From positions 6,448,001 to 6,512,000 of the forward strand of contig CM068764.1 in the NCBI GenBank assembly GCA_035084275.1: a stretch of DNA of 64,000 nucleotides. Reading direction: 5' to 3'. The notes beneath the pieces are model-generated. The model saw only the letters and a program-made list of their open reading frames with translations, was not told the DNA's origin and did not search any database. This document shows, piece by piece, positions 1 through 64,000 of this stretch. Each line of letters opens with the position of its first letter. Positions within the stretch are counted from its first letter, which is position 1. Both the position numbers and the translations under genes were made by a program. Source of the DNA: Hydrolagus colliei (Eukaryota).

Positions 1-2174
1 AAACTTTTGATCTACATCAACAACAAAATTACGTTTGTATAGGGACTTTCACATCGGGAGGACATCCCAAGACATCTAGACGCAGATATATAATGAAACG
101 TTCCTTTATTCATAATTCAGGCAATGGTATGATAAAAATATAGATCGGCACAAGGGATCCAATATATTCAATTGTGCAGGGCAGATTGAACGATCAAAGG
201 AAGGTGGTTACATTATAGTTAGGGAATGATCACGGTGAATGAAATTGAGGGATTCACATAATGTCGAAAATCATAAGAGTAAAATTCGAGTAATTTGAGT
301 TCTTTCATCTGAATCCTAATTTGAAATTGTTATCTCATGATTTTCGCCAAGTATTCCTGATATAACAATAGGCAGTGTTTGTTGTCTGATTAAAAACAGC
401 TGATATCTTTGTAAACAATTCTATAATACAGGACAGAAGAGAATTGATGTGTTGTTGTTGTTGTGTGATAAAAGAGAATTAATTGGCATTAATTAACCGT
501 GTTTTAACATTAAGTGAGTTGCAGTGTTTTATGCTGTACTTCTCTGCTTAACATCTTAAAAAAGTTACCATTCTTCACATACTAATTATTAGGTTGAATG
601 TTGATTCTAATCTATTTCTTACTTATTTCTGTTACTCATCTTCCTATTTTTTCCAGTCTCACTGCATTATGGGAGGTTAGGATTAAGTTTCATTGCCTGT
701 TTTACAGAGCAGTTTTACAGAGGAAGTAACAAAGTGCAGTGAAAACAGGAACCTAATAACACCTGTCTGATCCCATGCCCTATATTGTTCCTATCACTGA
801 ACCAAAGTATTTGCTGCTATTACTTGTAATCTATTTGTTTGGCTTTAAGTATTTAACTTCTTTGACACTTCAGTGCCTCAACATTATTAAACATTCAAAT
901 ATAGTATGATTGACTCCTTTTCTCAACAGTTCATTTTACTTGCTCCCGATTCCCCAACAGCTCCCTCTGTTACTCTTAGTGATGTTAAACCCAGTATTTT
1001 GTGAATAAGAATTAGAAAGACATTTTTATACACATGGTCAACACTGATAGTCAATTAAGTCAACCAACCAGTATGCTACCATCTAGTATGTGAATGGAAT
1101 AGGACGTTGAAAGAAGCTGCTCTTTCATAATCAACAAATCTAGGTTTGCTCAGTTTCAAATTGTACACTCACCTTTATGAGATCAAAGTTATTTAAGCAT
1201 CTGATCTGGTGATTTGGTGATCTAGAAGCAAAACCAGTTTATTACCATGAGGATAGAAACAACAATTTCCACTTGTAAAGCACTTTTTCATGCAGGAAAG
1301 CCCTTCACAAAACTGGAATGGGAACCCAAGCAGGGTGGAATATGTGGGGAGCAGTGATGCTCTGGAGAAAGGTCACCTCAGCAAGGCAGTTGAAGAAGAA
1401 AGCTTTTATAATTTTTTTTTAGAAGAGCAGACATGGATGATGCGAGGCAGAGGGATATAGGTAGAGTTACAGAGTTTGGGGGGGGGGGGGGGAAGTGGCA
1501 GCTTCTCTGCTGATGGTAGGACAGAATGGTTGGGCATATGAGTATGGCCCAAGTTAGCAAAATGTGGGAATCTACAGCTTTATGTATATTTTGCAATTAT
1601 GGTCGAGTCCTCATTGCTTTGTAGATGCCTTTTTGGGGGTAGAATGTTCTGTAGTTTATATTTTGGACAAAATGAAGGGAAGAACCACTTTCTGTTTGTA
1701 TTTACTGAATGGCTCTTTTTAGGATCATTAAGACTGAGTTTTTATATCACATTGTTTAATAAAGAAAATGTTTCAAGAACATATCTAGATTGTATTGCTG
1801 CATAAACTGTATCCTGATAATCGATGAAATTTAACACACTTCTGTTGATTTAGCTTTGTTATATTCAACTATATTGAAGGCAGAGGTAATCCAAGCAGAC
1901 CTTTTACAATTAGAAAGTAATCTTTTATAATAGAACGCAGGATCCAAAATATTTGACTAAAGTTGGTTTCTTTAGAAATAATAAGAAAATTGTGAAAATG
2001 AAATCTTACAAGAATGGATCAGAACCTAGAAAACCATTTCATATTGTCATCTCAAATTTCTAACCATTTGGTTTTGGTTTGCTAAGATGTGAAGCAATAT
2101 TTTTCCTTATCTATTATTTTTTCCCACTCTTTTAGATATAATAATATTTAGGTATGCGTGTATCATCAATTTCA

Positions 2175-2320
2175 GATGAAAGGATAGAGGGATTAAGGGA
2201 TATGGCGATAAAGCAGGTAAATAGAATTAGGTTAGAAGATCAACCATAATCTTATTAAATGGTGGGACAGGCTCGAGGTACCAAATGGCCTACTCCTGCT
2301 TCTATTTCATATGTTCGTAT
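2175..2320 (+). mobile_element. CR1 LINE 3' end
   Basis: ...caggctcgaggtaccaaatggcctactcctgcttctatttcatatgttc, a chondrichthyan-type CR1 tail (by recall). Confidence 0.7.
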
Positions 2321-3039
2321 TATCACCAAATTTTAATTTGTAATTTTGATAATCTTGCATCTTCAGTGATGTGTACAATGGTACATCAAAAAAAAATTCA
2401 CTATACAATCCATTTACTGAAACTGCATCAAAATGTTTTGGAAGTTCATTCCTTTAACAAAAATGGTTTGAGATATGTATATGTGGTGTAAATTATCAAC
2501 ACAAGTACCGGTATATCACTTTTTTATACTTTGGGCCCTAGATATTAATCTCTAGTTTTACAAATCTTTATAAATACAAATGGTGGGAGAGTCTGTTACT
2601 GGCCGTCAATTTTTCTCAGCTCCCCTGTTTATCCAGTTATTTAACTAACTCTTCAGATTTTTGACACTCTATCACAGTATATAATCCAGATTCTGATATC
2701 AAGTTTAATCATCTCCTCTTGTGTCTGTAATTCATAATCCTGTTGATGATTAACTTTGTCCACTTACCCAGTCACTGAGTCTAATTCAAACAGATGACCA
2801 CAGCAACTCCAGGAGTGTCCATATTTAGCTTAAACAAAATCCCTTCAAAGAACACTGTGCACTTTAAGTAAAACACAGAATGACCTGGAAACAAAAATGA
2901 CTCCATTTTATTTTATACTACTCTAGCATATAGTGGACCAACTTTGCAAAGAAGGGTTTGTTTCCTATTTTCTCAATTTTCAATTGATTTATTGGTTCAT
3001 GTGTATCGTATATCATGCAAGTTGTCATCCAGCAGAAAA

Positions 3040-3111
3040 ATATATAGACTGAGTCATAAGGTGTTTTGATTTGTAATCAAATCAAAACACCTTATGACTC
3101 AGTCTATATAT
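3040..3111. repeat. Perfect 34-bp inverted repeat with 4-nt loop
   Basis: atatatagactgagtcataaggtgttttgatttg-taat-caaatcaaaacaccttatgactcagtctatatat. Confidence 0.95.
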
Positions 3112-3627
3112 GTTTTGAAAGTTCGTTCTATGTGCCAAGCTCATGAGCTATCAGATTCTCTAATACCAAATGCCAGTATTTAGTGTGTGAAAAGTTGTAT
3201 GTCCTCTGTTAGATAGATTACCTACATTTAAGGCAACAAAATGTAACTTTTTATATTGCAATACATCTATTGTTATGCAAATTAGGATTTTACAACAATT
3301 AGAGATCAAATGTTCTCAATCTGAATTTTTTTAAACCTTCCATTTAAGTTGCAAATGGCAATAAATTACTGTAGTTCCAAAAGTTGGTTATCAGGAAAGG
3401 TACCATTATCAGAATGGATCAAGTTGAGAAACCAACAATTAGTGAAATATTTTGTGATTCTGTGTTTTTTTCATCCCAGTCAGATAATTCTGCATCCCAT
3501 TGCACCTTTTTAAAAGTTCTGTTGGTAAAATTCAACCCAGCAACTAGCTGAAATAGTTGCTGTAGCTTTATAATTGTAAGTGACCTTTACTGTGACTTTC
3601 TGCTTTCCACTTTCTCTGTACTTGCAG

Positions 3628-3786
3628 TGACCATCACACGTGTGTCCAGGTCCCACTTCATGGTCATAATCCAGGGCAATGTGCTGCACCAATTTCAGTT
3701 GCTAGGAAGAACTTGGGTTCCAGTCCAACAACTGTTCTGTAATTGCCATCTTTTCATAAAACCAATTCCCAGCTCATGACAGCAGC
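3628..3786 (+). other. MYO18A: 5' UTR part of the putative alternative start exon
   Basis: Strong acceptor ctttctgctttccactttctctgtacttgcag|3628, followed by ATG at 3787 in a strong Kozak context (agcATGG). Confidence 0.55.
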
Positions 3787-3825
3787 ATGGCTTTCTCATC
3801 ACGGTTTGCATTTTGGGAGAAAAAG
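3787..3825 (+). CDS. MYO18A: Alternative (gamma/MYO18B-like) first coding exon [13 protein letters not shown]
   Basis: 13 codons resembling the recalled MYO18B start MAISSRLALWEQK. Ends AAG|GGAAGT (non-canonical). Alternative canonical in-frame donor AAA|GTAAGC at 3963. Confidence 0.7.
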
Positions 3826-6800
3826 GGAAGTCCTGTTTTAAAATATGAATCATTTACATTTGCAATTAGCAATAAATCGTATTTGACATGGTGGTTCTTA
3901 GGTTGGGTTGTAGTAATGAGGAGTCTTACTACCTCCTCAACAATTGGGTGGGCGAAAAACAAAGTAAGCTTTTACTTGAAAATTTTATACACTTGCTGCC
4001 AAGGAAAATTGATTATATAAAATGCTTCTAGTTCTGGGAATTTAGTGTTTATTTAGTGTTGAATCTCCTACTGCTGGGTGCCTGTGGTAAAGGCAAAAAC
4101 TGTTCATGTTTTGTGTTTTATCTATTCTTGTGTTATACTTCTATGTTTTCATAATAGCAAGTAATACTGTTGAAGCTCAACCAGGCAGCAAGAAATTGAG
4201 AAGCCTCAAGGGATTTATTGTAGATACAAACCATAAATACTTCATTATCTCATCCAATTCCATTTAAATCAACAAAGGTTTTCAAAAAGGAACTAGACAA
4301 GTTCCTGTCATAGGACTCTGGGCTATTATATTTATTGCTAGATATAGTATATTGATGGAACATTGTGAAAAATTGGATGAGTAGGTGGGATGGATGATGT
4401 TCTACTTCTGCCCGAAATTGTTTAGTTTGGCTTTTATTCTGTAGATGTTACAAACTGCACTGCTAATTACATTTTTTTCAAATTTAACTAACATTGTTTA
4501 AAATGGGTAGAGTATATTTATTATGCATAATGTATAGTCTGATAGTAAATTAATTAAAAAAATTATGGATAATTAACTCTCACAAATGTATTAATTGGGA
4601 TTATTGGGATTATTATTGATGCATTTATACTAAGAGATTTAGAACTGTATTAGCTTTACATACTGTATTACAGTATTATAAATTCAATTTTGCTGGAGGT
4701 GTCCAGTTTTAACTGAAGTGATATGGACACTGGTGCATGGTATCTTCAAATTCAGACTGTCATATTGCAACCTCATCCTATAACTAATTAGGTTAAGGAG
4801 GAAAAACCTTTGGATAAGAAAAAGGTTGTCCAAGTGGAATCTCTTGATGAAGACCAACAGCAAAATTGTGCACAATCTGTAAGTTTCTTAAAATGGTTGT
4901 CATGTTTTTAGAATCAGTAACTCACATTTGTGTTCAGTGCAAATTTGCTTTTAGATCCAGTTTTTAAAAATTGTATTTATATTATCCTGTCTGTGTTAGA
5001 TTCAAGATGACTGTCAAACGCAGTTGCATTTAATACTTAGTCAGTTTTCTGAAAATCATACATTTTACAGGAATGCTGATGACTTTATATTTGCGTATTT
5101 ACTGCAGAAAATATACTTTGTCAGGTCACCTAATTAGTTTAATGACCATCAAAGATATCTGACCCATCAAGGGAATGTTCAATAGAAACTAAACTTGCAT
5201 TGGAAGTGTTACAGTTTTCCATTAATCAAGAAGTATAAAATGGAAAATTTGCATTTCTGCACTTGCTTTTTTAATGCCACAGCAACCTTGTGGTTGGCCT
5301 TCTCTTACTGGAGATCGTGATTGATACTGCATCAGCAGATGCAGTAGATGTGTTGATTTCATTTGGGCATGGAAGGTTTCCAAAGATCCTCCTGTAAACG
5401 ACTGGATCTTAGAAGATGTGCTCAGGTTAGCCTTTTTAATATTTTTTTTCTACTGTGCTTTGAATTGAAAAAGCTGGGAGCTTGAATTAGGTCTTGTTGA
5501 GAGCTCCAGTATGACTTGCAATATGGATTGCTGAAAAAAAAGTTGTTTCTTTATAGGAAGGAACGGCATAACTGGTGGGCTAGAAGGCAGATGGGGCTTG
5601 CTGCAGTGCAGCATATTAACTATGCTGTTCTTTGAGTCTTTCTGCGTGGGACTTATTCAGTAGTGTGTGAACAAAACCTAATAAAAGTATAGGCTTCAGT
5701 TTCAGGCATGCAATAGCTGCATGATAAATAATATTTTGCACACAAAAAATCAGGAAATTAGCAGATGTAATGAAGATTAAGACACTGCAGTTTGCTGCAG
5801 GTATTTTGCTTTGCAAGATATACATGAGCTAGAAAGAAAGCTACCATTATGTAACCCAATATTTTTAAATGGACATTTTAAAGTGGAGGTTGGTTGTACT
5901 GTATTTAGATGGTGGAGTAACACATTTTCTTTCTATTTGCACATTCTTATTGGATTAAATACTGCAAGCCATTTAGGGTGGGGACAGAATCCTCATTTAA
6001 ATATTCCACAATCAATGATATTTTACAAAATATTTTGTGAACATTCTGCTGATTGGGAAGAAAAACAGCTGGTTATATATTATAGTAGAATTGAAAAGGC
6101 CCTAAATATTTTAAAAGCAACTTGCACTGGTCTGTTTTCATGTGCATGTATGAAAATAAGGAAAAACAAAAACATACTTCTTTGGTTTGTAGTTTTAGTT
6201 TTATTTGTGTTCAGTGCATATGTAATATTGCTGAACAGTTAACAAAAGTGGAATATTAGAATTAGGTCTTTATTTTCGTAATGTTATTGCTGCTAACAAA
6301 CCAGAATTTATGGAGAAGATTAATTTTAACTTTTATTAATGCATGGACATAACACTCATTCTAATTATGAAGTTGTTTGTTGGATGGGGAGGGAAATTAC
6401 TGTACAGTCATTTTGAAACCACAACTCTGGAACCAATCTTTTAGGTAATGTTTCCTGCTGTTGTGCATTTGAGAGTATTTTTGCTTAATATTGTATATTT
6501 TTTTGCTTAATAGATAAATAGCTAAAGTGTGATATCAATGCACTTTAATACTATACATTTTAAATATAATTTATATTATAAAGCTGCATTACTTATGAAA
6601 GTAATACATTATTACCATTGTTATGTATTAATTATTCAAGGTTTAGGGACGAAACTAGACTTATCATATAAATATAGCTGTTCTTAACTAATACTTAGTT
6701 ACCACATTTGTATTTACTCTAGTTTTATTCCTTTTGCTTAATGTGCTTGCTACCTGCCATGTCATTCATCTGCTATAGCTTTTCTTTCTACCATTATAAT

Positions 6801-9800
6801 TTATGGAACATTTTGTTTTGCGGTATGTTAATTTAGTTGGAAAATGGTGCAAATACTAATGTGGTGAATGACAGGGAGCAGATGATCAGCAGTCCGCAAC
6901 CGGAGATAAATGGTGAAAATGGAAGTTCAACTGAACAATTCGGAAGCAAGTTTAACATACAAGAGAAAATAAAACAAGATATGCATACTGAGAGCCAGAC
7001 TGAGTTGCTTCATGAGGACCAGGGAGTTCCTCATAAGAAAGTGGCCAAAGCGGCTAAGAAAATGATGCAGAAGGTTTTAGATGAAATAGACAGTAAGGGA
7101 AAGGTGAAAGAGACAAAATCTAGAAAGCAACCAAAGGAAAACAAAGTAGAGACCAAGCCAGTTTTAGAAGCAACAGGGCCATCTAAAACGGAGAGTAGCA
7201 AGACTGCGCTACATGTTAGGAAAAAAGTTCCTATTCCTACAAAAATAGAACCAGCAACTCCAGGAAAGAAAACTACAGTTAAAGATGATATATCAGTGGG
7301 GTTGGCTAGCCTAATGACCCGGGGAAAATCAAAAGATCACAAACCTCGGCGAGTCCCAGAGAAGAAGGAGGAAGTTGTTGAGACTTGTCCGGATGATTTA
7401 CTGAACAAAAGAACGGCTTCCCCTCCTTTGGAACAATTCAAAACACAACCAGACAAACTACAACAGCAACAATTGGTTAAAAGCGAGGTATTTCTTCTGA
7501 AAAGCATGTACCAACTAACCAGAGTATGTGTGCAGTGTACCAGAGATACAGAAATAAAAGTTTTACTGAAGTTTGTGTTTTATCCCAATGCACTTTGTAA
7601 AATCTGCTTGGAAACTTGAACAAAAGACTGCTTGGATAGTGAGTGGCATGGAGCAATACTGAACCGTACTGTGCAAGGATATTGATTCTAACTGTGTCTT
7701 GCACCATTCTTATCTTGGTTCACTAACTATTTGGGCACGAGAAATGATTTGTCATCCTGAAACGTAGTTGTAGAATTGTGTGGCCTAACTTGAAACTGTT
7801 TACACATTAGACTAGAATTCGTTCAGATTTTTAAAAAATATTCAACTCTATGCATGATGTGCTAAGAAACTATGAATATATAGTATTATAAAATTGAGGG
7901 TTTTTTAAATTGTTTCGCTAGTCTCATTGAGGAATTAACCATGGTTAGTATATGGGATATTCAAGGCATGTCATTTCATGGTCTTTATTTATGGTCTTTG
8001 TATTTACAAACAAGTGCACTGTTTTACCCCCCTTTTCACCTATTTGAAGGAGAAGGTACTTCTCAATGAACAACAAATATCTGATCAGGAAAAGTTGCCC
8101 TCATCTATTATTGAAGAACCTCTACCAGATTTTACAAAGCAGGTGTGTAGCCGGTGTGTGGAGAGGAGGAAGGGAGAATAAAAAATCATACAGATAGTAG
8201 ATGAAACTTCTAGGCCAGCCATGTGGAACTTTGTGGAAAGATCAGGTGTAGCAAGTTATAACCTGAGTGAATAGTTATGCTTATACAGTATGCATGTGAT
8301 TTGCAATCAAGGTTCATGAGTGGAATTTGAGAAAAGCATGGGAGCATTTTCATAGTTTCTGACAATGGAAATGTAACCTTTGGACTGTCCTTTTTGCACC
8401 AGACTGATTGTGCATGTTTCTTTTAATCTGGCAACAAGACCTTTGACTTTTTTTAAATCCTGAATTATTTTTCATGTGTACATCTAGTTTTTTTTTACAG
8501 TTTGGCAAATATTTATATCATCTTCAAGGCATTTTGATCAAAAGTCTTTCTAATTTGGATTGTATAAATTCTGCAAAGGAAACCAGTGGGCTTCAGTTTT
8601 CAGAAATATCTAAAATGAATCAAAGTATATATGATATGTATGATTTTAGATTTGCGGTATCTTTTCTAGATACTAGAAAAGAGTAGATGCATACTATATG
8701 AAAGCTGTAGAGTAATTCATACTGTATGAAAGCTGTAGAAATCCACATTTTATATAATGACAGCTAACCCTTAATTTGCTGACAATTCTATGGAGAATTT
8801 CTTTTTAGATAGATGGACTGTTGTTGTTTCCATTTGGTTGATGAACTAAGAAATTGATTTTACTGTTGGCCATGTGACCTTTAGGCCCAAAGGATATCTC
8901 AACAAATGACCCCAACGGACAAAGCTCAGATGACACTGGAGAGAATCTTCTTTCTTTCTGTAAAAACAAACATTTTATTGAACAATACTTGAGTGTCTTG
9001 AATAATCCTGTCTGAACAATTTGCTATCGGGAGTTCATATTTAACACTTGTTGCCTTGCTTTAATAATTGCGGTATTCAGTATTGCACAGAGCTAGCTGT
9101 ACAGTACAATTTAATATATTATTTGAAAATATTCAGTTATAACATTGTAAAATTTTAATAGTAGTATATGCTAACTGTATGATAACAGAGGACTATGATT
9201 AGGAACCCCTCTGGAATATTTCACCATTACCACATAGATCACAGCATGATCGAATTACATCTTATCAAACTTGTTTTTTTTTACCTTTAATGACATTTCT
9301 TATCAAACTAATTGTAATTTTAGCAGTCAGCGTGTTTAACAGACTTCCCACATCAATGTACACTACTAGGTACAAATTGATATGTAACTAATGTCTTGAT
9401 TCACTTCTGAATACCCTCATCTTGGAACATTCATTGAATATTTATATTAGTAGACCAACTAAATACTATATTGTGTTCTAGAACTTGCTTTGATACCTTT
9501 GAACCTTGTGAAATACACCAATCTGTTGGAACTATATTTCATATTTATTTTTAATGCACAAGTAGTATTTGTTCCAATTATTTGAGTTCAGCAGGAGTTT
9601 TAAACCACTGGCATGTTTTGATGAAGCTGCTGATAAACTTTGACTTGGTATTTGCTGAGCACATTCTGAATGTTTTCCGGTTGTTTGAATGAATGCAGTG
9701 CTTTGTTCAAATATTTGAGTTTAATTTCATGTTCAATTTGAATTGGTGTTCATGTTGACATATGCTTCTTGAAATTGCTGTGTTAAAAGTGATCATAGAT

Positions 9801-12800
9801 ACAGATAAAAAAAATGTTCATGAAGTAATGATAATTCTTCTGCATTATGCTTAATGTGACCTGTTAAAAGCTATTGCAACCACAATGTTAGCATTCCTTT
9901 TTGTCTTAAAGGTGAATAATTTATCATTTGTGCCTTTACAACTTCTGTAGTCTTTCAGCAATCTACTTCTATCAATTTGCAAAATTGTGATGCATAGTGT
10001 GAGATTTCAGAAGATGTAGATCTATGTTCATGGTATATGTTGAAGTGAAAAAAATCAAACTCCGTCATTTTGGATACTACAGTATAATAAAGACTACAGC
10101 AGTTCATAAAGATGTGCTACAAAATAGTTTGTGAAGTAACCAAGAATTCACTACATTAGCTCTCTCATTATTTCTGTATGCGTGCTGTGATTTGCTTAGT
10201 AACTTCATCTTTTTCTCTTCATTCTCATTTTTACATTTGTATCTTGTTTCTTTCGCCTTGCATTGCTGTCACAGCCGGAACCTGTGGTCCCATCTCCTCA
10301 GAGCCTTGTTCCCTCTCAGGATTCCTACGCTCGCTCCAACGATCTCGCACAGGCAGGTGTCTGCGTCTGGGCTGGTGTCTGTGCCCGTGTATCATGCTGG
10401 ACTGTAAGGCTGCCTTCATGTCTATCCTGTGGTGCCTTTTCTTTCCATCTCCGCTACAGCACTTTTGCTTACTTTGCTTGTACTGTATTCTGCTCCTAAC
10501 ACATTTCAACAATGTCAAAGGTGTGCTGGTCTATTCAAATTCACCAATCATAAAGAACTTGATTAGGTAAATTAGGTGTATTCCAAAACGTGCAAAATGA
10601 AGCTCAATTTGCTATACCTGTGGTGTCATTCCAGCGTAATACTATCAGTTATTTTTATTAACATTGTTTTCATGTTTCACTTACAATCCCCGATTCTATT
10701 TGTTCACCTGTGAGAAAATTAATCATCTGAACAAATTAAAGTAATAAACAAAATAAAAGAAAAAAAGTAATTTCAATTCAGCCATCGTCGATTTAACTAA
10801 GGTGCCAGCCAGCGGTCTCAAGAAGATGCAATGATGTTTTTGTTTGAAATGTGATGACATTACATGTTAAGATATAAGATATGCACCAATGTTTTTAGGA
10901 CACTTCAATTTAAGTGTTGCCTGGAGTGAAATATGATGTAAATGCCTCTTTTCCCATGCCTTAATTCCCTAAAGGGAATTAAATATATTCTGGATTTACT
11001 TGGAATTTAAGGAGGAAACGCTCCAAATTGGATTTGTTTTAAAAGAAAATACAATTTGGCATTAAGCTTCACAGAGACTGTCATAGAGTTAAGAATTTTC
11101 TTGCAGTTATATTCTAGTTCAAACAAGGTTAGTGATTGTGATGTTAATTGTACAGGGTGTAAAGCTGGGTTTTGGTATGTAAAATTAGACACCGAATTAT
11201 AAGCTGCTGATATTCATTTCCGGGATAGACTAGCGGGCTTCCTGCATGTCTGCAGAAAGCTAGTTAGTCTATGCCGGAAACTGGAACTGTGTCACACTTC
11301 TGGTAACTGCTGGTTCACTTGAAACTCACTTTATAAGAGAACTTTAATGAGATATATTATAATGAGGTCGCCCTGCATTCATAAAAAGACAGGTGTGCAA
11401 AACGGCAGATTCCACTGCACTACAAGCCTTGAGAACGTTCGAGTGCTCCATTCTAAAGAACAATACCTCTTCCATATTTCCACCTACAGAATAGTGAATA
11501 GTCTGATTATTAATACAATGAGTATTTAGCTTCTGTAAAATTGATATGCATGCCACATCTTTTTTATTTAATTATGTAAATTGTATTTATTTGAAACTAT
11601 GGTTAGTTTATAGTTGTAGTTTGACACCAATGTGATTTTATGTTACACTTTCTTGTGTTTAATTAGTATTGTAACTTAAATTTTAAAGCTGTAAGTAGAA
11701 AAGTACTCAACAAAACTAATGCACATAAATACAGTACTCCCACTATCAAGTTGAAAACACTAGCAATATTCAGGAAAGTACTGAAGATTTTAGAATGGCA
11801 CTTTTTTTTAACAAGGTGTACTTCTTGTGAAAAAAAATTTGGATAGTTGTTGCGAGCATTGATCAGGAGTTGCACATTACTGTAGAATGATCTGGTAACT
11901 TTTCAAAAGGCTAATAATGTTAAATATTTGTGTTTAACTGACATTTATAGCTTTTTTGTTTCTTTTCTCCAAATTTCTCCTGTTACCTTTCAATTTTGCT
12001 CTTCCCTTCCTAGTATTGTAATTTGATTGAGACATGAGTTTAGAAGCAGAGAGTGGAATAAGACGGCTACACATTAATGTAGGAGTCTCAATACTGAGGA
12101 CTTTTGTTATAAGCACATCTAAGAATTATGTTTAGGTGGAAAAGATGGGACTACATAAATCCCAAATAAAAATAAGGATTATGTTTCATTGTGTGTCACA
12201 AAACCACAATACTGAATAGAATGCAATGTGAAAAGTATGTGTGAAAGACAGAATAATGTTATTTTTAAATCTTGGTTTGCTTTGCACTGCTGCGCCTATG
12301 CTGCTGCTCTCCAGAATCAGGTGGAAGAGGTACCAGTGTCTGTGCTGCAATCTCCCTCAGTATCTGCTTCTACTGAGCCCCAGGTTGGCATTTACACATC
12401 AACACCGTTTGGCGAAGTATAGCTTTTGTAAAGTGCCTATACATTGTGTAGTCCTCAGCTTCAAGTGTGCCTTCATCTCATGTGTTATTTTCTTAGGTAT
12501 TCATGTTCGTCTTTGCTTGTAAACCACAAGATTATAGGTTAATTATTTTCAGACCATTTATACAAAGAACGAGTTTTATATGTGTCATCACAGGTTTGAC
12601 TTTGTATTCTTTTTAATTTTTTCAATAGTGCTGGCATAAGTAGGTTTTGGCGGAAGCCTTCTCATAAAATTCGAGTCAAATCAACCTTTTAGTATCAGTG
12701 CCATATGTACAAAGTATAATTTAATGGAAGATTTCATGAATTTTTTAAATTGTCCTATAATTGCATTTATTTATTCAAAACCCCAAATGTGAAATATTCA

Positions 12801-15800
12801 GAAAAGTTTAGCTTGTAGGGCCTAAAACAAATCTGGAGTCATATTAATTGCATTGTTTTCCGGATGTAGGGATGGAATAATTTAATGTAATCAATGTTCA
12901 TTCAACGAAATTAATATTTAAAGATTTGGTTATTTGGACTGCTCATTACATATTAATGCCTGCACTATTGTTCATAGATTATCATTGCATCTCATTGTAA
13001 TTTTGGCTGAAGGAGTCGATTAATTTTGAATCTTTGTTTTGGCTCTTTTCTTTATGATTTGCAGAGTGTGCTTGGTATTAAAGGTTTACTAATTCATTAA
13101 GTGAATGTTTAAAATTTTGTTTATAATTGTCAGCACCAGTCATGTACTGTTGTGCATAGTGTGCAGCAAACTAAAATCAGTAATCTGCAATTACTGTGGC
13201 TTTTGTGGCATTTGACAAAGCAATAGCACTGGGTAAATAGGGTGAACAAAAGACTATTTCTGGTTTTGCTACCTAAAATGAATCAGGAAGGGTACAGTCA
13301 TGTGGTAAAAATATCCTCCACTGTCTCTTTACCCCACTTACCTCTAAAACCTTCTTGAACCTTCCCAACCCACCTTCGCAGCAGGGAGATACTGACTTGC
13401 TTTACGTCCCCTGCATTGCCTGACCCAACATTATTGGTTGAACTCAGTCTATCTGCCCTACTCTCTCTCTGGAACTTCATTTCAGAGTCCCTGTACTCTC
13501 CCCTTGCCTCCTCGAAGGAACATCTCAAGACCTTCCTCTTTTGACTGTGCCTTCAATCATTCTTCTCCCCAACCACTTTGTCCTTCTAAATTTTCCTAAA
13601 TTTAACAACTTCCAGCTTGGGTGCAAATCCTCAACTGACCAGTAGCTTGGGATGTGGGAGGAAATAAATGTAATTTGTTGCTGCTGTTATAATAGCTTTG
13701 CTCACAATGTGTATTAGGTAATTCTCTTAATGTGTGTTAGATAATTCTCTAGTGGTAGACGTGTGTGCTGTAAAAATATAATGTTTTTGTGTTCTAAAAT
13801 TTCAAATTATATTTGCTACAGCATTTATTTAAAGTGTGTGAGTAAGAGAGAGAGACTGCATGTCTATAATGAGTGACAAGAACGTATGCATGCCTGATAT
13901 TTTAATCGAACTGACGTCCAATTTCTAATTCTAGCTGAAGACAGAAGAGCAGATTGCTGTAGAGCAAGCCTGGTATGAAGCCGATAAGGTGTGGCTGGCC
14001 CACAAGGATGGATTTTCATTAGGTAATCCAGATAATAATTCCTTTCCATCGTTGGATGAATAAGAATGAAGTTCCAGATTTTAAAAATAGTATTTTCAGC
14101 AATGTTCCTACGTCAAAAGGATAACCTGCTTTCCAAGCAGCAAATCCAGCATGTCTAGGATATGGGGAGCTATGCTCCAAATTGTGTTATCATTTTATTT
14201 TCCCTCCTGAACTGTCTCGTATCAGATTTATTCAATGTTGACAGCTTCATCTGAAACCATTTTCCATTTCTACAGAACTGTTACAACGATTATCAAGGCC
14301 AGTGAAAGAAGTTCCACCACCACCACCCCCGGCATACTTTTATTTCTAAACACTTGGCGAATAGCTAAATATTATTGCCTAAAATATTCAAGATGTATAG
14401 ATTTATTTAATCTCTCATGTTAGTAAATCTCTATCTAGAAATTCTCTTGACACTGTGAAGTCTCAATTCATGTGAACATGATTGACCTGCACCTTCACAT
14501 CCATATGAATATTTGTCAGATTTTCCTCCTTGCAGTGCCTAAATTGTATTCGTCATCTCATTTGTGTGAAAATTGAATAGAGAATTGAACAGAGATTTCA
14601 CTACATTAGGGTGACTTGTAGGTCAAGGCAACTATTCATATCTTGTGATGACAATTTTTGAGTATTTCGATGGCACTCATCTTGCTGATGACTTAACAAT
14701 TGATGAGGTGTTTTAATGTTGTATTTTAGAATTATAAATTTATTAGTTAGAGTGGGTGGATTATGATTGCACTCGGTCTTTCAACTTGTCTATTTCTGCA
14801 AATATGATGTTCAGAACATGCCAGATGAATGCATTTTTTTAAATTATCTAGTAACTAGTTTGTTAAGCTACTTTAATCTTAGACCAATTCTTAATTGACA
14901 CAAAGCTAATATCTCTGAAATTTATTTAGTATAATTGTAGAAATTGTCCAATCTTTTTGGGTGTGTCTTTTAAGTCTAAAGCGGCTTTTATTTTTCTAGG
15001 TACTCAGTTAACGGCTGATGCTGAAGAATCCAGCCTCCCTGAAGGCAAAGTGAAAATTAAACTGGACCATGATGGAAAAATACTGGATGTGGATGAAGAT
15101 GATGTGGAGAAGGTATTTTTTTTTCATATCTCAAATTAGTTCTGGGGTACAAGAACACCATGTTTGAAACGAGAAGAGGTTATTCTGTCCATTAAACAAT
15201 CTGCTTCCCCAACCATATACAATCTTCTCGTCATCAATTCCCTATTTCTCATTTGACTTGTTGCCTGTACTCTCTAAACTCCAAAATGGCTGTGCTGTCC
15301 AGGTATTTTTAAGTTGAACAATATTTACTATCTTTTACTAATTGTAGTCAGAATGACTAAACTGTGTCATTTAAATGATTAGTTAATAAAGATTTAACAC
15401 TCCTTTTCCAAATAACGAAGAGCTTTAATATCAGAAGTGTTGTGACTTATCATAGAGTTAAGGAAATGGTTGGCCAAATGAATCATGGTACATCACCGCC
15501 ATACACCTCCAAATGTATTGTGTTTGCATTAGTAATTATTGTTGTATTTAAACAGGCAAATCCACCAACTTATGACCGAGTGGAAGATCTTGCTTCCTTG
15601 TTGTATCTCAATGAGTGCAGTGTTCTGCACACATTACGCCAACGCTACGGCGGTAACCTGATCCACACATTTGCAGGGCCAAACATGGTTGTGGTGAATC
15701 CGCTCAGCTCTCCTTCAATGTACTCTGAAAAGGTATGTCTTGAATATTGTTTTTTTCTGGTGTGCAATTGTTACATACTGGCAAACATACATACCGTATA

Positions 15801-18800
15801 TCTCCGCGTATAAGGCGCACTTTATTTCAGGTCGGAAGATCTCTAAAGTAGGGGGTGCGCCCTATACGCAGGTACAAGCAATTTTGAGCCTCGGAGATAC
15901 AGTAAACAGGGGGGGTGGCCGGCGCGCTGTCAGCCGGGGTTTGGTCAGTGTCCGGCGGGGGTTGGGAAGAGCGGGTGACGGGGCTTCGGCCTCGGCCGCC
16001 CGGGCAGCGGCAGCAGCAGCGGACTTCAGTGCTGTGCTTACCTTCTGCCGAACCCAGTCTGCCTGCCTCACTCCCTGCCGCTCTCTCTCCCTGCCTGCCN
16101 NNNNNNNNNNNNNNNNNNNNNNNNNNNNNNNNNNNNNNNNNNNNNNNNNNNNNNNNNNNNNNNNNNNNNNNNNNNNNNNNNNNNNNNNNNNNNNNNNNNN
16201 NNNNNNNNNNNNNNNNNNNNNNNNNNNNNNNNNCCGCTCTCCCTCCCTCCCTCCCGACCTGCCGACCTGCCACTCTCCCTCCCTCCCGGGCTGCCGGCCT
16301 GCCGCTCTCCCTCCCTCCCTCCCTCCCTGCCTGCGTGCCTCTCTCCCTACCTACCTGTCTCTCCTGTCTCTCCTCCCTTCTGCCGGCAATATCATTGAAA
16401 ATGCTTCCGTTTTCTTTCACCAAGAAAAGGTCAAAAACGGGGGGTGCGCCTTATACGCGGGTGCGCCTTATACGCGGAGATATACGGTATGTGACAGAAT
16501 ACTTACACAGTGAAACGCTCTGAGACCCCGTCTGGCGTGGAGGGCGCTATATAAATCAAAGTTGTTGTTGTTTAAACCAATTGATCCAATTTTGAATGAC
16601 TGGTTGCTTGCGTTATGTTTGAAAGTTTGTTGCATATATAATGTGTGTGTATATATTATATACAGTAGAAGCTCATTTATCCGTGACTCGATGAACCGGC
16701 ACTTCCGTATAACTAGCAAGCCAAAACAAAAGTCCCCATTCGATAAACCGGAACTTATCCAGAACAATAGCAGTGAAGCATTTGTAAATGCATAAATAAT
16801 AACATAATAACAGAATGTTGTATTGGTACTTATTTTTAAAACTACTCTCTTGCGCTTCTCATCTTTACTAGTAGCTGCTGCTCTTGAAGCCATGATGCTG
16901 CAAGGTTGAGGTTTATAATCCAGTAATTCTTTTTAAAATGGAGCACGCCAAGTGGGTGAGAAAAACGGAGCACGATTTTAAAGCCATACTAGCGGCAAGC
17001 CGATAATGCTAGCCGATAACCCACATTGTCGCGCAGGTGCAGTATTTCAGTTTGCTGGTAGTAGAGTCTAGGGCTATCTGCTTGCCTCTGGTAAAGTCGC
17101 AAGATTTTAAACTCGAGCTACCGTTTTTTTCACCTGCTTGGCGTCCTCCATTTAAAAAAGAATCGCTGGACTGTAAACTTCAATCAGTAAAAGGTGATAA
17201 GCGCAAGAGAGTAGTTTTAGCAATAAGTACCAATACAATATTCTGTTATTATTTAGTCTGGTATGTATGGTGTGTGTTAAAATAACTTTAATTTTTTTGT
17301 GGTGGGTTTTCAGCCCCGGGCCGCCCGAATATTCGGCAGGCGCTTTACCCGGCATTGGCCAAGTCCCGCGGGTGCCGGATAAACAGGCTTTTACTGTATT
17401 TCTTAATATGTATATATATTTTATATATATATCTATGGAAGAAAATTTGCTGTTTATTTACAAGCATATGGAAGCTGATTGCGTTCTTGTTATAGGTTAT
17501 GCACATGTTCAAAGGTTGTCGTAGGGAAGATACTTCTCCACATGTGTATGCTGTTGCACAAGCTGCGTATCGAAACTTGCTTACGACACGACAGGACCAA
17601 TCTATTGTTCTTTTGGGACGAACTGGCAGTGGGAAAACCACAAACAGTCAGCACCTCGTTCAGTATCTAGTCACAATTGCAGGCAGTACAGGAAAGTTCA
17701 TCACGGGTAGGTGTAAAGTCCAAATTCAAACCATAACTTGAGATCTCAAGTTATGGAGAGTTTTCCTTTTACGTAAAAATATAATTTTTATGCTTTTAGT
17801 ACCATAGGTATCCTTCTTAAATTGAACTGAGACTTCCATTGATTGCTATCTCTTCCAATGTTTGAACGTCACAGTGGAGAAATGGCAGGCTGTGTATTCT
17901 ATTTTGGAGGCCTTTGGCAACAGCAGTACAAGTATGAATGCCAATGCCACTCGCTTCTCACAGATCATCTCGCTCGACTTTGACCAGACTGGTCAGGTGG
18001 CTTCAGCCTCTGTACAGGTGAGAAAAAAAGAGGTGCTTCAAAGAATATTTTGAGTGTCTTGACTGGAGAATTTCAACCTTCAATCTAGATTCCTTTTTTA
18101 AAAAAAAATGAGGGATATGAACATACCGTGTTGCAAGCTTTAAATACAAAGCTACCTCCATAACAGCAGCGTGATCTCCTTCTTCAAGTCCCGCCTGAAA
18201 ACCTCCCTTGTTGACTGTGCTTATAGTCACCTCCCCCACCGGCTCCGGTATTGTTAAGCACTCGACCCTGCGTGGAGGGTTCTATGTAAGCGCATGTTGT
18301 TGTGATTTATGAAGACATACATAAAAAAATTCTCTTTAATAGACCATGCTTTTGGAGAAGCTCAGGGTTGCTAAGCGTCCAGAGAATGAAGGGACATTCA
18401 ATGTGTTCTATTACCTGATGGCTGGAGCCGACAATGCTCTCAGGTACTGTTGTATAACTGATTTAAATTAATCTATGCCTTTATGTTATGTAACAATACA
18501 AATGACTTCCACGGCTAATTTTCTTTTTATTTTCCCATTTACAGAACTGAGCTTCACCTGAATCACTTTGTAGAAAACAGTTTGTTTGGAATTACACCAT
18601 TATCAAAGGTATTATTAACTATCTTCAGTTAAATATATCCCACGATGATTAATTGTAAAGTTATCCTTCCTTCTCTTCCCCTCCCCTATCCACAAGTCCG
18701 GCCAACCAAGGTATAAGTGTACTGCTAATTTTGGCTATAAAAAGGGAAGATGAAAAGAAACCTGATTTCATTGCATTAAAATTGGCAATAGTGATAGATT

Positions 18801-21800
18801 ATCTTGGAAATATACTTTAAAAAGTACAAATCACAACTTTTTGTGGAGAATTCAGAGAGGATAACAAAAGCTTGAATATTTAAGAGCAGACATGGTGATT
18901 TTCACATGCAGCAACTATTCTTGCAACTTGAAGGCTGCTCAGTTACATAAATTTAGGCAAAATAGTTTGATATAGACTAATTCCAGGTCATAGAAGTAAA
19001 TTGAAAACCGAGAAAATAAATTGGTTTTGAGATTTAGATGTAAAACAGTTGAGCTGAAGGGCTCAGGGGGTTGCAGTTGAGATGTGGGCTCAGAAGTGAG
19101 CAGGATTTTAAATTATGGCATTACTTGAAAGCATCAAATGAGGGAATATTGTACAGTTGGAATACAAGAGTAGCTCAAGGTGGATTGTTTTTCTAGTCAG
19201 CAGCATATCTCAGAATTGAGGTAGCATTGATAATTACTTCCCTTTTTTGATGCCTTGCCAACACCTTTTCATCTAAAATCATGTAACTCTTTTCAGACTC
19301 TCGGTTATACAATATCTTCTTAATTCAACCATTATTCTGCATGATCATGCCCTTTATGGCTTAATCTGGCAACAGTTTTGTATGTGCAGATACCGATCAC
19401 TTTGTCGACAGGTTAAGATGATTTCTGGGTGAAGCCCAGATTTATTTGCCTGATTATAAATTTAGAAGTGGAAAAATCCTTGAATATGACATTTTATTAA
19501 AAATTACTGAGAGTATTTAATTGTCTCTCCAGCCTGAAGAGAAACAGAAGGCAGCTCAACAATTTAACAAACTCCAGGTTGCTATGAAAGTACTGGGAAT
19601 TTCAGTTGATGAACAAAAAGCATTCTGGCATATCTTGAGCGCCATCTACCACTTGGGGGCAGCAGGAGCCACGAAAGGTACTGTGTAGATCATTTACATT
19701 TTAACAAGTGACTTCTAAAAACTATTTTGAATGTCTTTACAATTATTTTACTAATGGCCCTATGCAATACCCAAAGCTATTATCACAAATGTCTCTACTA
19801 TTATGTAAATATAAAAGTATAATAAGAAATGTATATAGTTCAAGTTTCATCTATAAATAACTTACTGCTGCTTTGTTTTAATTTTAGTTTTGATGCATAT
19901 GTAATTTTAGTTTTGATGCATATGCAGTTGAATTGTGTTTATCAGATCTGACGCTGGGACACATGGCTGTTTAGTTAGTCTGATTTCCCACTGATAATTC
20001 TCCCCACTTAGTTTCATGAGCTATTAATATTTGCCTTTGTTATAAAATATAAAAACCAGACAGTAGAATTTTTATTGGATCTAATTAATGCACAAAATGT
20101 GCTTGCATAGCGCTATGACAGCATTCTTTTTCCTGGAAACTCAGTAACAGTTCAGATATTAATTGGGTTTTACAGTATGTTACAAGTGAAGCATTATTAA
20201 GGAGAGTCTACAAATACATTGTTTTCTGTTCACCTTTTGCTTTCTGTTGCTCCTGCACCTATCGAGTGAATGCAAGTTTGAAGTTCACGCAAATGGCAAC
20301 TGGAATATCTAACAGTACAAATTTAGAATTTTATACTGTGCGTTGTGTGTTCAGAAGGCATCCCAAAGCACTTAACAGAACTGACGGACCCAAGCTATGG
20401 GTATATGCCAGTGGGTGGGGAAAAAAGATGCCTGAACACATGGTCAAAATTATAGGTCTTAAGATGGACCTTGCACAAGGAGAGGGAGAGGTAAAGTCAG
20501 AGAAATTCCAGAATCGAGAGACAGAAAGTCTGAAAGCTCACACACCGATAGGGGTGGGGTGGGTACGATGTGGCATACGGAATAGGCTGATGCCTGCTGT
20601 CAGTGAAATCTTAGAAGTAAAATATTGATGGAATTGTACAGAAATCTGATGTGCAAACTAAGCACTTTAATCTGTCACAAACCATCAGGAATCCACAAGA
20701 AAAGCTGATTGATTCTGATAACCCTAAACAATCTCTCAGTGGTTACTAAAGTGGTTGTGAGGGACGTTTCAGTGGTTTAGAGTTGAGATAAATGTGAGAT
20801 TTGATTTCAGTTGGGTAACTTGCTTTCTAATCATGTAAAGTAGTCTTGAAATATTTTGATTTTAAAATAGAGATTATTGCACAGATATACTGGCACATAC
20901 CTGATTATGTGGGTTGTAATTTCTATATATCTAGAGGAGATTTTTCTTAAACTGCGATAAGTTTCAAACCAAGCAAATGAAGTTTAAAAAGCTTTTGACT
21001 TGAAAATAAATGTTAAATTTATGACTGACCAGATCATTTGGAATTTAGCAATGTGATTTTAGAAAACAAATTCAGAAAGGTTATTTTTGTCCTCCATTGC
21101 ATGACTGCCCTTTGGTATGTTTTTGTTACCATGCATCTATTTATTGGCTGGCAACAACCACATCCTTATCTTTTTGCTGGCACCTTGTAAAATTATGCTA
21201 TATGTTTCAAAATAAGCATTTTGCAACACACAGACTAATGTTTAGTATTTAAGAATTGTTTCACAGGAAACAGCAGAAATGTAAATATTTCTAATGCACC
21301 TATGTGCCTAGAGAGTGAATGGAAGCAGAAGTTGATGAAATTTGACAAATGGACAAATTACAGTATTTTGGAATTTTTTCCAAAAGCGGGCAGGACAAAT
21401 TCCTTTTACAAACAGGGTTGAAGATTAGGCAGATAATGATAGACACAGATCATTACATGCTCCATGGAACTGCATGGTTCATTGGCTGCTGGAATGAAGA
21501 ATTAATTACTTGAGAAATGCAACTGCTTAGAGTTGTAAATGTGTGTTGCGAGGTTAGATTATAATAACAGCTTGCTTGAGTACCTTGCACATGAAAGAAT
21601 GTTTTGTTTCTACAGCCAATATGTGACTCTTTCAAATTGATGGGTTATCTTTTTAAAATTCGACACAATATCTCCATGAAGGACATCATTAGGAAGCAGT
21701 GCCACTGCTTAGTTGTTTGAACCATGGCAAAAGGAATAAGTATCATGAAGTTCTGGAATAAACATAAACCTATAGAGTATGATGGATACATACTCATGTA

Positions 21801-24800
21801 TTCAGTGAATGTTCAGTGAAGAGAATTTTTGATAACAATCGATATTTTCAAATTTTTCTTTTAAACAAAATCGCTATTTTTAAAATAGTCCATTTGATGC
21901 AAATAAAGTTTTAAATATTCTTAAAGATATTCACAGGTGAAAAAATCTTTGGACTTGTAATTTGTGAACACAGTCAAAATTGATGGAAAGCATTAAAATT
22001 ATGGAATTTACCTCTCAGTCTACCTCAGTATATCAGCTTCTTGCTATTGAGAAATTTCCGAATAAATCAGTATGAGCAATTGCGCGTAGTATCTTTATAT
22101 TACATTTTCTTTACATTTACCTATTTAGATACAACTGTTACACGTCCTATGGCTGATACAATGGTCGTTCCATACTGACTGCAATGGTGTTTATTCTCAA
22201 TTGATTTTACAACTGCATACCTAACAATTGTAAATGCAATGTAAGCCAAAACAGAACTTGGGGAATCTAAGGAAAAAAATCTCTACATGGATAGTTAGAT
22301 AGAATATGGAATTCTCTGCCACAAACAGTAATTGAAGCGAAATCAATAACTTCCACCAAAATAGATTTGTTTACAAAATAACATTGCTCAGATTAGAAAG
22401 AGCAAGTAACGTGCTTCTTGAAGTATTTTGTACAACAATATGTACTGTAATTTCGGGGACTTTGAAATAATAACACAATTAATCATAAATCTGACTAAAA
22501 TTGAATTAAAGTAAATGGAAATTGTTTCCATATGGAGGTAGAGGGTACAGCACGGAATCACCAAACACTCTTCCGTTTTCCTCGCAGCAATTATTGGAGA
22601 AAATGACATTTGCTAATAATTTAAGTAAGACTTTGGATTGGTATTGTCACAGCTGTCTAATCTCTGTTTAATAATGTTTTCTCCATCTGCTTCATTGCAA
22701 ATTGCTCCAGGTAGTACGCAGATTAATTTTTAAACTATCTTGTTTACAGTGTAGCACAGCTGGGTGGCTAGCAAAACAAACCTCAACAGAATTATATTTG
22801 CACCATGTATAAAAACTTTGGCCAGATGTAATTTAATTAGCATAACTCTAGGTTATCATCAGAATTTATGTCCCACCCTAACTAATGCTATTCCATGGAT
22901 GTTATCACTATGATCCTAAAAAGATTGGAGCCACAGTGCTCCACAGAATGTTTATTCCCTTATGTCTAAACTTATAACCTTCAATTCCACTCCACACAAG
23001 ATATTTCTTTGAGCTCCCCTTTAAAGATGTTTATCAACATAACATTAATTGCTTTTGATAGAATTCTGTTCCAAACATCTGCTGCTCTGTGGATGGAAAA
23101 ATAACTTCTAATCTGTAGTCTTGCTTGAGGCTTGACAGTTTTTTTACTCATGTCAGCCATCATTGTTCAAGTTCAATAACCTGCTTTCATTACATTATTT
23201 GTGTCTCTCTTCATTAATAAGGACTTGGATAATGTTCATCTGTAATCTTCTGCAATTAAAACTACAGTGCATCCAGTTGACAGCACATTCTTTACAACAT
23301 TACACCCTGGGATCCACTCGATTGTTCTTCTTTATATCCTCTCTAGTATGATGCTGTTCTTTTGCTCACATGTTATTTCACATAATCCTTACATTTGATA
23401 GAGAGCCTTATCAAGTCTTAGACATCTCCAAGCACTTCACAGAGTATACTGTAAAGTGAATTGACTGTATAATTTGTGAGTGCTAATTGCGCACAACAGT
23501 GTTCCACAAACAGTCATAGAATGAGTGACCAAATTCTTATTATTTTGAAGGCATTATTATCCCTGGCAAAGCGACCTCCCATCCAATGAACAACCAGGTT
23601 CCTACTTACTGCTTGGTAAACAGAAGTATGTAAAGCAAATAAATTTGCCTAATCTTTTGCCGCACCCAGGAATGGAACTCAGGTTTTCTTGCATGTGAGG
23701 TAAGCTCTAACCAATACGCTACAGGACACCACAAATGTCATATAGTTAAAACACTTACATTTGAAATTATTCAACCAATTGACTTTCATGTGTCAAATAA
23801 GCTATAGCTAACTGTTGTTATGACTGTCACAAATTTATGATTATTTGACTTCTCTCATCGAATTACCTCCAGCAGCCTTTTCATGGTAGCAACAAATCTC
23901 AGTTCCTTCTGTTCTTATGCTAAGTAAGCACTGATTACATAGGTATAGACAATCAGACTTAGAATAGCCTGGACTGATGATAAAACACCAGAAAGCCACA
24001 CTGCACAAAATAAAGTTGGAAATACGTCAACAATCTTACCAGCTCCTTTTCCAATTAAAGTTAGATGCTTTTAATTCTAAATTCGAAATACTATACATAT
24101 AATAGTTTTAATTTTTGTTTACATAACAGACCTTAAAAGTATTTTTTTTAAATAGAAGTACTGTAAGGGAAAATTTTATCAACAGATAGTCCCTTTTTCA
24201 CATTACAGAAAAGAACTATGTTGGGTCTCTCTCTCTTGTTCCGACCTTCAAACCTGCTAATTTTCTCTCAAAGGCCTTTCGAGAACGCCCACACTAGCCA
24301 AAGTAGATTGGCTAGTGAATCATTGCTTTGCATTTCAGGGAAAATTCCAAGGGCTCATTCAATTCAGGACATGAAACAAATTAGCCATTATCATTTGGAC
24401 AATGACCGTAGAATATTTTAGGGTTTTATTAGATTAACAAGGAATCCTGCAGATGAAATAGTCTTTCACTTTTATGACTGTTTGTGGAAAAATACAGTAA
24501 CCATGTGAAATGCTTTGAGATGCCCCCCTGATGTATCAAATGCACCAATTATTATATTGTTACTTCCCAGTAAAAGGGAATTGGTGCAGTGTTTACTGTC
24601 ACCAACCCTGGATATTGGCTAAGGAAATAACCATTTTTATTGTGAGCATCTTTTGCAGTTTTGCTTTGCATATTGAAGTGGCTTACAATATATGTATTTC
24701 AAATATAAATTAAATATTGCACTTCAGAATCACATTACATTCTGCTACAGGGTAGAAATAAAAGCTTGAATGCTTTCCTTGTAGAATTTCATTAAGCAGT

Positions 24801-27800
24801 ATAAAGGGCATATACACTAATTGGCACTTGTCTGAGCTAAGAACATTCTCTTATATTTGCAAATGCATTTTAACATAATTAGCAATATTGCTTTGTAGTT
24901 TGCCTGGATGATGTAGACTACATGAGAGAATAAAACACTTTAGAATTAAGATTTTTTTTGCAGTTTAAACATATTGGCTTGTGTAGCAGCTAGCTGCTTG
25001 GGAAAATCTTGTATGCATGCTTAAAAACAGCAGATTTTGGATGTTAGATGAGAACAAGATTTTGCTTGGCAATGATGCCCGTTGTTAAATGGTCTGTCAA
25101 TCCTTTGTCTCCAGGAATAAGGGTGAAGTACTGGTAGTTTGGGGGTGAAAAGAGATAATTTTCTTAATTTTATGTTTGTCCAAATGTAACACAGATTCAA
25201 AATCCTAAGGAGGCTTCCTTTAATCTTGATGTTGTTGACCTGTGAGTTTAAAAACCTGCCCACATGAGGGCACTAAAACTATGTGTTATTAGATACACAG
25301 CCTATCCTAATTCACATTTCTAGAATGCTAAAGAAAAGTGTACAATGTATTTTAACAATTTAAAATTGTTCACATCTTAAGGGTTTGTTAAGTGCAGCAT
25401 ACTTTTTGTTAATATGCACTGTGCAATACTTTCGTGCAAGAAAATTGGATTTTCACTGCTGAAGAAAGTGACGTGACCCAATTTCTTTGAAAATGCTCCA
25501 TGTATTTGGGATTTTGTTCAGCTGCCTTGCAAAATATTCCAGTCACCTTATCAAGCAGTATAATAGTTTAGCAGAACAATCTTGCTTCATTGACATGGAA
25601 ATCTGTGAGCCCTGTGTCCCAGCTGGTAAATGGAAGTGTCTGTTTTGCTTAGCATTATTTACATTCACCGAACTATGTGGAAATAGTAACTTAGGCACAT
25701 TGATTACAATCGTTTGTTTTAAAGTAAGTGTAATATGTACCTAATCGTTCAAGTATCTGAAAACCTATTCCGCCTTATCTTATTTATTTTGATCTTGCAT
25801 GTATTCTCTTCTGTTTTGAAATGCGCGTTGTGCTAAACATGATTAACCTTGGAAAGCATTTTCCTGCTTATTTTGCAGCATTGCAGTTTTTTTTGCTGAT
25901 GGATATTAAAAGTGAAACTGCTTCCTAACATTTTTTTTGTTTGCATGTTGCATGCTGTGGCATAACAACACAGATGGTGATGAAGGTAAAAATAATTCAT
26001 CATTGTATGTTTCCATTTTCTGCCTCAAAGCTATTTTATTTACAAAATTTAAAATATATATGATGTAGGTTTTATAGATCTTTTCCCTGTTTGTTGACAC
26101 TCAAAGCTTTCATTTCATATTTCATATTTCACAAATACACCGTGATTTAATTTGTAGATCTATATATTATTGAATGCTTTATCTCATATTAATTTTGAGT
26201 TTATCTACATATAATGATTTATCCAGGTATTGAATATATAAAGTTTTAGTGAGAACAGCAGAAATATACAATAAATAGCTATGTCCCAGGTATTTCCTCT
26301 TAGAATTTCATCCGCTTTACCAAAAATATATATATTGTACATAGTCTTGCTTTTCACGTTCCTTCCATCTTTTTCCCTCCTCCACCAACCCTGAAGATGC
26401 AAGTTCATGCTAATGTCTGGCCAATAGTATTTATTGTTGGGCAGATAGTCATATGGGAGGCTTTTTAGTAATACAAAACTGGCTAGTGGCAGTCCACATA
26501 TTTAATTGCATATAGTTAGAAGCTTCCTTAATCACAAGCAAGGAAAGTAAGTCAGGTTTCTTGTTCCATAACGTTCAACCATTCCGTGTTCGAGCAATAT
26601 AAACAGGGCATTAATTGTTTGACTTAAAGAATTGCAACATTGCTTTTTTCCCCTAATTTCACAACTATGAAACAAAATGGCATTTCCAACATGAGAAAAG
26701 TATTCTCTGTTATGAGGCAGATATGATGAAAAGTTTCAGAAAATCCAGTTACCTCTGTGTGTCTTATGGAAAAAAAATTCCCATTCAATATTTTATGTAC
26801 ATTTATATATGTGTAAGTATATATACAAGTATCAATTTGGAGAAAATAGTTTTTAACAATTTAATCTCAGTTTAGACTTTACAGTACAGATTCTAGATAT
26901 TTATATATGTATTTATATATTTGTTGAAAATTTCTGGACAAAGAGATTATGTGGGAATGTGATTTGGGCAGGACTAATTTTCCCTCTATCCTTCTTTTGA
27001 ACAGCTTGCTTAAAATTGTCAAATTGTAAGGAAAGCCTAATTGCAAATGTCAGCCAGAACTAGGAATTCAATGCTGATATCTGATGCTTTCTTTGTTTAT
27101 GCTACTGTTAGCGAAACACTGTAAATGAGGAATGGAGAGTCTCTTTTATACTATCCATTCCTTATCACGTTGTCCAGCGCTTAGGAAGATTCTGTCCAAG
27201 GACAACTAAATGCACAAGCTCTGTGCGGTTTAATTGTATTAAAGAACCAGTTACGCAACCATCTCTTTAGCAGCATTAAATATTGATCCCAAATTTCCAG
27301 TCGGGCTATTACTGAATGGAAGTGAATTGATTCACACAATTTGTAATTATATTTCACAGGTATAAATTGGTGTGCCCAAAAAGCCACTCTTAAAGTAATC
27401 ATGGAAGCCAGCTTCCAGTCTGAGTTACGTTCACACAACATTTCTCAACACTGTTTACTGGGCTTTTCACGGTGAATTGCTATGAGAAGTACAGTACAAA
27501 CCAAGTATTAGGTTATCATTCAGCTTTAAAGCCAGAGTTATGAATCCAATTTTGGGATTATCATAAGTTAATGTAGTGATATGAGAATAATGCTTAAACA
27601 GTGGCTTAAGAATATTTTTCGTACATTGCACTGCATTTGTATTCATAAACTGTTCTCTAAACTTGTGTTTTAAGCTGGGAGAAGGCAGTTTGCCAGACAT
27701 GAATGGGCGCAGAAAGCAGCCTACCTGTTAGGTTGCAGCCTGGAAGAACTGTCCTCCTCTATTTTCAAGCACCAGCTAAAGGGCACGCTGCCAAGATCAC

Positions 27801-30800
27801 CTTCCATCCGGCAAGGATCAGATGAGAGTGGACAGGGAGATGGCCAAGGTAAAACACCCCCAAAATATTCATTTTTATCAAAGCTGCTCATTTTAAAAGT
27901 GGCTGAAAAAAATGCAGATTTACAGCAGTTGAATGCATCTTGTACATCGAATATATCTTGTGTGTATTGTAAATTGCACAAAGAAATGAATAATAATAAT
28001 AATGAATCCACCTTTATGCAACATGTATGTTCATGACAACAAATAACCTTGTGTATCTCTGCGTTTTTTAAGTACAATGTGCTACTTTCAAGTTCTATGG
28101 TGACGTATGTGTGCTTTAATAGGACCTAAAATATCAGCGATGGAGTGTCTACAGGGGATTGCATCCAGTTTCTACGGAGAGTTGTTTATGTTGTTAATTT
28201 CACTCATTAACAGGTAATTCTTCAATTGTTTTCAAAATGTGCCAGATTTGTATTTAAAAAGCATGTTTAGCGTAAACCTACAGAATATACAAACACATTT
28301 TTAACAGTTTATTTCCATAATTGTTCATTCAAATAAATAGATATTGATAGGGTGAAACTGTTGCCACATGTGTAGGTGGTAATTATATTTTCACAATTTA
28401 TGGTTTGAGAAATGTAGTGCAGCATTCTGCCTTAACCTAGATTATTTGTAATGGTATTTTGGTTGCATAATTAATTACATCATGTATTTTCAGTAAACAT
28501 TTGCTTCTTTTGGAAAAGCACAAAATGTTTTGTGCCTTGCTCCTCAGAAACCTCTACCTTAGGTGTGATAATACATACATTCAGTTCTGATATCTCTCTT
28601 CCCAATTTATTTCCTGTTGTAAGAATGCATTGCCTGAAAAGGTGGTGGAGGCCAATTTAATAACAACTTTTAAAAGAGAGGTAGACGTTTATTTGGGGAG
28701 GGCAGGTTTGCCGGTTATGGGGAGAGAGCTGGGCAGTGCAATTGAATTGCTCTTTTCAAAGAGCAGGCACAGACTCGATGGGCCGAATGGCCTCCTTTTG
28801 TCCCGTAAGATTCTATGATTCTAAGATTTATTTTTATTGAGATTATATTCTTTTAACAGTTAAATATCAATTCATTTCATGACTTGTGGCATTTCAGCAA
28901 GTTTACTTAATGGATGTTTAGTGTAACTTTACAAAAATATTTTAAATTTCAAGAACTCCTGTAGCTCAGTGGTTAGAGCACTCGCCTTACAAGCGTGAGA
29001 CCTGTGTTCGAATCCAGGCAGATCAGGGCGAAACCTTGGGCAAGTTTCCTTCTTCTACACGCCTAATAATAATCCGTCCTCCAAAAAACCACAATAATAA
29101 AATTGCTAATTTCAATACATGACTGTTTGTGGGACACTGCTGTGCGCAATTGGCTTTGCACTTTGATAAGTTGATAAGATGTGAAAAGTGCTGTATCAAA
29201 TGCAATGATTATTATATTATGTATTTATAAGTGTAATGTTTATTTTAAAAACATATTGTCAATTCTATTATGGCTTGTGTTTCTCTTCATTCATATTAGG
29301 GCCCTTAAATCAACTTTGCACTCGTTTTGCTCAATAATGATTGTGGACACCCCTGGATTCCAAAATCCACAGAGCACAAACCATAACAGAGCTGGAACGT
29401 TTGAGGAACTCTGCCATAATTATGCACAGGAACGTCTACAGATCCTCTTCTACGAGCGAACGTTTTTGCAAGAGATGGATCGATATAAGGAGGTATTCTG
29501 TTTGTCGCAGGAAACTTGAGCAAACAAAATAAGGTGGCATTATGGTATAGCAGAATCAGCACTCGCACATAATTGCTCACCGAAGATTTTACGCTTAGCT
29601 GTAAGATCCACTGATCTATATATCTGTTATGTATTTCATTAAGCCAGTCCAGGCTCTCAGAGTTTCTTAGTCTTATAATAAAAATGATAACCTCTGTAAC
29701 CTTTGACAAGTTTCACTTTAAATTTTGTGGAAAATAATTTGCTTGCAATGTTCATCACTGACATCTTGACATGCAAAGTAATTAATGGCAAAATGTTGGC
29801 AGGTATATTTTTTCCCATCAAATCTGTACTAATTAACTATTGACTGGAATCATAACCTGAATCAGAATTACATCTACTAATCTGTCTTCTTCCTCTCTAG
29901 GAAAACATAGAGCTTGCATTAGATGACATAGAATCCAGTTCTTCTTTCTCTGTAGCTGCCATAGAGCAAGCCTCTCATCAGGCACTGGTAAGAAACTCAG
30001 GCGTGATGATCTTTGAAATTAAATCTCTCTGTAGTCACTGATCCTGAAATCATATTCATGAACTACACCATCACATTTGTACTATTTTCAGGGATGGGGA
30101 GGGGAGGTAGGGGGGAGATTGCCTCATACATAAATAGATTTATTTCTTTATTTATTCCCCAAGAGGGAAAATGTATGATTTCTCTTGCTCTATCACTGAA
30201 TAGCATAACAAGTTTTTGCCCCCTTAATAATGGTTACTGATAGTGACTGTTGTGCCTCATTATTTTTGTCTCTGACATGCATTTCCTTCTTTCCCTCCCT
30301 CCCTCACCGTTCTGCCTTCCATGTTCACAGGTTTCAATCAAATGAATTTGATTATCAATATAATATAATCAGTATAGAGTAGAGTATAATCAGTATAATA
30401 TCAGTATAATTTTAAGAAGACAGGTTTCAATCAAATGAATTTAATTAGCAATATAATTTTAAGAAGACTTAAAGCCGCATTACACATTGTATGCCGCAAT
30501 GCTCCTTACATATAAATATTGAATTTTATGTATCTAGTTGCTTCTATTGACATTTTATACTCTTGAATTGCTTTTCAGGATATGGTAAACTTGCGTGAAT
30601 GTCTTCTCTGCTTATTTGAGATATTATAGTCCATATTTCCTTTTTGAACTTTATTTAGTTTACGGTTGACAATGCGGGAATGAGAACTGTTTTATTCATT
30701 TGAGAGGCAACAAGTCACACAATAATATTAGAGAAGAATAGGATTTAAGAGCTAAGCAATAAGGAAATGAATCAATCTGAAAGTTCAGCAGCAACAATTA

Positions 30801-33800
30801 TGAGGGTGTTGCACTTGCTCAGTAGAATACAATTGATGAGGCTGAACTAATGAGGTTGTTCAGAAATAGCTAATAACTTGCTGATGTAACATTCGCAGTA
30901 CAACTTACCACCAAATTGTAAGATGGGTCTTCACCCATCCTTCAGGGCAACAGCACCTAGCATAGCAAAATAAACTGCAGCTATCAAGAATGCTGACTAC
31001 TGTTTGAAGCTGAAGGAGGGCTGAACAATCATGTCCAGATCTCTTCTAGAATTTAGGGAAAACTTGTAGACAGACAGCATATCATGACTTTGAATGAATG
31101 ACGCATGCTTAGATTCAGACAATGAATTGTGATTTGGTCCCAACTTTCTCCTAGTGCTCTGGATATTGCCCAAAAAAGAAATGGGGGCATAATTCAAGCA
31201 CTAACTGCTTCTTCGAATCAGTTCTATTTGAATTGATTTTGAATTGGTTTGTAAGACTAATGCAACACGTTGTATGTCTTCATAGAATTATACAGAACAG
31301 AAGGAGGCTATTCGGCCCATCATGTGCATGCCAGCCAGCTCTTTGAGGGTGCTGCCCAAATTAATCCCATCCCTTTAGCTTTGTTTGTGAAATACTGGAC
31401 TTTAAGTCTTTTTTTAAATAAAAAATCTTTAACTACTTTTTTGGCCATTCGATTGCTATGTAAGCACATTTTATTTTCCACATCATTGAATCAGCACTTG
31501 CTCCAATGAGCACAGAAAGCTTTTGCAGAAACCAACTTTTGCCTTCTGATAACATATACTCAGTCACTTACTGAAGAGCACCTTAAATGGTGTGGTTAAA
31601 TAATGCATCAATAGATCTCACTGAGGCTGATGCCACTGGGATGAAAAAAGAAGAACCTATGTGCTATTACCTCATACTATTATTAATCTAGCAAGTTTTA
31701 CAAATACTGGTGCCTGTTTATTTAAATGTTGTTAATACACTGACATATACTTTGCATCATAAGGAGAGCTGATGAGTGAAAGGGTTGCCCTTCTCTAGAG
31801 TTGCTAAGCCTATATTTCAGCAACATTATTAAGTAATTGGAAACCGCTGAATTCCTCACAAAACAGACAGCAGAAACGATGATGTTAGTTTTGCTGTATT
31901 TCTGGTAGGTTCGAACGCTGGCCAGAACAGATGAAGCAAGAGGTTTGCTTTGGCTATTAGAGGAAGAAGCTCTGCAGCCTGGGGGGAGTGAGAATACTCT
32001 TTTAGAACGACTGTTTACATACTATGGACCACAGGAAGGAGACAAGAAAGGTAAAGTACCATTAATTTACTACGAAGGATGTGGAACAAAATTCAGCTCG
32101 TATTTGTTTCAAACTCTATTATGTAAATTGATTCTTTAAAAATAAATCTTTCAGTATGAATGCACCACGTGGTGTCCTCTTTCTGCTGAACCATTATTCT
32201 ATTGAGATTTAATTATGGTGGAGAAGGACACTGTAGGAAACTAAACTTTTTTTTTACAGGCCAGAGTCCATTGTTGAAAAGCAACAAACCTCATCACTTC
32301 ATCCTTGGTCACAGTCACAATACTAACTGGGTGGAGTATGACACAACAGGATGGTTGAACCATGCTAAGCAAAACCCTGCTGCTCAGAATGCTGCTTCCT
32401 TATTGCAGGATTCCCAGAAGTAAGAAGAGCCATTTTTTTATAAGACTCGTATTTTTAAAACGTAAGATTTTTATACTAGTTTGAATTGCAAGGAATGGCT
32501 TGTGATAAATTGGTCACTCAATCCACACTGTTTGTGTGACACTGCTGTGTGCAATTGGCTGCCACATTTTTCCCACAAAATGTGAAGTGTTTTGAGACGT
32601 CTCAAAGATGTGTAAGGCGCTACATCAAATGCAAGGATTATTATTATTGTGTGTAAATGCAGGAAGAGTTCATTCTTTCCTTTTTACCTTATTGTATAAT
32701 ATGGAGCAATATTTATTTTCTCCCCTAGGAAAATGATCAGCAATCTATTTATGGGCAGGGCCGGATCAGCTACTGTACTGTCTGGGTCCATTGCTGGGCT
32801 AGATGGTGGGTCACAGCTTACCTTACGAAGGGCCACTAGTATGCGAAAGACTTTCACCACTGGTGTGGCTGCTGTGAAGAAGAAATCGTCTTGTATCCAG
32901 ATCAAACTCCAAGTGGTTAGTATGTGAATAAATTAGGTAAAAATATCTTAAAGAAAAGAAATAGAGCTCTGTGCTACAGGTTATTTGTCACACCTGCCCA
33001 AATTATTCATTCTGAATTCAACAGCAAAATTTCATTCTCCTACACTATTACTCCTCACCTCAATGAGCATATGAAAAGTTATTTTTGAACAAAATCCCAA
33101 AGTGCAGAATTGCGTATCTTTCACATGTTGACTTGACGATTGATGCATGCTAAAAATATTTTTCTAACAACTGAACATGTGCGGTATAATTTACCAAATA
33201 ATTTGGTGCTTTTAACAATGTAGAGGTTTTTCGCAAGGTGAAACATTTGAATGCATTTATCAAGATAATTCAGTTATTTTGCATTTGTTTTTGGACAGGA
33301 TGCTCTGATTGATACGGTTAAGAAGTCAAAGATCCATTTTGTCCACTGTTTGGTGCCCAAAGCAGATGCCTTTATTGAAACAAAGGTGTCTCCAACTCCC
33401 CCTCTGAAGACTGGAGCCACTGATACAGAGTCACAGGCAGAGAACATGGAGGCAGGTCTGATGCAGCTGAATGTACCACTGCTTCGAGCCCAGATTAGGG
33501 GCTGCAAACTTCTTGATGCCCTTAGAATATACAGACAAGGTAGGTTTAAACCATTTAAAATCTATTTTTGATTATGTTGCAAGGATTTATTATGGTGTTA
33601 TAATTAGGAAAACAAAGTGTCATAGGCCCTGTTTTTGTAGTTGTCAACCAGGCTCAGTATACACTCTCGGCTCTGAGTCAGAAAGTTGTGAGTCCAAGCA
33701 CCACTTTGGGACTTTGAATCACATAATCTAAGACGATACTCCAATAAAGTGTGTTGTCTTGTCGGAGGGGCTGTTCTTCAGATGAGACGTTTAAACTGAG

Positions 33801-36800
33801 GACCTGTTTGCCTGTTCATGTGTTTTTTAAAGATCACATGGCACTGTTCTAAAAGAGAAGTAATAGTGTAGGAGAATGGAATTTTTCTAGTCTGCAATCT
33901 TCATGGCTATTTGTGGGATATCACTGTGCCTATCTTGGCTGCTGTGTTTTGGTCACAAAATATACAGTTACTCCACTTTACACTATACCCAATAAAAGTG
34001 CTTTGAGATATCTTAAAGTGATAAGTTGCTTTGTGAAATGCAAGTATTATTATGGTTATAAAATACTGCTCGATCCTCTTGGGGTTTTGAATACTAGTTT
34101 AGAGAACTATATACAGTACCACTGTGTACAATTCCAATAATTATAAGGCATTGGTTTTCCTGTTAAATATTAAATATTGTGTTTAAATATCAGCTTGAGT
34201 CTGAAACAATGACTGTCCAGCGTCTTAGGATGTCCTCCCGACGTGGAAGGTTACAAGTGTAACTTTGTTGTTGTCACTGTTGTTGTTGTGTTCAAGGAAG
34301 TGTTGTGTTCAAGGAAGTGTTACTTTATGATTTTTTTCATGCCCGTGGAACATTTTATGATTTTTATCTCTAACAGAAATAATACTGATAATAAATATTT
34401 AATGTCAATAGCTGAGCTATTCTAAGTGTACAGTCATAGTGATGAATAGATTTTCAAGGTAATGCAGGTGTAATTCCTCATTGTTTGAGGTATCTATTAT
34501 GTATCGTAGGTATATGATGTAGGACATGTCAGCATGTACTCTGCTCATAAAATGAGCAAACTGATGAATACCATATCTTCCATCACTAAACCATCTTGTT
34601 TTCACCTTTGCTGGATTACGTGAGCACACATATCCATCTAGAATTACATAGAATGATACAACAGGGCCAGTGTTTATGCTTCACATGAGACCACCCCCCC
34701 CCCCCATCTTAGTTTTGGACTTGCTAACAAGTTAAATTTGAATCCTGACAACCTAATTAGTTATACAGACTATCAGTTTCGTATGAACAACAAATTTTGG
34801 CCTGATAATGTGCAGCTTGTTTAGTTTCATCTTTTTATAGATTAGCCAAACATATTTTGTTGTCTGTTGTTCTCTATTTGCTATTGTACCATGTATTAAA
34901 AGAACACTGAACCAATGGTGCAGTAGCATTTAGAGGCATGATTATAGGATACTAACTCTTGCCCAAGATCCCAGTATGCTTATGCAATCAAGTAGAGGTA
35001 CAAAACTGAAGCTGTTATCTTCCCCACAGTGTGCCTCTGCAATCTGTTTCCATGCACCTCATAACAGTTTCCTGAAGAATGGTGTTGGCAGATGCCTGGA
35101 ATCAGGTGACCTGTCAATCCTGTTGTGAATGGATTGGTGCATTGCATGGAAGATCTGCCCACGGTTCGAGCCCACAAAACATGGTCAATTCACTTTACAG
35201 TACATTCCGTGCTTTGAGAAGACTTGATAAGGCGCTATATCAAATGCAAGAATTATTACAGTATTATTATTTCAGAAGCAAGAAGGTTAAATATTTAACT
35301 TAATATGAGGACAGAATAAAACATAGATTCTTCTCAAATTAATAGACGAAGATTCAATGCAATATATAAATTTTTTTAAATGAGTGAATGGATATTGAAT
35401 TTGTTAATTTTCAAATAATGCTTGCATTTGATATAGCTGCCTTATCACATCGTTGAGATGTCACAAAACACTTCACAGGATATACTGTAAAAAGAATCGA
35501 CTATATATTGTCTTTTTTGTGGAACAAATAATGCAGTGTGAAAAACCAAAAAAGCACTAATCTTTCAATGCATACTATTTTTGAAAACGCATTTCTGTCC
35601 TCTTTGATGTTTCCACACTAATGATAATATTCTAGTCAAGAGTAGTAGACATGTCACTACTTTCTCCACAGTCTCTTGATACAGTGCCAATCGTAAACTG
35701 GTTGCTAGGAGACGTGAGAGTGACATGGATTGACTTGCTCTCTGCGGACTTCACCCTCAGGAAGTGCTAGAGGTTTTAATTGTATCGGCATGTGAAACTG
35801 AGAAACATGCTTGCCTTTGCTTTTTTCTTGGCTGCAGGACTCAATATTATGATTCTCTATTAGGCTTCTCTGGCAGTAGAAAATGTTCATTTTTCAGGTT
35901 GAAGAAAAGACCTTTCCAAATATTTTCAACTTATAGTTGTTGGGTCAAGAATTATGTCATAGAATTGTATAGCACCGAAGGAAGTCATTCGGCCTATCTT
36001 GTCTGTACCGGATCTTTTAAAAGAGCTTTCCAAATTAATCCTGCTCTCCCCATAGCCCAGCAAACTTGTCCTCCCCAAATAATTATCTAAATATCATATT
36101 GAATTTATTTTCCCTTTTGACCTAGAATATTTCCTTAGACATTATCTTGTTTAATCATATTGGAGGCTATCAAAACAAATATTCTTGTTTTGGTGGGGGG
36201 TTGTAATCTTTGAAATAAATAAGTATCTCAATATTAAAACAAGATAACCAATATGTTTTTAAAATTGTGATCTATAGGTTATCCGGATCACATGGTCTTT
36301 TCTGAGTTCAGGCGCCGCTTTGATGTCCTTGCACCGCATCTAACCAAGAAACATGGGCGCAATTACATTGTCACAGATGAAAAACGGGTGAGTTAACTCA
36401 AAGAGACACTACATTCTATCAGAAATCTGCTGTGCATGGTGCAGTAAGGTACGAGTTCTCCCCAATAATTCTCCAGTCTCAGGCGCAAGATCAGAGAAGG
36501 CACTGAGTAAATGTTTCTGGCCTGGAAAGGGCCAGTTACTGAGTAACTTTACCCTGAATTACTGCATTAGCCAGGTTTCTGTTGGGAAAGGAGTGTTAGC
36601 ATATAGCTAGCTTAAAATCAGTGTTAAAAAATAGTATGTGGCACAAGAGGAAAAAAATTGCAATTGTTGAACTCAATTTGCATTTTGTCCTAAAGCTTAT
36701 CATTTAATAATAAATTTTTAAAGCAGCATTATAGAGCACAAAAATGTTGAGGCTTATTTTCCACCAAATCTTGCCAAGTGAAAGATTATTTCACATTAAA

Positions 36801-39800
36801 TTGATGTTCAGTAAAAGCCCGTTTATCCGGCACCCGCGGGACCTAGCCAATGCTGGAAAGCGCCTGCCGGATCTTCAGGCGGCCCGTCGTCGAAAACCCA
36901 CAACAAAAAAATTAAAGTTCTTTTAACACACACCAGACTAAATAATAACAGAATATTGTATTGGTACTTATTGTAAAACTACTCTCTTGCACTTCTCACA
37001 TTTACTGATTGAGGTTTACAGTCCAGCGATTCTTTTTTAAATGGAGGACTCCAAGCGGGTGAAAAAAATGGCAGCGCGATTTTAAAGTCTCGCGACTTTA
37101 CTAGCGGCAAGCCGATAGCCCTAGATTCTACTAGCGACAAACCGAATACTGCACCTGCACGACAATGTGGGTTATCGGCTAGCGTTATTGGCTTGCCGCT
37201 AGTATGGCTTTAAAATCGCGCTCCGTTTTTTTCGCCCGCTTGGCGAACTCCATTTTAAAAAGAATCACTGGACTATAAACCTCAACTGCAGCATCATGGC
37301 TACAAGCTCAGCATCAAAAGTGAGAAGCGCAAGAGAGTAGTTTTAACAATAAGTACCAATACAATATTCTGTTATTATTTATGCATTTACAAATGCTCCA
37401 CTGCTATTGTTACAAATAGATTCCGGTTTATCGAATGGGGACTTTTTTTTGGTGTGTCGGTTATACGGAAGTGCTGGTTCATCGAGTCATGGATAAATGG
37501 GCTTCTACTGTATTAGAATTGGTTAAATACGTGCTCAAGTGTTTTTTTAATATCTATATAACTTCTTTGTTCCTGCATTTTAGGAAAATAATTTACTACT
37601 GTATCCTCCTAACTCATTAAATTATATGTATCCAAAAGATTTTTTGAAATTACATTTCATGTGCAATAGATGGGAATAGATTGAAAAAAGTATACTAGAA
37701 CATGGGTCAGTACTAATAAATACTTTTTTGTACTATGGCTTTCATTGTATTTCACTGTGAATCACAATTTATACTTTTGACTTTCCAGATTCAAATTATT
37801 CACTAGACATATTAAATTACTATTCAATTGCCTGATTTTCATCAGACACGTAGTCAAGCCTGAGACAGCTTCTCAGCTTTTTGGCCGAGACCTTCCAATT
37901 CAAGTTTAAGTTGAGAATTTCTATTTAAAATTATGCTTGAACACGAAAACCTAAGTCAATCCAAATTGTGTTTGTGCACTATTCTTATGTACAAACTAAT
38001 GCAGGCTTGTGTTGGCAGCGGCCTATGTCAGGTTGTCTTCTATGATCTCTTGGCTGCAAAATAATATAAGTAGCTCTCGGGAACTGAAAGAAGGGAAAAA
38101 AAATTGTTAAGTGGTTGAAGCTGTGGAATCCAGTAAAAATTTCATTTTTTATTGTACCTATTATTAAATAAATAATTAGATGTTTGCTTCAGTATTTGAT
38201 AGCCGCTCAGAATATTTTCTGAAGCTGAACGTGTGCTTCAGGTGGTAGTTTTAGTATTGTGTGTGCTTTAAAATGTGATTGCAAACATCACAAACCAGAA
38301 AAGTGGAGCTATTCAACTTCCACTCAGTTTCAACAATGTGCAATGTCATTACAAAAAGGATCTTAGCTGTAACAAAGAGCTTGTGTGAGCAAGCTGGAAG
38401 GATGAGAACCCATGCGCCAAAGCGCCTTCTTTATCCAAACCTCTTGTGATCTTGTGATGTCTTTCACACTAAAAAATAAATTTAGTCTTTCAAATAATTA
38501 ATAAACAGTTATTATGAAGCAGATATAGATTTAACCTGTAAACCAAAAGTTTAATCATGTGTAAGCAGATAATTTAATATCTCCAGTCAGGTACTGACTT
38601 GAGACAACCTTTTGCATAAAACACGAACATCATATTCAGTTTGATCCATTGTGAGCCAGAAGTGTCAGATTACTACTAGGAAGAAAGGATTTCAGGAGAC
38701 CATTTAGATTAAGTTATGTTGATTAATTCTCTGCTTTGTATAATTCAATAAAATGCATTGCTTCTGTTTTTCCATAGTTAAAACATTCTCAATCAACTAT
38801 AGACAGAAATATGGCAACAGATTGTGTACTATTACACAGCATCAGAAAACTGAAGTACATTGACACAAGTGATCATGTCAGAAACCTAACTTCACCAATT
38901 TAATACTGATCTGAAAAATAGCAAATGGTATTGCATTGAAATTCTTGCCTGCAAACTTTGACCAATATCACTGTGGTGCCCTTTTTTGGGGACAAGTTGA
39001 TTGATTCTCAAAGTTTCTTCCTAATGCTAGTCACAATATTGGGAACAGTAACAGTTCCATTGAAACATTACACACAAAGGGCACCTCTCCATATAAGGCA
39101 GTGCTTGCCTCATGGCGAAGCAATCACTGTGGCAACCATGTGAAACAAAAGACTCTTTAGTATGCTGTTTATTAACCTTCCGTTTATAGTGGAATAGTGG
39201 GAACACACTGAAAAACTGTTGCATACAATCCAAAAGACAAAGCCTTGATTCACACAGGTGCTTCAGACTTTCTCACTGTTGGATCACAACTACAACAGTA
39301 TTGATCTTTTCACATGGAGTTGTTATGGTTGAAGTGTTTTGACTGTAAGCATGAGTTTAATTGCTGTTTACATTTAAGCAAAATTCTATTTTTTCTTTGA
39401 TATATATACAGTATATGTAAATGAAACACCATCAACGTATGTTGACGAGTGAGCGCACGCTTGCACACAAATAGATATAGATGCAGACACTCTCACACAC
39501 ACAGGGAAACCCAATTATAGCATTCTTCAATTGTACTTAGCAACTCTTTGGAAAACTAAAGTTCAAAGCTGTGCTGCTATTAAATATTACTCTGTAGGTT
39601 GCATTGTAAATGTCACGTATAAAGACTCATTATGTCAGAATTATTCATTATATTATTAGTGTCAGTATTTTTTTTCAAAAATGCTTTTTTTCATCATTTA
39701 CATATTGTAATCTTATAAATTATGCTCTTGGACCTAATTATAAAAGCAAATTGGTAGTCATGCCATATTCAATGGTGAAGAGTGTCTGTGGTGAAGTCCC

Positions 39801-42800
39801 ACCATATTATGGCAAGCAACAGTGAGTGAATGAGATTTAAACCTCAAATTGTATAGTTGTATAATTCAGTCATATAGAGTTATGTATGTTATCAGAATAA
39901 CTTTTGATTCAAGGGAAATCTTTTGGATTTTTTATAATGTTTGTTTACCATGTGTATTTTTCACTTTTAGGCAGTGGAGGAGCTTCTGGAGTCCCTGGAT
40001 TTGGAGAAGAGCAGTTATCACATGGGCCTTAGTCGGGTAAGGAATGCTGCTTATAAAAGCAGTTAGATACCTGACAGTATATTGCTATCCAGGCCTGGAG
40101 GGAAAGCCTGCCAACATTAGACTAGCTCATCTGTCTCTCAGTAATTCGCAACTGTCATCGCTAAGGTTAACCCTGTAAGTAAAACTAGATCAGAGTTGAT
40201 GCCCATTGAAGTGTCTCCTCACCAAGCCATATAGGCTGCAACTCTGTTGCTGGTGAATTGAATTATAGTTACAGTCAAATTAGTTTGTTTTGTAAATTAT
40301 ACATTATTGGCCAATATGATTTAATTTACTCTTGTTCAGATCTCAAACCCTTAAATCATTGGCTCTTTCTAGTGCTGAGTAGAATTACATAGAAGTAAAA
40401 GATGTTTACTTTGATGCTACTTGCAGTTTAATCCTAAAACAATTGTACCAGCTTCCCTTGAATTGGATTTGCAGTTCAAATGAAAGATCAATATTGTTTA
40501 AACAACTTTGAACCTGATATAATGAACTGGGCTGCTTAATAGGGCATGATTAATTGCATGGATTAGTAGAATTAGAACCATAATAGCAATTGGTATTGGT
40601 TTGAGAAACATGAGTTGATAAAGATTCATTACTATTTTCTATTAGTGTTGGTTTTTTAAAAAAAAATGGCATATACAATAGTTCTCTTCCAAGTGAACCA
40701 ATTTGGAATAAGTGGTGTTATTTTTGTAATGTAGATTTTAAAATTGCTTCACAGAAATATCCCTGGATGTACAGTAATTGATTTTTTTTCTCCCTGCCTG
40801 TATTTGCTTCCATAAATATTGTCCTTATGCTGCATCTTTAGCTTTCCTAGATGGAGAATACATAGTGCATGGCTACTCATGAAGGGCATAGTTAACTTAA
40901 ACCCCAATCCTTAACTTTAAAATCCTCCCACATTTATTATAATGCATCCAGACTCGCTTCCCACCCATCCCAACCAACCAAAGTAACACTGCTAAGTAGC
41001 CCAATGCCCTGCCAAGTAGCAGCATTGCAATGTCAAACTGTAAGCATCTGAAATATGTGAAACGGCGTTTACTGCAATATGTAACCCAGCATGTGTCCTG
41101 TATAGTACTCAACTATTTTTAATTCAAAAATAATTTTTCCACCACCCCACTGATTGTCAGCCCTTCATAAACTGTACTTCTTGCTGTTATGTATCAATAT
41201 GTAAAAATAACTATTTAAATGTTTTACTTCAGTGAATTTTCAGTTCAAATCTTTATAAATAATTCATATCTTGTAGTATTTCTAGTGTTATCCTCTGCTG
41301 CATTTTGTTGCTATGCGATTTGCCCAATTTGTCTTGAGGCATTGAAAAAGCTTGATTAGTGCTTGCCTTTTTTTAGGCACCAAGACCTCAGCTTTGAGCG
41401 TCTGTTGTTGAGTTCATTTCTGTAACCTTGCTGTATCAAGAATTTCTGTCATCTGTTATGAGCACTCTTAGGAAATAATTGCAAACCTTGAGGGATTGCA
41501 ACTTAATGAATTTGAGTTGATAGAGTGCATAACTTGATATGTATATAAGGAGAAATGGTAATTAATTATTTTAACACATAGTTTGAATATAAAGTGGCAT
41601 GTACAGAAAAAGACAGTAGAATGTTTGAAATCTTTCCCTGTTTACCTTGCCAGATAACTGTTGGAGTATTTTTCAGTGTTTCGCTCATTAACTTTGGTCA
41701 GCTAGGTTATCTGACACATATGGAAACCAAACCAAACTGAGTTCCAGTCATCCAACCTACACATGGAAATTCTTGTTTATGATAGATCTAGAGAAATGTC
41801 AATTTAAAAACATTGAACTGCTGTTCATTTCAAATCAGATTTGCAGAGAACTTGATTTTAGATTATTCATACTTTATGAAATAGTTTCTGATATAAGTGC
41901 TCTCAGTCTCCAAAAAAGCTACTTGCAAATTTCATGGATTTGACATATTTATATTGATGCTTTGGAAAAGAAATCTTTCTAGTTCAGGTTTCTTGAATAG
42001 AAGAGACCATCTTAAAAATCTCCAACACTACTATTGCAGATAGCCACTATAAGCAACGTCATCCTTCCTATAAATGCTGATCCCATTTCTAAAATCATTT
42101 TCATCTGATCAGCACTATTGTTTTACAAACGGCTTTCTAACGTACACAGATATAAATAATGCTCCTCCACAGGGAGGAGATAAATTTAGCAGTGTTTTTG
42201 ACTGGATTTATTGTGTGTCCATTACATTTCATTGCCAACTGAAAATAATTCTACCCTTCAAGCATTTAATTGCTTTAAAACACCTATAAACTGAAATAAA
42301 CTGTTCACATTTGTAAATATTTACTTGGCTGAACTGTTCCTTAATTATTTTTATTAGGTGCCTTGAGTAGAGGCAAAAAAAGATTTTGAAAGAAAACTCA
42401 CAAATAAACCTCAAATGACTTTAGAAGCATGTTTTAGAATTGGGTGCTTAAAGGGGGTGATTTGCAATTAGTGGGAAAGTGAAGGAAATTAGTGGGAAAT
42501 CTTAAAGTTTGCATACTTCTCTAAGGGAATGGTGAGTGAGAGTTAATCCTGCAAATTAAACTGTTAATTTCCGTCTTTAATTGGATTTCACCTAGTAGAG
42601 ATTTTCCTTCCCAAAACATATTCAATTGTTTTTAAAATATTGACTAGTTTGCTTTTGAAACTTGCAATCCATAGATGCACCCACAGATGAGGTATCACTC
42701 AGAGTGGAAAAAATGACCATTAAAGCAGCATTGAAAATTGTATACATCCACGGGCTCATATCATGCCCTAATTCAGGAGTTTCTCTCCCGACTGGTCAAT

Positions 42801-45800
42801 CATCCCCAGAATCTGCTTAAAAAGGAAGAATTTTTAACATCTGTTCCTAGAGGACGTTCACCCTAAATGGAGCAGAATACTTCCATGTCAAAATTGCCTG
42901 TAGGTGGCTCAATTTAACAATCAAAGTCTTGTTAGCTCCACATTAAATAGCCTGTGTTGAAAGTGTAATATTAAACTGAAAGAACTGCTGCCTGAAGTAG
43001 AGATTGTAGAGGTTTTCGAAGTCTTAGCCAGAATTATTTTAATTTGATCTGAACATATTTTTTAGTTTTTTTTAATGGAGATGCATGTTGTGAAATTGTT
43101 GATAGGTTTTTGGTGAATTATTGTAGCACTGGAGGCAATTCACATGTTTGTTACCACAGGTGACAAATGAAATCTGAAACAATACATTTGTACAAAGCCT
43201 TTCACTTTAGGGGATAACCCAAGGCACTTGGCACCCAAGCTGGTGGTGGGACCTGAGCTGGTGGGGAACGGAAAGATGACCGAAGGATTAATTAAATGAT
43301 TAATTCATAAATTAAACCAATTAGGTAATTACTGTTACATTGTTAATGCTGAATCTGATTGATATAATTGGGTGAATGCATTCAGTTACTTGCTGACTGC
43401 ACTGTCTTGGTGGACTTTGAGGGCCGCTGTGGCCAAAGCTCAAAGTGGCAATCTGCATGCTGTTAGATGTTGAAAATGTTTGGGGCATTGCTAAATTTAG
43501 TGGAAGTGAAACTGACGTGTGTGCTATTTAGGTGTAGCTGTTTAGTAAATATTCTGTTTATTCAAGTGAAACGCAACAGTATTCTTGGCTTCATACATTC
43601 ACAAAAAACATTGGTATATGTTATGGATAACAGATTGAGTCAGATGCTGTGTCTTATGTGTTTTGTAATGGATTGTGCTGCAAAGGTTTTCTGTAACTGC
43701 TGCTGTTCTGAACCGTTTCTTGTTCTGCACTTATGTTCTGAATGGAAGTCTCATTAATTTTTACCCGAGTTGAAACTTGTAAACCAGCATTACTTTATTT
43801 CCTGGCTCTGAATAAAACTATTTCTGTTAATTCTTGGTAAAGGTGAGAGGTATTCGTTTTGGGGAATGTAAGTGATTTTCACTTCTGCCCTCCTGTCAGC
43901 ATCGGGTATTCCCAGAGTCAATCTAGATGAAGAGTAAGCACTGTCTGCACTGCTTCAAATAATGCATTGACCCCCCTCAGAATAGCACTCACTGCTACAC
44001 TAGCCTGGCATTTCCATTCCCCACAGCAACCATCTCAGTGACCTAAATGAATGAGACTGCCAGCTTCGTGTCAATTGAAGTTAAATTGGGGGTCATTTTG
44101 TGATGTGAACTCATGCCCACTGGGAACTGGATTGCAACTACCAAATTAATTTAATTCACGACTCCCAACATCATTCTGAGAGAAGAGACTTTCTGCTGTC
44201 AGTCTGTGCAAGATTCACTATAGGTACCAGAAGTGAAAGGGTTAATGACAGTGTTATAACTGAATGTGCCACTGAGGACTAGGTAGGTGTATTAACATTT
44301 TTGAGTGATTAAAAAATGAACTGATGATTTTGTAAGTTAGAAAGTGAAGGTACCAATCCATCAGATTCTGGATTTTATCACCTGAGGGAAAACAAAGAAG
44401 AATCTTTAGTTTGTATATAATTAAAATCTTTCTTTATCAAATTAGTTATGACATGAAAACCTTGCTTCTTGTATGTTCTGCACACAATATGTCAAATACT
44501 AAACTATTAAGTGAACAAAGATCATTGTTTGGTTGTTAGTGAAACTCAACTCTGTAAGTAGGACTTGAGAGTAAATTGCAAAAATAATGCATGTGGCTAA
44601 CAATATGAGAGAATAAGCCGTTAAACATATCTATCACACTGGCTTGTAACTATCTGCGAATGACTCAGGACTTGGCAACTTTAGAGAGAGAACTTCTCAT
44701 TTTGATCTGGACAAGTGGAATCACTTACTTTTGTTTTACAAATTTATACCATAAATATACATGTGCAGCAAAAAGAACATTTTGATATCATGTGATTCAC
44801 TTGGTGAGTACTATACTTATTATCATGATTTTCTGGCATTGGAATTTTAACAACATTTAGTATTTATTTAATCCAATACTAACACCAGCATAAAACAACA
44901 ACAAAATTACATTTATATAGTGCCTTTCACGTCAGGAGGATGTGCAAATTTAATAATATTTAATATTAATAATCCTTGCATTTGATGTAGCAGCCGTCGG
45001 CAGCCGTGCCTTCAGCCCCGAGGCTCTGGAACTCCTTTCCTCACTCACTTCGCCTAATCCTCTCCTTTCCTATTTTCGGGTCACGTCTAAAAACTTTTCT
45101 TTTCGACCGCACTTTTAGTCACCTTTTTCCTCCTTCCACTGTCTAGGCCCTGGGATCCTAGTTGTGAGGCGCTCTGGCGTGGAGGGCGCTACATAAATCC
45201 AAGTTGTTATTTGTTGTACCTTACAGCTAATAGTAATGATCTACTATGAGTTGTTTTAAATAAAGTTGTGCCATTGAAATGTTTTGTAAAATCTGCTTTA
45301 TGGATAAGAGATATTGGTTTAGTATATAAGATGATTCTCAATGGCTGCCTTTATACAAAACAGCCCACTCAGCAAACCAACGTGTTCACATTTGTTTTCC
45401 AATCTCAATATAAGTATGACTTCAATCATGTTAATTTGGTCCCTAACCTTTAGTCCTGCTGCAATGAGAAACAGTGCGACCGGCCCAGGAATGGAATGTT
45501 AGCATCAATATAGTAGAATGGGAAACTGTATATTGGTTAGGATACTGAGCTGTGCAAAATCATGAGAATACCCCTGGCTGCTAACAAGTTGTGTGAGATC
45601 ACCACGGGAAACACAGCATTAAATCATCTGCCAAGTTTTCCTTGATGGTTTTAACTGAGATCAAAATCTCATTATGTCGAGCACTGCAGGTGTAAGCAGT
45701 GTTCTTTACTCTACCAAAGAGCATTGAAGCTCCTATATCATTGCACCACTTCAATGATCCTACTTATTCAAAATAATTACTGGAACAGAATTCAAACTAA

Positions 45801-48800
45801 GATTCCTTTCATAGAATTATGTTTGTGAAGCATTTTCCATTTATTTTGTAACACATTCGTTGTTGCTTCATGTCTTCCATTTTTATATAATATGTACTTA
45901 ATGAGATTGATGCATTTATCAGATGCTTCAATCAATAATCTTTTGAAAAGTTGAATTCCAAGATTCTACATTTGTGATATTGATGATAAATAGCTCATTG
46001 AACAGTTTTAGTATATTTTCTCCTCTCTCTGGTTGAAATGCCTCTTGGTAGGAACACAGAGACATATTGAAACCAATATCAAAAACATATTTAATGAAAG
46101 TATCGCAGTGAAACTTTAACAAGTCTGTTGTGAAAATTACAGAATTCTCAAATGTTCGGTACAGTTTTGATGCATACGAAATTCTGGTTCTTCATGTTAG
46201 ATAAAATAAGCACACAAGCATTTCAATGTAAATGTAATAACTACAAGTCACAGTTGACAGCTCTGCCTTTGTATGGGGAATGTTTGCTACAGGGCTTAAA
46301 TCTAAATCTATTTGGTCAAAGACATTAAACATGTCTTTGCTTCTGAATGTATTGTGATTTTTGACCTTTTATTCTGCAGATAACAATAGCACTATTTTGC
46401 CAGCAGTCCCACTCGCATAAGTTGAAATGCACAATTATGTAAGAGGGGAAAAAAATTGTTAAGCAGCATTGTTTCATAAAGCCGTGCATCAGCACCCAGT
46501 GTTGTGAGGACTCCAGAGGCAGAGTACATTCATTTGATTTGTTACCAGAAATAGATTTTTCTATCAGGAAATTCTGATGCAAGCACAAAATGTGGCAGCA
46601 TGATAATGTCTTCTGGTTCAGTTTTTTGAATTTTCAAGATCGTGATGTAAAATCTATTGAAAACTAAATGGTTACAAATATGGTCTGTCGCAAATGCAGT
46701 TATTTCTAGCCATCTGTAAGTGGTTGTACGCTCCAAGATTGTGTTGTTGAATAACCTTACCAGTTGAGTGGTTTTGCAGGAGATTACAATACCAAACACA
46801 ATTCCTGGCAAAATATATTGCTGTGCTGTGCATTGATGGCATTGTTAATGTTGATGGAAACAGCTTCTGAGTGACAAAACCAGAAAAATCAATACACAGA
46901 AGGTTATAAAACCTAGTTTAATGGCCAGATATTTTCTTTCTTTAAGAGGTTGAAAAGACCTTTCGTGTTCAATAAATTAAAAGGCATTGATAGAATGTTT
47001 TCATCCACTGGAACTTTTAAGTGAGAAAACCAATAACAGTCTACACAATCCAATGTAGACAGGACAGGTACTGATGTGTGAAGAGTAACTTTTCACATTT
47101 AACTTTTGAAGCCATCTTGGATTAAGTGCATCCATTTTTCATACATTTTCATATGATTCTGAATACTTGTTATTGGAAAAAGTGTTAAGTATTTCCGCAT
47201 GTAGAATTTTGAAAACCTTGCGTGACATGGGAATCCCATTGGAGCTCCTGTAGCTCAGTGGTTACAGCACTCGCCTTACAAGCATGAGACCTGTGTTCAA
47301 ATCCAGGCAGGTCATGGCGAAACCTTGGGCAAGTTTCCTTACTCCACACGCCTAATAATAATCCATCCAAAAAAAAACACAGTAACAAATATTGGTCATT
47401 TCAATCCACAACTGTTTGTGGGACAAATTGACTGCCGTGTTTCGCCCACATATATACAGTCAATTCACTTTCCAGTATATTCTGTGAAGCACTTTGAGAC
47501 GTTGATAAGATGTGAAAAATGTTATATCAAATGTAAGGATTATTATTACAGTATTTATTATTATGTTGTGTGTAGAATGATAGCATTAGCATCCATCATC
47601 AATGGTTGGTCATCACTATAATCCATCACTCAATGGGTGACCAATCTTAGTCGTTCTGTTAGGAGTCACAGGGAATGGTAATTATTTAACCTCAGAGACT
47701 CCAACCCAGAAGCATTAGAGACTTGTGACTTTGTGATTTTCTTTTTTTGGCAATATTTTATAGGGGAGAGTTTTAGGTCTTCTTTTTCAATTTGATTTTT
47801 ACTGATGAGATATGAGATAGCAGAGGGCATTCAATGCCCCCACAGGAATCTTCACCTTCAGGAGAGAAATGGTGGGGAGGAACATTTAAGAGAGAAAGAT
47901 ACAAACTTTAAAATCTGCAATCACATTTTGCAGCTCCCATTAAATTCACTATATTGTATGTGGTGAATAATAAAAATAATCCTTGTATTTGATATAGTGC
48001 TTTTAACATGTTATGAACATCTCAAAGTGCTTCACAGAATATATTGTAAAGTGAATTTACTCTATATTTGCGGGTGAATGAATATTAACCAAATATTTGA
48101 CAAAATTACTTAAATGTTTACGTTTTAATTTTCTCGATTTATAGGTGTTTTTCAGAGCAGGATCTCTCATTAAATTGGAAGAGCAGAGAGATGAACAGAC
48201 CAGAAGGAATATCACACTTTTCCAGGCAGCTTGCAGAGGGTACCTTGCACGGCAATATTTCAAGAAGCGAAAGGTAAATTGTCGGTTTCATTAGAGTAAA
48301 CACAGCGTTTGTTCTACACCCAATCATATTTATATTCAATTTCCATATTGTCATCTTCAGATCTTAACCAAAAATGGAAGTTGAACATTTTCCAATGGCA
48401 ACTATATTTCACTCTTGAAATAACAGCGCTGTTTAAAGTTGTAAAGTTTAAAACTTCATTTGGAGTGTCATGGGCATCATAATTGGTCGAAATTTATTGC
48501 GTTGTAATGCCAGAAATGCTATAGTTGCCCATTTAAAAAAGATATTTAGGATATTTAACCAACTCATCTGAAATGATGCTGATGGTACAGCAATGATATG
48601 ACTAATACTGATTTAATGATTGTGATTCAGATTCAAGAACTAGCTATCCGATGTATTCAGAAGAACATAAAGAAGAATAAAGGAGTCAAGAATTGGCAGT
48701 GGTGGAAGTTGTTCACTACTGTTCGGCCATTGATTGAGGTTCAGTTAACAGAGGAACAGATACGTGGCAAAGATGTAAGTATTTTTAACCACATTTTTAT

Positions 48801-51800
48801 GTTGTTTGATACCTAGTGTTTATAAATTAAGTTTGTTTCTGAAGGTGCTTACATTAATAATGTGTTGAAGAAATGAATTTTTTTATTGCTTTTGAGTTAT
48901 CTTGTTTGTACAGCTGGCAACACCTTTTAATGAAAGTATGTAAATCTGAAAATGTTTTATTAATAATAAGTTGGTGAAAAGCAACTGTTCTGAGTTATCT
49001 TGTTTGGGTAGTGAGCAACACCGTTTAATCAAAATTATGTAAATCTGAAAATGTCATTGTGATTGACAAACACAAAACTGCGAATGCAACTCAAAATTGT
49101 TGTTGAGCTAAATTGACACATCTTAAAACTAACAAATGCTTCACAGCTTTTTTTTTCTAAAGTTTAGTGCATTCAATTTTAGCTTCTATCCAAAGCTGTA
49201 AACTTTCTATTAGATACTCTGTGTTTGTTCATTGATTTATGCCATGCGAATATTGACTAGATCAGATTCTATGGAAAAGACAAGCTTTCAAAAATTGGAT
49301 ATATAGAGCAGTCTGCAGTCTATCAAAGCAAGTAGATTTGTTTGTCTTCAATGTTGAGATTTGTGAGATTTGATTTAAAGGCTTTCATGATTGGCAACAG
49401 CTGTAGCAAATGAATGCGATCCAATCTTTTTGATGTCTGAACATTTTTTTTGGAATGCATCAAGTTGTTTATATCATTATATATTTGTTAAGATACATTT
49501 GATCTTTATTAAATCATTTAATAGCCTAACTAAAGAGAATTACTGTAAATGTTGGATGAGATTATTTCTCCTAAACTGTTACTGATTTACTTTGGATATA
49601 CTTTATTACTTAATGTAAATTAACCTTATTTCCCACTATGGTTGCCTTACAATCTATGACCGTCAATCTTGTACTCTGTTGGTGGTCATTGGCTTCAGTT
49701 TGTTTCGCAAGTTAAAGAGAGAAAAATCAGCCAGTATTCGTGCTTGACGACCATCCTGTGACCCTGCTAAAAAGTGCCCATTTGTGGATGTTGGAAAGGA
49801 AAATCTGGTTTAATTGGAAGCCTTATTTTAAACACAAAAAAGTCGCCAGGAACAAAACACCATAGATAAAGAGGATAGTGGAGGAAAAATGTATTAGTCA
49901 GTTAGTGTGGCTTGCGGTTGCAGTAATCAACCCAAATATAGACTGGCATGCCACTTCTGGTCCCTGCTTATGGTGGTTGACGCTGAAATTCCATCTTTGC
50001 AGCTAGAATTTGATTGTGCTGGTGCTTCTATAAAACTAAAAAGGGATGTGCTTTTGTAGAACCATTTAGCCATATATGTACTTCACTTATCAAACAACTT
50101 GCATTTGGAAAGCACCCTTCATGCAGGATCACTTCTCTGAGCACTTCAAAATGGCCGGTCAGGTACTGAGCAAGGAGCAAAGCAGGATGTGGGTGATGAT
50201 GTTTTTAGGCAGGAATTGAAGATGGATAGAGAGGGCAGAGAGTGAGATGGAGGGGTAGAAGGGATTCCAGACTTCCATAGAGGTTGCAGTTGCTTGAAGA
50301 CACCGGGGATAGTGGAACCAGAGACACAGTGAGGAGTGCATTTGAAAAGTCTAGTCGGGAGGTAACAAAGTTGTGACAATAAACGTGAAGTTTATTTTTA
50401 TTATTTTTATGTAATAATGCAATGAGATCTGTGCAGGAATAGATCCCTCCTACAACACCTTCTGCTGGCCATTGCCGCACATTTTCCTAATGTTGTCAGA
50501 AGACATTGACTACTAACACTGGGAATACCAAACTAAGAAGAAAAGGGGGAGGGAAAGAGAAGGGCACTAACTATAGATGGTGTGAGGTTGTTGGGGTTGG
50601 GGTAAGGAGTGAGATGCGGGTGGAGCAGACTCCCAAGACCAATTGTCTGAAATGGTCAAATAAACTCTCCTTAAATTTAACCTGTCTGTCAGCCAGTCCT
50701 TGATCGAGAGATTTGAGACTTTAGCCAATCAGAGCAGAGGCGGGCTTTATTATCCTGTTGTATGGTATATGTACAAGGACGCAGCCACATCCACCTCAAT
50801 GGCACAACCGTGAACTGCAAATAGGAAGGTTGTAATTACAATGATCGCTATTGTTGGGTGTGAAGGAAAAAACAAAATCAGTCAGCTTCTAATGAGGAGA
50901 AAAAAAAATCGACAGATTATTTTTATTTTCGTCCAACTTGGCTACTTAATTTCATCAGGAGGAGATTCAGCAGCTACGCAGCAAAGTAGAGAAATTTGAA
51001 AAGGAGCGCAACGAGCTGCGACTGAACAATGACCGTTTAGAGAGCAGGGTAAGTTTGCTGTGAAAGGTCCTTTGTATATATTGTGTTCCAGCCAGATTTA
51101 CTATCAATGTTGGATTGTAGGAAGAGATTAGTCATTTTGCAACACCAAATTGATATGTAATTAAGCCTCCCCAAATATCACACTGGTATCAGAATGGGGC
51201 TATTATTGAACATCAGAGTGGGTGAACGCAATATGGTAAGCAAGAAGTGGGATTCTGAAGTATTAATACCAAAGTTTCATTCCAGTTATGGGGGAGTGTT
51301 AATCCATTTTAAGATTAGCATGAATCTAGTTCAATTAACATCAAATTTTCTCTCCGATGAAAGATTTAGTTGCAATTCACAAAGATGAATGTAGATATAA
51401 TTGCATTTTGCAGAAAGCTATTAATAATTTGGAGGAGAAAGCACAAAAGGTGAAATTCCACCACCTGTAATTTTCAGTATCACAAAAACATCTATTATGC
51501 AAACAATAATAGTTTTCATTTGGATGTTAAACATTGGTCCTTAAAAGGGACAACAGTTGGAAAAGTACAATTTTATTCAGTAGGAGCAAACAAAGTTTCC
51601 AGGATAGATTTAATTAACAGTGACTAGTTCAGCTTTGTCATCTTCCATCCTCAATCTAGTTGGAGATGTTTGATCTAAGACTTTTGTATTTTGGAAGAAC
51701 AAGTATTTCTGTAACAATCTCTAAAAACATAGGGCAAAACTAAATGTGAGGAATTGCAGATAAATCCACAGTGCAATAAATTTTGAAGACTAACGAAGAC

Positions 51801-54800
51801 CTCAAATGGAAGAAATTTGATTCTTACAATATGCACTCGCAGCAACCTCCTGCTACTGGATAGATGCCACAGGACTTAATATAGGCATATGAAATCATTT
51901 ACATCTAATAAACATTCTGGATCTTTCTGCCTGCTTTTATTTTGTATTTCTCAGAAAACTCATTGAATCAAAGCAAAACCAGTGTGACATTTATCCCTGA
52001 TGTGTAAAATTAAACTCATAATGTTTTGTTGTTGTTGAGCTTAGTTTCAATGACTAAAGCAAACATATTTTTGTGATTTTGGAAAAGGGATAGTAGATAC
52101 CTCCCACACTAAAAATTGATGATTTACAGGATACAAAATTCTAATTGCTTTAATGTAACTATAAAAATTTTGGTCATTTTATCCCACAGATTGGAGAGCT
52201 GACATCAGAGTTAACAGACGAAAGGAACACAGGGGAATCAGCATCCCAGCTGTTAGAAACCGAAGCAGCAGAAAGACTTCGGTTGGAGAAAGAAATGAAA
52301 GAGTTGCAGGTGGGAAGAATGCTTTAATTGTGAAATTCTGTCCCATATTTTACAGTGTTGTAGTATTAGACATCTATTGCAGAATTCATAGGAGTTTTAG
52401 TCTGGAATTCCATTAGACACAAGGAAATTTCCTTGTGTGGGTGGCAAAAATATGTAAAACTCTGTCTGGTTTTGATAATTCTTAAGTGTGTCAGACAGAG
52501 CTGACCAAATAATATATACTTTTTTTTAATTGTAAAAATTAACTTAAATTAATTTCAAGTACTATTTATGTGACGTTATCTGGAATCATCAGTGGACGTT
52601 GATCATTAATTGTATTTGGGGAATTTATGTTTCAGACTAAATATGACACAGCGAAGAAGGAGATGAGTTCTATGGAAATGGAAGTAATGGAAGCTCGACT
52701 TATCAGAGCTGCGGAGCTGAATGGAGAATTGGACGATGATGATGACTCAAGTTAGTTCCTTACTTGCTTAGCAATAATTTCATTTGAGTTTTTTCGACTT
52801 AAAAAATGGCAGCTCTGGATATTTTATTTAAGAAAAGGCCTATTTTCTCACAGTTTTTTCTTCTCCCAAGAGTATTCACTTTTCTTATCCTACGCGCAAG
52901 GAAACTTTTTTTTCCTACCTGGGAGATCACCTTGCTGTGGACTTCTCCTTAGAATTCAATGCCGTTATTGGATAGCTAATCCAATGAGAAGATGGTAGCA
53001 CAGATTGTGCCTGCCAATTACTGAGTCTCCAACTTTCATAACAAGAGCCAGCAAAACATACCCTTGAAGGATTCCCTGAATGCCAATCAAAACTTAAACT
53101 GAAATCCTTGGTCTCCAAAACTGTGCAATACCGTGCTATTAGAATGTTAAAATTAGTGATTTGGTTTATGGGCACAGCGGAGTATTATTTTTGAAGTGAA
53201 AATCCTTCACAACTTGTATCTACAGTGAGCTTGAATGACAACAGTTAAATGTTAAGCAGCTTCTATTTATTTCTACAGGTGGAGAATGGCGAATGAAATA
53301 CGAGCGTGCAATGCGAGAGATTGACTTTACCAAAAAGCGAATGCATCAAGAATTTGAGGATAAATTGGAAGTTGAAGTGCAAACCAAAAGGCAATTGGAA
53401 CGAAAAGTAAGTCTGCTCTGAGGGTTGGAGGGCAGAACCACACTAGTGAATCATTTTATCTGTCGTGTCAGATTATCATTGAAGATTAAAATTCAAAGTA
53501 ATACTGCATGTGCTGGCCTGCTAAATTGCCTGACCACGTAAATCAGAGACACTGGAATTTAGAGCAAATACAAGTAGCCAGTCAGGCCACCACTGGAAAG
53601 GCCTGGGTACATTTCACGTCTCATTGCATTCTCAAATTAAAAAATCATGGGAGGGAGTACGTCATTTAAAGAAAAAAGACGAGAAAAATGGAGGGTAAAA
53701 GTTCATTATTTCTCTTCAACATTCACAGTTATGTCATTCTGAAACGCTGATGACCTTTACATTTTGAATAGCGCAGGCTTTGGTTGAAATGTCAAAGTAC
53801 TCCAGCATTCTTCATATGGAAATGCAGTAATTACTGGGTGTGATTTTGAAATATCTTTATGAAGATATTAACATTGTTCGCAAATTGCCTGCCGAGTACA
53901 GAAATTTTGAAATAAGTGACAATGTTCAGCGCGCAGAATCATAAGGAAGAAGCAGAGTTATTGACTATTGGTTTCATGCATAAAGTATCAATGTCAGCTG
54001 GGTTGTCTGGTGGTGAATCAAAAGGAGTGGAGCTGTACACACAACCAAAGACTCTACCCTCCTGCTGGGTAAATTAGGAGAAGCATGGCAACATCCTAAA
54101 TGAGGTTAATAATAATAAGGTTAAATTTGGAAGAACTATTAGACACTCCAAAAGCTTATTTTCCTAGCACGTGCATTTAGAACACTGATTTGTGTTATAT
54201 TGTGTTGGATGTATTCAATACACTCGTACCTGTTACTTGTACCTTGTAAGCAACAACAATTATACTTGCATAGCGCCTTTCATGTCAAGAGGACAACCCA
54301 AGCTGCTGGACAGTCAGGGAATCTGCACCCGAGTTGGTGGTTGGGATCAGGAGGTGGGTAGGGTAGGAGGGTGGCCAAAGACGCGGTTGAAATCACAGAC
54401 TGTTGCAACCACCCTGGAACGGTTCGGTTCACAAGGCCTTACTCAGAGGCCACCCTTATATAGAGGCCACTTTAGTCCAATCCACTGAGTACATGTGGAA
54501 GACAAGATTAACTGTATTTTAATCTAATAATATTGCTAGGAACTGGTATGCAATTTAACATAATAAAGACATGTCAGTGAGCCATAGAGTATCTGTGTGC
54601 ATAGAGTGAGTTCATCTGCTATCAGAAAGTATTCTTTTTTGAAAAGAAAAATATAGATTATGGTTTTTGTTAAAAACAATGAAAGCTTCCATTTGCAATC
54701 ACTGCTTTCTAAATAATTTATATTTTCATTATATTTTCATGAGTACTCTTTCACCAAATTATTGAATGGTTCAGAAGATTAACTCTATTCCTCAGAGAAA

Positions 54801-57800
54801 CGGGAATGCATACAGTTTGCATAGCAAATGCAGCAATTAACATTTTAAGGGTCAGTAATGCTGTTTTATATTGTGGTTCCACAAGCTCAAAATGTGACAG
54901 CGATTGAAGGTGCTACTTAATTTCAAGCCTCTGGCATTTTTGCATTGTCTCCACTTCCAGAAGGAGTTGATGCAAAAAATGAATGAGTTAACATCGGATG
55001 TCATCCTCCCAAGTAGCACATTGTATTCTGATGGTGTCGGACACGTGTGCAAAGCAATTAATAAGTTATTTTTATAACTGCTGTTGAAATAACAGAAACA
55101 TCAGCAGCCAGGGATACGCAGTTTAAACCACTTGACAATGTAGAGTTGGTACAGTATTGCATATTAATTTGGGGAACTCGCTAATCTCTATTGTTGACAG
55201 TACCTCCAATCTAAAATTGTTATTTACCAATGAGGCCAGTTTCATTCATTGATGATGTTTATTTTCCAAGGTAAAACACATGCTGTTATTGCAACAGCTT
55301 ACAAGCCCACATAACTTTCAAAAAAGGGCCTAAAAAAAGGCCGGTTTTGCAACATATTGGCTTTGGAACGCATATTCTAAACGCAGCCACTTTAAAACTG
55401 GAGACTTTCGGCTTACTCTTCTACCTCCAGTTCACAGATTTGCAAGCTGATGCTGAGGAATCACAGCGGAGTATCCAACAATTAAAAAAGAAATGCCAGC
55501 GGCTAACATCAGAATTGCAAGATACCAAGTTACAGCTGGAAGGACAACAAGGGCGCAACCATGATTTGGAAAAGAAACAGCGAAAGTGAGTTCAATTCAT
55601 TCATTCAGCCTAAAAAAAATTATAGGAACAGAGATGTAAACGAGAAACAATTAGCTAGTTTTTGATCTGTGACTAACTGAATTCCAAGCCTAAATAATAC
55701 CTGAACAAAATGTGTTTGAATCATTAAGGGGCATGATATAAGGGTATTGTATTTATGTTGTGTGCATTGTGAAATGACTGCTTGCTCCATGATAATACAA
55801 GTACATGTTGCAAATTCTATCCTCTACAAATATATTATTCCTTTATGTGAAACAATGTGGTGGCCTTTCTGATCACTTTGTTACTGGAACCGTATTCAAG
55901 TTTTTTGCTTGTACTGTGTCTATTTGCTGCAAATTTGTTTTTCAACTTTGAAGAAAAAACATTTTGCTGAACAGTGTGTCAGTTAGCACAGTAAATTGAA
56001 TTTGTTATAAATGAGAAGAGAAAATAGCTCCTGTTCAACCAAGTGCGTTTTTCTACCTGAGGCAACTTCAAGAAAAATATAGTGGATTCTAATTAGTCTG
56101 AACTGTAGTACTATATTATCCATTCCATCATGTTCTACTCTGCCATGACCCTCCCATAAAGATGTAATCACTTGCCATCAGAAAACTTGACACTCACCCA
56201 CATTTCCCATCAAATTAATTCTTACGATATCATCAAAGCAAAAACAAATAAAGTGTTTGTATTTCTACTAAAATGCTTGACTTAAAAGATTCTTCACAGG
56301 GAAATGAATTGCCATATAGACAATGATAAATAAGTCTAGGAGATATTCATCCATGAGGAAAATTTAATTATTAATTAAATTCACATACCTGGAACAGTAA
56401 GAAACATTTCAATATTCATAAAAGATTGATGTATGTGCACATACTATTGATTTGATTTCCTGTTTGTTTAACAATAAAAAAAAATAGCCTTTTTGTGGAA
56501 CAAATCTTAGTTGAACTGATTAAACATACCATTACAAAAGGAACGTACTGATTCAGTGATCATCATTGAATGTCTTTCTGTTGTCTTTATTTATTCACTT
56601 ATATGTCTGAAGGTAAGCTTGACACCACCAAAAGTGTGCATGTGAGGGCGTATGTACGTACCCTGAATATTCATAGTATTTCAGCCAAAATAATAATTAT
56701 CCTTTTTTAAAGAGTTAAAATACAATGGAACTCATGGAAATCATAAAAGAAAATTGATTTTTGGGTGGTTTTGTCTACACATATTATATGTACGGTGTCA
56801 CAATAAACTCCTTTGTGTCACAAAGCAAATTTAATGTATCAAAGGGAGCTTCTGTTGTCAATTTAGTTCCATTTTCAACTTCACTTCTAGGTTTGACAGT
56901 GAGTTGTCTCAGGCACACGAGGAAGTACAAAGAGAGAAGACCCAAAAAGAGAAACTAAGCAGAGAGAAAGACGCGTTAATAGCAGATCTGTTCAGCCAGA
57001 AACAGCAACTGGATGTATGTACCAACGTTATATTGATTATAACTTTTACAGAATAGTTCAATGTTAAAGAATCATTTTCCATACGCATCGTTGGTTTTGA
57101 GGTGTAAAATAACTTTAAACTTTACCATTTTACAAAGAGAAGATTTCATTTCAAGCAGACAAACTTGTGATTGTGTTTGAGTCTCAGTATTCTCTCACTG
57201 AGTTAAAATATTAATGTCTGCATGAGCTTTTAACAAGTTACCTCTTAGGAAGATTATTTTCAAGAAGAGTTCAGCTTCCTATTCCCTTTCTTGCCCTTCT
57301 CTGGCAGACAGAGCAATTGAACATGCATTAAATAGCTGATTTATAAAGTAACTGACTGGAGGATCGAGTTAAATACTATATTTTAGGTTTCATGGTGAGT
57401 TAATGTTAGTTCTTTGCATCTTGTCACTGTGGTTCATGATGTCATAGAAGTACATTAGGTAGAACTAAAGGAATTGACAGCACAGAAGGTGACCATTTGT
57501 CCCATTGTCTGCACTGGCTCTTTGAAAGAGCAACTCATTAAGTCCCACTTACCGGCCTTTCTCTAAACCCCTGTAAATGTAACCATGAACCAAAAAAGAC
57601 ATATTACCTCTTTGTCAGTTTCGGTTTGTTCCCATGTAATCTATAAATTGATGCCAACTGGCTGTATTTCATAGCTGATTTTGTTGTGCACCATTAGGAC
57701 AAAGACTGTGAAATCATTTCTGCAAATCAAAAGTTAGAACGCCTAGAAGCCGAACTGCAGGATTTATCCTCTCAAGAATCTAAGGATGAGGCCTCACTTG

Positions 57801-60800
57801 CCAAGGTGAAGAAGCAGGTTCGCGAGCTAGAGGCCAAAGCAAAGGATCAGGAAGAGGAGCTTGATGAGCAGGCCGGGACAATCCAGATGCTGGAACAGGT
57901 ACCAACATTTGGTTTCAATTCAATTTCAATTCAGAACGAATCGAAAAACATCTTTGTATTGCGCAATTTTAATAATGCTAATTACTATTTTAGGTCAAAT
58001 AAATATTTACGCTTTGAATGAGCTGTTTCATGAAACCATGGGCGGTTTAGCCCATGATATTTCTAATTCACGTGACCTATATCATATAGACCTGTAGCCT
58101 TTGTAAAGTGGTAGCCAAAAGCTAACATGCTGCGTGGGGAAATAGGAGCAAACCAGCTATGTTGTTTTACAGATACAGGTATCCCTCCCCAACCGCGGGG
58201 GATATGTTCCTGTAAACCTTTCCAGTTGGAAAAATCAGGGTTGGAAAATGCAGGGCCCTATGGGAAACACGGGGTTAGGGGGAGTACGTTCGCTTTTTCG
58301 CGGTTGGGAAATGCAGGGCTCTATGCGAAGCACGGGGATACGGGGAATAAATTCATGTTTAGTAAAACTAAACGCAAAAAAACACATACAGTCATAACAT
58401 AGATGGGGATAGGGAGAGTAGGTTTGGGCGCATCTGCAGCAATCCGCGAGGCTGTCTGACTGACTGACTCTCTACACAGAGAGAGAGTTACGGAGGGTGG
58501 GGGCTGGGGTAGGATGACACTGAGGGCTGGGTGGGCTGCCTGATTGACTGATACAGACAGACACACAGGGAGGGGGGGTGGGGGGAAGAGAAGGTGAGAG
58601 AGAAGTGGGGGTGGGAGAGGGGTGGGGGTGGGAGAAGAGAAGGTGAGTCAGAGAGAGAAGGTGAGAGATAAGGGGAGGTGGGGTGGGAGAAGAGAAGGTG
58701 AGAGATAAGGGGAGGTGGGGTGGGGGAAGAGAAGGTGAAATAGAGAGAAGGTGCGAGGAAGAAGGGGGGGAAGGCGAGGGGGCGGTGGGGGGAAGGGAAG
58801 GTGGAATAGAGAGATGAGTCAGAGAGGGATACACTTACACACAAGATCTGCAGATGCTGGCAGCCAATGCTCCCAAACTTATTACCTAGGCTGCGGAGAA
58901 GCGGCAATAAATTGTTGTTACTGTATTTACCTTAATCCTAAAAAAGAAGCGTTGTTGCTGGTTAATTGCAACATAGCAACTGGATCCTAGTGCTATACGC
59001 TATGCTTAACTTGAAAATTTAAACCTGCGGATTTAAATCGCTGATGCGCAAAATGCAGTTTGCGAGGGTTGTCGCATTTAGCAAACCGTGGATGCATGAG
59101 TTCCGTGGTTGGCGAGGCCACAGTTGGGGCGGGATACCAGTATTGGTATCTTGTTTTCAAAAGACATCAGGCTGAGGCCTAGGAACATTTGTATTTGTTA
59201 GCTATTTTATGTATAAGGGGATTTCATCAATCCTATCTTATATTTGTAACACTTGTTTTAAAGATTAAACTTATGTTAGTAATCAATATGATATGTGGTA
59301 TATGCAGTCATTCCACTCGTAGCCTGTCTAGTAGAGTATTTAAAAAATAATTTAGCTTAAAACAGAGGTTGCTAACTATGGGAACTTTATATCAATGCTA
59401 AGTTGTCCCTTTTCAGTTTATTCAGATAATTTATTTATAACTTTATTTTCGTCTTCTCTCCCACCCAAGTATTGTCAGTGATATAATCATGCTTATAGAT
59501 GTTTTAGCATTTATATTCTTTAAGATGCAGACTGCAGGTTTCACAAGCAAACTGTTCTGTCCAAATTCAGGCCAAACTTCGTTTAGAAATGGAAATGGAG
59601 AGATATAGACATACTCAATCAAAAGAAATAGAGAACAAAGATGAGGAAGTAGAGGAAATTCGACAGTCTTGTCAGAAGAAGGTAAGTTATGTAATTTTAA
59701 TGAATTGGAAATCATTCTTTTTATTGAAGGGAAAGTGTAGAAACAATTTTTAGTATCTGCCTGTTGCATGCTTATGTGTCAGGCTGAAATCACACACTCT
59801 CTGTATCCATTCAAAAATAATTCTGCTGAGTTATAAATAAAAAATAAAGGAAGAATGTGGAACAAGTTAACTTTTCTAATGAAGGTGCTTATGAAATTGG
59901 TGATCCCATCTCATACAATAGTTTCCTTCCTCCACATGCCTAATAATAATAATAATCCATCCAAAAAAAATTAATTGGTAATTTTAATGCATGACTGTTT
60001 GTGAGACACTGCTGTGCGCAATTGACTGCTGCGTTTTGCCCACAAATATATAGTCAATTTACAGTATATTCTGTGAAGCGTTTTGAGACATCTAGATGAC
60101 CTGAAAAGCGCTATAACAAATGCAAGGATTCTTATTATTAATATAATAACAACAAAATTACATTTGTATAGCAAGCCTTCTTGCAACACTATTCTGGTTT
60201 GTGGCCACTCAGATCAACTGCTTTGCCATTCCTTTTATTGGATTAATTTTTCAGTGCAACACTGTTTCTCTTGCTTTCTGTTTTATTTTATAAAAACATA
60301 TGCCATTAAATTAATGATTGAAACAGAAAGCTAGGGAAGAGGTGGTAGAAATCGAGGGTAAAAAATGTCTCACAATTCTGCCGATTAGATAGCTTTTCTT
60401 AGGAAATAATAATAGTATAATACTGCAATATGTGAATGTTTTTGCCTTTAAAACCTGACCATCAACAATTGGCCTAAGTATGTCTTGTTATTGTATGGAT
60501 TAATACATCCACTATGTATCTATAGTATCTGTTATCTATAAAACAATTGTTTGTTTTAAATATTATTGAATAAGTACAGTAAGTAGAAACAGTGACAATG
60601 CAACACAGTATTCAAGTGATGTGTAAAGCAGATTCCTGGAGTTATGGTTTATTGCTGGCTACCTAGAGTTAGGCATTAGGGCTCTACCCAAATCATAAAA
60701 TAGTTTTTGACCAATAAAAATAGCTTGTGCTTTCCCTGAATATGTGTCTTAAATTTTCAGTTTAAAAGTTCACTTGGCACCAACTGCAGATCACCTTACT

Positions 60801-63358
60801 CATTCTATGTCCAGTGTAAAAAATAATTTGTATGAGACTACATCTCTCGGTTTTCCTAAACTGTGTATGTACATTCTAAAACTGCAGCTATACTGCAGAG
60901 CTCGAGTTATTTCAATGCTGAAATTGCAACAAATGAGTGCAAACTATTATATAACTAACCTATTGGTTCCAGACTGTTTGCAGTTGTTATCTGGAATGCA
61001 GTAAGTGAATTTACCTCACCTTTTTTGCCTGGCTAATTTAATCACTGCTAGGGGACTTGTTTTGCTAGTTAAAATGCTTTTCAAAATGATGTCTGCTGGC
61101 TAATCTCTGGGTATAACAGCACTGCAATATGCAGTGAGGAAACATTGGTTTCCAATCCCTTTTCTGAATTAGCTTTTTTTTTAACTAACTACTCAATTGG
61201 CATATTATTCTTCCAACCCTGACATGCATAAGCCTTGTAAGGCTGCAGAAATAAATAGAAAGGCCTGCTTACTTCAGTCTTGTCAGATTGTAGAGTCATC
61301 CGTTTGCCTCATTAGATACAAAGGTGGCTCGGGCATTTCATTTAAGATTCCCTCAGATCATTACTCCTGACAGTACAAGTTGCAGCAAACAAAGTTTATT
61401 TGACTGGCTATGATAACCTCTGACACACAGCAATGTTTACTATTAGTGTCCTCACTTGTCATCCTGCATACAGCACTAGATACTTAATTACCTCGCTTCT
61501 CAGGAAAACTGAGAGATGGCCATAATGAAACAGAATTGTTGTTCTTTGTATTCATGCACAGTTCTTCAGAATGCTTCACTACCTGTATCTGCAAAATAAT
61601 TCAATAAAGTAATAGGAATAGGTGTTCATTTCCTTGAAAATGCCAAGCAACAACAACTTGAAGTTATACAGCGCCCTCTATGAGGGTAGGGTCTCAGACT
61701 GTTTCACAGTGATGGAACCATACATACCTATCTGTTATTTTTTCCAGCTAAAACATTTTGAACTACAGTTAGAGGAAGAGTATGAAGATAAACAGAAAAT
61801 TCTGAGGGAAAAGAGAGATCTCGAGAGCAAAATGTCATCAATGAGTGAGCAGGTAATATTTCCAAAATCTCCTTTTTGTGAGGAAATAGCAGACTCTGGT
61901 AATATTCTCCCCCCTCTTCCCCCCCCCCCCCCCCCCCCCACCCAGTAGCAATGAACAATGACTTTGGGTTGACTTTTTGAAATGTAAATAATGCATGCAG
62001 TTAGTTATTTTCCCTCTAGGAAGGAAGAAATAAATATAGATTAGATTATTTTGAAAATATTGCAGAATTGTAATTTTCAGTGTTTTAATGTAAAACCCAT
62101 CTGATTTTACAGAACAAATAACCTAGGAGTATAAGTAGTAAAATGTGACAGAGTAAACCAAATCAAATGGATAGATTTCATATTTTGCTGTGAAGTGTTG
62201 TAATGTTACCATTGGCAGGTTTCACATTTTTAAGATGAAGACATGTATGTTTAAATCTAGTCCAATCTCTTAGTCACTTCCTAGCCTTTTATGATGACAT
62301 ATTTTTAATAGATCAGTGAACGAGATTTTGAAACTGAAAAGAGATTGCGAAAGGACCTTAGACGTACAAAAGCACTTCTGGCTGATGCACAAATAATGCT
62401 CGATCACCTCAAGAACAATGTTCCAAGCAAACGGGAAATTGCACAACTGAAAAACCAGGTACCATTTTCTGGTGGCTCTTATTACTGCGAGGATTTAGTT
62501 ACTGTGTAGTTTCACCAGAAATGCAGTTTTAATTTGTAAAACAGTGATGGAAATATTTAGCCTATTTCTGACACTGGCTAACACATTTATCCTTCAGTGT
62601 TGATAGCAAACCAGCATTTGACATGTACAGGAAAGCTAATACAAATAGCAAGAAGATTACATTTGTATAATACCTTTAGGCATTTGAACCTGTGTTTCTG
62701 AGTTATACATTTCTGAGTTGTCATTTCCTTTGATTATTTTAAGTACCACAATCAAGTCATCCCCACCTTCATGTCCTCTGGTCTAAGGAATATAACTCCA
62801 GAGTTACCTGTCTTCGATCTATCTAGTTATTGCTCTTGGGGCAAAATTGCTTCTGGACACACACCCAATCTCTCTGTATTGTGTGGGAAGAAGAATCGTG
62901 ATGATATGGCATCAATTACATGAGAAACATGCTTATTCTTGATAGCCTATGGAGGATTGTTTTGTTCAAAGGTTGTAATGTTTTAAAAACTCTAGCTTTC
63001 TTTGTATTTCGTCAAGCAGGATAATTCAGTCATAACTCAGAGATAGCTATCTCTGAGAATACTTTTATTAGAGTAATATGGGTGCTGATGGATTTTGGGA
63101 TTACTTGCAAATTCATATCATGGTTCAAAACCTTTTGCTTTTTCAAGTAACCAGTGATATCAGTGTTCTGCAGAATATGTTGCTGTTAACTAAATAGAAT
63201 GTGATGGTAAACCGCTTGTAATTACTAACCTTGTCAATCCTTAGCTTGAAGAGTCAGAGTTCACCTGTGCAGCAGCTGTCAAAGCACGGAAAGCAATGGA
63301 GGTTGAAATTGAAGATCTGCACCTTCAGATTGAAGATATTTGCAAGGCCAAAGTTGCG
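3787..63358 (+). CDS. MYO18A: Unconventional myosin-XVIIIa, multi-exon span (partial: PDZ exon upstream, C-terminal exons downstream of window)
   Basis: Spliced exons give one continuous frame closely matching recalled vertebrate MYO18A ([64 protein letters not shown]). Splice phases are consistent throughout. Confidence 0.96.
4792..4878 (+). CDS. MYO18A: N-terminal extension exon [29 protein letters not shown]
   Basis: attag|GTT...TCT|gtaagt, 87 nt, phase 0-0. K|VKEE parallels MYO18B K|IREE. Confidence 0.7.
6837..7487 (+). CDS. MYO18A: Large K/E/P-rich N-terminal extension exon (LENGANT...LVKSE)
   Basis: tttag|TTG...GAG|gtattt, 651 nt open, phase 0-0, clear coding composition. Confidence 0.8.
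8050..8142 (+). CDS. MYO18A: N-terminal extension exon EKVLLNEQQ...PDFTKQ
   Basis: Pyrimidine tract + gaag|GAG...CAG|gtgtgt, 93 nt, phase 0-0. Confidence 0.65.
10275..10352 (+). CDS. MYO18A: Cassette exon [26 protein letters not shown]
   Basis: Long pyrimidine tract + cacag|CCG. Phase-0 end at CAG|gcaggt (GC donor) or at 10403 ACT|gtaagg. Confidence 0.55.
11217..11280. repeat. Imperfect 30-bp hairpin
   Basis: 25 Watson-Crick pairs, 2 G.U pairs and 3 mismatches, loop TGTC. Confidence 0.85.
12315..12383 (+). CDS. MYO18A: Cassette exon [23 protein letters not shown]
   Basis: ctccag|AAT...CAG|gttggc, 69 nt, phase 0-0. Confidence 0.6.
13300..13690 (+). mobile_element. L2-clade LINE 3' fragment
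   Basis: ctctggaac...catctcaagaccttcctcttttgac (LWN..LKTFLF motif), (gtt)n-like tail. Confidence 0.6.
13935..14022 (+). CDS. MYO18A: Exon [29 protein letters not shown] (SH3-like region)
   Basis: ctag|CTG...G|gtaatc; matches MYO18A. Confidence 0.95.
15000..15112 (+). CDS. MYO18A: Exon GTQLTAD...DVDEDDVEK
   Basis: ctag|...AAG|gtattt; matches MYO18A. Confidence 0.95.
15556..15732 (+). CDS. MYO18A: Exon [15 protein letters not shown]...YSEK (start of motor)
   Basis: acag|GCA...AAG|gtatgt. Confidence 0.95.
15794..16487. mobile_element. Non-autonomous Tc1/mariner (Tc2-like) MITE with GC-rich low-complexity core; contains an assembly gap
   Basis: Perfect TIR CCGTATATCTCCGCGTATAAGGCGCAC...GTGCGCCTTATACGCGGAGATATACGG with TA on both sides. 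Confidence 0.9.
16100..16233. other. Assembly gap (134 N)
   Basis: Run of n inside a (ctccctgc)-type repeat. Confidence 0.99.
16663..17396. mobile_element. pogo/Tigger-type MITE, copy 1
   Basis: TA|CAGTAGAAGC...GCTTTTACTG|TA imperfect TIRs, internal fold-back, second copy at 36809. Confidence 0.9.
17496..17706 (+). CDS. MYO18A: Motor exon with P-loop GRTGSGKT
   Basis: atag|GTT ATG CAC...G|gtaggt. Confidence 0.95.
17875..18017 (+). CDS. MYO18A: Motor exon with switch I NANATRF
   Basis: acag|TG GAG AAA TGG...CAG|gtgaga. Confidence 0.95.
18343..18443 (+). CDS. MYO18A: Motor exon [25 protein letters not shown]
   Basis: atag|ACC...AG|gtactg. Confidence 0.95.
18545..18608 (+). CDS. MYO18A: Motor exon [21 protein letters not shown]
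   Basis: acag|A...AAG|gtatta. Confidence 0.93.
19533..19677 (+). CDS. MYO18A: Motor exon [11 protein letters not shown]...GAAGATK
   Basis: ccag|CCT...G|gtactg. Confidence 0.95.
19879..19924. repeat. Tandem duplication 2 x 23 nt
   Basis: taattttagttttgatgcatatg repeated exactly. Confidence 0.9.
22960..23310 (-). mobile_element. Degenerate CR1 fragment
   Basis: Minus frame [15 protein letters not shown]...IFKGELKE resembles the CR1 RT C-terminus. Confidence 0.5.
23381..23727 (-). mobile_element. Diverged tRNA-derived SINE
   Basis: Reverse complement of the SINE tail/body (gcgcacaacagtgttccacaaacag) and head (aaccaatacgctacagg). Confidence 0.7.
25974..25985 (+). CDS. MYO18A: 12-nt microexon (DGDE)
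   Basis: acacag|ATGGTGATGAAG|gtaaaa, phase 1-1. Fills the 4-residue gap where human has EAAE. Confidence 0.75.
27675..27848 (+). CDS. MYO18A: Motor exon [26 protein letters not shown]
   Basis: taag|CT...G|gtaaaa. Confidence 0.95.
28123..28213 (+). CDS. MYO18A: Motor exon [12 protein letters not shown]...SLIN
   Basis: atag|GA...AG|gtaatt. Confidence 0.93.
28620..28826 (+). mobile_element. CR1 LINE 3' end
   Basis: RT C-terminus [24 protein letters not shown] + gggccgaatggcctcc + (attctatg)n tail. Confidence 0.8.
28953..29220 (+). mobile_element. tRNA-derived SINE (DeuSINE-type 3' part), internally deleted
   Basis: A box TAGCTCAGTGG, B box GTTCGAATCC, body gtgggacactgctgtgcgcaattggc, tail aaatgcaa(tta)n; near-identical head at 47241. 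Confidence 0.85.
29300..29492 (+). CDS. MYO18A: Motor exon with switch II DTPGFQ
   Basis: ttag|G GCC...GAG|gtattc. Confidence 0.95.
29901..29987 (+). CDS. MYO18A: Motor exon ENIELALDD...ASHQAL
   Basis: ctag|GAA...CTG|gtaaga. Confidence 0.93.
31280..31375 (-). mobile_element. CR1 tail fragment (similar copies at 35957-36055 and 57460-57575)
   Basis: catagaattatacag...ggaggctattcggcccatc is the reverse complement of the tail at 28760-28826. Confidence 0.7.
31909..32050 (+). CDS. MYO18A: Motor exon [20 protein letters not shown]...GDKK
   Basis: gtag|GTT...G|gtaaag. Confidence 0.95.
32260..32419 (+). CDS. MYO18A: Motor exon [14 protein letters not shown]...LQDSQ
   Basis: acag|GC...AA|gtaaga. 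Confidence 0.95.
32522..32648 (+). mobile_element. SINE 3' fragment
   Basis: gacactgctgtgtgcaattggctgcc...ggcgctacatcaaatgcaaggattatta. Confidence 0.75.
32729..32915 (+). CDS. MYO18A: Motor exon KMISNLF...RRATSMRK...KLQV
   Basis: ctag|G...GTG|gttagt. Confidence 0.95.
33299..33539 (+). CDS. MYO18A: Motor exon [17 protein letters not shown]...RIYRQ
   Basis: acag|GAT...G|gtaggt. Confidence 0.95.
33640..34053 (+). mobile_element. Old full-length DeuSINE (SacSINE1/AmnSINE1-like)
   Basis: Degenerate tRNA head, Deu-domain-like tcggaggggctgttcttcagatgagacgtttaaactgagg...gatcacatggcact, same tail family (by recall). Confidence 0.7.
36278..36387 (+). CDS. MYO18A: Motor exon [15 protein letters not shown]...DEKR
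   Basis: atag|GT...CGG|gtgagt. Confidence 0.95.
36809..37510. mobile_element. pogo/Tigger-type MITE, copy 2 (inverted relative to copy 1)
   Basis: CAGTAAAAGCCCGTTTATCCGG...GGATAAATGGGCTTCTACTG|TA; reverse complement of 16663-17396 along its length. Confidence 0.9.
39971..40036 (+). CDS. MYO18A: Converter exon [22 protein letters not shown]
   Basis: ttag|GCA...CGG|gtaagg. Confidence 0.95.
44010..44278 (-). mobile_element. LF-SINE-like relic
   Basis: Ordered blocks gagactgcca, ttttgtgatgtgaac, ccactgggaactgga, agaagtgaaagg match the reverse complement of the recalled LF-SINE consensus. Confidence 0.6.
44990..45217 (+). mobile_element. L2-clade LINE 3' end
   Basis: [20 protein letters not shown] remnants + ggagggcgctacataaatccaagttgtt tail; related pieces at 16502-16572, 18120-18302, 61645-61712(-). 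Confidence 0.7.
47241..47548 (+). mobile_element. tRNA-derived SINE, near full length
   Basis: GGAGCTCCTGTAGCTCAGTGG...GTTCAAATCC...gtgaagcactttgagac...ggattattatta. Confidence 0.85.
48145..48273 (+). CDS. MYO18A: Exon VFFRAG...[18 protein letters not shown] (IQ motif)
   Basis: atag|GTG...AAG|gtaaat. Confidence 0.95.
48631..48774 (+). CDS. MYO18A: Neck exon [12 protein letters not shown]...WQWWKLF...GKD
   Basis: tcag|ATT...GAT|gtaagt. Confidence 0.95.
48891..49054. repeat. Diverged direct duplication of ~65 nt
   Basis: tgagttatcttgtttg...gcaacacc...tatgtaaatctgaaaatgt occurs twice, about 98 nt apart. Confidence 0.8.
50090..50345 (-). mobile_element. L2-clade LINE 3' fragment (similar at 1258-1530, 20310-20600, 43180-43290, 54250-54400)
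   Basis: aacaacttgcatttggaaagcaccc tail on minus strand; minus frame LWKSG...FNSCLKT. Confidence 0.6.
50959..51048 (+). CDS. MYO18A: Coiled-coil exon EEIQQLRSK...LESR
   Basis: tcag|GAG...AGG|gtaagt. Confidence 0.95.
52190..52309 (+). CDS. MYO18A: Coiled-coil exon [15 protein letters not shown]...KELQ
   Basis: acag|ATT...CAG|gtggga. Confidence 0.95.
52636..52750 (+). CDS. MYO18A: Coiled-coil exon TKYD...[10 protein letters not shown]
   Basis: tcag|ACT...A|gttagt. Confidence 0.93.
53279..53406 (+). CDS. MYO18A: Coiled-coil exon GEWRMKYER...LERK
   Basis: acag|GT...AAA|gtaagt. Confidence 0.95.
55431..55585 (+). CDS. MYO18A: Coiled-coil exon [10 protein letters not shown]...EKKQR
   Basis: ccag|TTC...AA|gtgagt. 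Confidence 0.95.
56891..57014 (+). CDS. MYO18A: Coiled-coil exon [11 protein letters not shown]...KQQLD
   Basis: ctag|G TTT...GAT|gtatgt. Confidence 0.95.
57698..57898 (+). CDS. MYO18A: Coiled-coil exon DKDCE...IQMLEQ
   Basis: ttag|GAC...CAG|gtacca. Confidence 0.95.
58176..59140. mobile_element. Tigger/MER2-like MITE with purine-rich minisatellite core
   Basis: TA|CAGGTATCCCTCCCCAACCGCGG...CCACAGTTGGGGCGGGATACCAG|TA. Confidence 0.85.
58565..58830 (+). repeat. G/A-rich minisatellite (~37-nt unit agagaaggtgagagataaggggaggtggggtggg..)
   Basis: Unit starts at 58654, 58691 and 58728, with degenerate flanks. Confidence 0.85.
59571..59681 (+). CDS. MYO18A: Coiled-coil exon [11 protein letters not shown]...SCQKK
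   Basis: tcag|GCC...AAG|gtaagt. Confidence 0.95.
59920..60140 (+). mobile_element. SINE 3' fragment
   Basis: gcctaataataat...gctgtgcgcaattgactg...aaatgcaaggatt, same family as 47241. Confidence 0.75.
61748..61852 (+). CDS. MYO18A: Coiled-coil exon [12 protein letters not shown]...SEQ
   Basis: ccag|CTA...CAG|gtaata. Confidence 0.95.
62312..62458 (+). CDS. MYO18A: Coiled-coil exon [10 protein letters not shown]...QLKNQ
   Basis: atag|ATC...CAG|gtacca. Confidence 0.95.
63245..63358 (+). CDS. MYO18A: Coiled-coil exon [13 protein letters not shown]...KAKVA
   Basis: ttag|CTT...GCG|gtgagt. Confidence 0.95.
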
Positions 63359-64000
63359 GTGAGTTTTCTTTCCCGCCAGGAAAAGTCCAATCTATCCTAT
63401 CATTTATTCCACTCCCCACCCTAAGGTAAAGTTCCGAATGAATGCTCACTGATGAGGCAATTAAGCAAAAATCCTGAATATTCATCTTTCTCCACAATTC
63501 AGCTCTGATGTGCTGCAATGCCCAGACAAACATGTCTTTCCTCATTTGAAAACTGGTGCTATAATCTTCCTTGTTAAAGGAGTTAAGATATGAGATGTCA
63601 ATTGCTTTTCCTAGGACACTGTTCAATATATCAAGTGATGTGTATGTTTGCGACCCTGGGAAGGAAGATTGTGAGTGTGCGGAGTAGTCGAGAGTCTGCG
63701 AATAAAATATAATATTAATTCTTGCATTTGATGTAGCGCCTCATCAAGTTGTTGGGATGCTTCACAGATTGTTATGTTAAATAGATATCCATTCATAGGT
63801 CTTCAATAGTGCATTATATATATAACAAAACTTGTTACGGATGTTGGAAACACAATGTTACACAAAAAATTGATTATGCCATCCCAGCAAGGTGTTAGGA
63901 AACATGATTTTTTTTAACGCGATTGAGTATTAAAAAGTTGAACTAATATTCCATTTTTTTCCTCGTTGATTTCAATTATTGCTTTTACAAGATTCCTTTG

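What the first reader, a model, noticed from the sequence alone, without database searches (positions are those of the whole stretch)
3628..12383. Hidden six-exon alternative N-terminus resembling the MYO18B / muscle gamma-type start
Seen: exons 3787-3825, 4792-4878, 6837-7487, 8050-8142, 10275-10352 and 12315-12383 all end in phase 0 and join in frame to 13935, giving ~339 aa with no PDZ. Recalled knowledge: MYO18B begins MAISSRLALWEQK|IREE, and a striated-muscle Myo18A-gamma isoform with its own N-terminus exists in mouse. Here [17 protein letters not shown] has the same 13-codon first exon. Inference: this start predates the 18A/18B duplication and is retained in a cartilaginous fish. No long polyproline run is visible.
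Basis: partly seen in the sequence, partly recalled or inferred. Interest (0 to 1): 0.7.

Follow-up and report, generated by a model that had tools for sequence, protein, structure and literature searches.

The report
Muscle myosin-18 start, rare splice donor
A chimaera-type fish's myosin-18A gene holds seven extra exons matching a front end already predicted in sharks, bony fish and a turtle, likely the muscle version known from mouse, and the first exon ends in a rare GG splice signal at the codon where human MYO18B uses a rare GA signal, possibly an oddity older than the two genes.

Summary
The exons are real. They lie in MYO18A of a holocephalan, between the PDZ exon upstream and the first shared motor-side exon at 13935. 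They match PDZ-less MYO18A models from 12 jawed vertebrates (six elasmobranchs), so the isoform is not hidden, and the likeness of the mouse Myo18A-gamma and Myo18B starts is already published. Corrections: a seventh exon (8885-8959) was missed; exon 10275 has two donors (GC at 10353, GT at 10404); and the first coding exon has no GT donor, reading AAG|GGAAGT. No shift of the junction makes it canonical. Human MYO18B has an RNA-supported GA-AG intron that maps, from published coordinates, to the same place, after codon 13. A second DNA contig, absent from the assembly, aligns from this ATG to 13 bases past the donor; its letters were not shown. Best reading: a gamma-type muscle N-terminus spliced through a weak GG donor, with a canonical donor 87 nt upstream that drops the conserved peptide. 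No RNA was available, and donors of other MYO18A genes could not be read. The scan's notes held nothing on this.

The parts
3628..3825 (+). Exon with 5' UTR (3628-3786) and the 13 first codons (ATG 3787, [13 protein letters not shown]); has an AG acceptor, so an upstream exon is expected but was not located
   Evidence: 13 of 13 residues identical to paddlefish model P0161, 12 of 13 to shark models
3739..3744 (+). Canonical GT donor inside the 5' UTR (TCT|GTAATT); its use would skip the ATG at 3787
   Evidence: the Mustelus model P0267 starts with a peptide resembling this UTR and joins the next exon at the equivalent point
3826..3831 (+). Non-canonical GG donor AAG|GGAAGT, consensus at every position except +2
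   Evidence: same letters in DNA run X1
3964..3969 (+). In-frame cryptic GT donor AAA|GTAAGC, would add 46 residues (rival)
4792..4878 (+). Coding exon 2 (29 codons, VKEEKP...)
6837..7487 (+). Coding exon 3 (217 codons) with conserved basic block and KDDISxGLxSLM block
8050..8142 (+). Coding exon 4 (31 codons), cassette in shark models
8885..8959 (+).
10275..10403 (+). Coding exon 6 with two phase-0 donors: GC at 10353 (26 codons) and GT at 10404 (43 codons)
   Evidence: both forms occur in shark models
12315..12383 (+). Coding exon 7 (23 codons)
13935..14022 (+). First exon shared by all MYO18A isoforms (SH3-like domain start)
   Evidence: an unnamed contig-derived protein P0001 joins the PDZ exon straight to it

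Best explanation
These seven exons encode the PDZ-less alternative N-terminus of MYO18A, likely the orthologue of mouse striated-muscle Myo18A-gamma, and the first coding exon is likely spliced after codon 13 through a weak non-canonical GG donor. Shown: exon set, phase, homology across jawed vertebrates, the GG letters, a serine-rich alternative last exon downstream, and a GA-AG intron at the same codon in human MYO18B. Inferred: an internal promoter drives a transcript in heart and skeletal muscle; U1 recognises the GG site because all other positions match consensus; the canonical donor at 3739 competes with it, so donor choice would decide whether the invariant 13-17-residue tip is made; the roughly 364-381-residue, low-complexity extension with short conserved blocks would target the motor-dead myosin to sarcomeric A-bands as in mouse.
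For: Gene identity and layout. Orthologous exons in order. 19 of 356 retrieved proteins (12 species) begin with this peptide and 0 of 19 has an insert after residue 13; the next residue comes from exon 2 (17), exon 3 (1) or the shared exon (1), fixing the boundary. Serine-rich last exon 75% identical to sawshark model, E 2.6e-166, at 77751-79127. GG context: G.AAGT occurs at 56 of 56,148 intronic positions; only 1 of 37 roughly placed donors of this gene is AG|GTAAGT, so a freshly broken ordinary donor would seldom look this perfect. Human MYO18B GA-AG intron chr22:26157098+26159197, 846 reads, heart and skeletal muscle among 6 tissues (PMC4176328 supplement); rs133885 p.E44G at 22:26159289 places its end before c.40. 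GG-AG U2-like introns exist in human (CPSF3). In DNA run X1 a second 730-nt contig lies ungapped on 3787-3838 with 10 other letters in 52 (rough chance 0.003).
Against: No RNA holder was listed, so no junction was seen in this species (no evidence either way). X1 may be the assembly's own source, and contigs drop rare alleles, so a G/T heterozygote is not excluded. An in-frame GT donor exists at 3964, reached by chance from only 1311 of 54,933 intronic starts (2.4%), and a weak one at 3835. Automatic models in 12 species contain the junction, which is also what canonical donors there would give; their DNA could not be read. MYO18A is not in the human non-canonical list. The mouse gamma polyproline helix is absent. 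None of the 5 C. milii cluster members starts with this peptide.
Confidence: 0.66

Rival explanations
1. The GG is a recent GT-to-GG loss in this lineage. The transcript uses the upstream GT at 3739 or another first exon, and the protein starts at a later Met without the conserved tip.
For: Models of 8 species among those listed have the gamma body without this start, and one Mustelus model uses the upstream donor. Changes at +2 usually abolish splicing (PMC4176328 discussion).
Against: The 13 codons are intact. Perfect consensus elsewhere is rare among this gene's donors (1 of 37). Human MYO18B splices a non-GT donor at this codon. The missing starts could equally be annotation failure at a non-canonical intron; at most 15 members per cluster were listed.
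Confidence: 0.14
2. The GG site is unused and an in-frame GT downstream (3964, or weak 3835) rescues the frame, inserting 46 or 3 residues after residue 13.
For: The frame stays open to 4020 and AAA|GTAAGC is in phase 0; chance about 2.4%.
Against: 0 of 19 orthologous models has an insert there; residues 1-17 are the best conserved block of the extension.
Confidence: 0.12
3. The GG is an assembly error or one allele of a polymorphism, and the donor is an ordinary GT.
For: One base decides it; only one DNA run was available and it may be the source.
Against: X1 contigs at depth 50 differ from the window at 12 places in 12 kb but not here.
Confidence: 0.06

Closest known systems
Mouse Myo18A-gamma (Horsthemke et al. 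2019; paper not held, seen only through reviews PMC11112018 and PMC7900500)
   Same: PDZ-less, KE-less alternative N-terminus from inside the gene, plus a long serine-rich alternative C-terminus.
   Different: No polyproline helix here; muscle expression and A-band location untested; the mouse sequence itself was not retrieved.
PDZ-less MYO18A database models starting MAFSSRF (e.g. Scyliorhinus canicula XP_038670218.1 = P0142; sawshark P0127; gar P0166; box turtle P0330)
   Same: Same start, same exon order, same two donors of exon 6, same serine-rich end.
   Different: Predicted models, not studied proteins; their donor letters are unknown; bony vertebrates have 14-18% Pro against 6-8% in cartilaginous fish.
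Human MYO18B GA-AG intron (Parada et al. 2014, PMC4176328, supplementary table)
   Same: Non-GT U2-like donor after codon 13, phase 0, in the paralogue with a similar N-terminal tip.
   Different: GA rather than GG; RNA-supported; listed in a table, MYO18 not named in the main text.
GA-AG donors of FGFR genes (as described in PMC4176328 and PMC7072748)
   Same: Non-canonical donor kept in paralogues, used beside a canonical one.
   Different: There the helper GT lies 6 nt upstream; here the donor-like GT is 87 nt upstream and skips the start codon.

Membership tests
MYO18A gene | KE/PDZ exon, class-18 SH3-like and motor exons, coiled coil, in order | tested here: met
   C. milii MYO18A P0002 maps exon by exon from about -18,760 to 77,110; PF24556 at 13932
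Myo18A-gamma (mouse definition) | Alternative N-terminus without KE region or PDZ, from exons between the PDZ exon and the motor | tested here: met
   No Pfam family at E<=0.1 in the six exons scanned; the 13-codon exon is too short to scan; layout
Myo18A-gamma (mouse definition) | Long serine-rich alternative C-terminus | tested here: met
   Exon at 77751-79127, 75% identical to P0127; joint use in one transcript not shown
Myo18A-gamma (mouse definition) | Polyproline II helix in the N-terminal extension | tested here: not met
   Longest P run 2, at most 5 P in 20; same in five elasmobranch models. Hence filed as gamma-like, not as identical to the mouse form
Myo18A-gamma (mouse definition) | Extreme N-terminus similar to Myo18B | tested here: inconclusive
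   Stated for mouse in PMC11112018 (figure not visible); no MYO18B or mouse gamma sequence retrieved; boundary after codon 13 matches human MYO18B
Myo18A-gamma (mouse definition) | Striated-muscle expression and A-band localisation | not testable with these tools
   No RNA holder listed
PDZ-less MAFSSRF-start MYO18A models of jawed vertebrates | Conserved 13-codon start and ordered downstream blocks | tested here: met
U2-like non-canonical donor (Parada et al. class) | One mismatch to GT with U2 consensus around it, no canonical reading by shifting | tested here: met
   AAG|GGAAGT; shifts -6..+6 tested
U2-like non-canonical donor (Parada et al. class) | Not an error or polymorphism | tested here: inconclusive
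   Same letter in run X1, which may be the source
U2-like non-canonical donor (Parada et al. class) | Junction supported by RNA | not testable with these tools
FGFR-type dependent GA donor | Canonical GT 6 nt upstream | tested here: not met
   No GT between 3805 and 3829

The most novel reading that the evidence does not exclude
The intron after codon 13 of the muscle class-18 myosins has carried a non-GT donor since before MYO18A and MYO18B duplicated, drifting between GA and GG without reverting to GT. It would act as a conserved splicing throttle, competing with an upstream canonical donor, on whether the sarcomere-targeting tip is made, and would explain why many genome annotations drop this start.
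Probability: 0.42. Interest if true: 0.68.

Novelty: new variant of a known kind. Interest (0 to 1): 0.5.

Why it matters
The isoform itself is known, so finding it in a chimaera mainly dates it to the jawed-vertebrate ancestor and suggests that proline richness is a bony-vertebrate addition. The donor is the point of interest. Non-GT/GC donors are very rare (184 U2/U12-like non-canonical sites of all kinds in the human survey) and are poorly predicted by SpliceAI (TOGA2 preprint). A non-GT donor at the same codon in two paralogous, essential sarcomeric genes would be independent evidence that the gamma start is ancestral to both, would point to regulated muscle splicing, and would matter for annotation and for reading variants near MYO18B c.39, a myopathy gene.

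Tried and rejected
Homologue search with exon 6837-7487 among longer proteins found none, but it was limited to 2000 aa and full gamma forms are longer. ESM Atlas: no usable hit twice. PDB sequence search with a motor exon: 0. No RNA holder listed. The original Myo18A-gamma paper is not held under DOI, PMC id or PMID. MYO18B was not found in the assembly by four exon searches, a 1033-aa query of which 44 of 92 candidates were scored (70), PF24556 (56) and three first-exon patterns (45, 75, 97; the last gave 11 hits against 11 in the control, only the window itself exact). Its expected neighbours (SEZ6L- and ASPHD2-like, named from recall) sit on a 39-kb contig that ends, so absence is not shown. 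A pattern hit on C1 was chance: no myosin in 100 kb. First-exon patterns in metagenome and prokaryote contigs: 0. No SEZ6-like hit in 120 kb downstream (weak test). A homologue of the shark M(P/Q)EDRNQ first exon was not found. Muscle factor motifs upstream are scattered and were not tested against chance. Literature searches listed no paper on a non-canonical donor in MYO18A or on shark Myo18A-gamma; most subscription papers and figures are outside the library, and supplementary file 1 of PMC4176328 was not searchable. Four look-ups in earlier scan notes gave nothing relevant.
Full report
Gene and organism. The window is G000:C31:6448001-6512000. A KE/PDZ exon lies about 18,760-17,770 bases upstream of the window start. 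It is 94% identical to Callorhinchus milii MYO18A and about 70-75% to tetrapods and bony fish, which places the animal among holocephalans. That protein maps exon by exon across and beyond the window. Flanking frames resemble SLC6A4, NSRP1, beta-crystallins, a connexin and PIPOX (names from my recall of the translations).

Observation. The six stretches are open, phase 0 and give 339 codons. A search with the C. milii motor region returned full-length models (best 120 of 3803 hits listed), and cluster look-ups added members (at most 15 listed per cluster). Of 356 proteins held, 19 from 12 species (six elasmobranchs, five ray-finned fish, one turtle) start MAFSSRF[AS]FWE[QK]K. Their N-termini hit every proposed exon in order and reveal a seventh at 8885-8959, with AG and GT ends. 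The exon at 10275 has a GC donor at 10353 and a GT donor at 10404; a rough motif count found 6 short and 50 long forms among the 356. Exons after the first also appear behind the PDZ exon in many models, so they form a shared cassette zone. A serine-rich last exon lies at 77751-79127 (75% to the sawshark model). The full extension is about 364-381 residues, has no Pfam match in the six exons scanned, 7.6% Pro and no run over 2 Pro, like sharks (6-7%) and unlike bony vertebrates (14-18%). Conserved blocks are residues 1-17, a basic K/R-V block, KDDISxGLxxLM, the LERIF block and WAGVCARxSCW.

What is known. Two reviews (PMC11112018, parts 1-4 of 6 read; PMC7900500, passages read) describe mouse Myo18A-gamma as a striated-muscle isoform without KE or PDZ, with a polyproline helix and a serine-rich tail, in A-bands and essential for the heart. 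They state that class-18 heads have negligible ATPase activity, that MYO18B arose by duplication in vertebrates, and that the first 19 residues of gamma and Myo18B are highly similar. PMC11285346 (passages) links gamma to an internal start site and the heart tube. The original paper could not be read.

The donor. After codon 13 the DNA reads AAG|GGAAGT. The equivalent cuts are also non-canonical. The protein models fix the boundary: 0 of 19 has an insert, and two skip from residue 13 to later exons. Contigs of DNA run X1 differ from the window at 12 places in 12 kb but not here; X1 may be the assembly's source. The context is consensus except at +2. G.AAGT occurs at 56 of 56,148 intronic positions, and only 1 of 37 donors of the shared exons is AG|GTAAGT (donors placed roughly from blast ends, 2 unassigned and several doubtful). 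That fits a compensated non-canonical site better than a recently broken ordinary one (inference).

The paralogue. The supplementary table of Parada et al. 2014 (PMC4176328; passages, discussion and searches of supplementary files 2-3 seen) lists human MYO18B chr22:26157098+26159197 as a U2-like GA-AG intron, annotated, with 846 reads in six tissues including heart and skeletal muscle. rs133885 is p.E44G (PMC3591001, passages) at 22:26159289 (PMC8633773, table). E to G changes the middle base, c.131; 26159289 minus 91 is 26159198, the first base after the intron, so the next exon starts at c.40 and the GA donor follows codon 13 (my arithmetic; it assumes one genome build and no intron in between). 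MYO18A is not in that table. MYO18B was not found in this assembly (see Tried and rejected). But X1 holds a 730-nt contig at depth 12 that lies ungapped on 3787-3838, from the ATG to 13 bases past the donor, with 10 other letters (rough expectation 0.003, not corrected for free ends). It is probably the paralogous exon or a homologue from another animal; its letters were not shown, so its +2 base is unknown.

Competing donors. A canonical TCT|GTAATT at 3739 lies in the 5' UTR. A Mustelus model (P0267) begins with a peptide resembling this UTR and joins exon 2 at the same point, so the site is likely conserved. Among listed models, 8 species have the gamma body but lack the conserved start, as expected if pipelines miss a non-canonical intron or transcripts use the upstream donor; only part of each cluster was seen. 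Against my reading, 12 species have the junction in automatic models, which canonical donors would also explain, and an in-frame GT at 3964 could rescue the frame here (chance 2.4%).

Mechanism and verdict. Most likely an internal promoter gives a muscle transcript whose first coding exon is joined through the GG donor to a cassette zone and the shared myosin body, often with the serine-rich tail, producing a motor-dead scaffold for sarcomeres as in mouse (0.66 for the whole; about 0.9 that the exons are the gamma-type N-terminus). That the non-GT donor is shared with MYO18B by descent is plausible but unshown (0.42). My searches listed no paper making this link. Interest 0.5; a new variant of a known kind.

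Noticed in passing
window 3787-3838, run X1 record 2: A 730-nt contig at depth 12 aligns from the ATG to 13 bases into the intron with 10 other letters in 52; no such copy was found in the assembly.
   Followed up: partly
window 3660-3841: Three upstream ATGs in the exon: a 39-codon uORF ending at 3779, an 8-codon one, and one at 3776 overlapping the main ATG out of frame; the UTR resembles the start of Mustelus model P0267.
   Followed up: partly
window 3628: The acceptor is followed at once by TGA in phase 0, so splicing from the PDZ exon to it would stop translation right after the PDZ domain.
   Followed up: no
window 17496-17705: P-loop reads GRTGSGKT; shark and ray MYO18A have GRSGSGKT. 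The review gives R at this place for mouse Myo18B and S for mouse Myo18A, so R may be ancestral.
   Followed up: partly
window 2819-2828: MADS-box-like site CCATATTTAG about 800 bases upstream of the ATG exon; significance not tested.
   Followed up: no
G000:C309 (L036, L054-L056): 39-kb repeat-rich contig with ASPHD2-like and SEZ6L-like exons and a short secreted-peptide-like frame; probably from the region where MYO18B should lie.
   Followed up: partly
upstream, about -60,000 to -35,000 of the window start: Two beta-crystallin-like genes on opposite strands and an intronless connexin frame lie just upstream of MYO18A.
   Followed up: no
window 15700-17500: Repeat-like low-complexity insertions in motor-domain introns, with an N run at 16100-16233.
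   Followed up: no

Follow-up and report, generated by a model that had tools for sequence, protein, structure and literature searches.

The question raised by this locus is how a first coding exon that ends in AAG|GGAAGT, with G instead of T at the second intron position, is joined to the rest of its gene. The window, i.e., the whole stretch of 64,000 nucleotides of Hydrolagus colliei DNA that was analysed, holds an ATG at 3787 followed by 13 codons, which end at 3825 directly before GGAAGT. The donor is in phase 0 and its +2 base is G3827. The acceptor TAG|GTTAAGGAG is found at 4791|4792, resulting in an intron of 966 nt. Past 3825 the reading frame runs open for 46 codons up to AAA|GTAAGC (3963|3964, phase 0), and a stop is met at 4018. 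The original prediction had described both the exon end with its +2 T>G donor and the 46-residue open frame, and both are read as such in the window; the gene name which it gave, MYO18B, was not upheld. The features are the following.

3628..3825, + strand: first coding exon of MYO18A-gamma, 5' UTR (3628-3786) and 13 codons; the 5' boundary is predicted from a polypyrimidine-CAG acceptor at 3627
3787..3825, + strand: 13-codon CDS, equal to residues 1-13 of paddlefish MYO18A-gamma; ATG context with A at -3 and G at +4
3823..3831, + strand: non-canonical 5' splice site AAG|GGAAGT, pairing with the genome's U1 at -2..+1 and +3..+6
3826..4791, + strand: predicted GG-AG intron, 966 nt, the junction deduced from orthologous proteins
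3832..3841, + strand: U-rich downstream element of putative function, +7..+14 in common with a bony-fish-like record at 6/8 positions
3961..3969, + strand: AAA|GTAAGC, canonical-looking, 138 nt downstream of the GG donor and in phase; judged cryptic, not the coding route
4792..4878, + strand: second gamma coding exon, phase 0-0, its start resembling orthologue residues 14-17
6837..7487, + strand: large gamma-specific exon, 217 codons, homologous to the vertebrate gamma N-terminal extension
8050..8142, + strand: probable further gamma exon, phase 0-0, with AG/GT ends
13929..63394, + strand: shared MYO18A motor, neck and coiled-coil exons, with 28/28 mapped introns GT-AG

Some minor elements were noticed alongside. 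The first coding exon carries three upstream ATGs, two of which open uORFs at 3660-3779 (39 codons) and 3679-3705 (8 codons), while the third starts an out-of-frame ORF of 21 codons (3776-3841) overlapping the main ATG. Within the GG intron, near the acceptor, TGCATG occurs at 4734 and ACTAAY at 4487 and 4783, which we take to be RBFOX-type and QKI-type motifs, respectively. A short interspersed-repeat fragment at 4272-4311 had many contig matches in all four runs. A probable small gamma exon (PEPVVPSPQ...) at 10275-10356 ends in CAG|GCAG|GTGTCT, i.e., tandem GC/GT donors four nucleotides apart and in different phases.

By sequence comparison, the gene is MYO18A and not MYO18B. The KE-rich and PDZ exon of the alpha isoform was located approximately 21 kb upstream (L004:1237-2232; PDZ E=7.7e-10) and is 94% identical to MYO18A of Callorhinchus milii. 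The motor and coiled-coil exons gave 30 matches to a named MYO18A (P0002), 29 at 83-100% identity and one merged match at 53%. An identity as MYO18B was rejected, as the PDZ exon is present and the named matches were either myosin-XVIIIa or unnamed/hypothetical, none being XVIIIb. The gene is flanked upstream by a serotonin-transporter-like gene and a connexin and downstream by an FAD-oxidoreductase, presumably the same arrangement as around human MYO18A. The connexin gene (PF00029; L006:3883-4947) is intact and, at approximately 40 kb upstream, separates MYO18A from the serotonin-transporter-like gene.

We assign 3787-3825 to Myo18A-gamma, the muscle isoform, as its first coding exon. A PDZ-less N-terminus of the form MAFSSRF.FWE.K-VKEE is present together with the gamma extension, and 13/13 residues are identical to the paddlefish protein P0130. 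According to passages of PMC11112018, Myo18A-gamma is the striated-muscle isoform, lacks the PDZ domain, and has its first 19 amino acids highly similar to Myo18B, which explains the earlier MYO18B label; the N-terminal resemblance was thus real. The isoform described by Horsthemke 2019 (via PMC11112018) likewise has a PDZ-less N-terminal extension and an N-terminus resembling Myo18B; it was described in mouse, whereas the present case is a chimaera-like fish, in which the window exons match gamma-type proteins. The passages of PMC11112018 hold nothing on the splice sites of Myo18A-gamma, and the word "exon" is absent from this review. Approximately 14 kb past the window end, at L019:3709-5127, a Ser/Arg/Lys-rich open frame of 473 codons with no Pfam match is probably the alternative C-terminal exon of MYO18A that is specific to gamma.

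The donor-like sequence at 3825 is not a product of chance, since AAGGGAAGT occurs only once per strand in the 64-kb window and, at the intron composition, p for G.AAGT at one given position is ~0.0012. All 28 other mapped MYO18A introns are GT-AG. Sliding the junction gives no canonical reading, and when GT and GC dinucleotides near 3825 were listed in all phases, none joined the 13-residue start to VKEE; the nearest GT, at 3830, is in phase 1, and the only exonic GT, at 3804, is 22 nt upstream of the donor and in phase 2. The surroundings are U2-like, with AAG|G.AAGT at the donor and TAG at the acceptor; a branch-point-like TAACTAAT adjoins the acceptor and the pyrimidine tract is weak. A U12-type intron was considered and rejected: U12-type donors follow RTATCCTT, while the donor here reads GGAAGTCC.

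Orthologous proteins show where this start is continued. When the large gamma exon was used on its own as a protein query, nothing was found among 1236 candidates, while a search of representative proteins with the same exon gave four matches and seeded a profile search; the profile search with the gamma extension gave 21 gamma-type proteins. The 13-residue start was kept in 8/21, from seven species (paddlefish, four teleosts, and two mammals), and all eight continue directly into [VI]K[ED][ED] (VKEE/IKEE), no insert being found in any of them. The remaining gamma-type proteins begin with the PDZ isoform (five) or elsewhere (eight). The window exon at 4792 opens with VKEE, and the paddlefish N-terminus is the exact product of 3825->4792. 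Because the 13-residue start is joined straight to VKEE, the GG-AG junction 3825->4792 is needed in the window, and it is likely used in Hydrolagus colliei, as far as can be judged from orthologous proteins, which are gene models rather than cDNAs, the genomic donor having been read for a single one of the related records. To judge from RefSeq models with the correct N-terminus, the junction seems to be accepted by annotation pipelines already. The eight models without the 13-residue start were P0124, P0125, P0126, P0131, P0132, P0137, P0139, and P0141; in two of them a substitute start directly precedes VK (MVKDEDK, MVWVKEDAK), which would fit gene finders overlooking a donor without GT. Six teleost proteins (P0131, P0132, P0135, P0137, P0138, and P0140; 464-655 amino acids) have the gamma N-terminal extension and no motor domain, one of their clusters having 44 members, mostly from sequencing-run assemblies; they are perhaps a short gamma product or a detached gene.

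The genomic donor of a relative came from a relaxed pattern search of metagenome records, in which only +1 G, and not +2, was fixed. The full-length first-exon pattern found no metagenome record, and the relaxed search gave four matches, of which L026, L028, and L029 lacked an ATG, contained in-frame stops, and were dropped as chance matches. The fourth, L027 (MDSQ01079901.1), reads MASRSRFSFWEQK and then GGAAGTCTTGCTTT, with the donor AAG|GGAAGTC as in the window. It matches the window at 7/40 positions upstream, 31/39 of the CDS, 12/14 over intron positions +1..+14, and 7/27 further downstream; +7..+14 alone are identical at 6/8 positions (p ~0.01 at 30% background). Because its peptide FSFWEQK matches teleost proteins, L027 is taken as bony-fish host DNA, which is likely; it is one record, ends 41 nt into the intron, and owes its gene identity to the peptide.

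With the bases of the site and their fixation read directly, GG found in a second vertebrate lineage, and GA-AG listed for human MYO18B in a published table, we are highly confident that the major spliceosome would use GG as the normal donor of a real, and likely ancient, GG-AG intron of 966 nt (3826-4791). This had been the first of the explanations offered in the original prediction, and the orthologous N-termini, the GG in L027, and the human MYO18B GA-AG all support it.

In the proposed mechanism, U1 would pair across -2..+1 and +3..+6, with a lone mismatch at +2, for which the conserved U-rich element at +7..+14 may compensate. The genome's U1 forms seven Watson-Crick pairs with the GG site, a number reached by 21/28 control donors; being only average among the controls, U1 pairing alone does not explain the tolerance of GG. 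The standard U1 5' end was present in 11 of the 12 listed matches, the twelfth being weak and truncated, with 42 of about 15,900 candidates scored; a U1 copy altered opposite +2 was not seen among these 12. In the genome's U6, nucleotides 38-31 form eight contiguous pairs with +9..+16 (-4.9 kcal/mol). A helix of eight pairs was found at none of the 28 other MYO18A donors and in 0.2-0.7% of 2991 random stretches, in a post hoc test using the register in which +5 faces C42. For L027, 7/11 pairs were counted and no stable helix, with 1/28 controls and 10% of the background also reaching 7/11, and a U6 register shifted by three paired equally well; the putative extended U6 pairing is strong in the chimaera and weak in the fish of L027. 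In the human B complex, as described in passages of PMC10943123, additional intron bases are paired by the part of U6 that precedes the ACAGA box, and U+2 is held by DIM1. The compensation would most likely come from such an extended U6/5' splice site helix, which we propose tentatively; otherwise, and with somewhat lower expectation, the U-rich element would be a putative enhancer-protein site, e.g., for TIA1. The reporter work in parts of PMC6280755 places GG second to last (GC > TT > AT > GA > GG > CT) and has non-canonical sites as mostly minor, both of which count against the GG site as the normal donor; it also found a strict dependence on enhancers. As to purpose, we can only speculate, with some sympathy for the idea, that a slow, enhancer-dependent first coding intron limits the sarcomeric class-18 myosins or gates them to muscle. 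In MYO18A, GG could also exclude the gamma exon from alpha transcripts, which would leave MYO18B unexplained.

Compatible with a used GG-AG intron would be a regulated switch, in which the in-frame GG cut competes with retention of the intron or with an out-of-frame cut at 3830, the GT four nucleotides further, so that non-muscle transcripts are sent to decay. The GT at +5/+6 is common to L027, weak non-canonical donors in reporters shift to +5 (in parts of PMC6280755), and in the ubiquitous alpha transcript the exon falls inside a long intron. However, GAA|GTCCTG has by inspection little complementarity to U1, GT at +5/+6 is plain donor consensus, and MYO18B, which according to passages of PMC11112018 is without an alpha-type upstream isoform, kept its non-GT donor all the same. 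We consider such a switch rather unlikely.

The age of the GG-AG intron was approached through the paralogue. The supplement of PMC4176328 (Parada 2014) lists for human MYO18B a U2-type GA-AG intron, chr22:26157098-26159197 (hg19), with 846 tissue reads from six tissues including heart and skeletal muscle, six cDNAs, and four GENCODE transcripts. As the coordinates in that supplement are 0-based, the next exon starts at 26,159,198. The variant rs133885 lies at 26,159,289 (hg19; given in parts of PMC8633773 and PMC3591001) and is p.G44E (in parts of PMC13142019), a second-position change at c.131; by coordinate arithmetic (131 - 91 = 40) the exon starts at c.40. Thus 39 coding bases precede the GA-AG intron, which falls after codon 13, in position and phase as in MYO18A, a placement obtained by arithmetic on published coordinates and not by alignment, with the human donor known only as "GA". 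A donor other than GT thus likely predates the MYO18A/MYO18B duplication. The human intron differs from that of the window in having GA rather than GG, and it is a row of a supplement table, with no mention in the main text of PMC4176328 and no link to MYO18A. MYO18A is absent from the human non-canonical intron list in that supplement. In mammals, therefore, MYO18A may have GT, or the junction may have been filtered out. In the Hydrolagus colliei genome, two protein searches for MYO18B gave only the gene itself and a myosin that we take to be class-9-like, and two patterns gave only the gene itself and 13 chance matches, all translated and rejected, these searches being insensitive; insensitivity, an assembly gap, or a lineage loss may account for the lack of a match.

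A genuine GG-AG intron would also be compatible with GG in MYO18A and GA in MYO18B having arisen separately from an ancestral GT. The paralogues do differ in their +2 base, and the comparison covers the donors of the window, L027, and human MYO18B. Against this, such donors are very rare, PMC4176328 counting 184 high-confidence non-canonical sites of every U2/U12-like kind, and it is unlikely that the same intron would be affected in two paralogues unless descent or a constraint is shared. A separate origin is in our view improbable. Descent from one non-GT donor can be extended to a wider and decidedly tentative reading: the sarcomeric class-18 myosins may have kept a stand-alone non-GT donor at the first coding intron since before their duplication, exchanging GG and GA with no reversion to GT in the three lineages read, spliced by pairing of +7..+14 with U6 beyond the ACAGA box, and serving as a muscle-specific gate.

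Among the closest known systems is the GA-AG donor of FGFR1/2/3, an alternative site (Twigg 1998; Brackenridge 2003, as cited in parts of PMC4176328 and PMC6280755). Like the MYO18 donors, the FGFR site is non-canonical, U2-type, and common to vertebrate paralogues, and it needs downstream intronic sequences. It depends on a GT six nucleotides upstream, whereas MYO18A has no such GT and GG is apparently the sole route to the conserved protein. The human GG-AG introns of COL21A1, EFHC2, ELMO2, and CPSF3, taken from the first 28 of 161 GGAG rows in the supplement of PMC4176328, have, as in MYO18A, GG at +1/+2 and a U2-like remainder, and are read-supported. The rows give no sign of their retention from cartilaginous to bony fish or of their sharing with a paralogue, while the GG donor of the window is kept in a bony-fish-like record and its paralogue is non-GT. 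Neither the MYO18A GG site nor the link between the two paralogues was found in our literature search, most subscription papers lying outside its reach. MYO18 was not mentioned in the main texts of PMC7072748, the TOGA2 preprint, and PMC1557818, nor in the supplements of PMC6280755, and among the matches listed no main text paired MYO18B with GA-AG. Within the reach of this search, the MYO18A GG donor and the MYO18A/MYO18B link would be new; non-canonical U2-type donors, the FGFR precedent, and the MYO18B table row were known.

The original prediction had also considered a donor loss specific to the lineage and rescued by exon extension, in which GG is inactive or of minor use and splicing proceeds from AAA|GTAAGC at 3963, so that 46 hydrophobic residues are gained. 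A frame that stays open as far as an in-phase GTRAG is found at 1.7% of positions in two local introns and at 2.9% of 63,267 positions in the window, which is less special than the GG donor sequence. The donor at 3963 forms seven U1 pairs, the same count as the GG site, and GTAAGC is unchanged in the runs X5, X6, X7, and X9; six conserved bases are weak evidence where the chimaera-like sequences differ by 1-2% only. In the related organism B the extension is broken by C>A at 3851 (codon 22 to TAA) and by a 13-nt deletion at 3857, as read in one contig with depth 29 against 45-56 for its neighbours, possibly one allele. The extension has no Pfam match and its best 19-residue hydropathy is 0.95. 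As the insert is present in 0/8 orthologous N-termini and L027 is unrelated past +14, the 46-codon extension is best read as chance, and with a non-GT donor in more than one lineage the rescue is very unlikely; minor use of the 3963 donor is possible.

Weakest is a base-call or assembly error at 3827, also raised in the original prediction, which has in its favour a prior only and a comparison made on contigs rather than raw reads, and which we regard as practically negligible given the same G in a second sample, in the related organisms B and C, in three low-depth runs, and in L027. The site was covered by 7/8 DNA runs, none with another base in the assembled contigs, and X10 did not reach it. 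The covering runs were X1 (possibly the source of the assembly), X5 (second sample, depth 50), X6 (organism B, depth 29), X9 (organism C), X7, X8, and X12, four of them at depth 3-5; with X1 set aside, G3827 stands in six runs of four studies. As far as the contigs show, the non-GT/GC dinucleotide is fixed in the genome and is neither an error nor a rare variant. The runs X7 and X12 also contain a second foreign contig, which aligned from the ATG to intron +13 (42/52), with flanks unlike L027; its 10 differences from the window have no listed positions, so that G at +2 is not implied, and its flank had no match in the Hydrolagus colliei genome.

A non-GT donor that has persisted for hundreds of millions of years in both paralogues would imply that the stronger GT is selected against. 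In reporters GG ranks with the weakest donors, yet it is seemingly obligatory for an isoform of a heart-essential gene, MYO18A being needed by mouse hearts (in passages of PMC11112018). The non-GT donor may account for the gene models that miss the 13-residue start, and changes at MYO18B c.39+2 and at the neighbouring +7..+14 bases could be misjudged in variant calling. The locus would further offer a natural substrate for studying the tolerance of the spliceosome to a purine at +2, the position contacted by DIM1 in the B complex (in passages of PMC10943123).
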